NCBI GenBank assembly: GCA_030295235.1
Contig: AP026123.1
Location: 868,001 to 932,000 of the forward strand
Source: Fistulifera solaris
Lineage: Eukaryota
Reading direction: 5' to 3'
Length of the DNA stretch: 64,000 nucleotides
A model generated the notes under the pieces. That model was not told where the DNA came from, did no database searches, and saw only the letters and a program-made list of their open reading frames with translations. Of the stretch, positions 1 to 64,000 are shown in pieces; positions within the stretch are counted from its first letter, which is position 1, and the number at the start of each line of letters is the position of its first letter. The position numbers and the translations under genes were made by a program.

Positions 1-916
1 CCTAGGCCGCTTAAGAAACAAAAAGTTCCGAAACAAAAAGAAGACGTTGTGCGCATTCCTATGAAAACGGGAATCCTCTTGCTTTACAGAGGGGTAAATC
101 GACGAGCTGAATTTGTTCGTAAGGCCTAGCACTCTATTTACCCTTTTACTGACAAAGCTAGTAAGCTCTCGAACATTATAGTGATCGTCATCTGTTAAAA
201 GCGTCGACAAATATTTGCTCGCTCGCTGTACCCAAATGAATGAACAAAGAAGAAAAGATCTTTTTATGAGTCGAACTAGATTGCAGAGCCTTCACTGGGC
301 ACTCTTTGAGACTAACTTTCTTTATTAAGTCAGATTCCTTTGTTTAGCCGATTGGTAGCATGTCTATTTACTGTTAGTTGAACAAAAATAATGAGAATGA
401 GCAATGAGCCCACAGCTAAAAGTGTTTGAGTCTTAACGGTTTCTACTTCGATACACGGGCCTCGGCCTCGGGCCGGCCAACGGTCACAACCGTCTTTCGT
501 TAAAGCCTCGGGCCTGCCCAACTCCAATGAGCGACTCATGTATACACATTGAAAGACTCTTCAGTCGTCGGCAACGCAAGGGGCATAGGTCAACGTAAAG
601 CATTCCATAACCACATCAAAGACGTTGAAGCAAACGCGATGATACATTTAGGAGTTTCAACTTCCACAGCATCTGATGTTTTTGATGCCAAAGCACACTC
701 ATTTTTCGCCAAACCCAAAATATCCTTCTTTCATAAAGATCCAACCCGAACCATCTTTCAAATTCAGTAAAAAGATTTCACTTGGAAGCAGTGGTAAGCG
801 CTAACACTGAAGACTGAAGCGCTTGAAGCTGATATCATTGATCAGTGATCACATATGCTTTCGAACGTGCCGGCGCTGCCACGTGAATAGTCGATATTCC
901 TTGTTGACTGCGGACA

Positions 917-2861
917 ATGGTTGTTGATAACAACAGTAGATGGGTTGCATTTGAAGATCTTCGTACTCCCGTCGAAGTGAGATCTGTAATTACAGAGCGT
1001 AAATTCAGTGCTTCTCAACAGAATAATTCTCAGGGGCAATCTTGGAATAAGGCTTACGAGGAATCTGCAAATATATCGATATCCCGACAAGGATCGCGCC
1101 TCTCGAACGATGGTTTGCCACCCAGCAGCCGCTTCTCTGCAACTGCTGACCGTTCTACGAAAAGGTCTAGCGGTCGCCAACGCGATCAGATGATTCTTTC
1201 TCGCCAAGAAAGCAACATGTCTAGGCGCAGTATAATGTCCGATGAGCGTGAAAAAGCAAGACCTGTTGCCGTGCAATATCGAACAGTAATTTACCCCACT
1301 GCAAGTATGGATGGAGCTTCTTCTCAAACGTCCGCATTTTCTTCAGTGAGGGGACGAAATCAGGAGCAATCTCATATAAATATGCAGCAAGTGCCTACAA
1401 TAGGACGTAGCAGAGGACGCAGTGAGGAACTACGTCCGACAGATCCATCGCTTCACCATCATAAGCGTTCTTTGAGCCGTGCTCGGTCGACTACTTCCGC
1501 TAGATCCTCGACTGTGATTCACACGAAGCAAAGCCGAGAAAGATCTTCAAGTCGGTCGCGGCTTCCTCCTACCTCAGCGAGTGCTCGTCAAAGAGCATTA
1601 TCACGATCACAAAGCTTAACGCGTGTTACTAGTCCGTCGTCATTCGCAAGTCGAAATGAGTCGATGTCAGCGACAGGTCGAAACAGTAGCAGACCGCCTT
1701 CCTCGACTTCGTATTGTCCGAATAATTCACCAATCACCATTGCAGATCTGAACATAGGAGGGGACTCCAGTTCGGCAATTGAAAGCAGCAAGCTATCACA
1801 ACGAACACGATCCTTGGGAAAGTTTTTCGGTGTCCAGGGAAGACAATCTAGCAATACAGATCTGGATCGTCGAATCCGTCCACGAACACTTTTGGCAGCA
1901 ACAGTCTATCACAACGCAGCGACTAACCTTTGGATCACTACTATTAACACCAACCAACGTGGGGTAGCGAAGGATCCTAATTTGGCCAATAAATACTTGA
2001 AGGCTTTCTCCTTCCATTCGGAGCATGAAGCTCGGGAGTCAGCTATTGCAAATGCCCCACCGAAAATGGTTCCACTTAGCGACTCTCCGTCTTGCTTCAT
2101 GTGCGAAGGGAAGTTCAATGTGTTTCGCCGTCCGTGTCACTGTCGAAACTGTGGTGTTTGCGTTTGCAAAGACTGTTCTACAAGCTGGTCGGCAAAACAA
2201 ATTCCCGATACTTACAATCTCAAAAACAAGACCTCCGTGAAGATTTGCAAAGGCTGCGATACTCTCAGTTCCAAATTCAAGGAGGCTCTCCTTGCGGGAA
2301 ATCTGGAAGATGCGATTGCCATCTATATCTCTGGCAACGTCAATCTAAGAACCCCCTTTCCGGAGCGCAACAAGAAAGGAGAGCTCATTTACCCCGTCAT
2401 GTGCGCCGTACAAGGTGGTAATCTCGACGTTGTGCGCTGGCTCATAGAGGATCATTTTTGTCCTATCAAACAGATTCAGCAGACTGGATTAGGTAGAATG
2501 GCAAAGCGGGGAGAGGGCGCTTTGATCACGACATCCAAAGGGAGAACGGTTCTCAGTATCGCCTTGGAAGGTCTACAGATTGATATTTTGAGATATTTTG
2601 TCGTCGATTGTCGAATGTCGCTTCATGGAGTAGCAGACTTGAAAACAGTACTCAAGGCTCTGGAAGCTACCCTTCATTCTCTTCCCTCGTCCGGGGGATC
2701 AAAGTCGAGCACTTGTAGATGATGGCTTCCAATTTGTCAAATGGGATAAAGCGAGCTTTGATGCATTGTCAGAACCAAGCAGTTTGGGAACGGAGGACTA
2801 CGCCGAGAATGACTCAATTGCCATGAAGTCGTATCGGGCTCGCGGAAATCGCAGTGATTCT
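917..2861 (+). CDS. Atypical FYVE-domain protein with ankyrin-like helical region (paralog 1); 3' end frameshifted and apparently lacking the RING exon
   Basis: ORF 917-2722 has CFMC..RRPCHCRNCG.CVC..C...ICKGC zinc ligands, then YPVMCAVQGGNLDVVRWLI and TSKGRTVLSIAL ankyrin-like segments. Protein-like reading continues in another frame (DGFQFVKWDKASFD...RSDS) to a GTACGC donor-like site at 2862. Confidence 0.75.
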
Positions 2862-3387
2862 GTACGCATCCCCAAGAAAACATTTCCCACCGTCATTGAT
2901 GTCCTTCGGCAACAAAACTAGAAAGTTCGGGATAAATCTTTCTGTTCATTAGATCCATGTCAGCTTGCCATGCCTGTTGCAACGGCGGTGGAGTTTTCAA
3001 ACCAGTCCTCGACCAGATGTCTGCTTCCTTAGCCTCGGTTGCTTTGAAGTTTCTCAATCATACATCACATAACCTTTTATAACCTATTCATAATTCTTCG
3101 TGGCGCTTGAAAATAAAATGTGCGCTTATGGAGAGCTTTTTAGACCCTACGGAGTATTTATTTTTATACGGAGTAAAGCCAGGTCCTACAGAAATTCTGG
3201 ATTGAATTGGTGTTTATGGTCATACAGACATACAGACATTCTGTGTGAATTCCAGAAATTCTGGAACAGGTTGTCTTGTTCACACAAGGGTCACAGTCAC
3301 ACGTCACACAGAAAGTTCAGTGCATGTTCCAGAATTTCTGAAGAATGGTGGCTTTGGAACTTACAGAATATCTGTAGGATTACCAGA

Positions 3388-4044
3388 ACGCGAAAAACGA
3401 TGTGATCGGAATTGCCCAGTATCCGGGTTGCCCCTCTGTTGATAAATTTCCCTACGAGAGGCTACGCGAAATCAACGTAAACTTTCGAAGCGTCGTATCA
3501 TTCGTTCCATTCACTGTTTTTTTTTCAAATCGATGACGCTTATCGCTTCCTGATACGAAGCAAATACGGTGGACAAGGAAACATTGACATCTGAATGCTG
3601 TAGATCCAATAAATGATGGACGATGCCGAAATAAGCAATATCCGGGTACCCCTACAGAGATAAATTTCCTACGGCGGCTACGTAAAATACGCGTAGACAC
3701 TGGAAGCGTTGTTTCTTTGTACTGCTTCATGTTTTCGTGTCAAATCAAATCTGATTGTTGTTTCATGGCATGCATTAGCGATGTTGGCTAAATTTGTTTA
3801 TTGACACTGGTGTCCAAAAGACGCGAAAAACGATGTGATCGGAATTGCCCAGTATCCGGGTTGCCCCTCTGTTGATAAATTTCCCTACGAGAGGCTACGC
3901 GAAATCAACGTAAACTTTCGAAGCGTCGTATCATTCGTTCCATTCACTGTTTTTTTTCAAATCGATGACGCTTATCGCTTCCTGATACGAAGCAAATACG
4001 GTGGACAAGGAAACATTGACATCTGAATGCTGTAGATCCAATAA
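3388..4044. repeat. ~217-bp tandem repeat (A-B-A' arrangement)
   Basis: 3388-3612 is near-identical to 3821-4044. The core TCCGGGT..CCC..GATAAATTTCC.TACG..GGCTACG recurs at 3422, 3641 and 3855. Confidence 0.9.
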
Positions 4045-4289
4045 CTGGATGATGCCGAAAAGCACAATACCAGGTATGTGCTTTCCAGAATTTCTGGAAT
4101 CCGGAAACGGTACTCAACTACAGGCTATTGGATACTTGAATACCGATGCGTTTTTGCACCTAATGATTATTGCCAGAAAACGATGGAGTGGGATGAACAA
4201 ATAAATAATGGAGATCTATTTTTCAAACTAATCTATTAGTCAAATGTATGAGCGAGAGATGAGGCGCAACCTATTCCTTTAATAAGAGA

Positions 4290-7200
4290 ATGTCGTCGAG
4301 AGAAGAGGCAGACCGGGCTGGGGAGCACAGAGACGTTGACGGGCACGATAATCTCCTAGTAGCAGTTGGATTTCCCATTGACTCGGAAGTGAATTCCAGT
4401 GCATGTTCTCAAGGAACTGCAACTTTCGTATCGAGTAGAGAAACCAACACTGTGGCTGATTTGAACACAAGGTATCAGGGCACTCCGTTTGTGCATCATA
4501 GTGGTGAATACGAGGAGATCTACGCTGTTAGCACAGTCATTGAAGAAGAGAAGACTGAAATTGTAGCATTAGCCTCTACGCAAATAGGTACATTCGATCA
4601 ACCCGCTGCGTCTGTTGCTGTAATCGACACTGGCGAAGCAGATCTTAATGAAGATGAGCTGCTAACAAGAGAGTTAAAACGAGCAGCGTATGGAGGCTAC
4701 TATGCAAGAGATACGACGGACGATCATGATTTTCACCGCACATCCTTTCCACCCGAGGCAACAATTGTAGCGATCGGTGATCATCAGGACGCAGATTCGA
4801 CACTTGGGGCTGTTCACGCGACATTTGTCGGGCAAGAATACGCTCAGTTGGGCACCGACACGCTCAACAATTCTGAGCTAGATCGAGGGTTTTCACGAAA
4901 TGAATCTGACCGACAAAACATTCCCGACAACGACACAGCAGAAGCTATGGTCATTGATAGTGCTCCGTTTGATTGTCAAGACAATGTACCAGATTGGAAA
5001 GTAAACGGAGAAGCGAGAGTGATGAGCGATGAAAGTTCCTTGTTGACCTATGCCGGAAATAAGTTGTCAGTAAACGAATCGGAAGTCTACCCGTCTTTTA
5101 ATTCGGGTCAAGTATTGGAAAGTCCATCTGTTGTATCAAATGCCGAAACGAGAAACGTCAATGAACATCTGACTGCTAGTCAAGAAGCAGAAGTATTGGG
5201 ATTTCGAGAAATCCACCCGAGTGAGTTTCCGCACGAAACGACACATGCGGAGCTCATCTCGCATGGTTCATCGGTTACTGCCGCTGAGGCTCTGGTGATC
5301 GATAGCGATTACATGCATCACAATATAGCGCACATTGGGGATGGTACAATAGGAGAAACGCATGACGGTCAACAAGCTGAAGTTTTGGGTATTCAGGAGG
5401 ATGTTCATCCAAACGAGTTTCCAAGCGAGACACATGCGCATTTCGTTGGACAAGTAACAGAAACGCAGTCAGCATCGTTTGAGAGATTCAGTTCTGCAGG
5501 TGTGGATCCAGGTCATTTACACGGCGCGGCGAGAGAGCTCACCTTGAATGAAGCAGAATTTAACCGAACGACGACGCTTAACACTGATACGCGCTTCGAA
5601 ACGCCTTTAAGGGAGACTGCCGCGAGTGTGCCCATGGAAGCAGCAGAGTCTTCTTTTGTTTCACCAAATGATGCAACTGTTTTGCCTTTCGCATCGATGC
5701 CCATCGAAGAGTACACAGACGAAGCTGTTGTTCTTTGTATTTCAACCGGTGAGGAACGCGCTTCGGCATGGCCTGATAAAGTGCCCGTTAATCATTTCAG
5801 CGATCTAGATGAAGTCATACAAGCAGAGGTTTACCAAACCCCTACAAGATCAATAAATCACAGTATCAACCAATCTGATGTTCCGGAATTCGCCTCTGGA
5901 GGGCCATCGTCGTCGCAACGTGCCGCAATGCAACAGGCAAGTTAACCCGATTGACTTTTACAACAAGATGCCTAATGGTGGCTCACTGACTTTGTCTTTA
6001 TTTCAGATCACGCATTCTTTAGCCAGAGGTACTGCGAACGTCATTGGGAATCTTTTCGGGGATACGAAACCTTCTTTTGGCGGAAGACGCCGGTCTGGAG
6101 AAACTGACAATGTTGATGCTGTTGTGCCCCGAACTCTCCTTCCGTGGTCGGTTATTCCAAATTCGGCTACAAATACGGTAAGTCTACGTGCGGAGCTTAC
6201 GACATGGTGTTCGAAGTTGAACATGCTTTTAACGTGAGTTCGACACAGTGGACAACCACAATACAGACGAATCAGAACGCACTGGACAGAAACGATCGTA
6301 TGAGCATAGCGGAAGCGAATAAATCACTTCGAGCATTCGTTCTGCCGACGGAAGAAGCAGCCGTGGCATTTGCACGAGCATGGACTGTAAGTACCTAAGA
6401 ATTTTGTTCTGAAAAAACATCGTGTCTGACGTTGGTTCTTTAATTGTAGCCACCCAGAATGAAAGAAAAAGGCCCAAATTGTCACATTTGCAACTCTAAG
6501 TTTGCGCTGCTGCGTCGTCCTTGTCACTGTCGAAACTGTGGTGTGGTTGTCTGCAAGGAGTGCTCCGTAAACTGGCCTTCAAAAATGATTCCCGATACCT
6601 ACAACATCAAGAAAGAGAGTTCAGTCAATGTCTGTCGTTCATGTGATTGGTTGAGCAGTAACTTCCGCCTTGCTCTTTTGCAAGGAAATCAAGACAGAGC
6701 AGTCGCACTTCACGCAACCGGCAATATTAATTTACATGCTCCATTCGGTAATGTAAAGGGTGAGCTCCTTTACCCCGTTCATTCGGCTGTTCTCGGTGGA
6801 AGTCTCCCTCTTTTGAAATGGTTAGTGGACGAGAATAGCTGTCCTATCAAATCACTCCGAGTGAGTGGAAGTCGTGAGTATGGGGGTAGTTACATTCCCA
6901 TTGTAACTTCGAAAGGTCGTTCTCTGCTCGGTATTGCGTTAGAAAACCGAAACGTTGATATTGTCCGATACTTGATTGTTGAAAAAGGAGTCGCGCTCGC
7001 ATCCGAAAAAGACATTACATTTGAAATGCTCCTCAGGAATCTCGACCGCGTTTTGCATCTTCTTCCGGAAGATGTCGGTTCGAGTCAACCAGACGAGAGT
7101 GTACTACTTGATCTTTCTGATAATACTTCCCCTGACCCCGTTTCACGCCATGAGTTTAATGAAATGCAAAATCGAACAATCAGTGACGAGGCTCGCGATC

Positions 7201-7472
7201 TCGGTGCCATTCCCCAGACCGCAGAAATGCAAGATGCTTGTAAGTATTCATTGCGAGATCGTTCAACATACCGTGTTGTCATTTTCTCTATAACCTCTCC
7301 TCACCGAAGAACCCTTGTTCACCTCGAAGGCATAATTTGTTGTGATAGCAAGATTGATTGCGTGGCGACTCCTTGTGGACATCAAGTTTGCTGTTTAAAG
7401 TGCTCGCAGCAAATAACGCGGTGTCCTGTTTGTTCCTCCGACTGCACATTCATGCGTGTGTTCAAACCCTAA
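4290..7472 (+). CDS. FYVE + ankyrin-like + C3HC4 RING protein with long acidic N-terminus (paralog 2), 5 exons
   Basis: Predicted introns 5937-6006 (GC-AG), 6178-6248, 6387-6449 and 7240-7329 join ORFs 4290, 5878, 6144 and 6459. Motifs are RRPCHCRNCG and CIICC..IDCV.TPCGHQVCC..C....CPVC. Confidence 0.85.
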
Positions 7473-7628
7473 ACCTCGCTTATTCTGGCGACTAATGTTC
7501 TGTTGAATAAAGAATATCAAAACTGTTATTGTGTATTATTGTTCTATAGGGGCGCTTTGAGGGTCGATCGTCGAATGAGTATAGCGATCACATCGCGCCT
7601 TGTTTATTTTGACTGACCACACTGATCG

Positions 7629-8947
7629 TTACTGACGAAATACCTTGAGTGCGGAACAGTCTGTTTTGCAAAGAGGACATTGTTTTAGCTGTTGACCGCA
7701 AGTGATGCAACACATTTGATGGCCGCACGGAGTAAGGACGCAATCCATGGACTGTTCGCAACAAAGACAGCACAAGTCTTCGATGCAGGTCGACGTTTCT
7801 TCGACGCTCCCGTCCACCGGAATATCTACCGCTTTCGTAGGAAGTGCGCTGTCGAGAGGATAGCCTGCTTTCAATATAGCTTCCAATGTTTTTCGGGACG
7901 AGCGCAGGGTTCTTGACATCAGTTAATGTCAATCCTTTGCGAATGAGAAAAACGAGAATATCCAATTTGGGTCGCAATCCGGTCATGGCCAAATCGAGAA
8001 GTGTACGGCCCGCCGAAGTCTGCACACTGAGCATACTTCCGGTCTTTGGATCGGTCCGTACCGAGATGGGACACAGCTGTACGTCTACCAGCCACCGAAC
8101 CAATTCGAACGATCCTCCCATTACTGCCGTGTGAATCGGAAACATGGCTTCCTCCCGGATATCAGCAAACGAAGTTCGAAGGTTGACGTTGCCCTACGTG
8201 TAAGAAAGGATAGAAAAGAAAGTAATGCCGAAACGATCCGTCAGAATGCAATTTCACGGGAGAAACAGATTCGAAACTCCGGGTCTTACGCACCGTTTGA
8301 AACAGTGTCTGAGCTTCCGCGAAACGGCCTTTCAAAAGCGACATGCAAAACGCGTTGCTCAACCAATCACAACTCTTACACACTCGCTGCGTCAAAGCTG
8401 CGCTGCTCGAGTACGTTTTCGGGACCATGCGAGCGCCCCACCGCACCGAGCACTTGTCGCAGACCGAGGCGCCGCAATTGCGGCAATGTCGAACGGTCGG
8501 ATTCGGATGAGTTGCGCAGATCTCACAGACGGTACTCGAACTCATTTTGGGAGGCGCGTAGGATTTACAAAAGGTGCGGGCTTCTTTCTCGGTGGCAAAA
8601 GGAAATTGAATGTGTCGAATCTTTTCGGGATTTTGTTGATCCGGACGACTGATTGTCGCGATCCAGTTCTGTGTCGTTAGACTTCGATGCACCGACCATT
8701 GCGCCAACGTTCGCTTTATTATTTTATAGCGGTGCATCAAGGACAAGTCAAAGTCTGACTGCGGCTCGGCTGCCGCCACTTGTGGGGAACGAACTTTCAT
8801 AGTTACTTCGCAATTGAATGTTTGTTTGTTGATAATGTATTCATTGGGGTCTTTTTTGGAAGAAATAGTAGAGGCGCGGAGATTGGTGGGAGATGCGAGA
8901 TGCATGCAACCTTGCATGCCTGTTTCGTGTGCACCATTTCTTTTCAT
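7629..8947 (-). CDS. FYVE-like + ankyrin-like + RING protein (paralog 3)
   Basis: ORFs 8162-8947, 7588-8145 and 7629-7919 are joined by one intron and one homopolymer frameshift (~7890). Motifs are RHCRNCG..VC..C, FPIHTAVMGGSFELVRWLV and CCLCC..MDCVLTPCGHQMCC..C....CPLC. Confidence 0.82.
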
Positions 8948-9354
8948 TGTAGCCTGGATAGTAGGATTGCATTCTCATTTCGGATGTGTCGGATGCTTCC
9001 GAGCTTACTGTAAAGAAAATAGTAGACGCCATAACCGTTTCCTTTTTGCTGCCGCCATCCGGCATCGAAAAACCGGAACACTTGAATCTTCCGGTAGTTT
9101 CGGTACGACATCAAGCTATAGATGATGAAGTACCCGGTAGGCTACAATTTATTGAGGTGACCTTTGACGTCAAATACGTCTACCAGTACGTCGTCAGGAT
9201 CCGGGATTCACATCTTTCGCGTCCACGAAAAAATGACATTGCAACGCAAAGCGAAAAGCGACAACTAAGATAGATAGAATCAAGTCAATCATTGTTTATA
9301 AATACATTTCAAACGTACGAGAAGCCAAGCTAACCTTCCAAGTACACAATCGCA

Positions 9355-10506
9355 ATGGCAAGTAAGGTTTATCTTCCGAGCGACGGAGAGAAACTCCCCC
9401 TACTCGCTCCTACAGCGCAGCCGCAGATGGGGACACCCAAAATGATCGTACCACGCAAAGCCGTATCCGATAAATTAAAGCCCGCTGCACTCGATGCGAA
9501 TCGCAACAAGTTCCAGAAACAGTCACAACCGCGTAAGGCTATTGCTCAATTCCGCAAAAAGACGCGACAGCAATTACCGACCTGGGCCGGTCGTGTCACC
9601 GTTCATTTGCACGTGGACGAAATTGACATTGAAAAGGTCACCGAAGCGTTTCGACAAAGAGATGGCTGGAATGCCATTGATCATTTTGAAGTTTGCCGGA
9701 TATGGCAAACTGAACCGCCCTACATTGGACACGAGACGTTGGGAACCATGTCCGACTGGCCCATGTCGGATGAGGAAGCCGTCGACAATGGTCACATCGC
9801 TGTAGATATGACGACGGCCATGCCGGAACTCTATTTGTTCAGTTTCGGCGCCGCCGTCTTCTGGAATTTCCCGAGCGATGAGTACGAGAAAGAATGGATG
9901 ACAAAACATTTGTTGGAAGACTTGTCCGACTATTGCGGCGATTCGTATTCGGATGCGGAAATCGAGAGCGCGCAAGACTCGATTTCCTTTCAGTACGGTG
10001 ACAAGTATTCCATCAAGCGCGATGTCTGCGTTTTGTCCACGCGGGATAGTGGGGAGAAACTGGCGGTATCGTTCGCCTTGGCTAAAAGCTCCCTTCTGAG
10101 TCTTTATGAACTCCGCGTTCAACAAGTCATTGAGCGCAATTCGCATATTCCGGAAGCCATGGTACAGAACGGGCGTATTCATATGTCAACCAGAGAGATG
10201 TCTCGTGAAATCGGCAGGCTCTTTTTAGTGAAACACGGGATCAATTTGGATCAGAGTTTGATTGACACTCCCGAAGAATTCTGGGAAGATGATCGTTTTG
10301 AACCTTACTATGATGTCACACTCAAATACTTTGAAATTAGTAAGCGACTCTCTTTGGTCAACAACCGCCTCGATATGATTGGAGAACTGCACAATAAGAT
10401 TATGGAGGAGAATCACACGCATCACGCCGTCATTTTGGAATGGATCATTATCTTGTTGATCGTCGTCGAGGTTGTTTTAGACCTGTTGCATTTGGGGTTC
10501 TACTAA
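9355..10506 (+). CDS. RMD1/RMND1-like DUF155 protein
   Basis: Intact 383-aa ORF with FSFGAAVFWN, KLAVSFALAKS, DTPEEFWE, RLSLVNNRLD and C-terminal LEWIIILLIVVEV, typical of the Rmd1/DUF155 family. Confidence 0.88.
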   Translation: MASKVYLPSDGEKLPLLAPTAQPQMGTPKMIVPRKAVSDKLKPAALDANRNKFQKQSQPRKAIAQFRKKTRQQLPTWAGRVTVHLHVDEIDIEKVTEAFRQRDGWNAIDHFEVCRIWQTEPPYIGHETLGTMSDWPMSDEEAVDNGHIAVDMTTAMPELYLFSFGAAVFWNFPSDEYEKEWMTKHLLEDLSDYCGDSYSDAEIESAQDSISFQYGDKYSIKRDVCVLSTRDSGEKLAVSFALAKSSLLSLYELRVQQVIERNSHIPEAMVQNGRIHMSTREMSREIGRLFLVKHGINLDQSLIDTPEEFWEDDRFEPYYDVTLKYFEISKRLSLVNNRLDMIGELHNKIMEENHTHHAVILEWIIILLIVVEVVLDLLHLGFY

Positions 10507-10725
10507 AACATTTCTTAGTAAGAAGAGAAACGAAGAAGCATTGTGATTTGAGCGAAAAGTAGGCAGCCCGGATTCATAAGAATAAAGTGTTACATAGCAA
10601 TTACTTTCTCTTTCGCTCTTGGCCAACGATACAACATCAATTATGCAAGTAAACTGTCGATTGGTACATAGAAAAAACGACGGGGCAGGTCATGCTCACG
10701 TCCATAAAGTAGGCTTCCTCGCAAG

Positions 10726-12560
10726 TTATACTATGGAGGCTGGTTTGTAGTGATATGCACTTTCCAGATCAGTTGTCTTCTTATTGTCTAAATCAGGCTT
10801 TTCGTTCGAAGGGGGTGCATCAAATGCTACTGTGACATTACGCGAAACAAAGCCGTAAATGTAATGGTTCTCTGCGATCATACGTTGTTAGTGAAATAGC
10901 AAGAAAGGAACAAAGCGACATATTTGGCAAGTATCCGTACTTACCAAAGTAGTGGAAAGTTCCTCTGAGTTCTTTCGTTTTATACCATTCCTCCATGTAA
11001 TCGTCCTCGTTTACGTCCATAGTGACCTGCAGATACCGAAGTAGGCTTTCGGTAGCACCACCCATGCCGATGATAGTTCCTAGAACTATTACAACCGTTG
11101 CAGCAATAAACTCGTCACAGTGTCCCAAGATATCCGGAAAGTCCCGAACACATGCGTACGCCACAGCACCTCTTAGCCCGGCAAACCATAAAACATGCAT
11201 CATATTGCGGCTAATCTGTTTATCCTTTCTCCGTAAAGGGGTTTTGCGCGCTTTAAAATCTTGCTTTCTTTCGAGACTAGGAGATCCGCTTGAACTTGCG
11301 TATACGTCAGGCGACTCAATTGCTCGGCCAGAGGTTGGACCAGGTTGTGCATTTGCGTCCGCAAAGAGGCTATCTTCCAGATGCAACACTTCTACTCGCT
11401 CTTTCAACGTGAAATTATGGAGAATAGCCAGTGGGTAAATTCCAATGGCTCGTCCAAGCAGGGCCGCAGCGAATGCCCAGAAGATAAATTTCCATTGAAA
11501 ACTTGAGGCTAGACCGAAAACACTTAATCCGAGCTCAAGAAAGATGACAGTTTCCGCCAAATACGCACACACCTTGAAGATTGACGCTGCGCTGTTCACT
11601 GTAGACTCGGATATATTGGGAGTGACGTATCGTCGAGCCGATATACCGCAAAAGAAAATGGTCACGATCCCGCTCAAATGTAAACATTCAGCTGCAATGA
11701 ACGGGACATAAAGCAGCAGAACGAGGTACAGTGGTAGTTCGAGATTCGGAAGTTCTCGGAAATCCAAGTGTTTAAAAATGAGGGCAGCAGCGAAGCCAAA
11801 CAAGATACCGAGACTCGGTGATCCAATTCCTTCGATTATTACATCTCGTATGAACAAAGCTGCAGCTTTCGCGTAAGTGAACGACTCTCTCCCGTCCAAG
11901 TTTTCAGTCAAACTAGCAAACGTTTTGAAAAGAACCAACGCCACGGCATCATTGAGGGCACTCTCTCCGAAGACCAAGTAAAACAGATGAGGATCCACTC
12001 GTTTCTTTTGAAACACTGCGAGCACGCTGACAGTGTCGGTGGCAGCAATCAAACTGCCGAATGTAAGGAGCTCTAAAAGAGTTGGATTGAAGTCTCCCAT
12101 CCAACCAAGTTTCAAGACACCGTAAGAGAGAATCCGGCGGTTAGCGCCGAGAGTAGCGTCCCCAAACATGCGAACATCACAATCGGTCTAATGTGCCGGT
12201 AGAAAAGTTCCCTTCGTAGTTGATAACCCGAGTTGACGAGGATGGGTGGCAGAAGGGCCATGAAAAAATGTTGGGGCTGAAAGAGAGTAAACTTGTGGCG
12301 ACACGATACATGTCTTCATGCATTTCGTCGGCACCACCCGCCATATAAGTTTGATCATTTCTGTATTGAACAAAATTGTGCGCGAAAAATCCGGTGATCA
12401 AGCCGACTGTCAAAACAAGTGAAGCTTCCGAGAAAACAGAGTTGAGAGCGGGAAAGCCGTGTAACAATCGACTGAGAATAATAACCAAGGCTAGCAAAGC
12501 AGAGAATAGAACGAAGTAAAGCGAGACATCGTCTCTCCGATCTTCTGATTCATATGACAT
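10726..12560 (-). CDS. Na+/H+ exchanger (CPA1, NHX/NHE8-like)
   Basis: Motifs FGSLIAATDTVSVL, LVFGESALNDAVA and WFAGLRGAVAY. N-terminal ORF 12177-12560 is frameshifted at ~12262. There is a final intron near 10880-10944, and the last exon ends ...KPASIV*. Confidence 0.88.
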
Positions 12561-13019
12561 GTCACTGTTTCTCGTTGCTATTCAAAGGCCATCTTCCTTT
12601 GATGGTCGTTATACTCCGTCATAAATTGAAGAAAAAAAAAAGGCTCAAACATTCATCCAGAAATCGCATAAACGCCCAACGACCACCAGCGATCACACAA
12701 TTTCTCGATCCACTCATTTTATTATGAGCGGACACGCTTATGAATCCTTATTGGGATCCGTTGGCATGAGTATTTAGAGCAAACACGTAGCATGAAATCA
12801 GAAGCGGCTGGCGCCCTACTATAATGGATCGGTGACGTCACTATGACCTCACTCGTTTCCTCTTCACCAACTTCGTCGTACGTAAGCCAGACTTTCGGCT
12901 CTCAACCTATCAATGTGACGATGAATGAATAAACGCCGTTCTTTTTTCGCCTTCCACGACAGCTTTCATTTTTGTGACAAAGTGCAACAAAAGTTGCTTA
13001 CTCCGGAGTAATTGTCAAC

Positions 13020-15402
13020 ATGACGACGCTGCTGACCTACGCAAGATCTTTTCAGTCTAAACTGCCCAGACTTACCAGGCCGACCTGTACATTTAGCCAT
13101 GCCACACGTTTCTTTAGCAACAATGAAGGTTCCGGCATCCGAAACATCGGTATTTCGGCACACATCGATAGTGGGAAGACGACGTTGACCGAAAGGATTC
13201 TGTTTTACACGGGCAAGATCAGTGCGATCCACGATGTTCGAGGAAAAGACGGAGTAGGAGCGAAAATGGACTCGATGGATCTTGAACGTGAAAAAGGAAT
13301 CACTATCCAGTCGGCGGCAACATTTTGTAAATGGAAGGATGCACATATCAACATCATTGGTAAGTCTTCGTGTACCTATATTTACTCAGCTAATAAGAAT
13401 TTTCCTCACGCGCAACAATGTTGTCGGTGTGCTGCAACAGATACACCTGGGCACGTTGACTTTACTGTGGAGGTAGAACGAGCCTTGCGAGTGTTAGATG
13501 GTGGTATTTTGGTCTTATGCGGAGTTTCGGGGGTCCAGTCGCAGTCTCTGACTGTCGATCGTCAAATGAAACGTTACAATGTTCCCCGTCTTGCCTTCAT
13601 CAATAAGCTTGATCGTCAGGGATCGAATCCCGATAAGGTAATTGGACAGCTTCGAGATCAGCTCAAACTGAACGCCGCCGCCGTGCAGATTCCCGTTGGT
13701 CTTGAAAATAGCCACGAAGGCGTCGTTGATCTGATAGAGCAAAAACAATACACGTTTAAGGGTGATCGCGGTGAAATTGTTGAGGAAGGCCCGATTGCGG
13801 AGGACTTGCTCGATCTTGTCGAGCAGAAACGAATGGAATTGTTGGAACGTTTGGCCGATGCTGATGATGAAATTGCGGAAGCTTTTCTTATGGAAGAGGT
13901 ACCAGATGTTGAGACGTTGAAGGCGGGTATCCGAAGGGCCGTTATCGCTTGCAAGGTATGGGATCAACCTGTATTTGTCACGACGAAAACTAAGGCTGTC
14001 ATGTTTTGTACACATCCTTTTTTGTACGCGTTCTCACCTTCTTGATTCTAGTTTGTACCTGTATTTATGGGATCTGCGTTTAAAAACAAAGGGGTACAAC
14101 CGCTGTTAGACGGAGTCATCGATTATCTTCCAAAGCCACAGGAAAAGGCAAACTACGCTTTAGATCGCACCAAGAATGAGGAGCCCGTGCTCGTTTCAGG
14201 GAGAGACGACGACCCTCTATTAGCTCTCGCTTTTAAACTGGATGAGACTCAATTTGGCCAACTTACATATATGCGAGTTTATCAAGGTCGTCTAAAGAAA
14301 GGAAGTTACATTACCAACGTTGATACTGGGAAGAAGACAAAGCTTGCTCGAATTGTGCGTATGCATTCCGATGAAATGGAAGACATTACCGAAGCTGGAG
14401 CTGGAGAAGTTGCGGCTATGTTCGGAATTGACTGTAAATCGATGGATACGTTTTCGGATGGAAGCTTGGACTTGGCTATGAGTACAATGTTCATCCCGGA
14501 ACCTGTCATGTCACTTTCGGTCAAACCGGCAAAATCGACGATGCAGAACAATTTTGCCAAGGCCCTGAATAAGTTCACAAAGGAAGATCCGACTCTTCGT
14601 GTCAAAGTTGACAATGATACAAAAGAAACAATTTTAAGTGGAATGGGCGAGCTTCATTTGGAAATTTACATCGAACGTATGAATCGTGAATATGGTGTTG
14701 AATGCATCACGGGACAACCCAATGTGAATTACAAGGAAACCATCGGTTCTCTTCAAAATTCGAATGGCTCCACAAGAAGCAAACTGGTGGTGCTGGTCAA
14801 TATGCGAAGGTTATTGGATACATTGAGCCAATCAATGACGAGGAAAAGAAAGAGCTTGGTAAAGTCAACTCTTTCGAGAACGAATGCGTTGGAACAAACA
14901 TTCCGCCTGAATATTATTCATCTTGTGAAAGGGAACGTTTGATGCTATGAAGGAAGGCGCCCTTGTAGGTTGCGAGGTCGAAGGAGTACGAGTGGTGCTC
15001 CAAGATGGCGCTGCGCATGCGGTCGATTCTTCGGACATGGCGTTTCGGACATGCATGGCAAATGCCGTGCGTGACGCCATGCGAAAGGCCAACCCGTCTA
15101 TTCTTGAGCCTGTAATGGCAGTCGAAGTAAATGTTCCAAGCGAGTTCCAGGGAGCCGTGGTCGCAGCTCTCAATCGAAGAATGGGGTTGATTATGAGTAG
15201 CGATATGAATGAAGACGGAAGCGGCATCAAAGTCCTAGCCGACGTTCCTCTATCCAACATGTTTGGCTATTCGACAGAGTTACGAAGTCAAACACAAGGT
15301 AAAGGAGAGTTCACGATGGAGTACAAGAAGCATGTTCAGGTGAATAGAAATATTCAAGAAGAACTCATGAAGAAATATAGAGAAGAAAAAAGAAGCAGAT
15401 AA
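13020..15402 (+). CDS. GFM1: Mitochondrial elongation factor G
   Basis: Motifs [48 protein letters not shown] and [22 protein letters not shown], with a mitochondrial-type N-terminus. Introns at 13360-13440 and 13956-14051. Two frameshifts (~14745, ~14930). Confidence 0.95.
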
Positions 15403-15583
15403 TGCCGCTTAAGACTGAGTGATCACGTCAATTTGACACCAACAGGAATCTTTGTAGCTATTAAACAGTCGTAATGATAATCATGAGCTTAGTGATTTGG
15501 ATTCGTACGTTTTTCTCAATCCTTTGTGCGGCCCCTTATCGTTTACAAACGATAAAAGACAACATTCTAGTTCCTTCTTCTTT

Positions 15584-16170
15584 CTACTTTGACGACTCCT
15601 CCACTGTGCTTTTCGGCGGAGGGAACGGACCCGTTGGTAAAATGACTGCCAAGTATCCCGAGAAAAGGGGATCCTGAGTTAATCTGGCGCAGTCGTTGAC
15701 CAAGGCTGAGTTAATCTCAACCACCGTCCCCCAAACAGCACACGGTACCTCAATAATCGATTGATCTGAAATTCTTATGGTACAGAGAATATCATCCGGT
15801 CGAACGATGCCTGATGCAGAGGTTTCTTTTCCTCGTAATAGTTTCGATTGCTGTTTCCGTTTGTTCCCGGCCGACGACGGAGGTGCTTCCTGGTGATGCA
15901 ACTGAACGCTTTCAATGATTTTGTCCGAAATCAAGTCACCAACGGTAACAACACACAGGTTGTTCGCATGCCGATGTATTCGCATACTTGAGGAGGTTTG
16001 GAACAAATTGTCGTTTGTTGACCGAACGATATAAGAAGATTCAAAATAGCGATGCGGCGAACCAGGACAGGCATTTGATGGCACCGACGTATAGCTGAAG
16101 CGTTCGTAGGCCTTTCTATAAGCATCATCCTTCTTGTCTTCGCGTTCAACGCGGGTCCTCTTTTCGTCAT
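15584..16170 (-). CDS. Abitram/FAM206A-like protein (single hybrid/GCV-H-like motif)
   Basis: Motifs RIHRHANNLCVVT and VPCAVWGTVVEINSAL...LTQDPLFSGYLAVILP. The N-terminus is in ORF 15931-16170, joined by a frameshift near 16085. Confidence 0.7.
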
Positions 16171-16500
16171 AGTGTCTCTATACCGACGTCTTAATCAAGT
16201 GACAATAGATTGGACATGAGGATCAACAGTGGTAGGTACCAAGCAATAAAAAGCAAACTTGATAATTACTGTACACGCAAACGGCGGGGAGCAAATAATG
16301 ATGATGATGATGATTCTTCATAATTCATACTAAGGTTACGTGTAATTCATAATTCATAAGTCACGAGTGGAATGCAGTCGTGGCAAAAGTAATTTTCACT
16401 TTGGCCTATACTCCGTAGTAAATATTTGGAAGACAAAGTTTTACCGTCGTGATGATGATCCGATGCAAAAGACAATCACTTTTTGGCAATCAAAGCTTTC

Positions 16501-16616
16501 GTAATTGTAATTATAATCGCAGTTGAATGACAATGGACGGATGCGAGAGACGCAAAACGGAACCCTTTGTTGTTCCGTTCATGACTCATGACTACTGTAC
16601 AATCCAGTCTTGGCTA
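16501..16616 (+). repeat. Solitary partial copy of the ~245-bp satellite unit
   Basis: TCGCAGTTGAATGACAATGGACGGATGCGAGAGACGCAAAACGGAACCCTTTGTTGTT...TACAATCCAGTCTTGGCT matches units of the 44.9-46.0 kb array. Confidence 0.9.
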
Positions 16617-17533
16617 AAGGATTCACGAAAAAATGGATAAAATGTACTATGACCTCTTTAATCTTTTACAAAAATAATAAGATACAACGCTTCAAATGTC
16701 TTCTTTATTTCACGTAGCTCTTGTAGGGAATTTTCGACTGATGATATCCCAGATATTGTGTAATCTCGATCAATAAAATATCCAAATGGTCCACCAGCAT
16801 GGTTTCACTGCCAAACTTTTCGGATTCCAAAGGCAATTCGACATCACGAAGCAATAACTGCATTGTTAATGAAGCGGGTGACTCATCGATGTAATCAAAA
16901 CAATTCAAGCTCAACTTACTTGCAGTAAGAACCATGGTTAGGTAGTCTAGCAGTCTGGCTCGGGCATTATTTAGTTCATGATTGAAATGCAGTCGTGGTG
17001 AAAAACGTAGAAAACCCTGAACTCTTGTGAAACTCTGCGCTGTGAACGCGTGCTGAGCACGGTTTTTTTTCTTGCCACATTTTCTCCGCATCCAGATCCA
17101 GATCCAGGTTTGAAATTTCCTCTTGTTTGAAGTCGGAACGTCACGGCCACAGAAATCTTGTTTCGATATCGCATTCTTCACATTTCGATTGACATCGAAG
17201 ATACAAGCCACACCATGTCACAGAATTTGACGGATAGTCCCACCATTTTGAGAGAATCGTCCGGTTATCGCTGGCCTCCCATTCACGCCATCCGTTCTTT
17301 ATTGACCTTACCTCACGACGAGTCGGTCTCCGAAGGCGATGTGCAGAAAGCAACCTCGCCAATGAGTTCTCCGTCTCGCTCGCGTCAGACGTCTCGCCCA
17401 GCTAGTAAGGGCGACGAACCAATCTTTCAAACACCTCAAACAGAAATCGTTTAAATGGGGTCGACGAACTCATTCCGCTATCTTTTTAAAAAAATACCTG
17501 CTTGAACATAGTAGCTACATCTTCATTTTCTCT

Positions 17534-18246
17534 TTAAAAGAAATCATCTTCGTATTCCTCTGCGGCAGTAGCGTCAGCCGTCGCTTTGATATCCCCCGTG
17601 TTAACCATGTTCTCGGCTACCATGAGGCGGTCGTACGATCGTTCTTGTTTCTCTCGCTCCCGCTCTAGCTTTACCATTTGCTTCTCTTTCGCCAAACGTT
17701 TGAATTCTTCTTTCTTTTGCCGTGCTACTGCATTGATTCGATCCTGTTGCATTTGATACAAATCGGGAAACCGCTCTTCGCGGGTCTTTTCAAGTGCTCG
17801 GACGATCGGGTTGTTCTTTTCCACGGATATCCGCCGGACGTTCTCAGGTCGATGAAAACTAACTTGGCCGTCTACCATATCATTCGTCTTTTTCAGGTTT
17901 TTCCAACGTGTATATACGACATAAACCGATGATTTCTGGTCTCAACAATGGTGTGAATGTTGAAACTAGTCGCACTTGACAATACAGTAATAATGCTACA
18001 TACCTTACAACCTTGAATACTATTGTCTTTGACCAGTGATGAACAGTCCAGCAACACATCATCTGGTATATCTTCTAATGTCATTCCCGGCTTCATTCGC
18101 AAGTAAACATGCGCCGAAGAAAGATCATCGACATGAAACCACACGTCTAAATCCAATCCGTAGCGAATCAAATCCTCGTTTTCGTACTTGTCTCTGCCCA
18201 TGTATATTGTGTACTGGCCGCAGCGGCTTTTAAAATAGAACACCAT
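17534..18246 (-). CDS. CCDC25: CCDC25 / NFACT-R (DUF814) family protein
   Basis: Motifs [22 protein letters not shown]...[36 protein letters not shown] and terminal EEYEDDFF. One intron and one frameshift. Confidence 0.9.
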
Positions 18247-18725
18247 GTTTGTGTGCAACGGAAGGAGATATTGAGAAGGAAATGTAGCGTTTGAATCGAT
18301 TGTGTGCAAAGGAAAGCCGCCAACACAATAAGTGGAGGGCGAAATAAGAAAAATAAAAAGGTGCGCGTCTGTTGCTCCATCCGGACGCGTGAATACCGGA
18401 TGTTGTCCGTTGATGTTTTCCCGCGACCTTCCCGCGCGCCAGCCACTGCATGAATTGTACACCTTGTTCTACACTGCCTATTTTGGAGGGAACTTTGGTT
18501 CAAAATTGCGCCGAGCCGGCGGTCCTTGCTTTTGATGCGCACTCTTGGAACACAAACAAAGGTACCGTATAAAGCGGCAACAGCATAAATAAATATCATC
18601 ATTGCAAGCTATCCCGCACGCAGATTCATTGCGGAGTATTGTAAACAAGTGACATCGCACAGCAAGAAATTCTTCGTGTGTTTGAGAGGCGTGATCCGTT
18701 TGTGTATTCCCCTGACCTTGTACCC

Positions 18726-20388
18726 ATGAGAGTCGAAACGCCGCAGCTCCTCTGGCACAGCGAAACCGACAAGAACGTCAATACTGCCATCAATGGGGTA
18801 TCATTGCTACAAAGCGGTCTTCTAGATCCTACGAAAGAACTGTACGGAAATGTTCTCGCAACGGGCGGTAATTCGAACATATTGCATTTGTGGAAGATCG
18901 CGTTTGCACCCGCCGCGTCGGGCAGCACTATTTTTCAGAAACACAGCGACAATCAGAACAAGATCGAACACCTTTGCAGCTTGACCCGTCCCGACTGCGC
19001 CGTGCATGCTGTATCCTTCAGTCCCGACGGTCTTCACTTAGCAGCGGGTCTTTCCTCGGGGACCATCTTGATCTGGTCGGTCCCTCACAACAAGCGCGGC
19101 AACGGAAACGGCAGACACTTTTGGTGCGGCGTGACGCGCGAACAAGATCTCATGGTGCGTGTCGTTCAAGTAGCGACCGACAATATTACAGATTTGTGCT
19201 GGAGCGCGGATTCGCAACGTCTGGTTGTGGGGTCGGTGGACGGAGCGATGGCTGTGTGTGAACTGCAGGAAGACACCTGGAGAGTGGTTTACAAAAATGC
19301 CAATGATCACTCGCATTACATTCAAGGTGTTTGCTATGACCCGACGGGCGTGTACATTGCTTCCATGTCGAGTGACAGGTCAGTGCGGGTCTTCTCAAGG
19401 AAGACACCCAAGAAGAAAAAGAAGAAAGTTCCTGAAATCAATACCGGCAAACTAGAAATGAATTACCGTTCGAAAGAGATACGTCGAAGCCGAAATAGCA
19501 ATGGTGGCAACAAGAATTTCTTTTGTGATGAAGCTACGTTGAATTCTTTTGTTCGCCGTTTGGCGTGGACTCCGGACGGGGCGTTTCTTATTACCCCGGC
19601 TGCTTTGCACGGGTCTTCGGGATACGCAACTCTCATGTTTGCGCGTCATCAGTACGACGAACCTTATCGTATCCTCGGTGGACTGGAGAAGGTTAGTTGA
19701 TTCACCGAAGTGATTATGTAGCCCAGGCAGCGTTTCTTACATTCTTTTCTTGTCGCAGCCGTCCCTTGTAGTACGACCCAACCCGAAACTGTTTGAGCTC
19801 CCCGAACCCAGTGCCATAGAAACGAATGAAAATGAATCCAAAGAAAATCAATCTCCTGTGCCATCCAATACCTCTTCCCTGCCATATCGGTCAATCTTTG
19901 CTGTTCTAACGTGGGATTCGGTTCTAATTTACGATACTCACCATCGTCAGCCACTTTCCGTCATTCGAGGCCTACACTATGCGCACCTGATGGACGCCAC
20001 TTGGTCCGCGGACGGTCATACGCTCATAGTATGCAGCAACGATGGCTATTTGTCGATTATCAATTTTGCGGAGGGCGAACTCGGGAAAGTTTTCGAACGG
20101 CCCGTGGAAAGCACTCCACCGGTCGCCGCGCCAGTTGCCGCTGCTTTGCTCCCTCCGTGCGAACCAGGTCCTGTTGCTGTTCTACAAACTCGCCCAGCAA
20201 AGAAAGCCAAATTCGCGGTTCCCGAGGTTGACGAGGAATTGGTGGAACCTGTGGATCCATCGAGTGTCGTTCCGAAACGTTCGGCCGACGAAGCCATGGC
20301 CGGTGTTGACAAGCTGACCTTGACCGACGAGGAGGCCAATAAGAAAAAGAAGAAGCGCATTCAGCCGATTTTGCTACAAGCTTCGTGA
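18726..20388 (+). CDS. CHAF1B: Chromatin assembly factor 1 subunit B (p60/Cac2/FAS2), WD40
   Basis: Motifs MRVETPQLLWH, HSHYIQGVCYDP, SFVRRLAWTPDGAFLITPA, LPYRSIFAVLTWDSVLIYDT and LHYAHLMDATWS, plus a C-terminal B-domain-like KKRIQP. Intron at 19692-19758. Confidence 0.9.
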
Positions 20389-20485
20389 GAGAAAATCGTC
20401 AAGGATGCGATACAGCGTCGTAATCGTTTCTCATGAAAGAGCGCAGCAGATATCGGGAATGAGTATAAAGATCTATTCCTTAATG

Positions 20486-21292
20486 TTACATTTCATATAA
20501 TTTGTGCACAGCTATTCGAAAATCTTCGACCGCTTTCTCTAGATTATCGTTGTAAACGATGGCATCGAAGTTACCCGCTTCGAGTCCGTATTCGATTTCA
20601 TCTCGAGCATTTCTAATTCTGCGTTGCAAACTTTCTTCGTTCTCGGTTGCTCGACCGCGAAGACGAGACTCGAGTACTTCAGGGGAAGGAGGCGCAATAA
20701 AGATGTAACGCGGTTTCCATGACTCTCGCGGCGGAATCGTTTTTAATCGCTGTACTCCTTGCACATCAATGTCAAGTAAACACTTCTTGCCCGCTTTCTG
20801 CACATCATACAGTGCCTGCCAGCTGGTTCCATAGATATTGCCGTGGACCTCTGCCGACTCTAAAAAATAGTCTTGTCCCAAAAGAGATTCCATAAGTGGT
20901 TTGGAAGTGAAATGATAATGTATGCCGTTGATTTCTCCGGGTCGAGGGTCCCTTGTTGTGTGACTCACGCTGAAACCAAACGCGTTTGTTTCGGAAAGAA
21001 ATCTCCCAATAATGGTACCCTTTCCTACACCCGAAGGACCACAAACAACCAAAGGATCAAGTGTTGTAGTTGACGCCGATGCTTGATCGAGATTGACGCC
21101 ATCGTGAAGTGTAGCAATCGACAGTGAAGGCTGAAATATCTGCGCAAATGACTTGCGAACCAGTGTGAGCGGAGAAAATGCTCGAGTCATATCAAAATTG
21201 GATGACTGCAATATCACTAAGGCCAACAGCAACTTCAAGGACATTGTGCTACGTCTCAGGCAACTGTTAGCATTCATATTATTTACTGTCAT
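20486..21292 (-). CDS. Guanylate kinase, probably plastid-targeted
   Basis: P-loop GPSGVGKGT, SVSHTTRDPRPGE.NG.HYHF and LDIDVQG. A hydrophobic signal followed by RAF-SP resembles a diatom bipartite presequence. Exact start uncertain. Confidence 0.92.
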   Translation of the reverse strand: MTVNNMNANSCLRRSTMSLKLLLALVILQSSNFDMTRAFSPLTLVRKSFAQIFQPSLSIATLHDGVNLDQASASTTTLDPLVVCGPSGVGKGTIIGRFLSETNAFGFSVSHTTRDPRPGEINGIHYHFTSKPLMESLLGQDYFLESAEVHGNIYGTSWQALYDVQKAGKKCLLDIDVQGVQRLKTIPPRESWKPRYIFIAPPSPEVLESRLRGRATENEESLQRRIRNARDEIEYGLEAGNFDAIVYNDNLEKAVEDFRIAVHKLYEM

Positions 21293-21426
21293 CGCTGTAG
21301 CATCGCTTGTTGCTGATGATGTTTGTCATCGTCGCATATGTCGAAACCTTTTTTCGTGGTTTTCAAAACAACGCAGACTGACGGAAGGCTCATGACTGGA
21401 ATTCAATCGTGACGAAATTTGCTATA

Positions 21427-22761
21427 CCAGGGTGCTTGTCGGAAGTCTCTCCGTAACATACTATACAGTTTACGCTTATATAGTAATTATTTCAACGGAA
21501 ACATTTGTACTCTACTCAATTGTACAACATTTCGGGATAAATTCCGATACACGTTTTATGCTATGAGCTTAAATGCCGTTTGTCTCTAAGTAATTTTTTG
21601 TCATTATAGAGAGAAATTTTCTCTCTATAGAGAGAAATTCTCTCTGTAGAGAGAAATAGGGAGAAAATTTCTCTTAAAGGGAGAACATTTCTCTCTAAGG
21701 GAGAATCGAGAGAAAATCTCTCTCTAAGAGAGAAATTTTCATTATGGAGTAAGACGATTTCTGTTTAGAGTTTTCCTCTGCTGAACGAATTTTATGTAAT
21801 GGACAATGTGGGCGTCGGGCGTCGTTGCGTCGGTGCATTACTTTTCTGCTTGACAAGTATCGAAAGAGGTTTCTTTTGCAAAAGAGAAATTCATATCAAC
21901 TCAAAACCTATTATCTAACGCTTTTGATTAATGGCAAGAATGAGAGACCAAAGGATTAAGAGGGAAATCTCTGAATGAACTGAGATGCGGCCGTGGCGTG
22001 CTGGAAACTCAACAAGCCCGGGAAAACGAAGCAGCCCCAGACCGCGGAAATTTGCCAGACTCTTCAGTCAGCATGGAAAAGACAAACTGTGTCCAATGAG
22101 CCGCGGATCAAATATGTTTTCACAGTAAAAACAAAAGGGAAATTGAAAATGGAACGCACCAAACAGCACGACGCCGAGCCAAAATGGCACTCGGCCTGCA
22201 CACGCCATTCGTCTTTCCAAAGCTAAGCCCCATTGTTCCTGTTGACGAGGTCAATTGATGACTAGCTATCGGGGACAAATTACATTTTAGTAATTAGAAA
22301 TGCTTGTCTCGCTGCACCGTCTTTTGTTTTTGCGTTGGTTGTTTTGTGCGATAACGGTTGTTCGTTGTGTGTTGAGGTCTCTTCATCGTCTACTTTTAAC
22401 CTTAATTACACAAAGAAGTGAACGAAAGCATAGAAAAAATATCTCTCTACAGAAAGAACTTTCTCTCTAAAGAGAGAAATAGGGAGAAATATCTCTTTAA
22501 GGGAGAAAATTTCTCTCTAAGAGAGAAATCGAGAGAAAATCTCTCTAAAGAGAGAAATTTTCTCACTTCAGAGAGAAATTTTCTCTCTGGCAAAAAACAC
22601 ATTACTTGTTTTGCGTTATGAGCGAACATACCGTTTCGGTTGCTTAAGATAATATTTAGTTGGAACCAAGTTTCGTTCATAGATATTTAGGAATTGATAC
22701 GACATCGAAACCGTAGATAATCGGAACCGCTCGGAGTGAGTAATTTCCGTCAAGCTCCCAG
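21427..22761. mobile_element. Putative non-autonomous TIR element (Tc1/mariner-like MITE) with palindromic subterminal repeats
   Basis: TA|CCAGGGTGCTTGTCGGAA at the left end and TTCCGTCAAGCTCCCAG|TA at the right end (14/18 inverted match). Blocks of AGAGAGAAA(T/A)TTTCTCTCT lie at ~21608-21740 and ~22432-22588. No transposase ORF. Confidence 0.6.
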
Positions 22762-22840
22762 TATTATGCCGACTACGTAGTATTTGCAACATTTTTTACA
22801 GTCAAACTAAATTATATATTCTAAAAGTTTTTGATGCTGA

Positions 22841-25800
22841 CTAGGAAACTTCCATCTGCTCAAACATAATATTCCAGTTTGAAAGAGCAGAAACTTGTGG
22901 CTTGCGCAAGACGAGAAGATTGGATTGTTCGGAGAATGAATACTCAACAACCCTCCCTTGAACGGTGACTTTTGCCGGCGAAGCTGATACGCCCATGATG
23001 ACGATGCGCTCGATCATGCGATCTTTTAGCATGTCATCAACTTTATTTTCCCAGCCAGATCCAATTGTCACAGTATTGCTTAAAGTCTTTGCGCCTTCCA
23101 AATCCGCGCTAAATGTTGCAGTAGCAAATTCGGACCGCGTTCGATATCCAAAGCTTTCTTCGTCGTCCATGTGAAGACCTCCTGTTGCCATGCCGTGGCT
23201 ATCTAGAGCGACATAAAGCGTGTAGGGGTCATTCTTCATCAGCATCGAAGAACGACGCAGTCTTAGCTTTCGCGGTAAGATAGATCCACCTCGTTGAAAG
23301 ACAGGGATGGTATCGAGATCTGCTGAGACCTCCTGAACATGGACAGTGCATTCCCCTGAAGTCGCAGATACAACCAGCGCCAATGTTTCGGCGTCATACC
23401 AACTGTCGCAGGAAGGGAAGGAGACTGACGTTTTCGTTACACCTGGCGCCGTGATCGGCTTCACCAGCAAGCTATTTCCCACAAAATACTGATCCTCTAC
23501 GGAATAAAGTTCTTCCAGTTGAGGATACTCCATCCACATCATTCGCAGAATTGGCATGCCGCTATCTTCTGAAAATCGAAACAGAGTATACCAAAAAGGA
23601 AGTAGAGCATAACGTGCCATGGCTGCTTTTCGGAGGCGATGGAGAACTTCATCTCCAAAAACCCAAGGCTCTCTTCTCTTTGAGTCGTGATGAGCATGTC
23701 CACGGAAGAAGGGTGTATACGCACCGGCTTGCATCCATCGAGTAAACAACTCAGGATCTGGGTCTCCGAAAAATCCCCCAACATCGGCCCCTACAAATGT
23801 CAGAGCTGCCACGTTCATACTCAAAAGCATAGGAGCCGCCACTTCTAAGTGTCCCCACTGCGCCGCGTTATCTCCCGTCCAAATAGCACCGTACTTTTGG
23901 CTTCCCGCAAAGAATGATCGACTCAAGACAAAAGGTCGAATATCTTCGTCCGGTTGATTGCGACGAATCAAGCCTTCTGAAGTCGCACGATGAAACAACA
24001 TACCGTATAAGTTGTGCCACTCTCTGTGCTCCTCCCCTTTCAAATTCTTTAGGTCTTTGCTCATCGAAACTTCGGGACCATTGAAAACAGAAGGTTCATT
24101 CATGTCATTCCATGTAAACAAAGTGGGGTTGAACCAACATATCGGTTATAAGCGAATTGGTCAGCCCACCATGATCGGACGTGTTCCGCTGTAAAGTCCA
24201 GATACGAAGAGGAACCTGGCCAGCACCAACCATCAAAATCTTTTTGTCCATCTTTATCTTTGATGTAGAGGCCTTTCGATTCGGCTTCTTTATGAATGTA
24301 GTATTTCTTGTCGCGTTTAATGTGAGGGTCAATGATCGTGACCATCCGTCTACCTTGCGAAGCCAACTTTTCTTGCATCTCTTCAGGGTGCGGGAAAAGG
24401 CCTTTATCCCAAGTAAAATAGCGCTTTCCGTCCGTGTGCTCAATGTCCAGCCACAATACATCGTAAGGATAATCCAGTTCTTCAAACTTTTCATGAACAT
24501 AATAAACATCCTTTTCGTCCTTGTAGTTCCACCTGCATTGATGGTATCCTAATGAAAACATCGGCGGAAGAGGTGTTGTCCCGGTCAGTTTAGCATATTG
24601 CTGGTAGATACTGGATGGATCAGGACCTGGCAGCAAGAAGAGATCAATAACACCACTCTCGCTAATCCAGTGAGCAGTACTGCTGGAGTCTGTAGAAGTA
24701 ATATCCACAAAGGTTTCGGAAGGATTGAACCAGAAAACTCCTACTGAACCTGCCGTCTTACTCTGACTTAACATGAAAGGAATAGCACCGTACAAAGCCA
24801 TCGTCTCATCGAGTTCGTATTCAAAGACATCAAGATTGTACAATCGATAAGGTTCTTTGTAATGCGATCCTTCACCACGAGTAGCTTTCAGAACTGCTGA
24901 TGATGCGTGTTCCGGAATTCCATAAAGATGCTTTGAACCTGGAAAGGAAATATCCATTCCGACACTCATGGGTCCAAAGGGTTTGCTGTCTTTGTGTGAC
25001 GAAAACGTTTCCTCCCACAAACCTTCGGGATCCAGTGTTTGTTCTTCCGTCAATTGCCGATGGTCTTCCTCCTCCACTGCCTCTTCTTTGATTTCCTCGC
25101 GCTCTTCCCGGGTACCATCCGCGTAGATCGCCAGTCCGTCTTCCCAATAACCCACAATTTCCTTTTCTTGCGATTTTTCCTTGGGTTCTTCGTCTTTGGG
25201 CAAGACCTCTTCTTGCGGTTGATTCTCTCCACGCATGCGACGAACCTCAAAGTGCATTAAATCTTTTCCATTGAGCTGAACAATCGGTACGTCGTCTCGA
25301 TACAGGGTGAGTTGAAAGGGTTCGAGTTGCAACAAAAGCACTAGAGTATTCGCCTGCGTTTTATACTGCAGCGCCATGTAATTTTCGACGGAATCATGTT
25401 CCTTCACACGTTGCAAAAAACTCTGTAAAGCCTCATCACTGGATCTCCACCATACCGCTTCACGCGCAACTTTCCATTCGTGCGGTTGGTGCAACACCAG
25501 ATCGTCGTACGTGACCCTCGGTGTCATGAGAGCGGGGGATCCACCGTACACTTCGGTGAATCGCAGGCGCGCCGTACCGTCGACCAGTGTCGTAATGGAA
25601 AATTGTAAGAACTCCGCATCCGCTGCTGTATTTTGCAACGTTCCGGTCAACGTCGGCGGCGGGCCGGCCACATATTCGGACACGGCGGCACCCAGCAATT
25701 TCCGCCGCATCAATGTCCACACACTGTCGGGTTCTTTTTGTAATGCATTGTCGTGTCCCGGAATATGAAAATGAACGGATTCCGGTAATAGTTTGTATTG

Positions 25801-25959
25801 ATATAGCAGTTGACTGTTATTGGGAGTCCCATCCGCGTGTTGACGATTGCGGCGACAAAAGGAAGCTTGCTGACACGTGCGAAATTTGGTGCGATCGACC
25901 GCCATGACAACGACCGTCCAGAGAAGTAGCCCCATCAGAGGCCGATTGCCGTGTATCAT
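22841..25959 (-). CDS. GANAB: ER glucosidase II alpha subunit (GH31)
   Basis: Signal peptide then AVDRTKFRTC, YRLYNLDVFEY, GYHQCRWNY, WLDIEHT, catalytic WNDMNEPSVF, IWTGDN and FFRGHAH. Frameshift at ~24120. Confidence 0.95.
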
Positions 25960-26392
25960 AGTACTGGTAATGAATGGATAGCGACTGTTACTATCTTGCG
26001 AATCGGGTTGATGAGGAAATGAGAATTGCCTTCTCTCGTTTACTGCCTTTTCGTCATGGTCGCCTTTTGGCGGTGAATGCCGTGAAAACGACACAATGTC
26101 CGACAGGTTATTAATGTACACTATCGCTTACACGAAAATAATAGTCCCAAATAAATCGCACGACTGTATCAGTCGTGTCATTGGAGCGTATACTGTATCT
26201 TTTCGCGGCGGCGGTGCGCAGTGACGTCGGGGCAAACCACACAAAGATATCATCGCACGTTTCTCTCGTTGTTGTTTTATTGTCATCGATTGTTATTGTG
26301 TGTACTGATATTGTCAGCAATACATTCTCTAAAAGATAAGATAGACTACTTATCTTTGAGTCTTCCTGCTCACAGTACATTTGATTAGCATC

Positions 26393-28756
26393 ATGAAAGA
26401 TCTTTACTTGATTCTTTACAATAGCGCTTGCTGCGTCGGTTGGGCCGGAGTTTTGGGCTTGTCTCTCTTCTCCCTCGTTTCCTCCGACAAGGCTAGCCTT
26501 ACCGACAAACTGGCAGAAATTCACGGATTTCAAGAAGTCTCGTTGCTTCTTACTATCTCTCAAACGGCGGCGCTCCTCGAAATTGTTCATGCGATTCTCG
26601 GATTGGTTCGATCGCCTGTCATGGTGACTTTTATGCAAGTGATGAGTCGCATTGTGGCCCTGGTTGCCGTCGAACAGTCGATTGATGCGCAGAGTAAGTG
26701 AAAGTAATGTCGGGTGTATCATTAATTCTTATCTTGACCTGACAAATCATCGTTTAGCGCAATGGGGTGCCGGTTTGATGATCCTTTCCTGGTCCATGGT
26801 AGAAGTTCCTCGTTACGCCTTTTATTTGGCAGCCATTGTCACCGGTGACGCTACCAAAAGACTCCTTATCCATTGTTCTGGCTCCGATACTCTCTCTTTG
26901 CAATTCTCTATCCAACGGGGATTGTGGGAGAACTTACGGTATTCTTTGCGGCCGCCAAAGATCCAGTCTTTACCACCCCCGCCATTGCTTTCTTTTATGG
27001 CAAGCTCCTATTTGCCGTCTATGTCGTAGGCTCGCCTTTCATGATCATGAACATGGTCGCGAATCGCAAGAGTGCTTTCAAGAAGCGATTCGCCAAACCG
27101 CCTCCGCCGCCCCGTGGGTTGTGCTGGCCCGTTGATAAAAAAGGCGAACGCTCTTCTACCGAAGTCAACCGGGCAATTGTGGCGGCCGCGCTCTCGGCCA
27201 TGGACGAATCTTTGGGTCAGAAATGTCTCAAAGAGCGTGGTTGGCGCTTCGGCTATGTCAAGCACTTGCGAGCCATGGTGGAAGCGCAGTGTGCGTCGCC
27301 GGAGGCAGCGATCCAGTCCGCTCAGGCCGGTCTCGATAAAGCCTACGAATTATTCGAGTTTGTGTATCCGGACGGAAAAGCGGTCTCGTTCAAGGAAGCC
27401 ATGTCGGCCAAGAATTCGGAAAAGTATCATACGGGATTTGTGCAAGGAGAAGGATCGTCGAAGAAAGACAAATTGGAAGTTCCTTACAATGGCAAACAGC
27501 TCTCGGGACAGGAGCTCAAAGACCAAGTCCAGGCATGGGTCGATTACGGAACTATCGAACCGAGTGCCGGAGAAGCCATTATCAAATGCGTCGACAATCC
27601 CAAGTGGTTCAGTGAAGAATTCAGTAAACGATATTTTGTCTTGTTGGGCGCCGGTTCCGCTATGGGTCCTTTGAAAGTCCTTTTGGCGCTCGGCGCCAAC
27701 GTGATTGCGGTGGATTTGGATCGTCCCGGTATCTGGAAGCACTTGATTGGTCTTGCCAAAGAGTCCACGGGTACTATGACATTCCCATTGAAAGAAGATC
27801 CTGCCACATTCGATGTCAAAAATGAAGATGCCCTTTGTGAACGCGCGGGTTGCAATCTCTTCACCAATACTCCCTTAATTCGCGACTGGTTGCTGGACTT
27901 GTATCCGGGCAAATCGTTCACTGTGGGAAGTTATGCGTACTTGGATGGAGCTCTTCACGTGCAGGTTTCGCTGGCAATGGACGCCATTACCCGAGATTTG
28001 ACCGAAAAGCGCAAAAACACGAGCCTTGCTTATTTGTGCACCCCTACCGATCTACACCTTATCCCCAAGGAGGCTCACGATGCGGCAGCTGCTAATCTTA
28101 AGGAATTCTCGAAGAAGCCATACTGTAAGTATTTTGGAGGAATTTCTGTTGCTCATTGGGAATTTCTTTTACTCAACCGTTTTGTTTTAGGTATGTTCTT
28201 GAGCTTGCTAGGAGGCGGGAAGTTCCTGCGCTCCAACGTCAAGAAACCGGTTTCAGGAAAGGGCGGAGATTACTACTTGGTGAATGGTATTAGTGTGGCT
28301 CAGGGACCCAACTACGCTTTGGCAAAGCGAATGCAGCACTGGCGAGCCATTATTGCACGTAGCAAGGGGTGCATCGTCTCGTCCAATATTGCCCCTTCTA
28401 CGTCTACTGTGTCGGTTGTCCATAATAGAACCTTTGCTTGGGCGTATGAGGGCATGCCTTACTTCAAACCGTTCGAGATCGCCACTCCTGATTTGTCCAA
28501 GGCGGTCATGTTGGCTCTTTTAGCATACGACCTGAACGACCCGAGCAGTGCCGCGAACCCTAAAACTGCGCTCAGCAACCCCAACCAGCTTTTCTCGTAT
28601 GGCTCATTCCACGGAGGACTTTGGCGTTGTGCTTATGAGGTTGATAGTATCGGAGAGGCTTCCGTATTGCTTTATTTCGCTCGCGTCGCAAAACCATACG
28701 TCATGGGGGTCGGTGCTCTTGCTGTCGCGGTAGCTGCTTATGCTTTTGGAAAGTAA
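26393..28756 (+). CDS. 3-hydroxyacyl-CoA dehydratase (HACD/PTPLA/PHS1) fused to a C-terminal Rossmann/SDR-like domain
   Basis: PTPLA motifs YLILYN, QTAALLEIVH..LGLVRS, MQVMSR, SWSMVEVPRY and WLRYSLF.ILYP.G..GE. These continue in frame into ~500 aa with LLGAGSAMGP, VIAVDL and NYALAK. Introns at 26694-26757 and 28125-28190. Frameshift at ~26860. Confidence 0.85.
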
Positions 28757-28882
28757 ACTACGGTGACATGCAATGTAGTCGTGCTATTCTATACATAACT
28801 TTCTATTATTTGTTTTCGAAGAAAGCTATTTTATTAAGTGCGTAAGTAAACTACAAAGACAACGCAGAATTGCGACAAGAAA

Positions 28883-30187
28883 TCAGGAATTCTCGGCCAA
28901 AACAGCTGTCGCCTCCTCGAGGGCGTTTATTACTATGCCGCTCGCTGCTCGAGTGAGCCGGTCTTTGACAGCCAACTCCAATGCATCACTAGAATCCGGT
29001 AATTCCGGAAACAGAACGTAGCTAGCGCCAGGAACTTGCTCCGCCCATCGTAGAGTATCAAAGACAGTCTGCGCCGCGGCACTAGATGATCCATCCGGTG
29101 TCAAATCACGGTATGCCAAGCAGTGATCCTTCCAGTGAGCCAGCTGTCCGCCATAGTCGATCACAACAGAATGTGACAAAAGCTCAGCTCTCAATTCACT
29201 CTTCACACAAGCTGGTGATAAGAGAAAGCTAGGAATATTGGGTGAATAGTGCCGAATTGTTTGACCTGGTGCAACATTGGCTACGTCGTCTTTCGTCGCT
29301 CGTTTTAGTTTGGCTACCACCTCAACGGGAAGGCCAGTCAAAGAATCCTTCAAAGTGTGTACCGATACAGCGCCCTGCCGTAAGACAGTTAATAAATACC
29401 CACCCTCTTGTGTCTCCTCCAGTTTCGCCACAGTGCTTTCTACGCCTACATCACAACACGGGCCTTCCTGACCTTCGGTTTCCAAAATCCAAACATCTTC
29501 GTATTGCAAATCATCAAAGACGTGTTGCGCCGTAGTCGGGGAGACGTGACCGAATTTATTGGCACTGGGTGCAGCTATGGGCACTTGCGCCGCTTCCAGG
29601 AGGGCACGCGCTGTCGAATGTGACGGGGAACGACACGCACAATAACCGGTGCCCGCCATGATGGTACTCGGCACTTTACTATTCGCTTCCGCCACCAAGG
29701 TCAAAGGTCCCGGCCAAAAATCGTTACACAGTTTACTCAATATCGGGTTTTCTTGTTTCCAAAGCGAGAATGCATCCCGTGGTTCCAAAACGTGCACAAT
29801 CAGTGGGTCCGTGAGGGGACGTTCTTTTGCCGCAAACACTTTGGCGACCGCTTCAACGTCGAGCGCGTGACATCCTAAACCGTAGACAGTTTCTGTCGGA
29901 AAAGCAACCAGCTCGCCGAGTCGGAGACGCTCCCCACAGACAGATATATCATTTAATATTTTTGCCTTTATTTGAGGTCTTGGTTTCGATGTATCGACAC
30001 TGTTATCGATTGTGGTGTTGAAAGCAGTATCACTGATGGAAGCTGCTGCGACCATGATGGAATTTGCTAAGCCCGGTTTTCTACTAAATGATCGTATTAT
30101 AGGTGAAATTGAAAATGAACAAGACCCGACGATCAACATAAGGCTCACGAACAGAGCCGAGAATACAGAAAGAATGTTCTTGATCAT
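28883..30187 (-). CDS. SUA5: Sua5/YrdC threonylcarbamoyl-AMP synthase, organelle-targeted
   Basis: Motifs VAFPTETVYGLG, AKERP..DPLIVH, FWPGPLTLV, AAPSANKFG..SPT, GVESTV and APG...RHYSP, with a Sua5 C-terminal domain. Signal-like N-terminus from MIKNIL. Confidence 0.92.
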   Translation of the reverse strand: MIKNILSVFSALFVSLMLIVGSCSFSISPIIRSFSRKPGLANSIMVAAASISDTAFNTTIDNSVDTSKPRPQIKAKILNDISVCGERLRLGELVAFPTETVYGLGCHALDVEAVAKVFAAKERPLTDPLIVHVLEPRDAFSLWKQENPILSKLCNDFWPGPLTLVAEANSKVPSTIMAGTGYCACRSPSHSTARALLEAAQVPIAAPSANKFGHVSPTTAQHVFDDLQYEDVWILETEGQEGPCCDVGVESTVAKLEETQEGGYLLTVLRQGAVSVHTLKDSLTGLPVEVVAKLKRATKDDVANVAPGQTIRHYSPNIPSFLLSPACVKSELRAELLSHSVVIDYGGQLAHWKDHCLAYRDLTPDGSSSAAAQTVFDTLRWAEQVPGASYVLFPELPDSSDALELAVKDRLTRAASGIVINALEEATAVLAENS

Positions 30188-30630
30188 GCGCCTGCTTACA
30201 AATGCACACCCTTCCAGCTCGCTGCACTTGTTTCGACTTTTCGAGAAACTAGCGATGTAGAATAATAGTATGTGGTCTAGTTGACGAGCGTGCCGGGCTA
30301 AAACGAATGAATTGTCGGCAGGCACATTCGTCAAAACAAAAACAATGAGCGCAGAACAAAAGTTTTTGCCGCATTTTCGTGGTGGTGTTTTGCGTGTTTC
30401 GATGAAAGACAAGGAAACGTGCTCACGACAGACGGACTAATGATTTTACTATAGCTCAAAGAGATGGTTCCAAAATTTCCGACTGAACTCGATTTCAGTC
30501 CCGACAGAGAGCGACTATGTTTGCTCCGTAGTAGTTCACTGAGCCTAGACGTTTTTTTTTAAATAAATGGTGGTTCATAGCAATAGATGACAACAAACTT
30601 ACGTATTATCTTGTGCTGTAAAACGTCATT

Positions 30631-32035
30631 CTAGAGAGTATTGAGAGCTGAAGACCACCATTCTGGTATGGGGGCTTCGATTCTCTCTCCTCCTGAGAAG
30701 GGGATTTGAATGGAAGCGGCATGTAGAAAAAAGCTGTGTGGTGTCCCCGCATGTTGAATCAGTTTGTTAGAAAAACTCCCATCTCCGCCATACAACGGAT
30801 CACCGATGATGGGAGACTTCAGGACCTCAGCCGCGTGGACTCGAACTTGATGCTTTCTGCCCGTCAGCGTTTCCATCTCTACTAACGATGCCTCGTCGAA
30901 GCTCTTCATCACACGGTATTTTGATTGAGCTACATGACCCGACACGGGAGAATCAATGAGAATCGGGGTCTCCTGCTGTGAATTCCATTGAACTGACGGA
31001 CTAACCAGACAAAAGTACTTTTTGATACTTGTCGAAGAAAGAACTCCGTCACCAACTGCGCGTGGGCCCCATCGCTTTTTGCGATAGCTAGGCATCCGGA
31101 TGTGCCGCGATCAAGTCGATGAACAAGACCTCGAGCTTCGGAATTGATTGTTGAAAGGGGTAAATTGACGTGCAGCAAAGCCTCCTCGAGACTAACATCA
31201 GCATTTCCTTTCCCTTTCTTAACTTTCCCTGCTGTGGTAGAATGCTTATGAAAGCACGCAATTCCGCTCGGTTTGCTGATAATAAACATGTGTTCTGTTT
31301 CCAACAATACACGGAAATCGGAACCCAAAATGTCTTGTAACTGACTTTCGACACTAGCTGCTGATGTCGCTTCTGCCTTTCGACGCGCAGCGGCCATAGA
31401 TTTTCTGCGTTTCGAACCAGCTTGCTTTTTGCTGTTACGCACGGCTAAGTCTAAAATGCTTTCTGCAACTGCTTGCATTTCGTCATTCCCGTGCAATAAA
31501 CAAGTATATACGAGACACATCGTTACAATATCTGGTTGTATTCCGCTTTCGTCGGCCAAATGCTGCCATTCATTCCACAAATCATGAGCATAAGAAGTAT
31601 TGTTCTGAAAGCAGCATAAGCCTAAGCAAGCATTTAAAATGCTAGCGGCTTGTCCCCTTTGCTCGCAAAGGTACCGAATGTTTGTGACACCAACTCCGCG
31701 GGAGTGATGGGGCTCGTTTGTAAATCGACGTTCAGGTTCAGCACCGCGTCCGTCTCTCCTCTTTCGTAAGCACTGTGTATCATTGCTGTTAAATCCCTGT
31801 TGTTTTCTAATAAAACCGTGGAATCGATATCATCTTTGAAAGATGAAAAAGTTCGGAATGTAGTCGATTGGTGCTCGAAGTGACGAAATGGTATCGAGTG
31901 GAACCATCGCTGCTTTTTACTGACACGTCTAATGCGAGGAGAACAGAAACCCCATGTCAAGTTCAAACGTAGCATCGTCAAAAGGTACGCAACAACAAAG
32001 AGTTTTATCCTCCACGACAATGAAACCGCCATCAC
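30631..32035 (-). CDS. RluA-family RNA pseudouridine synthase
   Basis: Motifs ISKPSG, catalytic LVHRLDRGTSG, TGRKHQVRVH, PIIGDPLYG and LHAA. Three ORFs are joined by frameshifts. Signal-like N-terminus. Confidence 0.88.
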
Positions 32036-32289
32036 AATAATGTCTTTGCGTGGAAGAGAAAATAACAGGCGATTTTCTTAACTTTTATCAGTCTCACTTT
32101 GCCATGCAGCTAACTTTTATACTTGCAGGGTCAAGGCAAAGTGTTTCTCATTGAAGCTAACGCCACAAGGTCAGATCCATTTGAAAAAAAATCGCATGAA
32201 TGCCAGCAGCGATCACATTATTTTTACAATAGATACGGCGAGGACACACATAAACGCAGATTATTTTTCCTTGTAACCACACACTCACA

Positions 32290-32596
32290 CAGATTTTCGG
32301 GACAATCGTGAAAATAGTAGACCTATACGCCCAGATTTTCGGGAAAAGCGTGAAAATAGCACACGCCCAGATTTTCGGGACAAGTGAAAATAGCACTCTC
32401 CCAGATTTTCGGGAGACGTGAAAATAGCACACCCCCAGATTTTCGGGACAAGTGAAAACAGCACTCGCCCAGATTTTCGGGACAACTGAAAATAGCACTT
32501 GCCCGGATTTTCGGGAGACGTGGAAACAACACTCTCCCAGATTTTCGGGACAAGTGAAAATAGCACTCACACAGATTTTCGGGAGACGTGAAAACA
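32290..32596. repeat. 34-bp minisatellite, ~9 copies
   Basis: C(A/G)GATTTTCGGGA core at 32290, 32332, 32368, 32402, 32436, 32470, 32504, 32538 and 32572. Confidence 0.95.
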
Positions 32597-32775
32597 ATTG
32601 TCCCACAGGTTTTTTTTGGTGTAGGCTTACGTCACACTTCTTATCCAGGCCGCCGCGACCATGACCTCTGCTATTCATTCATTCATGCCGATTGCATGAT
32701 TTTCGCGATGAAGTAACTAGTAAGCGTGTGATTCCAGTCCTCACTGCATTGCACGTGACACGTGACTAGTGAAAA

Positions 32776-33456
32776 ATGAAAAGCGTCTACTCGTTATTAT
32801 GTATTAACGTTGGTCTTGTTAGCGGCTTCCAGTTGACATCATTCTTAAGATCGCCTGCCTTGCATCATTGTGTTGACTTGGATGATGCATTTGCTATGCC
32901 TGTCAAGAATACGAGACGACAATTTCTTGCCTTTGTTACTGCTGTCGCAACATATCCTGTTCTTTCACAGTCTGCTGATGCTTCTTCTGAGACTGTGTTC
33001 AAACGACAAACTGATAGATTTTCTTACCTCTTTGAACCCCCGACGGACTGGGCTCCGCAGAACAAACCGCTGAAAACACACTTGGATGAAGTAAATTTCA
33101 AAAGTCCTTCGATCAGCAAGTACGAGTATGGTATTACGGTTGATCCCGTTCGCATCAAATCTTTGCGCGAGTTTGGAACACCAGCCGAGGTCGCAGCAAA
33201 AGTGGTGCTTTCCGAATTGAATCGGGACGGCGTCTTTGATGTTACCTTGGCGGAAGATGCGTTTGCCGCAGACAATGATGCTTATTACCAGCTCAATTAT
33301 ACCAGCAAGGGGAAACGAGGCGAGAAGCGATTCATCACCAAGTTTTATGTGCGAGACCAAATGTTATTTGCCCTTACTGCGCAGTGTCTTGACTCGGACT
33401 ACGGAAAGCTACGAAATGAAATTACAAAGACAGTCGACTCGTTTAGAATAGAATGA
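32776..33456 (+). CDS. PsbP-domain thylakoid lumen protein
   Basis: Signal + SGF, twin-arginine RRQFL with a hydrophobic segment and A-x-A site, then FSYLFEPPTDW, ITVDPVRIKSLREFGTP and YYQLNY typical of PsbP-like proteins. Confidence 0.85.
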   Translation: MKSVYSLLCINVGLVSGFQLTSFLRSPALHHCVDLDDAFAMPVKNTRRQFLAFVTAVATYPVLSQSADASSETVFKRQTDRFSYLFEPPTDWAPQNKPLKTHLDEVNFKSPSISKYEYGITVDPVRIKSLREFGTPAEVAAKVVLSELNRDGVFDVTLAEDAFAADNDAYYQLNYTSKGKRGEKRFITKFYVRDQMLFALTAQCLDSDYGKLRNEITKTVDSFRIE

Positions 33457-33921
33457 GTGGTAAATGCTCGAAAAAAAAACAGCTAAGGTGGGCATTGGCT
33501 TGCTGGCAATGATCATCCGTGATACCAACGAGGGACGAACGGAAAGTAGCTAAGATCAAGCGGTACTTCCTATAGACTGAAGGTTGCCTTCTAATTAGCT
33601 GAACGACGAAAACATGTGTGCCGTTGCCATTGCTCTTCATTACCTCGACCTTCTAGTTCTGGAGACGACTAGTTTAGTTTTTCCGCGACACCCGATCAAC
33701 GATCAACGTGTATGTGACTGTGCGCCGTACGTATCGGAAATTTATTACTCCGTACCTGGTATTCCGTATAACGGATTACGTATCTCGTCCCTCATCGTCC
33801 GAATGCCGAAACAAATCGACAAAGACAAAAGCGACGCGAAAAGTTGAAGACACAAAAAGCAAGCAATCTGAGTGTTACTTCTCTGTTTTCCGTTTTCTTC
33901 GTATTTAGAAGCTATACAACA

Positions 33922-34454
33922 ATGAGCCGAAAGCGTCCTGCGTCTGACGGTAGAATTCAGCTCACCATTCTTACTTTCTGCCGGAGGCAAAGAAGAGGTA
34001 AGAAATTCTCTCGCGTCATTTTGCGATTAAGAAGCGTCGCATTCCCACCGTTACGTCTTCGTAGATCGAAATTAGTCTTTCTAAATCACTAAAAGAACTA
34101 AAGGAGCAAGTCTCGTCCATGGCCTCTCTCGGTTCCATTCCGAGCACATATCAGCGCGTGTTTTACCTTGGCAAAGAATTGAAAAGCGGAGGGCGATCGC
34201 TTGAAGCCCTTGGGGTAGGTTGCCATGGAATTAACGTGATACATGTGCACAACAACAAACCGAGGGAAGGCTATCCGCTTCCAGCGAACCGAAGAGCTAA
34301 GACGGCCAGAAAAACCGTTTTAGCTAGAGAACATAACCGTCGACATCCTATAGAAGTTGTCGATTTGGCTACGGATGATGATGATGACAACGACGATGAA
34401 ATCGTAGTACAAGACGATAATGATGAAGTGTGTATCATAGACATCACCGAGTAA
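33922..34454 (+). CDS. Small ubiquitin-like-domain protein with acidic SIM-like tail
   Basis: ATG 33922, intron from ~33998, IPSTYQRVFYLGKELKSGGRSLEALGV (ubiquitin-fold C-half) and tail IEVVDLATDDDD / VCIIDITE. Confidence 0.55.
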
Positions 34455-34649
34455 GCGAATCTCGAGAGTAGAAGCCGAAAGGATCATAAGAGCGAGAAGA
34501 TAAGATAGGAGAAGCATTTTCGCACGAAGGTCTGCTGCGTCCTACGCTTCTAATAGATTTGTGAGATTCGCTGCGAGCATATGCTAAAAATGTAGACCCT
34601 TATTAATGTACATCGAAGTGCATGATACTTGATATTTTGCCTCAAATAG

Positions 34650-35297
34650 CTACAAATCCTTTTCGGGTGATTCGGTTCTCGCCGTGCCCGCTTTTTTCTG
34701 TTCGCGACGCATTTTCATTTTCTCTTTCCATTGCCGTAAGTCAGAGCTTGTCATAGCTTGGCCATTGATATTGATGGTTAGAGAATCACTCTCCATGAGA
34801 AACTTAGCGGCTTTTTGTAACAAACTCCGTCCGATCCTGGTAATCGCCGCTTTGAATTGACGCTGTGTCCATGACAGTTCACTATCCGAACCAAACAACT
34901 TTTCAATTAACATGTCAACGGCCTGTCCTGTTTCCAAGTACTCTTCAAACATTTCAAAGAACATATCTTCCGCATTTTGCATCTTTTCTTCAAATCCACT
35001 ATCCCCACTGAATTGGAAGGATGGCTTGCCACTACTGCCACCCTGCAGCACTTCGTACGCCTCGGCGACTCGAACAAACTGCTCATTGGAGCCTCCCTTG
35101 TCGGGGTGAGTTTCCAAACTTCGTTTCCGATACGCATTTTTAATGTCCTTTTCCGAGTATTTCCGATTGGGTGGAAGGCCGAGTTCTTTCAAGGCCTCGG
35201 AGCGCGTCATTCTCGCCAGAGCGAGATGGCGAAGCGAACAGAAGCATATTAGAATAAAGAGAAGGCTCCTTCTGAACCACATAATCGAATGAAGCAA
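34650..35297 (-). CDS. DnaJ (Hsp40) domain protein with signal peptide
   Basis: J-domain IKNAYRKRSLETHPDKGG...F.RVAEAYEVL. Start probably at the MWFRR methionine. Confidence 0.88.
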   Translation of the reverse strand: MLHSIMWFRRSLLFILICFCSLRHLALARMTRSEALKELGLPPNRKYSEKDIKNAYRKRSLETHPDKGGSNEQFVRVAEAYEVLQGGSSGKPSFQFSGDSGFEEKMQNAEDMFFEMFEEYLETGQAVDMLIEKLFGSDSELSWTQRQFKAAITRIGRSLLQKAAKFLMESDSLTININGQAMTSSDLRQWKEKMKMRREQKKAGTARTESPEKDL

Positions 35298-35848
35298 TGA
35301 ATACTAAGCTCCTATAGAAAGTAATAGACTTGAATGACTTTCAAAATTTATGAAAATATCGAAAAATAAAACGCACCGACGACGACGATGCTGTCGATCT
35401 TCCAATCATTCGGTACACGGTAAGACATTTATCTGTTTCTAGCATAGGACGGCCAATACCGGAATCAAAAAGACAGACCAAAAAATGAAAACAGCCGAAA
35501 AAAGGTCAAAGGCCGCGCATTGATTCGACACAACATCAAACCAAATAAATAAAAGCTTGTTACGTCGAGTAGCTTGATCATTCACTTGACAAAGCAGCGC
35601 TCCACATATCTCTTGCGCAAGAAGGCGCAAGAAGGCGCAAGAAGGAAAAGAAGAGTAAATTATCGAGACGTCGGGGGTCGAAACATCGACAGTGTCAAGA
35701 ACAAAAACCGGACGACGAGCGCGGTATCCATGTGGGCAAACAGAGGCTCTACTTTGACTGCTTTATTGACATTATCGGTTTCAACGATCCCTTTATACGT
35801 CCGATCCTTCGAAAAATTTGTAAGACCGAGGAGAAACTTGTTCAAAAA

Positions 35849-36805
35849 ATGTCGGCGCATGCGAGAGACTCATCCCCGCCGCTGATTGATGTTGATTGCA
35901 ATCTCAACCACAAGGATCTCAAGCCGCTTTTTGACGAAGCTAGCGACCTTCCGCCTCCCTTTCAAATTCTGCAACAAGATGCAATCGAAAAGGCGAACAT
36001 TGTGGCCGTTCTGTCACCCAGCAGTACGATTGACGAAGCCAAGATTCTTCTGGAGTTGTTACCGGCCAGTTCGGCATTGCCATCGATACGCACAACTGTA
36101 GGGGTTCATCCGTATCACGTGATCGATGAAGGACCTTCTTTAGAACAGCAAATGAAGAAGTGTGTTGAGCTTCTGGAGAAGTATTCGTGTCACATTGCAG
36201 CAGTGGGTGAATGTGGAATTGACACATCGGATGGCTTTCCTCCGATTGAAGAACAAGTTCCCTGGTTCCAGGCACAGATTGCTCTGGCAGAACAGTTTCG
36301 AAAGCCCCTTTTCGTACACGAGCGTTTCGCTCATCAAAAGACGATGGAACTATTGGCTGATTGCACCGTCCCTGTCATCATTCACTGCTTTACCGGCAAT
36401 CTCGAAGAATGTCAGGCTTACGTGGAACGTGGCTACTACATTTCTGTTTCGGGGTTTATCTGCAAAGATACGGAGGAAGCACTCAACACACTCAACTGTT
36501 TGCACATTGTGCCACTTGATCGTCTCATGCTTGAGACAGACGCTCCGTATATGGGATTTCGTGGTTGTAGAGATCTCTATCTCGAGAAGCATCCAGAATC
36601 ACTCGCAGAGCTCAACTCCAAAAGTCGGAAGCGGCTGACGAATACCTTCTATCCAAATGTTCCTTCCTCGTTGACGTTGGTTCTGGACCGAGTAGTGGAA
36701 ACTTTACAGCAAAGAAGCGATTTCGTTTCTCGTGATGAGGTGGCCTGGCAGACAAGCAAGAATGCGAATCGTTTCTTTCAGTTCAATTTAGAAGGTTTAG
36801 ACTGA
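35849..36805 (+). CDS. TatD-family DNase
   Basis: Motifs LIDVDCNL, TVGVHPY, AVGECGID, PLFVHER, IIHCFTG and LMLETDAPY. Start uncertain. Confidence 0.92.
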   Translation: MSAHARDSSPPLIDVDCNLNHKDLKPLFDEASDLPPPFQILQQDAIEKANIVAVLSPSSTIDEAKILLELLPASSALPSIRTTVGVHPYHVIDEGPSLEQQMKKCVELLEKYSCHIAAVGECGIDTSDGFPPIEEQVPWFQAQIALAEQFRKPLFVHERFAHQKTMELLADCTVPVIIHCFTGNLEECQAYVERGYYISVSGFICKDTEEALNTLNCLHIVPLDRLMLETDAPYMGFRGCRDLYLEKHPESLAELNSKSRKRLTNTFYPNVPSSLTLVLDRVVETLQQRSDFVSRDEVAWQTSKNANRFFQFNLEGLD

Positions 36806-36976
36806 AGTTGAGGGCAGTTTTAAATCTGAACCGTACGAATAGTCTGTCGAAAATGTTAATGAGGACATTAGCGATGCAAGTTGCCCCTCCTTGTCGGATC
36901 ATTGTGCGAGGCTGAGTTCAAACCGAAGGTTTCGCTTAACGCATGCTGTAGAAGCAAGTCGCTTAATGAAGTGTTA

Positions 36977-37639
36977 TCAACGAGCCCTTGGGCTAAAAAG
37001 AATGCGCTGCTGTAGTGACAACGAAGACAAGGTACTGATGTTGGATAATGCCCGCGGAACGGTGTTGATGTTGGGTAGCGTCAGTGGCACGCTATTTAAT
37101 TGACTGTTTACCTGAAAGTCCAGGAGATTCAACTGTCGGGGATAAGATATTGGTGGTACAAGTGCTCTCGGGTGTATTTGTTGAGTGTGAAGGTAACGAC
37201 AGGGGAGGCTTGCAGCTAGTTGACGAGATAGTGACTGCTGCTCATTTGCTGAGTGAAGCAGTGGTCGCTGGGGGAACAAAGATGAGGAAGGAGCGGACGC
37301 TATGGGCAGGGTGATCTGCAATGCTACTGCTTGATTATGCTGTGCGACTATCAATTGGGCCTGTCGCAGGAGCAATGTCAGTTGCGCATTGTGTGCTTTG
37401 ACCTTCTCGTTTCTCGCTATCCACTTATTCTTTTCAGCAATGAGGGTGACCATCTTCAGCTTCTTTCGGTAGTATTTCCTTTGAGAAATCAAAGAATTTC
37501 GCTTTTTTTGGATTTGAAGGTTACTCCTTTGCTTTTCGGAGTCGGTTGCATCGGCAATCAAGTTGTCCAGCTCTGAGATTTTCGTTTTTACTTCCTCTAC
37601 TGTATCATATCCCTCGTTGTTACCTAATGACTGCTCCAT
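36977..37639 (-). CDS. bZIP-like transcription factor
   Basis: Basic region KKRNSLISQRKYYRKK, then a heptad L......W......V......L zipper and a Q/P/S-rich tail. Confidence 0.55.
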   Translation of the reverse strand: MEQSLGNNEGYDTVEEVKTKISELDNLIADATDSEKQRSNLQIQKKRNSLISQRKYYRKKLKMVTLIAEKNKWIARNEKVKAHNAQLTLLLRQAQLIVAQHNQAVALQITLPIASAPSSSLFPQRPLLHSANEQQSLSRQLAASLPCRYLHTQQIHPRALVPPISYPRQLNLLDFQVNSQLNSVPLTLPNINTVPRALSNISTLSSLSLQQRILFSPRAR

Positions 37640-37919
37640 GTCATTAGAAACAAATTGAAAAGAGTCAACTCGAAAATAATCGCGCAGTTTCGTTGATTAG
37701 CGAGCGCCACCTTTGTTTTATGCATGATTTCCACTCTCCTCTCTGCGTTGTAGATTGAAGTTCGAAATTATGTGGGACATGAAGGTCCGTCACGAGGCAC
37801 CAGCTCATTCTTCGTTTTCAGTTTTCACACCTCAGTCTTCACTCACACATGAAGCGACGTTAGAATTCTGCCTCGCCGTAGGCTCTACGTAGAAATTTGT
37901 ACTGAGAGGCAGAATTTTA

Positions 37920-38920
37920 ACTACTACGGAGTAACTAGTATGGAGTAATAAAATACTCCGTACTCCGTAGCAAATAACAAATAGCTCAAAGCGCATACTG
38001 TAGCTCCAACCCCCGATTATAAGTGATAATAAGTGCCCTACGCCCTACTCGGCATCACCTATGTAAATACTCCGTACCGAGTAACAATAGAGTATCGAGT
38101 GACGACAGACGACAGTGATGCTCACTCTTTCGAATTAAAAATAAATAAAGTTACAGTAGACTAGTCCAAAGGGGCGAAAGGACAAATGACAAATGGGAGT
38201 GACTGGAAAGGACGTTAAAAGTTAGACGTTGGACGTTAGACATGAGTTAGAGTTAGAAGTTAGAATGTTACTTCTCGCTTCTCGCACTCACAACTCACAA
38301 CTCACAACTCACAACTGGTTACTGCTTCAGTATTCAGTACTCCGTATTAGTACCAATAACCAGTGACCAGTCACCAGTCACCATAGAGTCTATTCTCTAT
38401 TCTCTATTCTCTCTAGACTCTAGAGAGAGAAACAGAGAGTCGGGAGTCGGGAGCTTGGACTTTGGATTTTGGACGCTGAACGCTGAACGCTGGAAGCTCG
38501 AAAGTAAAAAGCAGAGAGCAGAGAGACAGACAAGAGACAAGATACAGGATACAGGAGACGGAAGAGAGCCTTTGGCCTTTGATCTGGACTTTATACTTGA
38601 GACTTAGTATAGACTATAGGGCCGTTGAGGTTGTGAACTGGAAAGTGGAACACGTGATACCTGACGTGATACGTCGTACGTCGTACGTGAATAGGGAATA
38701 GGGAATACTATCTACTATCCTTTGCCGTAATAATTTACACAAATAATAATGTCAAAAAGTCGCACGACTGCACTGGCGTATTTCTTACTCCGTATTATTT
38801 CTATTTTCTATCGTAGGTTCTCTAGAGTCTAGAGTCTAGAGGTCAGTGACCATAAATACGTATTTTGTATTTGTCCGAACCCGAACAATGCACGATCCCT
38901 ATCTATTCTCTAACTCTCCA
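37920..38920. repeat. Tract of heterogeneous 7-bp tandem duplications
   Basis: Examples are (ACTCACA)4, (TCTATTC)3, (TCTAGAG)3, (GAGTCGG)2, (GCTGAAC)2, (TACAGGA)2, (ATAGGGA)2, (CTTCTCG)2, (GACAAAT)2 and (TACTCCG)2. Confidence 0.9.
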
Positions 38921-39907
38921 CCGAAGAGGACTCTTTACTTTTAGAGAGCAAGGAAATTGCTTGTTGCTTTAGTAAAAGAGAGAGCCAGGAGTAGATCAAG
39001 AGAAGGTAAGATCGCAGCCGTGCACGAATTATCATCTTCCAGACCATCGGCATTCTAAAGGGTCCTGCTTCCTGCATAGCATCCAGAGACCCGACACCCG
39101 ACAGCAACTAAAAGTACCTGGCTCTGGTCTTTATTGATTATACCAGCAGAGCGCTTGATAATTCGAATGAAAGGTCTTTTTCTCCTTTGATTTAACTTGA
39201 AACCTCTCATTTGTCGTTTCTGTCGACACGAAAAGTTATTTCCGGGCATGGCTGACCCTGGTGTTGACGACAAAATTTGGGGAGGAGGGAGGAGTCGACG
39301 ATTCTTTCCATGCGTGACAGTTTTGATATTTGAATACCTCCCATTGTCAGTTGAACATACCAAAGCCTTTACGAGTTTAAAAGCCATTAAACTTAAACGT
39401 CCAACGTTCGGTTGAATAGACTAACTACAACCCCTAAATATTGAATAAAGGTGCAGTTTGATTTCGCCTTGCCGTGTCATTACTTTGTATTTATCGTGTG
39501 CAGCATGCTAACAAATCCTTTAAAAAGCATGTTATTGTCTATTGTTCATGGTTTCGTTGTTATTAAGACTGTCATGAAAGTCATAAAGATGTGTGTCTTT
39601 ACCAAGTAATGGCATCATCAGAAAAACGAATTAGGGGTTAGGCTACTGGTACGGTAAAGGAATAGCAGCCATCCAACCGTCCAACAGTCGCAAAAAAAAA
39701 ACGAAAACCGAGACGAGAGCGTTGATAAGAGCGATGAAATGCTGGTAGTCACCTTACTTGGCAGCGATGCCTATGTTTCGTGCGTTATTTTCTGCTTTAC
39801 GTTGTTGGAGTTCGCCCAGCCACATAGCATCAAATTCTGACGGAAACGCGGATCTCTGCTGGTTAGGTGTTCACTAAGAATTTCTGGCTCGTCGGATAGA
39901 AGCCTAA

Positions 39908-40980
39908 ATGCGTCGAACAACTTCTTTGAGGTGGCTTTTCTTCGGAATCTTGTGCTTCTGCTGCTATTCTTTTCGTTGCACCAGAAAGGCTGCGTTTCAA
40001 ATCGATGCAGCCGCTCGCATTCGGCTCGTCAAGCATCCGAAATTTCCGATGATGACAATTCATCGAAAATACGCCTCAACAAAGTGTTCAAAGCTACTCA
40101 TTCGAGAAGAGAGGCCGATTCTCTTATTGCGAGTGGCCGTGTCACTGTCAACAATATTCCGGTTATCTCAAAAGGAGGAATATTGGTTCAACCCTATGAA
40201 GATGTCGTTCATTTAGATGGAAAACTGATTGAGGGATGGGAAGTTTTGAATAGTATCGCTCGCGTCGACGAGAAAGACACGAGCTTTCAAACAGTCAAGG
40301 ACGAAACTAAGAGAACGCCGCCTGAATCTGTTTTTCAGTATATCAAATATTGGAAGCCCATTGGCGCAGTTTGTACGACGGATCAGAAGGTTCCTGGTAA
40401 TATCATCGATCAATTAAAAAAAGACGGATTCGAGCCAGACAATCGTATTTACCCGGTAGGCAGACTTGACAAAGACACTACAGGACTGTTAGTCCTTACC
40501 AACGATGGCCGAGTTCCAAATTCGTTTCTTCGAAGCAAGCATCGCAAGTCGAAAATTTATGAGGCGGTAGTGAATCGCCCAATCGGAGACGACGATATTG
40601 AACAACTGAAGGTTAGTGAATTGTCTTACCCGTTGCCCTATCCTCTTAATGCTTCTAACGTGGTTGGGACATGGAAGGCTGGTGTTGAAATATATACAGA
40701 GACAAAGCGAAACGGGATTGTCCGGTCTTTGACAGCCAAGACGTTACCTAGCCTGGTAGATCGTCTGTCACGCCGCGCAATTAGGATAACAATTGTGGAG
40801 GGTCGCAATCGCCAAGTTCGTAAGATGCTAGCTGCCTTGGGTTACGAAGTAATAAAGCTGCACAGAGTATCCTTTGGTGGCATTGGTCTCTATCCACTCG
40901 AAGCCCCAGGTGACTGGATTGCTTTGAACGATGATGAGATTCGCTTGATACAAAACTCCCTACATTCTGATCGTGAATGA
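39908..40980 (+). CDS. RsuA/RluE/RluF-family pseudouridine synthase with S4 domain
   Basis: S4 domain RLNKVF...SRREADSLIASGRVTVN, then YWKP.G, YPVGRLDKDTTGLLVLTNDG, EGRNRQVRKM and LHRVSFGGI. Probable in-frame intron at 40612-40677. N-terminus uncertain. Confidence 0.9.
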
Positions 40981-41140
40981 GAGGACTAGCTATTCCAAAT
41001 GTTTGGTATTGTTTTTGAGGCCATTTTTCGAAAGTCAACAGTATTTTTCTACTAACACTAAAGTGAATTGCAAAGGGAGTAGAGTGCTAAATGTGTCTCA
41101 GGGAAATTTTAGCTTAGAAATCTATGCAACCTGAATTGAA

Positions 41141-42120
41141 TTAGCTGTGCAACGCAATATTCTCAAATCGGAGATAAGGATTCGAATAATCTTTTTGATA
41201 GAATGAGTCAAGCTCCGCTTCTAGCTCTTTCGATATGTATTGTTTTAGCTTATGCCGCGCTCCAGTAGCATGAGCACGCCCTCCTCCCCCCTCTTGACTT
41301 TGAAATACGGAATTTTTACCGGTCGGGCCCCAACCCCATGCACCGTAAGTCTCCCAGGCCCCTATTTGTCTCAATAATCGTTCTCCGTCCTCGCTCAAGT
41401 GATCCATGTATCCTACGAAATTGATAAATGGCCAGTATTTTTCTTCCATTCGGGACGTTTGTGGCATCCAATGCGGATTTTCACAGGTTTTGATGAGTTC
41501 GAGAAAATGTTTGACGGACTTTCGGGCCTCCGCGGCACATGTCATTTTGAAGGGACAGCAATTTCTGTCAACGAATGATCTATGAAAAGCTTTGTCTAGA
41601 TATGCGGAAAGAAATCTTTCTTTGGGATCCCGAACAAAATGGCGCGAGTCCATTCTGGACTTGTCATCATCATGGACGCCGTCTCTCGGTCATAGTCGTA
41701 CAAATATTTGAGTCCATTCAATTCAGAGTTCCAAGGTAATAGATCTGGTGTTTTCTCTGCTTTCCAATCGGGAATTCCCATCATCCGCCGAAAAAGCTGT
41801 TTCCATACTGTGCAGCCAACTTTCGCCGAAGTAAAAAATACCAGTTTGAAATCTTCGATCACGACTGGAGCTCCGTCCCATGATCCTTTCTTGTAAATGT
41901 AATCGCCGTAGTCCACCAGTAGATGATCCCAAGCATCACTCGTCTGCGAAACCAATTCCTTTCTCGCGACGATATTTCTGGTACTTCCACACGGCGTCTG
42001 AAAATAATGATGGTTACCCAATCGAGATAGACACGACAGAAACAGTAAACCCCATACGCCCAAAGAAAACCATGCCGGGTATTTGAAATTACCACAACGC
42101 ATTGAACGAATCATCTTCAT
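41141..42120 (-). CDS. Golgi-type sulfotransferase (Sulfotransfer_2 / HNK-1-CHST family)
   Basis: N-terminal TM, 5'-PSB-like FFTSAKVGCTVWK, 3'-PB FVRDPKERFLSAY, HWMPQ and FVG. Frameshift at ~41640. Confidence 0.88.
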
Positions 42121-42444
42121 AGTTTAACAGTTTTAATTATCAAGTGATGAAGAGATCGGCTGCACCACAACCTACGTTGCCCTCAAACAACAACAACGAC
42201 ACGCGACGCGATGATCCGTTGGGTTCATTTGTTTGCACGAAAATCTGTGTCGGTACTCTACTCTTCAGTGCACACAACATGATGTAACATGATGTCTCAA
42301 ACCGCGAAAGGTGCGCCAAGCAGGCCCGCCGCCCGCCGCGCACCTTCACTCAGTAATCTGCGTCTTACCGGCATCTTGTGTACACTTTAACTATGTCCAG
42401 GACTTCGCTCTTTGTTTCACATTCCCAGAAATTCAGGAAGATTG

Positions 42445-42731
42445 TTGTTTTCACGTGTCCCGAAAGTTTGGGCATGTGGTGTTATCAAGTGTCCCGACAA
42501 TAAATCTGGGCGTGGGGTGTTTTGACGTGTCCCGAAAATCTGGGTGTGTGGTGTTTTGACTTCTCCCGAAAATCTGGGCGTGTGCTGTTTTCACGTGTCC
42601 CGAAAATCTGGGGGAGTGGTGTTTTCACGTGTCCCGAAAATCTGGGCATGTGCTGTTTTCACGTGTCCCGAAAATCTGGGGGTGTTTTGTTTTCGCGTGT
42701 CATTTACTCATGCGTGTCCCGAAAATCTGGG
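42445..42731. repeat. 34-35-bp minisatellite, reverse complement of the 32.3-kb array
   Basis: Repeated TTTTCACGTGTCCCGAAAATCTGGG, about 8 copies. Confidence 0.93.
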
Positions 42732-42864
42732 ATTGAGCAAAAAAAAATGAAACATGTTGAGAAGCAATGCGTTGCAAGGGCAAAGATGAAGTGCATAGCA
42801 GTACGATGATATTCTGAAAAGTTTCAGCCTACGTAACTCACTGTTATTGATACGGAACATACAC

Positions 42865-44487
42865 ATGCTTGCTGGAATTCATTTTGTATCACCGGACTTG
42901 CTTCTTGTCGTTCGAAATATTGCGTTCGCTCTATTACTCGTGTTCGCCGCACAATGGTTGATGAAGCGCAAACAATACATTCAGGCGTGCAATCAACTTC
43001 CGGGTCCACCTTTAAAGGGATTCAGTCCCTGGTTAGCACATGTCGAAGCCTATGCACGAACGGTTGGGACTGTACCGGGATATCCGGGCATTCCGCGGTC
43101 CGTACAAGTGATCGACGATTTTACCAAGAATTGGGGTGAACAGGGACTCTTCCGGTTGTGGTTCTTTCATCCGTACCGCTTACCCTTTGCTCGAGCCGCT
43201 GTCATCATTGTCGATCCGTATCTCGTCCGTCAGTTCTTGACTCAGAAAGAACTTACTGATCGCATTGTGAAAGAAAAGAGAACGTACAAGATTGCTGCTC
43301 CGATTTTGGGCGGTTCTTTTCTCGCGCTTCCGGATGGAGCAAAATGGAAACATCAGCGAAAGATGGTAGCACGAGGATTCAATCAAGACTTTTTGGAGTT
43401 TACGAATACGGTCCTGCTGGAGTTGCTCTACGAGCAAGCATTTCCGGAGATTGATCGTACACTGGAAAAATCCGGCTCGACTGCTTTGAATGTGCTAGAA
43501 TGGAATACTCGAGTGACCTCGGAGACTTTGGGAAAAGTAGCTTTTTCGTATTCATTCGGATCTTTTTCGCCAAAGGAATTGACAACGACGGCGAATGCTC
43601 CTTCACTCTATGAAACGTATCATTTTATTCTCTACGTGCTCTCGAAACGAACTCGGTCTCCTCCGTTCGCTTCCATGCTACGGTTCAAGGAAAATCGCGA
43701 GTTTGACGAAAAGATCCTGTTTCTTGATTCGGTAGTCGACAAAGTGATGAGAGAAAGGATTGAGGAGCATCGACACGCAGCAACAACTTCCAACGGAAAC
43801 AAACGACACCGCGATCTGTTGTCCTACATGATTGGTGATGAAGATGGTTTGTCTTATCACGAACTGAGAGCCAATATGAAAATGTTCATGTTTGCCGGTC
43901 AAGACACTACTTCGAGCGCACTCTCTTTTGCCTTCGGTCAGTTGGCTTATGATTTGGATGGCCAAGAAAAGTTGCGCCGTGAAATTGATGCCCTCTTTGA
44001 CTCACTTCCCGACGATCGTCAGCCGGAGTATAAAGACGTAATGTCACTGAAATACTTGGACGCCGTAGCTCGAGAAACGCTAAGACTGTACTCAGCGGGA
44101 GTTGTGGGGCGCACCACGGTGGAGGACTGCGTATTGAAAAGCGAAGAAGGAAAAACTTTTGTGATTCCAGCCAACGTGTCCGTCTATATTTTTCCTTTCG
44201 TTAATTCCAAATGGACCAATGGTGTATCGGAGCAGTTGCATGAATGGATTCCCGAGCGCTTTATGGGAGATTCGAAAATTCAGGAGGACTGGATGCCGTT
44301 TTCTGTCGGACCCAGAAACTGCGTAGGGCAGCCACTGGCCATGGCTGAATTTAAGATAATATTGTGTCACATGCTGCGAAGGTACACATTGAAACGAAGT
44401 TCTGAAATGGAAGAAGATCCTATTCCCATTATTTTGATGGTCCTGAAACCGCATAAAATGACGATTGAGATAAGCAGACGAAACTGA
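42865..44487 (+). CDS. Cytochrome P450 (CYP4-clan-like)
   Basis: N-terminal TM + PGPP, WKHQRK, I-helix FAGQDTT, ETLR, PERF and heme motif FSVGPRNCVG. Confidence 0.95.
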   Translation: MLAGIHFVSPDLLLVVRNIAFALLLVFAAQWLMKRKQYIQACNQLPGPPLKGFSPWLAHVEAYARTVGTVPGYPGIPRSVQVIDDFTKNWGEQGLFRLWFFHPYRLPFARAAVIIVDPYLVRQFLTQKELTDRIVKEKRTYKIAAPILGGSFLALPDGAKWKHQRKMVARGFNQDFLEFTNTVLLELLYEQAFPEIDRTLEKSGSTALNVLEWNTRVTSETLGKVAFSYSFGSFSPKELTTTANAPSLYETYHFILYVLSKRTRSPPFASMLRFKENREFDEKILFLDSVVDKVMRERIEEHRHAATTSNGNKRHRDLLSYMIGDEDGLSYHELRANMKMFMFAGQDTTSSALSFAFGQLAYDLDGQEKLRREIDALFDSLPDDRQPEYKDVMSLKYLDAVARETLRLYSAGVVGRTTVEDCVLKSEEGKTFVIPANVSVYIFPFVNSKWTNGVSEQLHEWIPERFMGDSKIQEDWMPFSVGPRNCVGQPLAMAEFKIILCHMLRRYTLKRSSEMEEDPIPIILMVLKPHKMTIEISRRN

Positions 44488-44531
44488 ATTAGTCTTTTGG
44501 TCAAAATGAAACTGGGGATTCGATGTTGTAG

Positions 44532-44738
44532 ATCATTACCTATAGGTCTGTCTATAAACGGAACTATAGTTCTAGCTATAGGTAAGATAGAAGAACTATA
44601 GGTCGAGCTATAGGTAAGATAGAAGAACTATAGGTCGAGCTATAGATAGAACTATAGTTCTATCTATAGTTCCATCTATAGGTCGAGCTATAGATAGAGC
44701 TATAGTTCCATCTATAGGTCATTACCTATAGTTCTATC
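44532..44738. repeat. CTATAG-based palindromic low-complexity repeat
   Basis: More than 10 CTATAG hexamers. The 32-bp unit AGCTATAGGTAAGATAGAAGAACTATAGGTCG is duplicated at ~44575-44638. Confidence 0.85.
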
Positions 44739-44868
44739 TGCTCTACAACTCTTTATCAAAGTTATTTGCATGCTGTCACAATCGCTTCGGTGTTTTACCC
44801 TCTTCTCTCTATTAGAGCGTAGGAGAAAGTGAGACACTAATGGTGCATGTTAGAGATGGTTAAAATGA

Positions 44869-45988
44869 TACCCGCAATTATAATTTTATTCGCAGTTTTG
44901 AATGACAATGAACAATGAACGGATGCGAGAGACGCAAAACGGAACCCTTATTATTATTTGTTGTTCGGTTCATGACTACCGTACAATCCAGTCTTGGCTG
45001 GTGTAAACCAACACTCCGTTTGATAGTGGAAATTCAAGGTGTCGATCCTCGGATTTTTTCGACGTGAAAGATAAAAGAAACTCTTAACAAAAATTTCAGA
45101 ATCATCATTGTTGCGACTTTTGATTACCCGTAATTATAATTTTATTCGCAGTTTTGAATGACAATGAACAATGAACGGATGCGAGAGACGCAAAACGGAA
45201 CCCTTTGTTGTTCGGTTCATGACTACCGTACAATCCAGTCTTGGCTGGTGTAAATTAACACTCCGTTTCATAGTGGAAATTCAAGGCGTCGATCCTCGGA
45301 TTATTTCGACGTGAAAATAAAAGAAACTCTTAACAAATAGTTCAGAATCATCATTGTTGCGACTTTTGATTACCCGTAATTATAATTTTATTCGCAGTTT
45401 TGAATGACAATGAACAATGAACGGATGCGAGAGACGCAAAACGGAACCCTTATTTGTTGTTCGGTTCATGACTACCGTACAATCCAGTCTTGGCTGGTGT
45501 AAACCAACACTCCGTTTCATAGTGGAAATTCAAGGCGTCGATCCTCGGATTTTTTTTTAACAAGAGTTCCAGAATCATCATTGTTGCGACTTTGATTACC
45601 CGTAATTATAATTATGTTCGCAGTTGAATGACAATGAACAATGAACGGATGCGAGAGACGCAAAACGGAACCCTTATTTATTGTTCGGTTCATGACTACC
45701 GTACAATCCAGTCTTGGCTGGTGTAAATTAACACTCCGTTTCATAGTGGAAATTCAAGGTGTCGATCCTCGGATTATTTCGACGTGAAAATAAAAGAAAC
45801 TCTTAACAAATAGTTCAGAATCATCATTGTTGCAACTTGCAACCTTTTTCCACACGTTATTATAATTATGTTCGCAGTTGAATGACAATGGACGGATGCG
45901 AGAGACGCAAATGGAACCCTTTGTTGTTCGGTTCATGACTACTGTACAATTCAGTCTTGGCTGGCGTAAACCAACACCCCGCGTCATA
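44869..45988 (+). repeat. ~245-bp tandem satellite, ~4.6 copies
   Basis: Unit starts at ~44869, 45125, 45371, 45597 and 45851, with high identity between units. Confidence 0.97.
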
Positions 45989-46300
45989 GACCAGAGAGTG
46001 TAATTTTTGGAAACTTGTCCTTTTATAGTATACTTTCTCTACTTGTTAATAATGACGGAGGATCATCAGTTGAGTTGCATCTGGTACGCTCAGACGGGAA
46101 ACGAAGAATACGGTTAGTAGATAGATAGACCAGCACCGTCTAACCAAAGCGGATGAGAGCTAAGGGGCAACCCGCTACGTGGGCTGCGCAACAGCATAGA
46201 AACAGAACGGACCAAGGAAGTGCTCAATCGAGAGCGGACATATCCGCACACAACAAATACATTTTTCTAATAAAAATGGATGTTGTAAAAGTAGACTACA

Positions 46301-47088
46301 TCCGGCTTTCCTCTGTCGATACTTTCCCTACGGGGGCCTACGTGATATTCACGTAGACATTCGCAACATTGCATCTGTTTGTCTAAGTCATGTTTAGTGC
46401 TGCAATAATTATTGATCCTTAGAAACCTCTTTTGTGAATACATGTTGAGGAATGGTACGATGAAATTCGTCGCTGTGGACCCTTATTTAACTGAGATCAG
46501 ATTCAAACTGCCGTGGTCAAATTATACCATTTCCGGGTTCCCCCTCTGTCGATAAATTTCCTTACGGGGGCCTACGTGAAACCTACGTAGACATTTGACG
46601 CGCTAAATCTTTCATCGTCCTTCATTCGTCATGAGTTCGAATTGTCGTCGAGTGTCGCTAATGGACACTAATGGTTCATGCTAGAGATGGTTAAAAATGA
46701 TTTTGGTGCAAAATGGGCCCGAAAATGGTCGTGGTCAAATTATACCATTTCCGGGTTCCCCCTCTGTCGATAAATTTCCTTACGGGGGCCTACGTGAAAC
46801 CTACGTAGACATTTGACGCGCTAAATCTTTCATCGTCCTTCATTCATCATGAGTTCGAATTGTCGTTGATTGTCGCTAATGGACACTAATGGTGCATGCT
46901 AGAGATGGTTAAAAATGATTGTGGTGCAAAATGGGCCCGAAAATGGTCGTGGTCAAATTTTACCATTTCCGGGTTCCCCCTCTGTCAATAAATTTCCTTA
47001 CGGGGGCCTCCGTGAAACCTACGTAGACATTTGACGCGTTAAGTCTTTCATCATCCTTCATTCGTCACGAGTTCGAATTGTCGTCGAT
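46301..47088 (+). repeat. 218-bp tandem satellite, ~3.5 copies; same family as the 3.4-4.0 kb array
   Basis: Core TCCGGGTTCCCCCTCTGTCGATAAATTTCCTTACGGGGGCCTACGTGAAACCTACGTAGAC at 46532, 46750 and 46968, with a diverged copy at 46301. Confidence 0.95.
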
Positions 47089-47690
47089 TCACGTTCATTA
47101 TTCCTAATTTCCTAGAGTCAGAATGCAATTGACACGAAAAATATCTAAGTTGTATAAGCTGGGCAAGGGTTTATGCGACTCAAGGCAAACGGACCCAAAC
47201 AAGAAACAAGTAAAACCTTACGAAGTCGAAACTCGACTATTTCCTGGTACAAAGTACCGGTACCGCGGTACCTGGTGGTATGGTACTGTACATGGTACTG
47301 TACCGGTACCGAACCTTTTTCAGTCCCGTCAATTAGCGACCAACAAGCCGGATGTTCGCAGTGTTGGCGGAATGCGATGGTGAATGGTGACTGCTTCTAA
47401 GGTCATGAACTTTTCAAAAGAAGAATGATTAGATTCTAGTCCATGCTCATAAATAATAATGCTTTTCATTTTACGCGCTAATCTAAGGTGTTGAAGACAT
47501 GCAGCTTACAACGATCGAAAATAACTCGCTACAACAAGATAATGTCGCACCACCTTTACCGAGCCGAAACTTTCCGGTCATTTTCGCCTTGTACACACGA
47601 CAATGACCCATTTGCACGCATTGATGTTGGAGTCAAGAAAGGTGCATTGTTCATTATTATTGGTCGGCCGTTTCACACAAACGAGTTTCA

Positions 47691-49153
47691 ATGACACAAA
47701 GATCAATGGAAACCTTTGCCCGCAATCTGTGGAGCCACTGGAAGAGTCGCGATGACTTTCTCAAGGCGCAAAAACACGTCGCCGGAATTCTCGCATTGGC
47801 ATTTGTGGGGAACAACTGGCCGGCCTCGTATCCCCGTGATGAAAACGAGAATGCTGCCATGTTTTGGGTTATGAATGTGGTGATCTTAGTAGCCGCGCTG
47901 GTTACGTTGCAACATGATGCCAATGCATCGGCGAGAGGCATTCAACCTCTTTCCAGAGATCAAACCGAAGAATGGAAGGGATGGATGCAATGGGCGTTTA
48001 TTATGGTGAGTGCTGGTCTTTTTAGAAATCTGCAGCGTATACTATCCACTTCTTCTAACTTCTATAACTTTGCCGCAGTATCACTACTTCAGAGCTCGCT
48101 TCGTTTACAACGAAATCCGCATTTTCGTTTCCTCTTACGTCTTCATGACGGGTTGGGGAAACTGGCAGTACTTTGAAAAGAAAAGAGATTTCTCACTCGA
48201 ACGTGCTATCAGTATGTGGCTACGAATCAATTACTTTCCGCTCTTACTTTGTTTGGTCGTCGGCACGAAACTCGACGACTTTTACATTGTGCCGCTTCAT
48301 ACCACGGGCTTTTTTCGTCACCATGGCCACAGCGTACGTCGCTCACGTTTTGGAACGATTCATAAAGCCTGCCGTACAACGTAATTTGGCCGCCATCGGC
48401 ATCAGCTTATTGGTGCACATTCTGTTTTATGAAACGAAGGCTGTCAACTTTTTAAAATTCTTTTCCGACGAAATCTTCTTCCGCTTTCAGGCGGACAAGT
48501 ATTCCACGTGGTTTGGAATTCTCGCTGGTTTTGGCTGGTCGTACGTCAAGAAAGCCATCCAATTCTACAATACAACCCCGCCGGTCACACTTCATCAGAA
48601 TATTGTTTCGGCAACACAAGGTGCAGCTGGTCTAGCCTTGATTTTGTTCTGGTACTTTATGTTTGGATCCATTCAGGACAAATTCACATACAACCCGATG
48701 CATCCGTATGTTTTCTGGATCCCGGTCTTTGGCTATCTCCTGATGCGCAACGCTTCGAAATATCTGACAGAGGTTCATTCGCATGCGTTGGAATTCTTTG
48801 GGCGCATCACACTGGAGACGTACGTGCTACAGTTTCACTTGTTCATGTGCCGCGACGTCAAACACATTCCCATTGTGATTCCGGGCAGTGGTCCTACCGG
48901 ACACATCCTTGTGAAAATTCTCAACATGCTCCTCACGGGCGCTATCTTTGTCGCGGCTGCTTACTACGCACGCCAAAATACGGTTGTAACGCAAGATTCA
49001 GTGACGGATCTCATGAATTTGGTGCGGCAATACTATAGGACCGGGACATGGCCATCGGCAGAAGAAAATGAGGAAGGCGATGTCGACGTACCGCTTGTAA
49101 GGAAACAAGAGTCGTCGTCGAGTACAAACGAAGGAAAAAACGACGATGTCTGA
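47691..49153 (+). CDS. Cas1p/CASD1/RWA-type 10-TM O-acetyltransferase domain protein
   Basis: Motifs LSRDQTEEWKGWMQ, YHYF...VYNEIRIFVSSYVFMTG.G, YIVPLHT, HPYVFWIP, RN and GRITLETYVLQFH. Intron at 48006-48078, frameshift at ~48312. Confidence 0.9.
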
Positions 49154-49279
49154 ACGAAATCAATTTAATGCAGATCAATAGCTAGAAGCGTGAACACCTC
49201 CGACTGATCTTTAATAATGTTTTGTACTGTTTGTGCTACAAAATCATGCGTTCAAATAACTGGTAATCGAGTTTCACAT

Positions 49280-52200
49280 CGTACTTCCATTGCTGTCATT
49301 CACTTTACGCAATCTTTTGACTCTCGTTATGGTACGCTCAAGGCCATCACATCGTTAATGATGGGACGCAGACGGCAGTCCACCTATACCTCCGCCTAGG
49401 TTAAACCGACAAGGTCCGGAACGCCAGCTAACGACTCCTCCTCGGCTCAAGCCTCGGCTTTGCTGCTTGAAGCTGTGTATCCGGCGGAGCTAACCTTAGC
49501 TGTATCTTGAATCTTGTATGCTAAAGTCTAAAATTCTCTTGTTGTATCGTTGGACAGATATCTGTGATCTGTGACCTTTCGGCAAAGAATTCGTGATTCC
49601 ACATGTCACAAAGTACATTAAAAGTAGATACTGTACTTTCATTCTGTGCGACTATGATCAATGAAGTACTTTGGCGTTACCGCCAATCGACCGACGCGAT
49701 GATCGACATGCGACGAGACTAGCGAGCGAGCGAGCAAGCAATGCATTCCTCATTGACAAGCAACGAATCAACACTTCATTGCATAAGAAGCTTATTCGAT
49801 ACCGTTTCATCTTCCCCTTTAAACGAGGACTAGAGACTGACTACAGAAGGGGGCAAAGTGATCGCCAGCGAGTTGAAAGTATCCTTTGCGGGTAAGGGAA
49901 TCGCTACCATGTCAATGCATCGATACATGAACAACAAACTAACTACGATCGTTTCTCTCTTCCTTTCAGTCAAACCACACGCTAGCGTTTCATCATGTCA
50001 TCGAACAATGCTAAACCTCCGCCTCGAATGGTCGTCGAACGCGCGGCTCCCCCATCGACGTCAAAGCCTGCCGAATCCCGGGATCTCGAAGAACGGCCCA
50101 CGGAGAACGTTGACCAAGACAACAACCAAGCGAGTAGCAACACCACTGTTACTGTTAGCTGTTGCAGTAACGGCAGGGACCACACAAGTCATTGCTGCAG
50201 TCCTGGTCACTCTTTCTGCCAAGTCGTCAACGACACTCCTTTTGACGAAGAGGCATTTCGACGACGTTGAAGTCTTGATAGAGGACGACCGTATCATCAA
50301 AAATAAGAAGCCAGAAAGCGGTCGCTGGGGTAAAAAACGAATGGCGGTCCTCTGGAAGCACACAAAGCTTATATCCAGCATCCGTTGCACAAGTTCTATT
50401 TCTGCCTAATCTGTTACCCGAAATCAGCAAGGTGTTCGTGACTTCAAGCAGGCCGAAGTCGTCCTTCACAGAAAGAGACTGGAAAAGCATGCTTCCGAGT
50501 TTGAACACATGATTACTGGAGCGGCAGATTTTGTTCAGAACGAAAAGGAGAAGGGGGAGGGAAAAGGTTCATGCTAGCAAGATCATCCTGTGGCATCCGT
50601 TTGCTGGATGGTACTGCAAGCTCAGCTTCCGACAAGAATGGTGATGGGGACTATATCAATGCTTGGCGTCAATACTGGTTCAGGTGATCTTGGCATGCAC
50701 GTTTCTGGGCATAACAAAAATCTCGAAGATCGTGTCATAATTCTTGGCATTAAGGAGTTTCAGCCAACTCTGAAGGATCATCCGAAAAGTGTTCTCGATT
50801 ACTATTTCGGGAAAGTTGACTACGGAAAAGGGATGGAACGAGTCGGCAAGAGAAGGGCGTCAAATTCGAGCGAGAATTTGAAGAGGCATCGGATGAAGTG
50901 TTTGAGAAATGGCGTTCCGAGATGGAGGAGTGTAACGAACAAGGAAAGCCCTTTCCTCCGTTCATCCTAGCGTCTGTTGTGCGTCCGGATGCTCAATCGA
51001 ACCGAAAACGGCACAGCCGTAGTGGGCGAACGTGCGAAAATCATCAGCCGTGAGGTTCAATTTGATCTAATGAACCAATACAACTTCTACAAAGATCATG
51101 CCAACGAACGAGCCGAACTTCATCGTGTGGCGCAAAACATGGAGTTTCGCGAGCTACATGATGAAGATGGTTTAGATTTTGGTGACATTCGAACGCTAGT
51201 GTACAACTTGGAAAAGTTCATTGTTGTGGATGGGAAAGCCATCTTTGAGGTTGATTATGCCATTTCAGTAAGTGGGTTGGGGCTTGAATACTACGTATTT
51301 CCAGTGGTTTACTTGATATGTGATATCGGTTGCGTGATTTGGGTGCGTTGTCGCCACGTAAGCAAAGCCATTGCACTCGAAAACTCTTGGACGGAGACAC
51401 AGAAATTATAGGTGTTCGATATGTGATGGCGAAAAGAATCGAGCTCGGTCTGACTTCAAGGAGTCTGTAGAGTTCTATGAAGTGTATTTGATTCGAACAT
51501 TTGGAGTATGTAAATCGACACCGGCACGAGGTGCAAGAGGCTATTACCGATTTGCTTCGTTCGCGAAGTGAACAAATTGGTTGGGCTTGCAAATATTCGC
51601 TTGCGCGCACCTCAACATGACAGCCTATGGTGGACCTCGACCTGCAGGTCATATTTGTCAACACGACAGTCATCGATGGAACAACGACATTCGCGTGATC
51701 CGATGGATTCCATGGGCAGACAATTATCGGGCAGAAAATTTGGACCCTCTGTACGTATTGCGCCGAATGAGCTGTCATTTGTGATGGAATTGTAGCTCTC
51801 ACCATTCTCTTTCTTATTCCATGGTTCAGATCATCCATCAAGTACCCGGTGTTTCGAACCAAAGTGCGCATTGATCCCAACGTCAAAGTTGATTATGCAA
51901 CGTGGAATCACCATCCCGGAAAAACGCTTGGAACACATTTGGGTGGATCCTGGCGGTACTCACTGCTGGGATGATCTAAAGAAGAAAATGCTTAGTATTT
52001 CGGAGAATTGGTACAAGGAGGGATGGATTGAACGATCGGTCGGCATCAAGGACGCCATGGTTCGCGCGAGCTGTACAGTTTCGGCCGTTCATGCTATGAA
52101 ATTCATAACCAAATTTCTCTGGACCGCAAGGGTTTGACAGTCGATCACGTAAACAATGAACGCTGACGATAACAGCAAAGATAATCTTCGCTGGCAACGG

Positions 52201-53092
52201 CATTGGGTCAAAGCTACAACAAGAAAATTCACAAAGAAAAGCGCGCAGATGGGACAATACCCGGTGTCCTGTTGGTTGAGAAAAACAAGTTTTGGTCAGT
52301 CAAACACTGTTACAAGGGGACACAGAAATATAAGACGTTTCCCTTCGATCCCAAGAATAAAGAATCTCGAGCAAAAGCTTTAGCTGATGCTGTCAAATTT
52401 AAAAAGGACCAAGCCGTTTTTGTGAAAAAGCAGCAGCAGGAGGTAGCCGACGATGTACTACATGGCCGAAAAACGCTGGCGGAGGCGAACCGTGCCATGT
52501 ACCGACATTGGGTCAGATAGTGGAACGGAAAGTGACAGCGAAGAAGCAGAGGAAGATTTTGCTTCGGCCGAAGAGAATCACAGTTTTTATTAAAACATCG
52601 AGGGTTTGGATTTTTACGTGCCAAAGCCTCTCAGCCGAAAGGCGACTGGCTTCAGCAAGAGGACCCACACTATAAAAAAGAATCGGTCTAAAAAGCGCCG
52701 TAAGTCTCTCGCCCATGGCGGCTGCTATCTCTGCTTCGTCTTTGAACGAAAATGTGGATGAGAATTCGGCACCTGCTTTGTAAGATTTGTCGAATCAAAC
52801 GTCCGTCCCGACTGACTGTTGTGTACCCGCAGTGATAACATTATTAGCATGGTGCTTGAAAAATGCATCCTGTAGTGAATACGCTTAGCTTCTGCCGCAC
52901 ATAATCTTAATCTTGCGGCTCAGCTCGAACCACTTTTGACAGCTTCAAAGCCGAATCGGCAGCTCGTGTTCCGTTTAACCCAGGTGGACTGCCGTCTTCG
53001 TCGAACGATGACGATAAAGGGTAACAAATGCAACGGATAGATGGTCCTTGGTTTTAAGGCGGATTACAGTAAACAAGGAGCAATTGTACTAC
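49280..53092. mobile_element. Inverted-repeat-bounded element carrying an HNH/AP2-like endonuclease gene
   Basis: Perfect 16-bp inverted repeat AGACGGCAGTCCACCT at 49370-49385 and 52982-52997, within ~200 bp of patchy inverted similarity. Outer limits are approximate. Confidence 0.65.
49995..52520 (+). pseudogene. Fragmented multi-domain ORF: CxxC repeats, HNH-like, NUMOD4-like, HNH, AP2-like
   Basis: AHLNMTAYGGPRPAGHICQHDSHRWNNDIRVIRWIPWADN at 51.6-51.7 kb. Across frameshifts at 52.1-52.5 kb it reads GLTVDHVNNER/DDNSKDNLRW/TALGQSYNK...IPGV...FWSVKH...KYKTF...ALADAVKFK. Putative introns at 49892-49969 and 51751-51829. Confidence 0.7.
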
Positions 53093-53543
53093 GGAATCAT
53101 CACTTCGGCATTAATAATAGCTAGACTGGGCCTCTAGCTAGCTCCCTCTAGGATAGGTCTAGGGCAAAACGAAACTAATGATTTGAGGCTCAAACGCAGC
53201 GAAAGTGTCACACTTACACATTTGATATGTACTATATAGGTCAAATTACACCTATGTTTTCTTATTCATGACCCAAATGAATTTTAGTCACGAACCTTTG
53301 CTATATGCTACCCCGAGTAAATTATTTCATTGTTGATGCTTCACGTCTCCCCTGGGCACCAAAAAACCGGCGATTATTGAAACAACTCAGCTAATTACCA
53401 TTGTTGATCTCTTAATCAAAGTATCAATACGAAGCATATGCATTGTGGAACCATCGCTTCTGCCAAAAGCCAACTAAAAACAAAAAAGACTCGTGATTAC
53501 TAAGTCACGGAAGAAAAAAATAACCTTAACCCTAGTAAAAATT

Positions 53544-53616
53544 TGGCTTTACTGAGAGTCGAACTCAGGTCGACGGAATCAGAACCCGTAGTGATAACCA
53601 ACTACACTATAAAGCC
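53544..53616 (-). tRNA. tRNA-Gln (anticodon CTG)
   Basis: Minus strand GGCTTTATAGTGTAGTTGGTTATCACTACGGGTTCTGATTCCGTCGACCTGAGTTCGACTCTCAGTAAAGCCA folds as a cloverleaf: acceptor GGCTTTA/TAAAGCC, anticodon loop TTCTGAT, T-loop TTCGACT. A T-run terminator follows. Confidence 0.95.
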
Positions 53617-53831
53617 ATCCGGCTACAAAGGAAAACCATAAATTCATCACCGTACAAAAATGGACACTTCTTCGAGTCTCTAGGTATCGGTACTGTACAC
53701 GTACAAGTACACATTTCAAAAAATATTTCAAACTCGAAACCGCGAACATCAATCTCGCATTTTTAGAAACTTAGTTATCATTTAACCACCCAATGGCAAC
53801 AAGATGTTAAGAAATTACTCCATAATACGCT

Positions 53832-54773
53832 TCAAAAAGCTCGTTGACTGGCAGTCAAGTGAATCGCATTCTGAGGCAAGATCATGTCTGCCAAGGAAAT
53901 GTTCAATTCGACACTTTTTTTGAACACTTCTTCCACTGATTCTGGTGTCACTACAGTATGCGTCAACCTTAGACACTCGATGGAGTTTCGTAATCTTGCC
54001 AGCGACTTGCGTTCCTCGGGAGAGTAGGGAAGGCCCGCATGCTCGTCTCTCCGTCTTTCTTGTAATTCCGCCAGGTCTTGGTTACTATCCACCGGATTGG
54101 TTGTTCTATCTGTGGTCTGTAGCTTGCGTTGCATCCATATCATTCCATTGCATCCAAAAAGTACCTCAAACCGATCTAGGAAGGAATCGAAATAGTGGTT
54201 TCTCCTGCGTGGTACAAGAGATGGCGGTACAGTAATCACACACCCATTTTCAAGTTTGCCGTAGCGAAAACTTCTAGTGTGCAAAAATACTGTCCCATCG
54301 GCCTGAACCTTATGAACTTCGGCAGAAACAATGTCACCTTCTTCTAAATACTGTCTCATTTCGCGGGCGTCTTGAGCTGTCCGGATACGTTGAACGCCCC
54401 CTGGTAAATGTACACCCGATAATGGCAAAGAAGCCGTTCTCGCGTGGCCAATGAGCGTCACACTCCATCGAGCCCCTCCTACCGCGGCGATTCGTCCGAC
54501 CACAAGGTCCCCCGTATGAGCGTCATAATTCGAACTGCAGACACTCTCGACGCTGATCAGTTTATTGACGCGTTGAACAATACCCGTCACAGAGGCAATC
54601 AGTCTTTGTTCGGTGCGCGTCTTTTCAATGTAGGTACCGTGTCCTCTCAAAAGGAATCGTCCGACTCTTCTGCACCTTCCGTTACGGACGCGACCGCAAT
54701 AACTTGCCCAGGTACTACCAACTGGTGCTTCAACGAGTCTACCTCGCTCATTTTGATAATGCTGTGGACTCAA
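53832..54773 (-). CDS. RRP4: Exosome complex component RRP4
   Basis: Motifs FLLRGHGTY, ASVTGIVQRVNKLISV, GDLVVGRI, LPGGVQR, EGDIVSAEV, LHTRS.RYGKL.NG and GCNGMIW. N-terminus possibly frameshifted. Confidence 0.93.
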   Translation of the reverse strand: MSPQHYQNERGRLVEAPVGSTWASYCGRVRNGRCRRVGRFLLRGHGTYIEKTRTEQRLIASVTGIVQRVNKLISVESVCSSNYDAHTGDLVVGRIAAVGGARWSVTLIGHARTASLPLSGVHLPGGVQRIRTAQDAREMRQYLEEGDIVSAEVHKVQADGTVFLHTRSFRYGKLENGCVITVPPSLVPRRRNHYFDSFLDRFEVLFGCNGMIWMQRKLQTTDRTTNPVDSNQDLAELQERRRDEHAGLPYSPEERKSLARLRNSIECLRLTHTVVTPESVEEVFKKSVELNISLADMILPQNAIHLTASQRAF

Positions 54774-55958
54774 TATGGCTTTCGTATTGTTTGAGTATTG
54801 TAAGTAGTTAGCAAATACTCGTATACTTACTTTTCATGATGGTTAAACATTCTTTACAAACAAAAAAGATTGGAAGGGGCGGACGAGAAAACTGAGAAAA
54901 AGCAAAACAGAAACTCCTCCTACCCGTCGCCATACAGACCGCAAAAATGATTTGCAGAGTCCCGTCAAAAAAGTAATATACTACGTACACGATACTAATA
55001 CAACAACATTCACACTCCAAGAAATGACGTCTGTCTCATGAATGAGCAAATCAACCTGCGAACTGCGAACAAAGATACCGTAGCCAAAAATAAACTGCAA
55101 AGAACCTTTCCAACAATGAGCTTCAAGGACAATGAAAAGGAGGAAACGGACGCATTTCTTACCAGCAGTAGTGTTGAAAGTCGGTGCTCGACATGCAACT
55201 TTTTCTCGAAAGGTGACTCGAAAATTTGGTGCAATCCGTCAAAGTTCTACGCAGCAGAGAACCAGCCACCGGAAACATGACGGAACGATTCTTTTAACGC
55301 TGGGACTTTCAACTTTGTTTTTGGTTAAAGTGGATTGTTTCTTGCAGTATCAAAACAAACAAGAGGTCACGGATACGGGGCAAGAAATACGACACGATGG
55401 AAGAATACAAAATGGGCGAAAGTCATGGATTGAAAGGCGTCAAAGTTGGTGATGTAGTTGAAGTTCTGCAAGAGGATGTTGGTCCTGGGCGCATGTGATT
55501 GCGATGAATGCGGTGTCACGCCCAGAAATTTGTCCTTCCGAGTGAGATCAAGGAAGCGATTAATTGATTTAAACGAACAAAGTGAGTTTGAAACCATTGA
55601 AGGAACGACAGCTTATGCTACAAGAAGCTATGGACGTTGCCGAGCGAAGCGGAACCTTTATTGGCAAAGTTCATCACCATTATCGCAAACAAGCTTTATA
55701 CGCTCTGTGAACCGATCAACTTCGACTCAAGAACAATGCAACACTAAGACGAACGCTACGTAGTTTCCGCGTAGGAGTCGTACAAAGTACGTAGTAGAAA
55801 AAGCTATGTTCGACATTAGTTGAGGAGAGGAGAATTGCACTGCTTCGAGTGTCTACGTCAATTTCATGTAGCCCTCGTGGGACGAATAACGATCACTTCA
55901 GCTGAGTCTTACAAAACGGGAACACCGGATAGATTATTGTGACCATATCCCATAACCA

Positions 55959-58900
55959 TCAAATCGAAGTCCAAGTATTGGGAACGGTCATAAAATACCT
56001 CTCCATTGCATTGGTAAAGCGCGCCTTGTACAGCGGTGGCTGAATGATCGTTGGAGCTTCGCTGCCCACAACCATCGGCAAGGACTTGCCCACCCTTTCC
56101 ATCTGCTTCAAAATGTCGTACTGTCTCATGAAATCAATAATCCCCACGACTAGTTCGTTACTTTCTTCGTCAACTCCGACGAGAATAGAATAGTCCAGCA
56201 CGTTGATGATGGATAAGAATAGTGTATCGTTCAAAATACTCATTTGGAAAAGAGCTTTCGCACGATCCGTTAAAGGAAGTGGTCGGCCGCGTGTAAATTC
56301 TAGAAAATCTCCATCCAGCAAAGTTGCTGGACCATCTCGCTTTACTGTAGGTACATTGGTCGGCTCGTTGCCATCCAAAATAGAGTTGTTGTCAGAGTCC
56401 GTGACATTAGCGCTCTTTGCTTTGGCGTTGATATCCTCTTGTGATTCATCTTTGCGCTGCGCTGCGAAACGACCTCGCAGGCTACCTTTCAGATCGAAAA
56501 TTTTACTGATATTCTTGTTGTAGAATATATTCTGCATTACTGCGACTTGTTCCATCGTTCGTTTGCCAGTTATGCGGTTGTGAATGCCAATTTGGTAAAC
56601 TCCGACAATTTTGCATAGCACAGTAGGACTGTCAAAATTGAAAAGGGTAAGATGTGTATAGCATTTTTTACTCTCCGTTGCAAGCAACTTACAGTCCGTG
56701 AAAGAAAGCCTTGCTCAAGTACTCAAAGTAAGCACTTGAACATTCCAGAAACATTTGCAGTTCTGTGCGGCTAATGTTCTTCATAACAAATCTGTCGTCG
56801 TTCGTCCTTGCAAACGATGCTCCGCTCTTTCCGCCAGAAGCAGCCCAGGAATATGCCGAAGACAGACTTTCCATGTAAGACCGCTCTATATCCTCTTTGT
56901 CCCCATCATCCCCGTTTCCAGAGAGGAACACTTCTCGAACGGCATGAAACTGCGTTGCCCAATATGACGTACACACAAACTTGCACGTCACGCGACCTTT
57001 TTCATCGTAGTCTCGGAAAGTGATCTTAATGTGAGATTTTTGCGGTTCAACATTTTTCGCTCAATCGCACGAGTTGATTCATTCAGTGTAGATGATCGGG
57101 TGGTAGAAGGAAGAGTCCCTTCTAATGATGGAGCTCCGGATTGGTCATTTTGTTGCTGCCTATGAGCTTGTGATTGAACATCGTCAGCGTCGCCTTCAAA
57201 CTTTGAAAAGTGCTTGAATTGCTTCGCATATTCTGAAGACAGGAGTGAGTACGCGATGATCGTACTAAGCTGTTCGTCAATGACCGTAACAATGATTCCG
57301 TTCACACCGGGAGCTAACCTGGGTCTGCCTTCGCTAAAGATACCAAGATCGACTCGATACGATTCATATTCGCGTCCTCCGCGATTGAAGAAGCGGGTAA
57401 TCGCTGACTTCACAGCACCACCGGGAGTTGATTTGGGGGGTATATTGGTTTCCAACGAATTGGCAAAATTATCGCCTTGTCTTCGAGTCCCCAATGTTTT
57501 CTTCGGTGCTGCTTTACTATTATTGCGACCGCCTTCATTCGTACTTTGAACTGAGCTTTTTCCTGTCTTCTGAAGTCGGCGACGTGAAGCCAAGACATCA
57601 GCATCGACACCAACCGTAAAGTCGATCGAAGTATCGGGTTGATCGTCAAATTCATCGTCATCGTCAAAAGCGTTGGGGTTGGGAATATTTGGAAGAATCT
57701 GATTAATGTCAATGACGTCGTAGCGCGCATACTGCTCATTAAGTTCCTTTAACCGTCGCATACCCTCTAGAAGTTCCTCCTGCAAAGGATCGCCAGGATT
57801 GGTTCCGACTACTCCAGCTAGCTTCTTCATCGCGGACATTGCTTGGCCTGTGGCTGTCAGCTTTTCGTTCCATGCAGACATAACCATGAATAGATATCGT
57901 TTGGCAAGACCAGGAAATCTTAAAACGGTTTGAACTTCATCGCTTTGGCGACAACTATCTGATACTGATGCAATCTTCTCTTGCAATGTTTTCGCCGCTA
58001 AATCCACTTCAGATCCGATACGATTCAGCTCTGACAAAACAGTTTGTAAATGCTCCGGGCGATTGTTGGCCGAATCGAAAAGTGACCTTGCTTCCCGTGA
58101 TACTTTTTCAATGTGCTTGTCGAATTTGACGAAAAGCTCCGACGAAGCCATGGAGATAACGTCCAAACGGCGCATCGCCTCTTCTCGGTGCCATTCCAAA
58201 ACAATGGGCAAAGTTTTACGTACAAATACTCCGTAAGGCTTCACCGGTTCATAGGTGAAACGAGCAGCCAACGAATCGCACCCATAGTATAAAACGGAAG
58301 ACTGCAAAGGACAGCCGCACGCGCGTAGTACACCGTCTCGATTATAGAAAAAGACTTCAAGAAACTTCCCGAATGACCATTTCCATGTTTGTTCACTAAT
58401 GAAGACAGGGGCTGTTACATTCTTTCGACAGTTCTTACAATAAGTCCACGTTACAATTGGTTTGTTCGCTTCATCGTCGACTTCGTCAACAGTCACATCC
58501 TCCCTATCGTCGCGATCAATTTCCCCTGAAAACGGAGTTTCCAATTCTTCGACCTGTTACAAAACCAAGTAAGATTCGTACTCAACTCCATCATGGGAGA
58601 GCGCATTCGTCCTTACCGTTATGTTTATCAATCCATCATGGTGAACAAACGCTAATGAGTGGTCAAGAACACTCTTCTTACAACTGGGGTTCTGACACTT
58701 CAGCGACAAATTAAAACAAGAATCTCGCAAAAATTGACCCAGCGCAACATCCTGCAAAGAGTAATAGCATATGCCTTTTACTTCAGCGGGACAACATTGT
58801 GACTTTTCAGCCATCCATACCGACGTTATTAAAATAGACTGATGATCCATGGCTGTGATTTCGCCTTGCTCATTTTGATTCAGATTATCACCGTTCCAGG

Positions 58901-60680
58901 GCCGTACTTTTCGTCCGGATGGGGGCGGACCAAAGTCGACGGCTAGCGATGATGATTGAACATGGGCACTGCTGACTGAGAAAGTCGATTTCAGTAAGGC
59001 ACCTCTTTCCCTGAGAAAAGCAGTTTCGAGTCGCAAATTGTACGCCACATGCACCAAGAACCGCAAAACAGTTTTGACTTCCGCCAAAAAGTCCTTGGTT
59101 CCTCCTCTCAAAACAATGGTGCACCCCAAATTCTTTGGGCACCCCTCCAGCATCACAAAAGTGTTCGCTACACCACGTTTCGCTAAACCACTTTTTACTG
59201 CCACAGCGCCATCCCATACCTTCTCACCGAGTTGCTGCGCGCAGAGTGCGGCTTCGCGTTCCGTTGAGTTGCGCGGTTCCATGCTAGGGTCGTATACTTC
59301 GTTGTCGCGAAAGGTGACCAGCCGAAAGCGTTCGCAGTGGCCCAGAACTGCCGTACCAGAATGATTTAATATTTGCTCAGTGCTGGAGATTATGGCGGCG
59401 CCTGTCTGACGTGCGATTCGATTCAATAGTGATGCCTTCACGTGCTGGATAAGGACGATATCCGCTCGTAATAGCATTTCTTGTGCTTTTCTGCTAGCAG
59501 ATTTCCCAAGGATGACAATGTCTGGTTTGAGTTTGGTGATTTTGTTGATCAAAATCTCCAAATACTTCGTCTCCTGTTCAAAGAGAGTATCCAAAGACGC
59601 GAACTGGCCTTCGGTACGACCGTGAAATTCCAAACTTCCGGCTAAAAGTAGTATTTTTGGTTTTAACACGCACTTGGCCATCCGTTTGTGTGTCACTGTT
59701 TTGCGAAACACAATACCCGAAAGATATGCGCAATCCGAATAAGAACCACCAGCAATACGTTTGATTTTCACATACGGTCGAATGTCTAGCAAATCACCTC
59801 GTCTCACGTTGGGCTCGACGGTCGCGCAGCATCGTGTAGCCAGTGTCAGCAACTGATGAATCCATTTCTTCTTGTTCGATTCCGGTAAATTCCATATTCC
59901 AGCGGCGTGTACCCGTATAATTTCCGTTGCCATAGATTCTAGATGTTGCGCCGCTGCCTGTCCCACCGACCCCTTCACAGATGAGGACTGCAGAGGCGAC
60001 GGTTCCGCCACAGGGGTCGTTTTTGCGGTGTCATTGTAAGCGTTGATCTTGGTATCGTTCTCCTTCTCGCCATCTTGAACCGACTGGTCTCGACATTGTT
60101 GACAGACTCGCTGTGTTGAATTCTTATAAGGAACAAAGTACGCGCTGCATGTGTTGCAGAACACTTGGTTGCACTGGCGGCAATGGTGTCTCCTTCGAAA
60201 TTGAGTGAACGGCGTATGACAAGCAAAACAATGTTGCGACAATAGATCTGGCATCCAATGCTGTTGATCTGTGATCATTTTATCCGGGTTGTCGGGGCTA
60301 GCCAATTGTTCCGGTTGCTCGGAAGTGTCTGGAGATTGTAGTATCGTCTCTGTATGCCACAATGATTCTTCCCATTCCTCCGTTTTCATTTTTTCGGGTT
60401 GCTGTTTTCTCGGCTGCGTTGACGCGACGTTTTCGCTGATACTTTCATCCTCCTCTTCTTCTTCACCAAGTCCGACGCCTAATTGAAGCCATTCTTGCGC
60501 GGTCGGCACTCGATTCTCGGGAATTTTGGTAAGATTGACACCACTACCGTAAACGGGGAACTGCGTCAACTCATCTTCGGCCTCACCGTCGCGTGAATTC
60601 ACGTCAATCAAGGCTTGCTCATCCTTCTTTTGGGCATTCGAGGTAGTCGTCCAAGAAGGCGTCCACCAGAGACTATTCAT
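55959..60680 (-). CDS. FAB1: PI3P 5-kinase FAB1/PIKfyve
   Basis: Canonical FYVE (WMPD, RRRHHCR, RVC), CCT-like domain (YVKIKRIAGG, AYNLRLE), DVALGQFL, WSFGKFLE and kinase motifs SGGKSGA, FDLKGS, DYS and GIIDFMRQY. Two introns and one frameshift (~57020). Confidence 0.95.
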
Positions 60681-60871
60681 GTTTTATTTGAAGTCAACTG
60701 AATATACATTTAGTCTACTCTTTGTTGTTGCTATCCGCATTGTTTTTTGTCTTCGTCGACACCTCCACCTATAGACTAAATAAATAATAATTGTCGCGAT
60801 CCGCGATGCGACACCGAGGTCATGTAGTACGACCTACGTAAATCTAGCTAGAGAGCCATTTTTTCACGAAA

Positions 60872-62117
60872 CCTTGAATTTTCAGTATGAAACAGAGTGT
60901 TGGTTTACGCAAGCCAAGACTGGATTGTACAGTGGTCATAAAAACCCAACAAAAAAATCCGTTTTGCGTTTTGCGTCTCTCGCATCCGTCCATTGTCATT
61001 CAACTGCGAATATATTTATGATTACGGGTAAGTAAAGTCGCAACAATGATGATCCTGAACTACTTGTTAATTTCTTTAATTTTCACGTCGAAAATCCGAG
61101 GATCTACATCGAAAAGGAGTGTTGGTTTACGCCAGCCAAGACTGGATTGTTCAGTAGTCATGAACCGAACAACAATGTGTTCCGTTTTGCGTCTCTCGCA
61201 TCCGTCCATTTTGATTCAACTGCGAATATAATTATTATTAACTGGTAAATAAAATCGCAACAATGATGATTCTGAACTACTTGTTAAGAGTTTCCTTTAT
61301 TTTCAAGTCGAAAAGCCGAGGATTGACACCTTGAATTATCACTATGAAACAGTGTGTTGGTTTACGCCAGCCAAGACTGGATTGTACAGTAGTCATGAAC
61401 CGAACAACAAAAGAAAGTTTTGCATTTTGCGTCTCTCGCATCTGTCTATTGTCATTCAACTGCGAATATGATTATTACTACGGGTAGATAAAGTGGCAAA
61501 AATGATGATTCTGAACTACTTGTTAAGAGTTTCCTTTATTTTCAAGTCGAAAATCCGAGGATCGACACCTTGAATTTCCACTATGAAACGGGGTGTTAGT
61601 TTACGCCAGCCAAGACTGGATTGTACAGTTGTCATGAACCGAACAACGAAGGGTTCCGTTTTGCGTTTTGCGTCTCTCGCATCCTTCCATTGTCATTCAA
61701 CTGCGAATATAATTTTAATTAACTGGTAAATAAAGTCGCAACAATGATGATTCTCAACTAGTTGCTAAGAGTTTCTTTAATTTTCACGTCGAAAATCCGA
61801 GGATCTACATCTATTGAATTTCCACTATGAAACGGAGTGTTGGTTTACGCCAGCCAAGACTGGATTGTACAGTTGTCATGAACCGAACAACAAAGGGTCC
61901 CTTTTGCGCCTCTCGTATCCATCCATTGTCATTCAACTGCGAATATAATTATTATTAACTGGTAAATAAAGTCGCAACAATGATGATTCTGAACTACTTG
62001 TTAAGAGTCTTATTTTCACGTCGAAATAATCCGAGGAACGACACCATGAATTTTTACTATGAAACAGTGTGTTGGTTTACGCCAGCCAAGAGTCGTCGAT
62101 TGTACAGTAGTCATGAA
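60872..62117 (-). repeat. ~245-bp satellite, ~5.3 copies, inverted relative to the 44.9-kb array
   Basis: GTT(G/A)GTTTACGC.AGCCAAGA anchors at ~60899, 61101, 61356, 61595, 61839 and 62071. These are the reverse complement of the 44.9-46.0 kb unit. Confidence 0.97.
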
Positions 62118-62683
62118 TCACAGTTGTTTTATTTGTCGCGATTCGCGATGCATTTCACAAAAACAAAACGTCGTCTTTGACATCACAACAAAGCAATATT
62201 GGATGAAATCAATGAACAGGTGTTTTTGCTTCGTTTTGTCTTTCACAGCGGCCAAAGCAACAATCAACTGTCAAACATCTTCTTTAAGTGTCATTTGTGG
62301 TCTATTCCTTGTTCCCCGTAATGCGAAGTTCGTGCCAACATTATCATTGAAGATACTTGTTTTTTACTAAAAAGACACAGGAGAGGTCAGATTCTTCATT
62401 ACAAAGTATTTTGGCAGCTTTTCGAGTTGATCGATTTTGACCATGACTGGATTTCAGTCATGAGGCGCAAACAGTTTTTACGCGGTCGTCGCCGCTGGCT
62501 CATCGCATTCTTCATCGTTTATTTCTTTCTCGCAAGGATCTGCGACGATGCGAGAATAAAGGCAAAGCAAGGTGCACACCAGTGCATGAGGTTGTTATAT
62601 TACTCGTAGAGTTGATTGCATCCAAGTGTTCCGGCCGACCTAATACCGCACCAAACGGAACTGGTGTTTTCCCTCTGTGTCTC

Positions 62684-63367
62684 ATGTTTCGGCGATACTC
62701 CTACAAGTCGATTGTGATGTTGATGATCACCACCGCAGTTATACTAAGAGGTGCCACTTCGTTCAGCTCGCCTGCTCCTCGCTACAACTATTTTGCGATT
62801 GGCTCAAATATGCTGCCGGAAACGATGGAAGCGCTTCGGCAAATTGATCTGAGCCGTTGCAACAGTACGGCCGCCGTGTTGACTGATTATCGTCTCGCTT
62901 TCGATATATCGATGGGCCAGTCGGGCGCGGCATCGGTACGGTATGAGCCGGGAAGCGTTGTTCACGGAGTCTTGTATTCATTGACCTCGGACCAATTTGC
63001 TTCACTCAGTCTATCGGAGGGAGTGCCATTGGCGTATCTTTGGGAAAGATGTTCGGTAGTTCCTTACGAAGGTGATAATGACAGAGCGGGTGAACTAGCT
63101 TTGACGCGAAATGATGTAGAACCCGTCCCTGCATTCGTCCTAACGAGTCGGTGGGGACGAAAGTCGGTTTACAAAGAAAGAAGTACCCACAAAGATCTAC
63201 CTACTGGACGAGCCTACCTCAACATTCTGCAACGAGGAGCTGCGTATTGGAAACTGGATCGGTCTTATCAGATAGGTTTGACAAAAGTACGGACAACAGC
63301 TAGTTTCGATGGATCTGAGCTGCTACTGGAGCAGGCGCAATTTTTCAACAAATTCAAATTGATGTAA
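62684..63367 (+). CDS. Gamma-glutamylcyclotransferase (GGCT/AIG2-like) protein, probably plastid-targeted
   Basis: Motifs YNYFAIGSNM, AVLTDYRLAF, VHGVLYSL...L.LSEG and YLNILQRGA. Signal followed by ATSFS. Confidence 0.75.
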   Translation: MFRRYSYKSIVMLMITTAVILRGATSFSSPAPRYNYFAIGSNMLPETMEALRQIDLSRCNSTAAVLTDYRLAFDISMGQSGAASVRYEPGSVVHGVLYSLTSDQFASLSLSEGVPLAYLWERCSVVPYEGDNDRAGELALTRNDVEPVPAFVLTSRWGRKSVYKERSTHKDLPTGRAYLNILQRGAAYWKLDRSYQIGLTKVRTTASFDGSELLLEQAQFFNKFKLM

Positions 63368-63408
63368 AAGTGATTATACGTGGTTGCTATGAAAGAATGC
63401 TTGATTGA

Positions 63409-64000
63409 TTACCACCACCACCAAGCTGATTGAATCGTTTTGCGGAACTCGGGTTGTTTTGAACGTCTTTCGACCCAGGCGCCTAGTTTCGGGCAGTTTA
63501 ATCCAGTGGCGAGTCCAAACTCTTGATCCAAGCGCCATAAAAAAGGAAAAGCATGACAGTCAGCGATAGTGACAGCATTTCCAACCAAATAGTCAGTATC
63601 CTGACTCGAAAGTTTGCTCTCCAGATTATCTTGCAGCATTTTTGCCAATTCAGACGTGTTTCCGCTTCCCAAGACAGCTTTTTTTGCCGGTAGGCAGCAT
63701 CTCGTTGATTTGTTTTCTCCATTCGTCGACGTCGTTTCGTTGACTTTCCGTCATTTGTAGCACGTTATTGTCGCATACTACTTCTCCCGCTCCGATGGCT
63801 TGTAAAATCAAATCCGAATCCGGCCACACCTTCGTGGCAGAGGCCATCTCTTGCACTAGTACTGGGACAGTCCCAGCCGGATTGAGCTTCCAAAACCAAT
63901 CCGGCTTTCCTCCCGCACCATATAAGGATATTTCTTCCATTTCGTATGGAATCTGCGAGCATTCTAGGGCCAGCCACGCCTTTTGGGCGAACGGGCACAT
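63409..64000 (-). CDS. Glutathione S-transferase (Cys-type, omega/lambda/DHAR-like), 5' part outside window
   Basis: Motifs CPFAQKAW, KPDWFWKLNPAGTVPVL, DSD and YLVGNAVTIADCHAFPFLWR. Frameshift at ~63682. Confidence 0.88.

Follow-up and report, generated by a model that had tools for sequence, protein, structure and literature searches.

The tract at 37920..38920 of the window (the whole 64-kb stretch of DNA analysed here) is a mutational hotspot of exact 7-bp copying and not a decayed satellite. As follows from the counts, roughly a third to half of this ~1-kb spacer was made by approximately 50–70 duplication events, interspersed with ordinary point mutations. Perfect runs × 14 / length comes to 0.31 for the tract and 0.010 for the rest, which makes the tract a hotspot of roughly 30-fold over the window's other non-coding DNA. 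The initial annotation had proposed a length-specific process acting at a hotspot rather than amplification of a single motif, and this inference passed the tests proposed with it. All counts rest on this one 64-kb window and one strain comparison.

The tract and its surroundings

Autocorrelation gave a lag-7 match of 0.512 in 37920–38920, compared with 0.218–0.291 at lags 1–6 and 8–13, so that lag 7 stood out over lags 5–9 as had been predicted. The match was 0.353 at lag 14 and 0.312 at lag 21 in the tract, and 0.260 at lag 7 over the whole 64-kb window. The best ten 500-bp sliding windows at lag 7 all fell within 37501–38501+500. Resolved into 100-bp bins, the signal set in at 37700, reached its maximum of 0.57–0.66 at 38200–38699 and was absent by 38900. 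A low-GC, centromere-like composition was ruled out by the ordinary GC content of 0.40–0.44. The main features are as follows (no strand is assigned unless one is given):

37920..38920, stutter tract; lag-7 match 0.512 versus ~0.25 at other lags, weaker signal at ~37700–38900
38200..38700, hotspot core; lag-7 match 0.53–0.66 per 100-bp bin, 15 perfect runs begin here
37814..37827, GTTTTCA x2; 7-bp duplication at the left edge of the tract

About 22–23 perfect 7-bp tandem duplications of unrelated units lie in the tract, and in the region 37600–39000 perfect duplications number 23 for 7-bp units, 2 for 6-bp units and 0 for 8-bp units. The whole window contains 48 perfect 7-bp duplications versus 3.6 expected from 10 Markov-1 simulations. 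In the core, long in-register stretches with gradually changing units occur, for example at 38437–38560. All of the 7-bp units named in the initial annotation were recovered, GACGTT(A/G) and TTTGGA(C/T) as imperfect runs. The perfect 7-bp runs with at least two copies, each with its position, are:

37954, TACTCCG
38035, GCCCTAC
38101, GACGACA
38181, GACAAAT
38251, AGTTAGA
38271, CTTCTCG
38286, ACTCACA x4.4
38326, TTCAGTA
38366, ACCAGTC
38389, TCTATTC x3.4
38411, CTCTAGA
38437, GAGTCGG
38473, ACGCTGA x2.9
38510, AGCAGAG
38528, AGACAAG
38541, GATACAG
38568, GCCTTTG
38670, TACGTCG
38689, GAATAGG
38706, TACTATC
38798, TTTCTAT
38821, TCTAGAG x3

Read-derived contigs from two studies contain the tract, the check in accurate reads that had been suggested for it. 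The X1 contig (2246 bp) spans 37892–40100 with 0 substitutions, and the X2 contig (946 bp), which comes from an independent study of a wetland metagenome, spans 37892–38803. An assembly or base-calling artefact, to which we would assign next to no probability, is thereby already refuted, with the reservation that X1 may be the window's own assembly data set. The window does hold small errors or differences of this kind, as it differs from all runs by single homopolymer bases at 36995 and 39969, but 7-bp duplicates are not a product of homopolymer errors. A further run, X6 (sediment metagenome), contributed no more than the ACTCACA run plus a 221-bp piece, and carries no evidence on habitat.

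Relative to the window, X2 showed in-tract indels of +14, +2, −7, +7, −7 and +6 and 8 substitutions; four of the six indels were multiples of 7, whereas the flanks (2.3 kb) differed by indels of 1–2 bp only, in line with the anticipated excess of 7-bp indels between strains. In this one strain comparison, covering 3.2 kb, 7-bp units were gained or lost and no element insertion was seen. The differences are unpolarised, and all four multiples of 7 may be single-copy losses, as from ordinary slippage; on this evidence the 7-bp process in the tract may still be active.

Two divergently transcribed genes border the ~1-kb spacer in which the tract lies, and a dispersed repeat and copies of a 9-mer lie at or within its left end:

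36977..37639, minus strand, left flanking ORF of 220 aa; transcribed away from the tract, without a Pfam family
39004..39077, plus strand, GT..AG intron within the right flanking gene's 5′ leader; an X3 contig skips these 74 bases between 39003 and 39078
39931..40980, plus strand, right flanking ORF, RNA pseudouridine synthase (PF00849, E 1.1e-16); transcribed away from the tract
37851..37921, 71-bp high-copy dispersed repeat with inverted-repeat arms, MITE-like; from contig depth and contig ends
37925..37969, three TACTCCGTA 9-mers, of which one is inverted and two overlap by way of a 7-bp duplication
38203..38220, fragment like the terminal part of the 71-bp dispersed repeat, inside the tract; by inspection only

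The left ORF had been described as a bZIP-like gene, a label not supported by Pfam, where a search allowing E up to 5 returned no bZIP match. The X3 contigs are transcript-like, with no listed run on record as RNA, and cover the flanks and not the tract, whose lack of coverage we do not interpret: one covers 37577–37745 at the left flanking ORF, and the exon upstream of the intron extends to at least 38976.

The right end of the 71-bp repeat is cut off exactly at the tract start, and its target-site duplication (TSD) is not readable because of this truncation. Summed contig depth in the bin 37863–37969 was 4302 (X1) and 4955 (X2), compared with ~13 and ~11 beside it. Many contigs stop at 37851 and 37921, other copies of the repeat run on with GTCCTTTCC, and the arms (37859–37880 and 37900–37921) are 86% complementary. 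Within the window there were no other copies of the repeat or of the tract. A metagenome scan with the arms returned 8 loci, all unrelated hairpins in contigs of other organisms; a scan of a viral contig collection found nothing, and one of a genome contig collection produced a single match, by chance, to a planctomycete MAG. By inspection, the fragment at 38203–38220 is the reverse complement of the other copies' continuation plus the last 7 bases of the 71-bp repeat, and it is followed by stuttered GTTAGAC/GTTAGAA units. We considered it as an inversion with 7-bp staggered ends and rejected this, since the second breakpoint lacks the expected inverted 7-mer.

Further copies of TACTCCGTA in the tract lie at 38068, 38338 and 38786. 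The window holds 11 matches to it versus 0.15 expected, and 0 of 100 shuffles reached 11; literature searches with the 9-mer and its complement returned only unrelated primer matches.

Isolated and derived duplications

We counted perfect tandem duplications of primitive units across 24,374 bp of the window's non-coding DNA, leaving out the tract and long-period arrays, and compared them with 200 dinucleotide-preserving shuffles:

5-bp unit: observed 18, shuffle mean 21.0; 157 of 200 shuffles reach the observed count
6-bp unit: observed 15, shuffle mean 5.4; 0 of 200 reach it
7-bp unit: observed 18, shuffle mean 1.52 (sd 1.2, maximum 6); 0 of 200 reach it
8-bp unit: observed 1, shuffle mean 0.34; 60 of 200 reach it
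9-bp unit: observed 0, shuffle mean 0.1; 200 of 200 reach it

Duplications of 7 bp were thus ~12-fold above expectation, with no excess at 5 bp or at 8–9 bp and a smaller one at 6 bp. Given the 6-bp excess (15 versus 5.4), either the duplicated length is somewhat variable or another process adds to the count. ORFs with 150 aa or more (34.8 kb) contained 1 event, compared with 18 in the non-coding DNA (24.4 kb), which we read as a pattern of selection. Duplications reported previously outside the tract were found again at 16343, 16579 and 49560 and inside the units of a ~240-bp repeat family. The duplications outside that family are:

396..409, AATGAGC x2; isolated, third copy before it one base short
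806..819, ACTGAAG x2; isolated
3296..3309, GTCACAC x2; isolated, third copy before it one base short
9248..9261, AAAGCGA x2; isolated
16343..16359, TAATTCA x2.4; isolated
21810..21824, GGGCGTC x2; isolated
32752..32766, CACGTGA x2; isolated
33693..33708, CGATCAA x2.3; isolated, 38 bp from a TACTCCGTA motif
39089..39103, ACCCGAC x2; within the right flanking gene's 5′ leader exon
39280..39294, GGGAGGA x2
42324..42339, GCCCGCC x2.3
47197..47210, AAACAAG x2; isolated
47377..47390, ATGGTGA x2; isolated
49560..49574, ATCTGTG x2; isolated
55056..55070, CTGCGAA x2; isolated
62136..62149, TCGCGAT x2; isolated

The 7-bp events are precise, need no prior repeat and have no common target motif. The isolated lag-7 runs, 18 in all, measured 7, 8, 9 and 10 in 7, 7, 2 and 2 cases. 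Copying of exactly 7 bp followed by extension through chance matches would predict about 10, 5, 2 and 1, so the distribution is as expected and flanking microhomology beyond chance is absent. Runs of length 6 at lag 7 numbered 9, versus 4–9 at lags 8–14, and runs of length 7 at lags 8–12 showed no marked excess, so imperfect or filler-containing junctions do not form a population of their own. No target motif was found among the duplicated units of the 16 events with unambiguous register.

The ~240-bp repeat family supplied polarity. In an alignment (A1) of its 12 copies within the window, four 7-bp tandem duplications were each limited to a subset of copies, and these are demonstrably derived insertions:

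16579..16593, TCATGAC x2; only in one copy, A1 columns 112–118
44905..44920, ACAATGA x2; copies a1–a4 (also 45161, 45407 and 45631), A1 columns 36–57
45830..45843, TTGCAAC x2; only in copy a4
60960..60976, CGTTTTG x2.4; copy b6, A1 columns 78–84

Derivation follows for TCATGAC from its confinement to one copy and for ACAATGA from its absence from a5, the b copies and copy c. The CGTTTTG duplication of b6 is also present in b3 (61657), mutated in b4 and missing from b5 and b2. Other indels in the alignment comprised changes of 2–3 bp, a (TTA)n run and deletions of 3–4, 17 and 23 bp.

We also simulated the tract from a random 500–650-bp start, adding 50–71 exact 7-bp duplications placed uniformly along the sequence and, with each event, 0.004 substitutions per site. 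Under two settings the model gave:

Lag 7: 0.47–0.54, observed 0.512
Lag 14: 0.33–0.39, observed 0.353
Lag 21: 0.28–0.32, observed 0.312
Lag 28: 0.27–0.29, observed 0.275
Perfect runs: 20–22, observed 22
Runs of 12 or more: 3.4–5.1, observed 6

Judged by this model, which speaks to sufficiency and not necessity, the tract statistics would need neither an ancestral heptamer array nor extra slippage.

These results bear on the possibility that the tract is an old heptanucleotide microsatellite, whose period goes back to an ancestral (N7)n array and whose units diverged by point mutation and were locally re-duplicated by slippage, the isolated duplications being unrelated. Such an origin would account for the 17 in-register units of 38437–38560, whose neighbours share 4–7 of 7 positions and change gradually, for units present in 3–4 copies, and for the X2 indels, which are mostly multiples of 7 located at existing duplicates. 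We consider it unlikely. The tract has no shared unit and at least 22 different perfect ones, the lag signal is at baseline by lag 28 (0.275 versus 0.254 at off-lags), and unrelated sequences such as the dispersed-repeat fragment and the TACTCCGTA motif are stuttered too. The observed copy-number distribution arises in the model without an ancestral array or extra slippage. Moreover, slippage leaves unexplained the 18 microhomology-free isolated 7-bp duplications (1.5 expected, with no 8–9-bp excess) and the four derived 7-bp insertions at unique positions of the repeat family. Cryptically simple sequence and compound or variant-repeat microsatellites are slippage-made patchworks of short, locally repeated, changing motifs. 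The tract resembles cryptically simple sequence as a changing motif patchwork in non-coding DNA with copy number polymorphic between strains, and differs from it in that dozens of unrelated motifs share a single exact period, microhomology is absent and the 7-bp length turns up again at unique sites standing alone.

Selection might have multiplied short cis-regulatory elements in the bidirectional promoter, where paired sites would bind factors better; this would fit the location between divergent genes, with X3 contigs reaching 37745 and 38976, and the six copies in the tract of the over-represented intergenic 9-mer. It is very improbable as the source of the tract, since selection would not set the length at 7, the units duplicated at one exact length are dozens of unrelated sequences, 7-bp duplications also lie inside the non-genic ~240-bp repeat arrays, copies are gained and lost between strains, and a neutral random model is sufficient.

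Staggered breaks and other candidate mechanisms

We think it probable that the tract arose from breaks with a 7-nt stagger that were filled in and rejoined, acting at a hotspot in a raphid pennate diatom. Each event would start with a double-strand break made by two nicks 7 bases apart; both single-stranded overhangs would be filled in and the ends joined without loss, and 7 bases of arbitrary sequence would thereby be copied directly beside the original. The chemistry would be that of target-site duplications and of topoisomerase-II-type de novo duplications. As agent we would favour a cut-and-paste transposase with a 7-bp stagger, operating through insertion and clean excision or through abortive action; an unrelated nuclease is another candidate. 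The location of the hotspot may reflect a preference of the break-maker for the open DNA in the middle of the bidirectional promoter.

Duplications of one specific length that arise independently of repeats are rare, and the best-studied case, that of Top2 (1–4 bp), is a recognised mutational signature. Trapped Top2, with a 4-nt stagger, is reported to yield de novo duplications of 1–4 bp that depend on non-homologous end joining (NHEJ; 10.1101/2020.05.03.075358), and breaks with complementary overhangs to give small tandem duplications via fill-in and NHEJ (PMC8355091). As those reports present them, Top2/NHEJ duplications are, like those of the tract, repeat-independent and precisely head-to-tail, their length equals the break stagger, and they constitute a mutational signature with no element involved; unlike the 1–4 bp of Top2, the tract peaks at 7 bp with a shoulder at 6. 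Because of this 7-bp peak and the lack of a detectable 5-bp excess, the enzyme is not Top2. We know of no eukaryotic enzyme with a general 7-nt stagger.

Transposon footprints were offered in the initial annotation alongside staggered-cut fill-in; the two are not separable on these data, and the search for a 7-bp-TSD element, which had been suggested as a check, was empty in the window. Among 1030 inverted-repeat candidates none was flanked by a 7-bp direct repeat, and three had 6-bp direct repeats, with 9–10-nt arms and spans of 2.7–3.9 kb across genes, likely by chance. The scan used exact 9-nt arm seeds and exact boundaries, so that degenerate elements would be missed. None of the 37 ORFs of the window was a transposase gene.

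Excision footprints or retained TSDs would share with the tract a fixed-length direct duplication of arbitrary host sequence, the clustering expected at an element's preferred insertion sites, and an adjoining high-copy MITE-like repeat. In contrast, no 7-bp-TSD element or transposase was seen in the window, and footprints here would far outnumber resident elements. When P, hAT and Tc1 elements excise, the footprint usually is not perfect but retains element bases or altered junction bases. The junctions of the 7-bp duplications are clean, and clean fill-in therefore fits better than classic footprints. Galileo/1360 elements (P superfamily) are cut-and-paste elements with 7-bp TSDs, for which the consensus GTAGTAC is given (PMC2775673); the duplicated units of the tract, by contrast, have no consensus. 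Among diatom elements, a Phaeodactylum MULE is described with 9-bp TSDs (10.1101/2023.01.02.522487), and a term search of a 2025 preprint on diatom transposable elements met no mention of TSD lengths or footprints. Our literature searches on diatoms found no 7-bp tandem duplications, heptanucleotide repeats or 7-bp-TSD elements, and more widely no description of such a 7-base duplication process.

Duplication might also arise with no double-strand break, by a polymerase or primase that re-primes or realigns on its template 7 nt back, during replication or repair synthesis, at a spacer site of frequent fork stalling or initiation. We regard such fixed-length re-copying as quite unlikely, compatible though it is with the fixed length, the clean junctions and the absent target motif. 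We know of no polymerase or primase with a sharp 7-nt step, and none was found in the literature; moreover, the window bears no mark of an origin or stalling site, the GC content of 0.40–0.44 being ordinary. Point mutants of Escherichia coli topoisomerase I, among them the R168C mutator, are reported to make tandem duplications of short sequences independently of repeats (PMC6954433), so a staggered break is not the sole known route. As in the tract, the duplications of this topA mutator are head-to-tail, need no prior repeat and are able to seed tandem repeats; unlike the tract, the system is bacterial, and its abstract describes no such hotspot and does not report length-specificity (PMC6954433).

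Beyond the staggered-break reading itself, it is conceivable, though we would hold it on the doubtful side, that this diatom lineage carries an undescribed endogenous activity that makes 7-nt-staggered breaks at arbitrary sequence and prefers open promoter DNA. A domesticated or autonomous transposase, an abortively acting recombinase or a new nuclease would be candidates. If so, clean fill-in and rejoining of the 7-nt-staggered breaks would leave the genome with a sharp signature of 7-bp tandem duplications, and the activity would make spacer and promoter sequence de novo and seed heptamer microsatellites. Found in a diatom, such a signature would implicate one particular break-making activity, so far sought by no one, and its enzyme could be traced by correlation with gene content across diatom genomes. 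The tract itself represents several hundred bases of new non-coding DNA from local copying alone, in the middle of a bidirectional promoter, and bears on the birth of promoters and microsatellites. Since closely related strains differ here in 7-bp steps, such tracts could also serve as sensitive strain markers.

Sequence and setting of the period-7 tract

In the tract at 37920–38920, 51.2% of bases were identical to the base seven positions on, above every value at lags 1–6 and 8–13 (21.8–29.1%), and the window-wide lag-7 match was 26.0%. The match was 35.3% at lag 14, 31.2% at lag 21 and 0.275 at lag 28. The initial annotation had predicted this lag-7 peak, and every unit that it named was found in the tract. 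In 100-bp bins, the signal set in at 37700, reached a maximum of 0.57–0.66 at 38200–38699 and was lost by 38900. Tandem Repeats Finder returned 21 period-7 rows at 37954–38841, each with a different unit, and our own count gave 23 perfect 7-base unit duplications in 37600–39000 and 22 in 37920–38920; six runs were at least 12 long. Register was kept over long stretches while the unit drifted, as in the successive rows GAGTCGG, GAGTCGG, GAGCTTG, GACTTTG, GATTTTG, GACGCTG and AACGCTG. Greedy collapse of units with at least 6/7 matches removed 44 units (308 bp), leaving a sequence whose lag-7 match was still 0.35, which indicates that copying made between one third and one half of the tract. Foreign pieces were stuttered as well, among them the 9-mer TACTCCGTA and, at 38203–38220, a piece that on inspection looks like the terminal part of the dispersed repeat next door. 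GC content was ordinary (0.40–0.44). The (ACTCACA)4.4 run at 38286–38316 drew many unrelated metagenome contigs, with depth up to 281 in a wetland run (X2) and 42 in a sediment run (X6), and this heptamer also exists as a simple repeat elsewhere, in other organisms or at other loci.

Features flanking the tract
36977–37639, − strand: left flanking ORF, no Pfam family
39004–39077, + strand: GT..AG intron of 74 bp within the pseudouridine synthase 5′ leader (contig of public run X3)
39931–40980, + strand: right flanking ORF, pseudouridine synthase

The proposed 'bZIP-like' identity of the left ORF was unsupported, no Pfam family being found. Because transcript-like X3 contigs extended to 37745 on the left and placed the start of the exon upstream of the intron at or before 38976, the tract occupies the untranscribed centre of a divergent gene pair; the signal peaked at about 38400, near the midpoint of the pair. 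The window's 37 larger ORFs are housekeeping genes. For the TatD-like ORF at 35732–36805, the best named relatives were from raphid pennate diatoms (Nitzschia, Mayamaea and Fragilariopsis; ~50–54% identity), and unnamed proteins matched at 97% and 78%. One-base homopolymer differences within the flanking ORFs, at 36995 (A run) and 39969 (T run), separated the window from all of runs X1, X2 and X3, and another at 39692 (A10) separated it from X1; such differences may shift the ORF limits. Two arrays of 34-bp units (32328–32594 and 42415–42732; 7–8 copies each, opposite orientation, ~80% alike) flank a 10-kb block holding the tract and five genes.

Isolated 7-bp duplications outside the tract

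The main new result is that the same 7-bp event recurs beyond the tract. We counted perfect tandem duplications of primitive units in 24,374 bp of non-coding DNA lying outside the tract, the long-period arrays and any ORF of 150 aa or more; expected counts came from 200 dinucleotide-preserving shuffles.

Perfect tandem duplications by unit length: observed; shuffle mean; shuffles reaching the observed count
4 bp: 83; 72.8; 24/200
5 bp: 18; 21.0; 157/200
6 bp: 15; 5.4; 0/200
7 bp: 18; 1.52 (sd 1.2, max 6); 0/200
8 bp: 1; 0.34; 60/200
9 bp: 0; 0.1; 200/200
10 bp: 2; 0.02; 0/200
12 bp: 1; 0; 0/200

Two of the 6-bp cases, at 390 and 3290, were 7-mer triplets minus one base. The ORFs (34.8 kb) held a single 7-bp case, as expected if frameshifting events are purged from coding DNA. 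Lag-7 runs of the 18 isolated cases were 7, 8, 9 and 10 long in 7, 7, 2 and 2 cases, near the ~10, 5, 2 and 1 expected from an exact 7-base copy with chance extension of its ends, indicating no flanking microhomology of the slippage type. Neither length-6 runs at lag 7 (9, versus 4–9 at lags 8–14) nor 7-base repeats at spacings of 8–12 showed a marked surplus, so the junctions are clean and carry no altered or filler bases. No target motif was common to the 16 events of unambiguous register. Slippage within a decayed microsatellite would account for the appearance of the tract, but leaves these microhomology-free events and the steep fall between 7 and 8 bp unexplained, and we consider it unlikely.

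The polarity of the events could be read from a family of ~240-bp repeats, aligned as 12 copies (44869–45995; 60860–62125 on the other strand; 16490–16625) that form two opposite-orientation arrays ~15 kb apart and one solitary partial copy at 16490–16625. Four 7-bp tandem duplications were each present in only some copies and are therefore derived insertions.

Duplications in the ~240-bp family (b, opposite-strand copies; c, solitary copy)
ACAATGA: copies a1–a4
CGCAAAA: copies b6 and b3, and mutated in b4
TCATGAC: copy c only
TTGCAAC: copy a4 only

The remaining indels of the alignment were 2–3 bp, a (TTA)n run and deletions of 3–4, 17 and 23 bp. Selection for paired binding sites is improbable, as it accounts neither for a single length shared by unrelated units nor for the duplications within non-genic repeats. 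A separate array of 218-bp units (x2.7, 96% alike) lies at 46512–47089.

Strain variation and build-up of the tract

Parts of 36900–40100 were present in six public runs. A 2,246-bp contig of X1, possibly the source of the window and not counted as independent, spanned 37892–40100 with 0 substitutions, and a 946-bp contig of X2, from another study, spanned 37892–38803 with 8 substituted letters plus 50 gap letters. The indels listed within the tract were +14 at 37974, +2 at 38214, −7 at 38251, +7 at 38449, −7 at 38541 and +6 at 38657, together 43 of the 50 gap letters; four of the eight substitutions fell in 38418–38423, possibly a shifted alignment. Thus four of the six listed indels were 7 or 14 bases, versus 1–2 bp only in the flanks (2.3 kb), in a single comparison of 3.2 kb of the kind that the initial annotation had proposed as a check. 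Because both contigs carry the tract, and that of X2 has indels in multiples of seven, the tract is genuine and varies by 7-base steps among close relatives; the chance that it arose by an assembly or base-calling artefact is practically nil. Contigs in X1 (depth 19.9) and X2 (11.6) also linked 37935 to 38820 via 11 other letters; they come either from another locus that shares these flanking pieces or from a version of this locus lacking the ~885-bp tract.

The drifting, in-register units resemble an old heptamer array, but such an array need not be invoked, because a 7-base insertion preserves register and overlapping events chain related units. In simulations, random sequences of 500–650 bp received 50–71 exact 7-bp duplications at uniform random positions and 0.004 substitutions per site per event, in two settings.

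Simulated and observed tract
Lag 7: 0.47–0.54; observed 0.512
Lag 14: 0.33–0.39; observed 0.353
Lag 21: 0.28–0.32; observed 0.312
Lag 28: 0.27–0.29; observed 0.275
Perfect runs: 20–22; observed 22
Runs of at least 12: 3.4–5.1; observed 6

The simulated tract needed no ancestral array and no enhanced slippage. Assuming a steady state, still-perfect duplicates × 14 / length approximates the ratio of duplication to substitution rates per base, giving 22 × 14 / 1000 = 0.31 for the tract and 18 × 14 / 24415 = 0.010 for other non-coding DNA; the tract is thus a roughly 30-fold hotspot. With four indels in multiples of seven versus 4–8 substitutions in 912 bp, the X2 comparison gave a ratio of the same order as 0.31. 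With 18 isolated 7-bp events where 1.52 were expected and 1 at 8 bp, the length-specific hotspot process posited in the initial annotation is supported.

Proposed staggered breaks, candidate agents and neighbouring repeats

Within the 64-kb window, and in the one comparison between strains, tandem duplication was precise, repeat-independent and target-agnostic, with a sharp length preference for 7 and a shoulder at 6, and was concentrated in one promoter spacer and polymorphic between strains. We infer that each duplication would start with a double-strand break staggered by 7 nt; fill-in of its overhangs and rejoining of the ends would then leave an exact 7-bp duplication. Fill-in of staggered breaks is a known route to fixed-length duplications. 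Trapped Top2 is reported to cause NHEJ-dependent de novo duplications of 1–4 bp (10.1101/2020.05.03.075358), and breaks with complementary overhangs to yield small tandem duplications following fill-in (PMC8355091). A fixed-length polymerase or primase step without a break seems slightly less probable even than slippage; the topA R168C mutator of E. coli, as reported, shows that repeat-independent tandem duplications can have another origin (PMC6954433).

For staggered breaks, a transposon is one candidate for the agent, as transposases generate target-site duplications (TSDs). Exactly at the left edge of the tract lies a dispersed repeat of 71 bp (37851–37921) whose arms are inverted, and a putative further piece of this repeat lies inside the tract. 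Its summed contig depth was 4302 in X1 and 4955 in X2, versus ~13 and ~11 beside it, indicating hundreds of copies. However, 0 of 1,030 inverted-repeat candidates in the window were flanked by a 7-bp TSD, the 37 larger ORFs included no transposase, the junctions are unusually clean and bare duplications would far exceed resident elements in number. An equally good fit would be a transposase acting abortively, or an unrelated nuclease with a preference for open promoter DNA. Galileo, of the P superfamily, is reported to have a 7-bp TSD (PMC2775673). In the diatom literature searched, we found no report of tandem 7-bp duplications, heptanucleotide repeats or elements with 7-bp TSDs; the sole diatom DNA transposon found with a reported TSD, a Phaeodactylum MULE, has one of 9 bp (10.1101/2023.01.02.522487). 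We class the duplications with staggered-break or TSD-type duplication, and the chance that they stem from an enzyme activity not yet described is a real one.

Past 37921, other copies of the 71-bp repeat run on into GTCCTTTCC, and one X2 contig looped from 37921 to 37851 via 8 letters, indicating that tandem copies exist elsewhere. In the window, the 9-mer TACTCCGTA occurred 11 times versus 0.15 expected (3148–3175, 16409, 33746, 37925–37969, 38068, 38338, 38786 and 58227), always between ORFs and in otherwise unrelated contexts; AAA often precedes it. The top two lag-7 loci outside the tract (16.2–16.7 kb and 33.3–33.9 kb) each contained one copy, and a 7-bp duplication lay within ~150 bp of three of the four non-tract loci, an association that is only suggestive (rough estimate, p ~0.02–0.04). 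The 9-mer could be a promoter element or a binding site of the agent. Two arrays of ~49-bp units, 700 bp apart (21606–21738 and 22430–22579), are based on the palindromic piece AGAGAGAAATTTCTCTCT.
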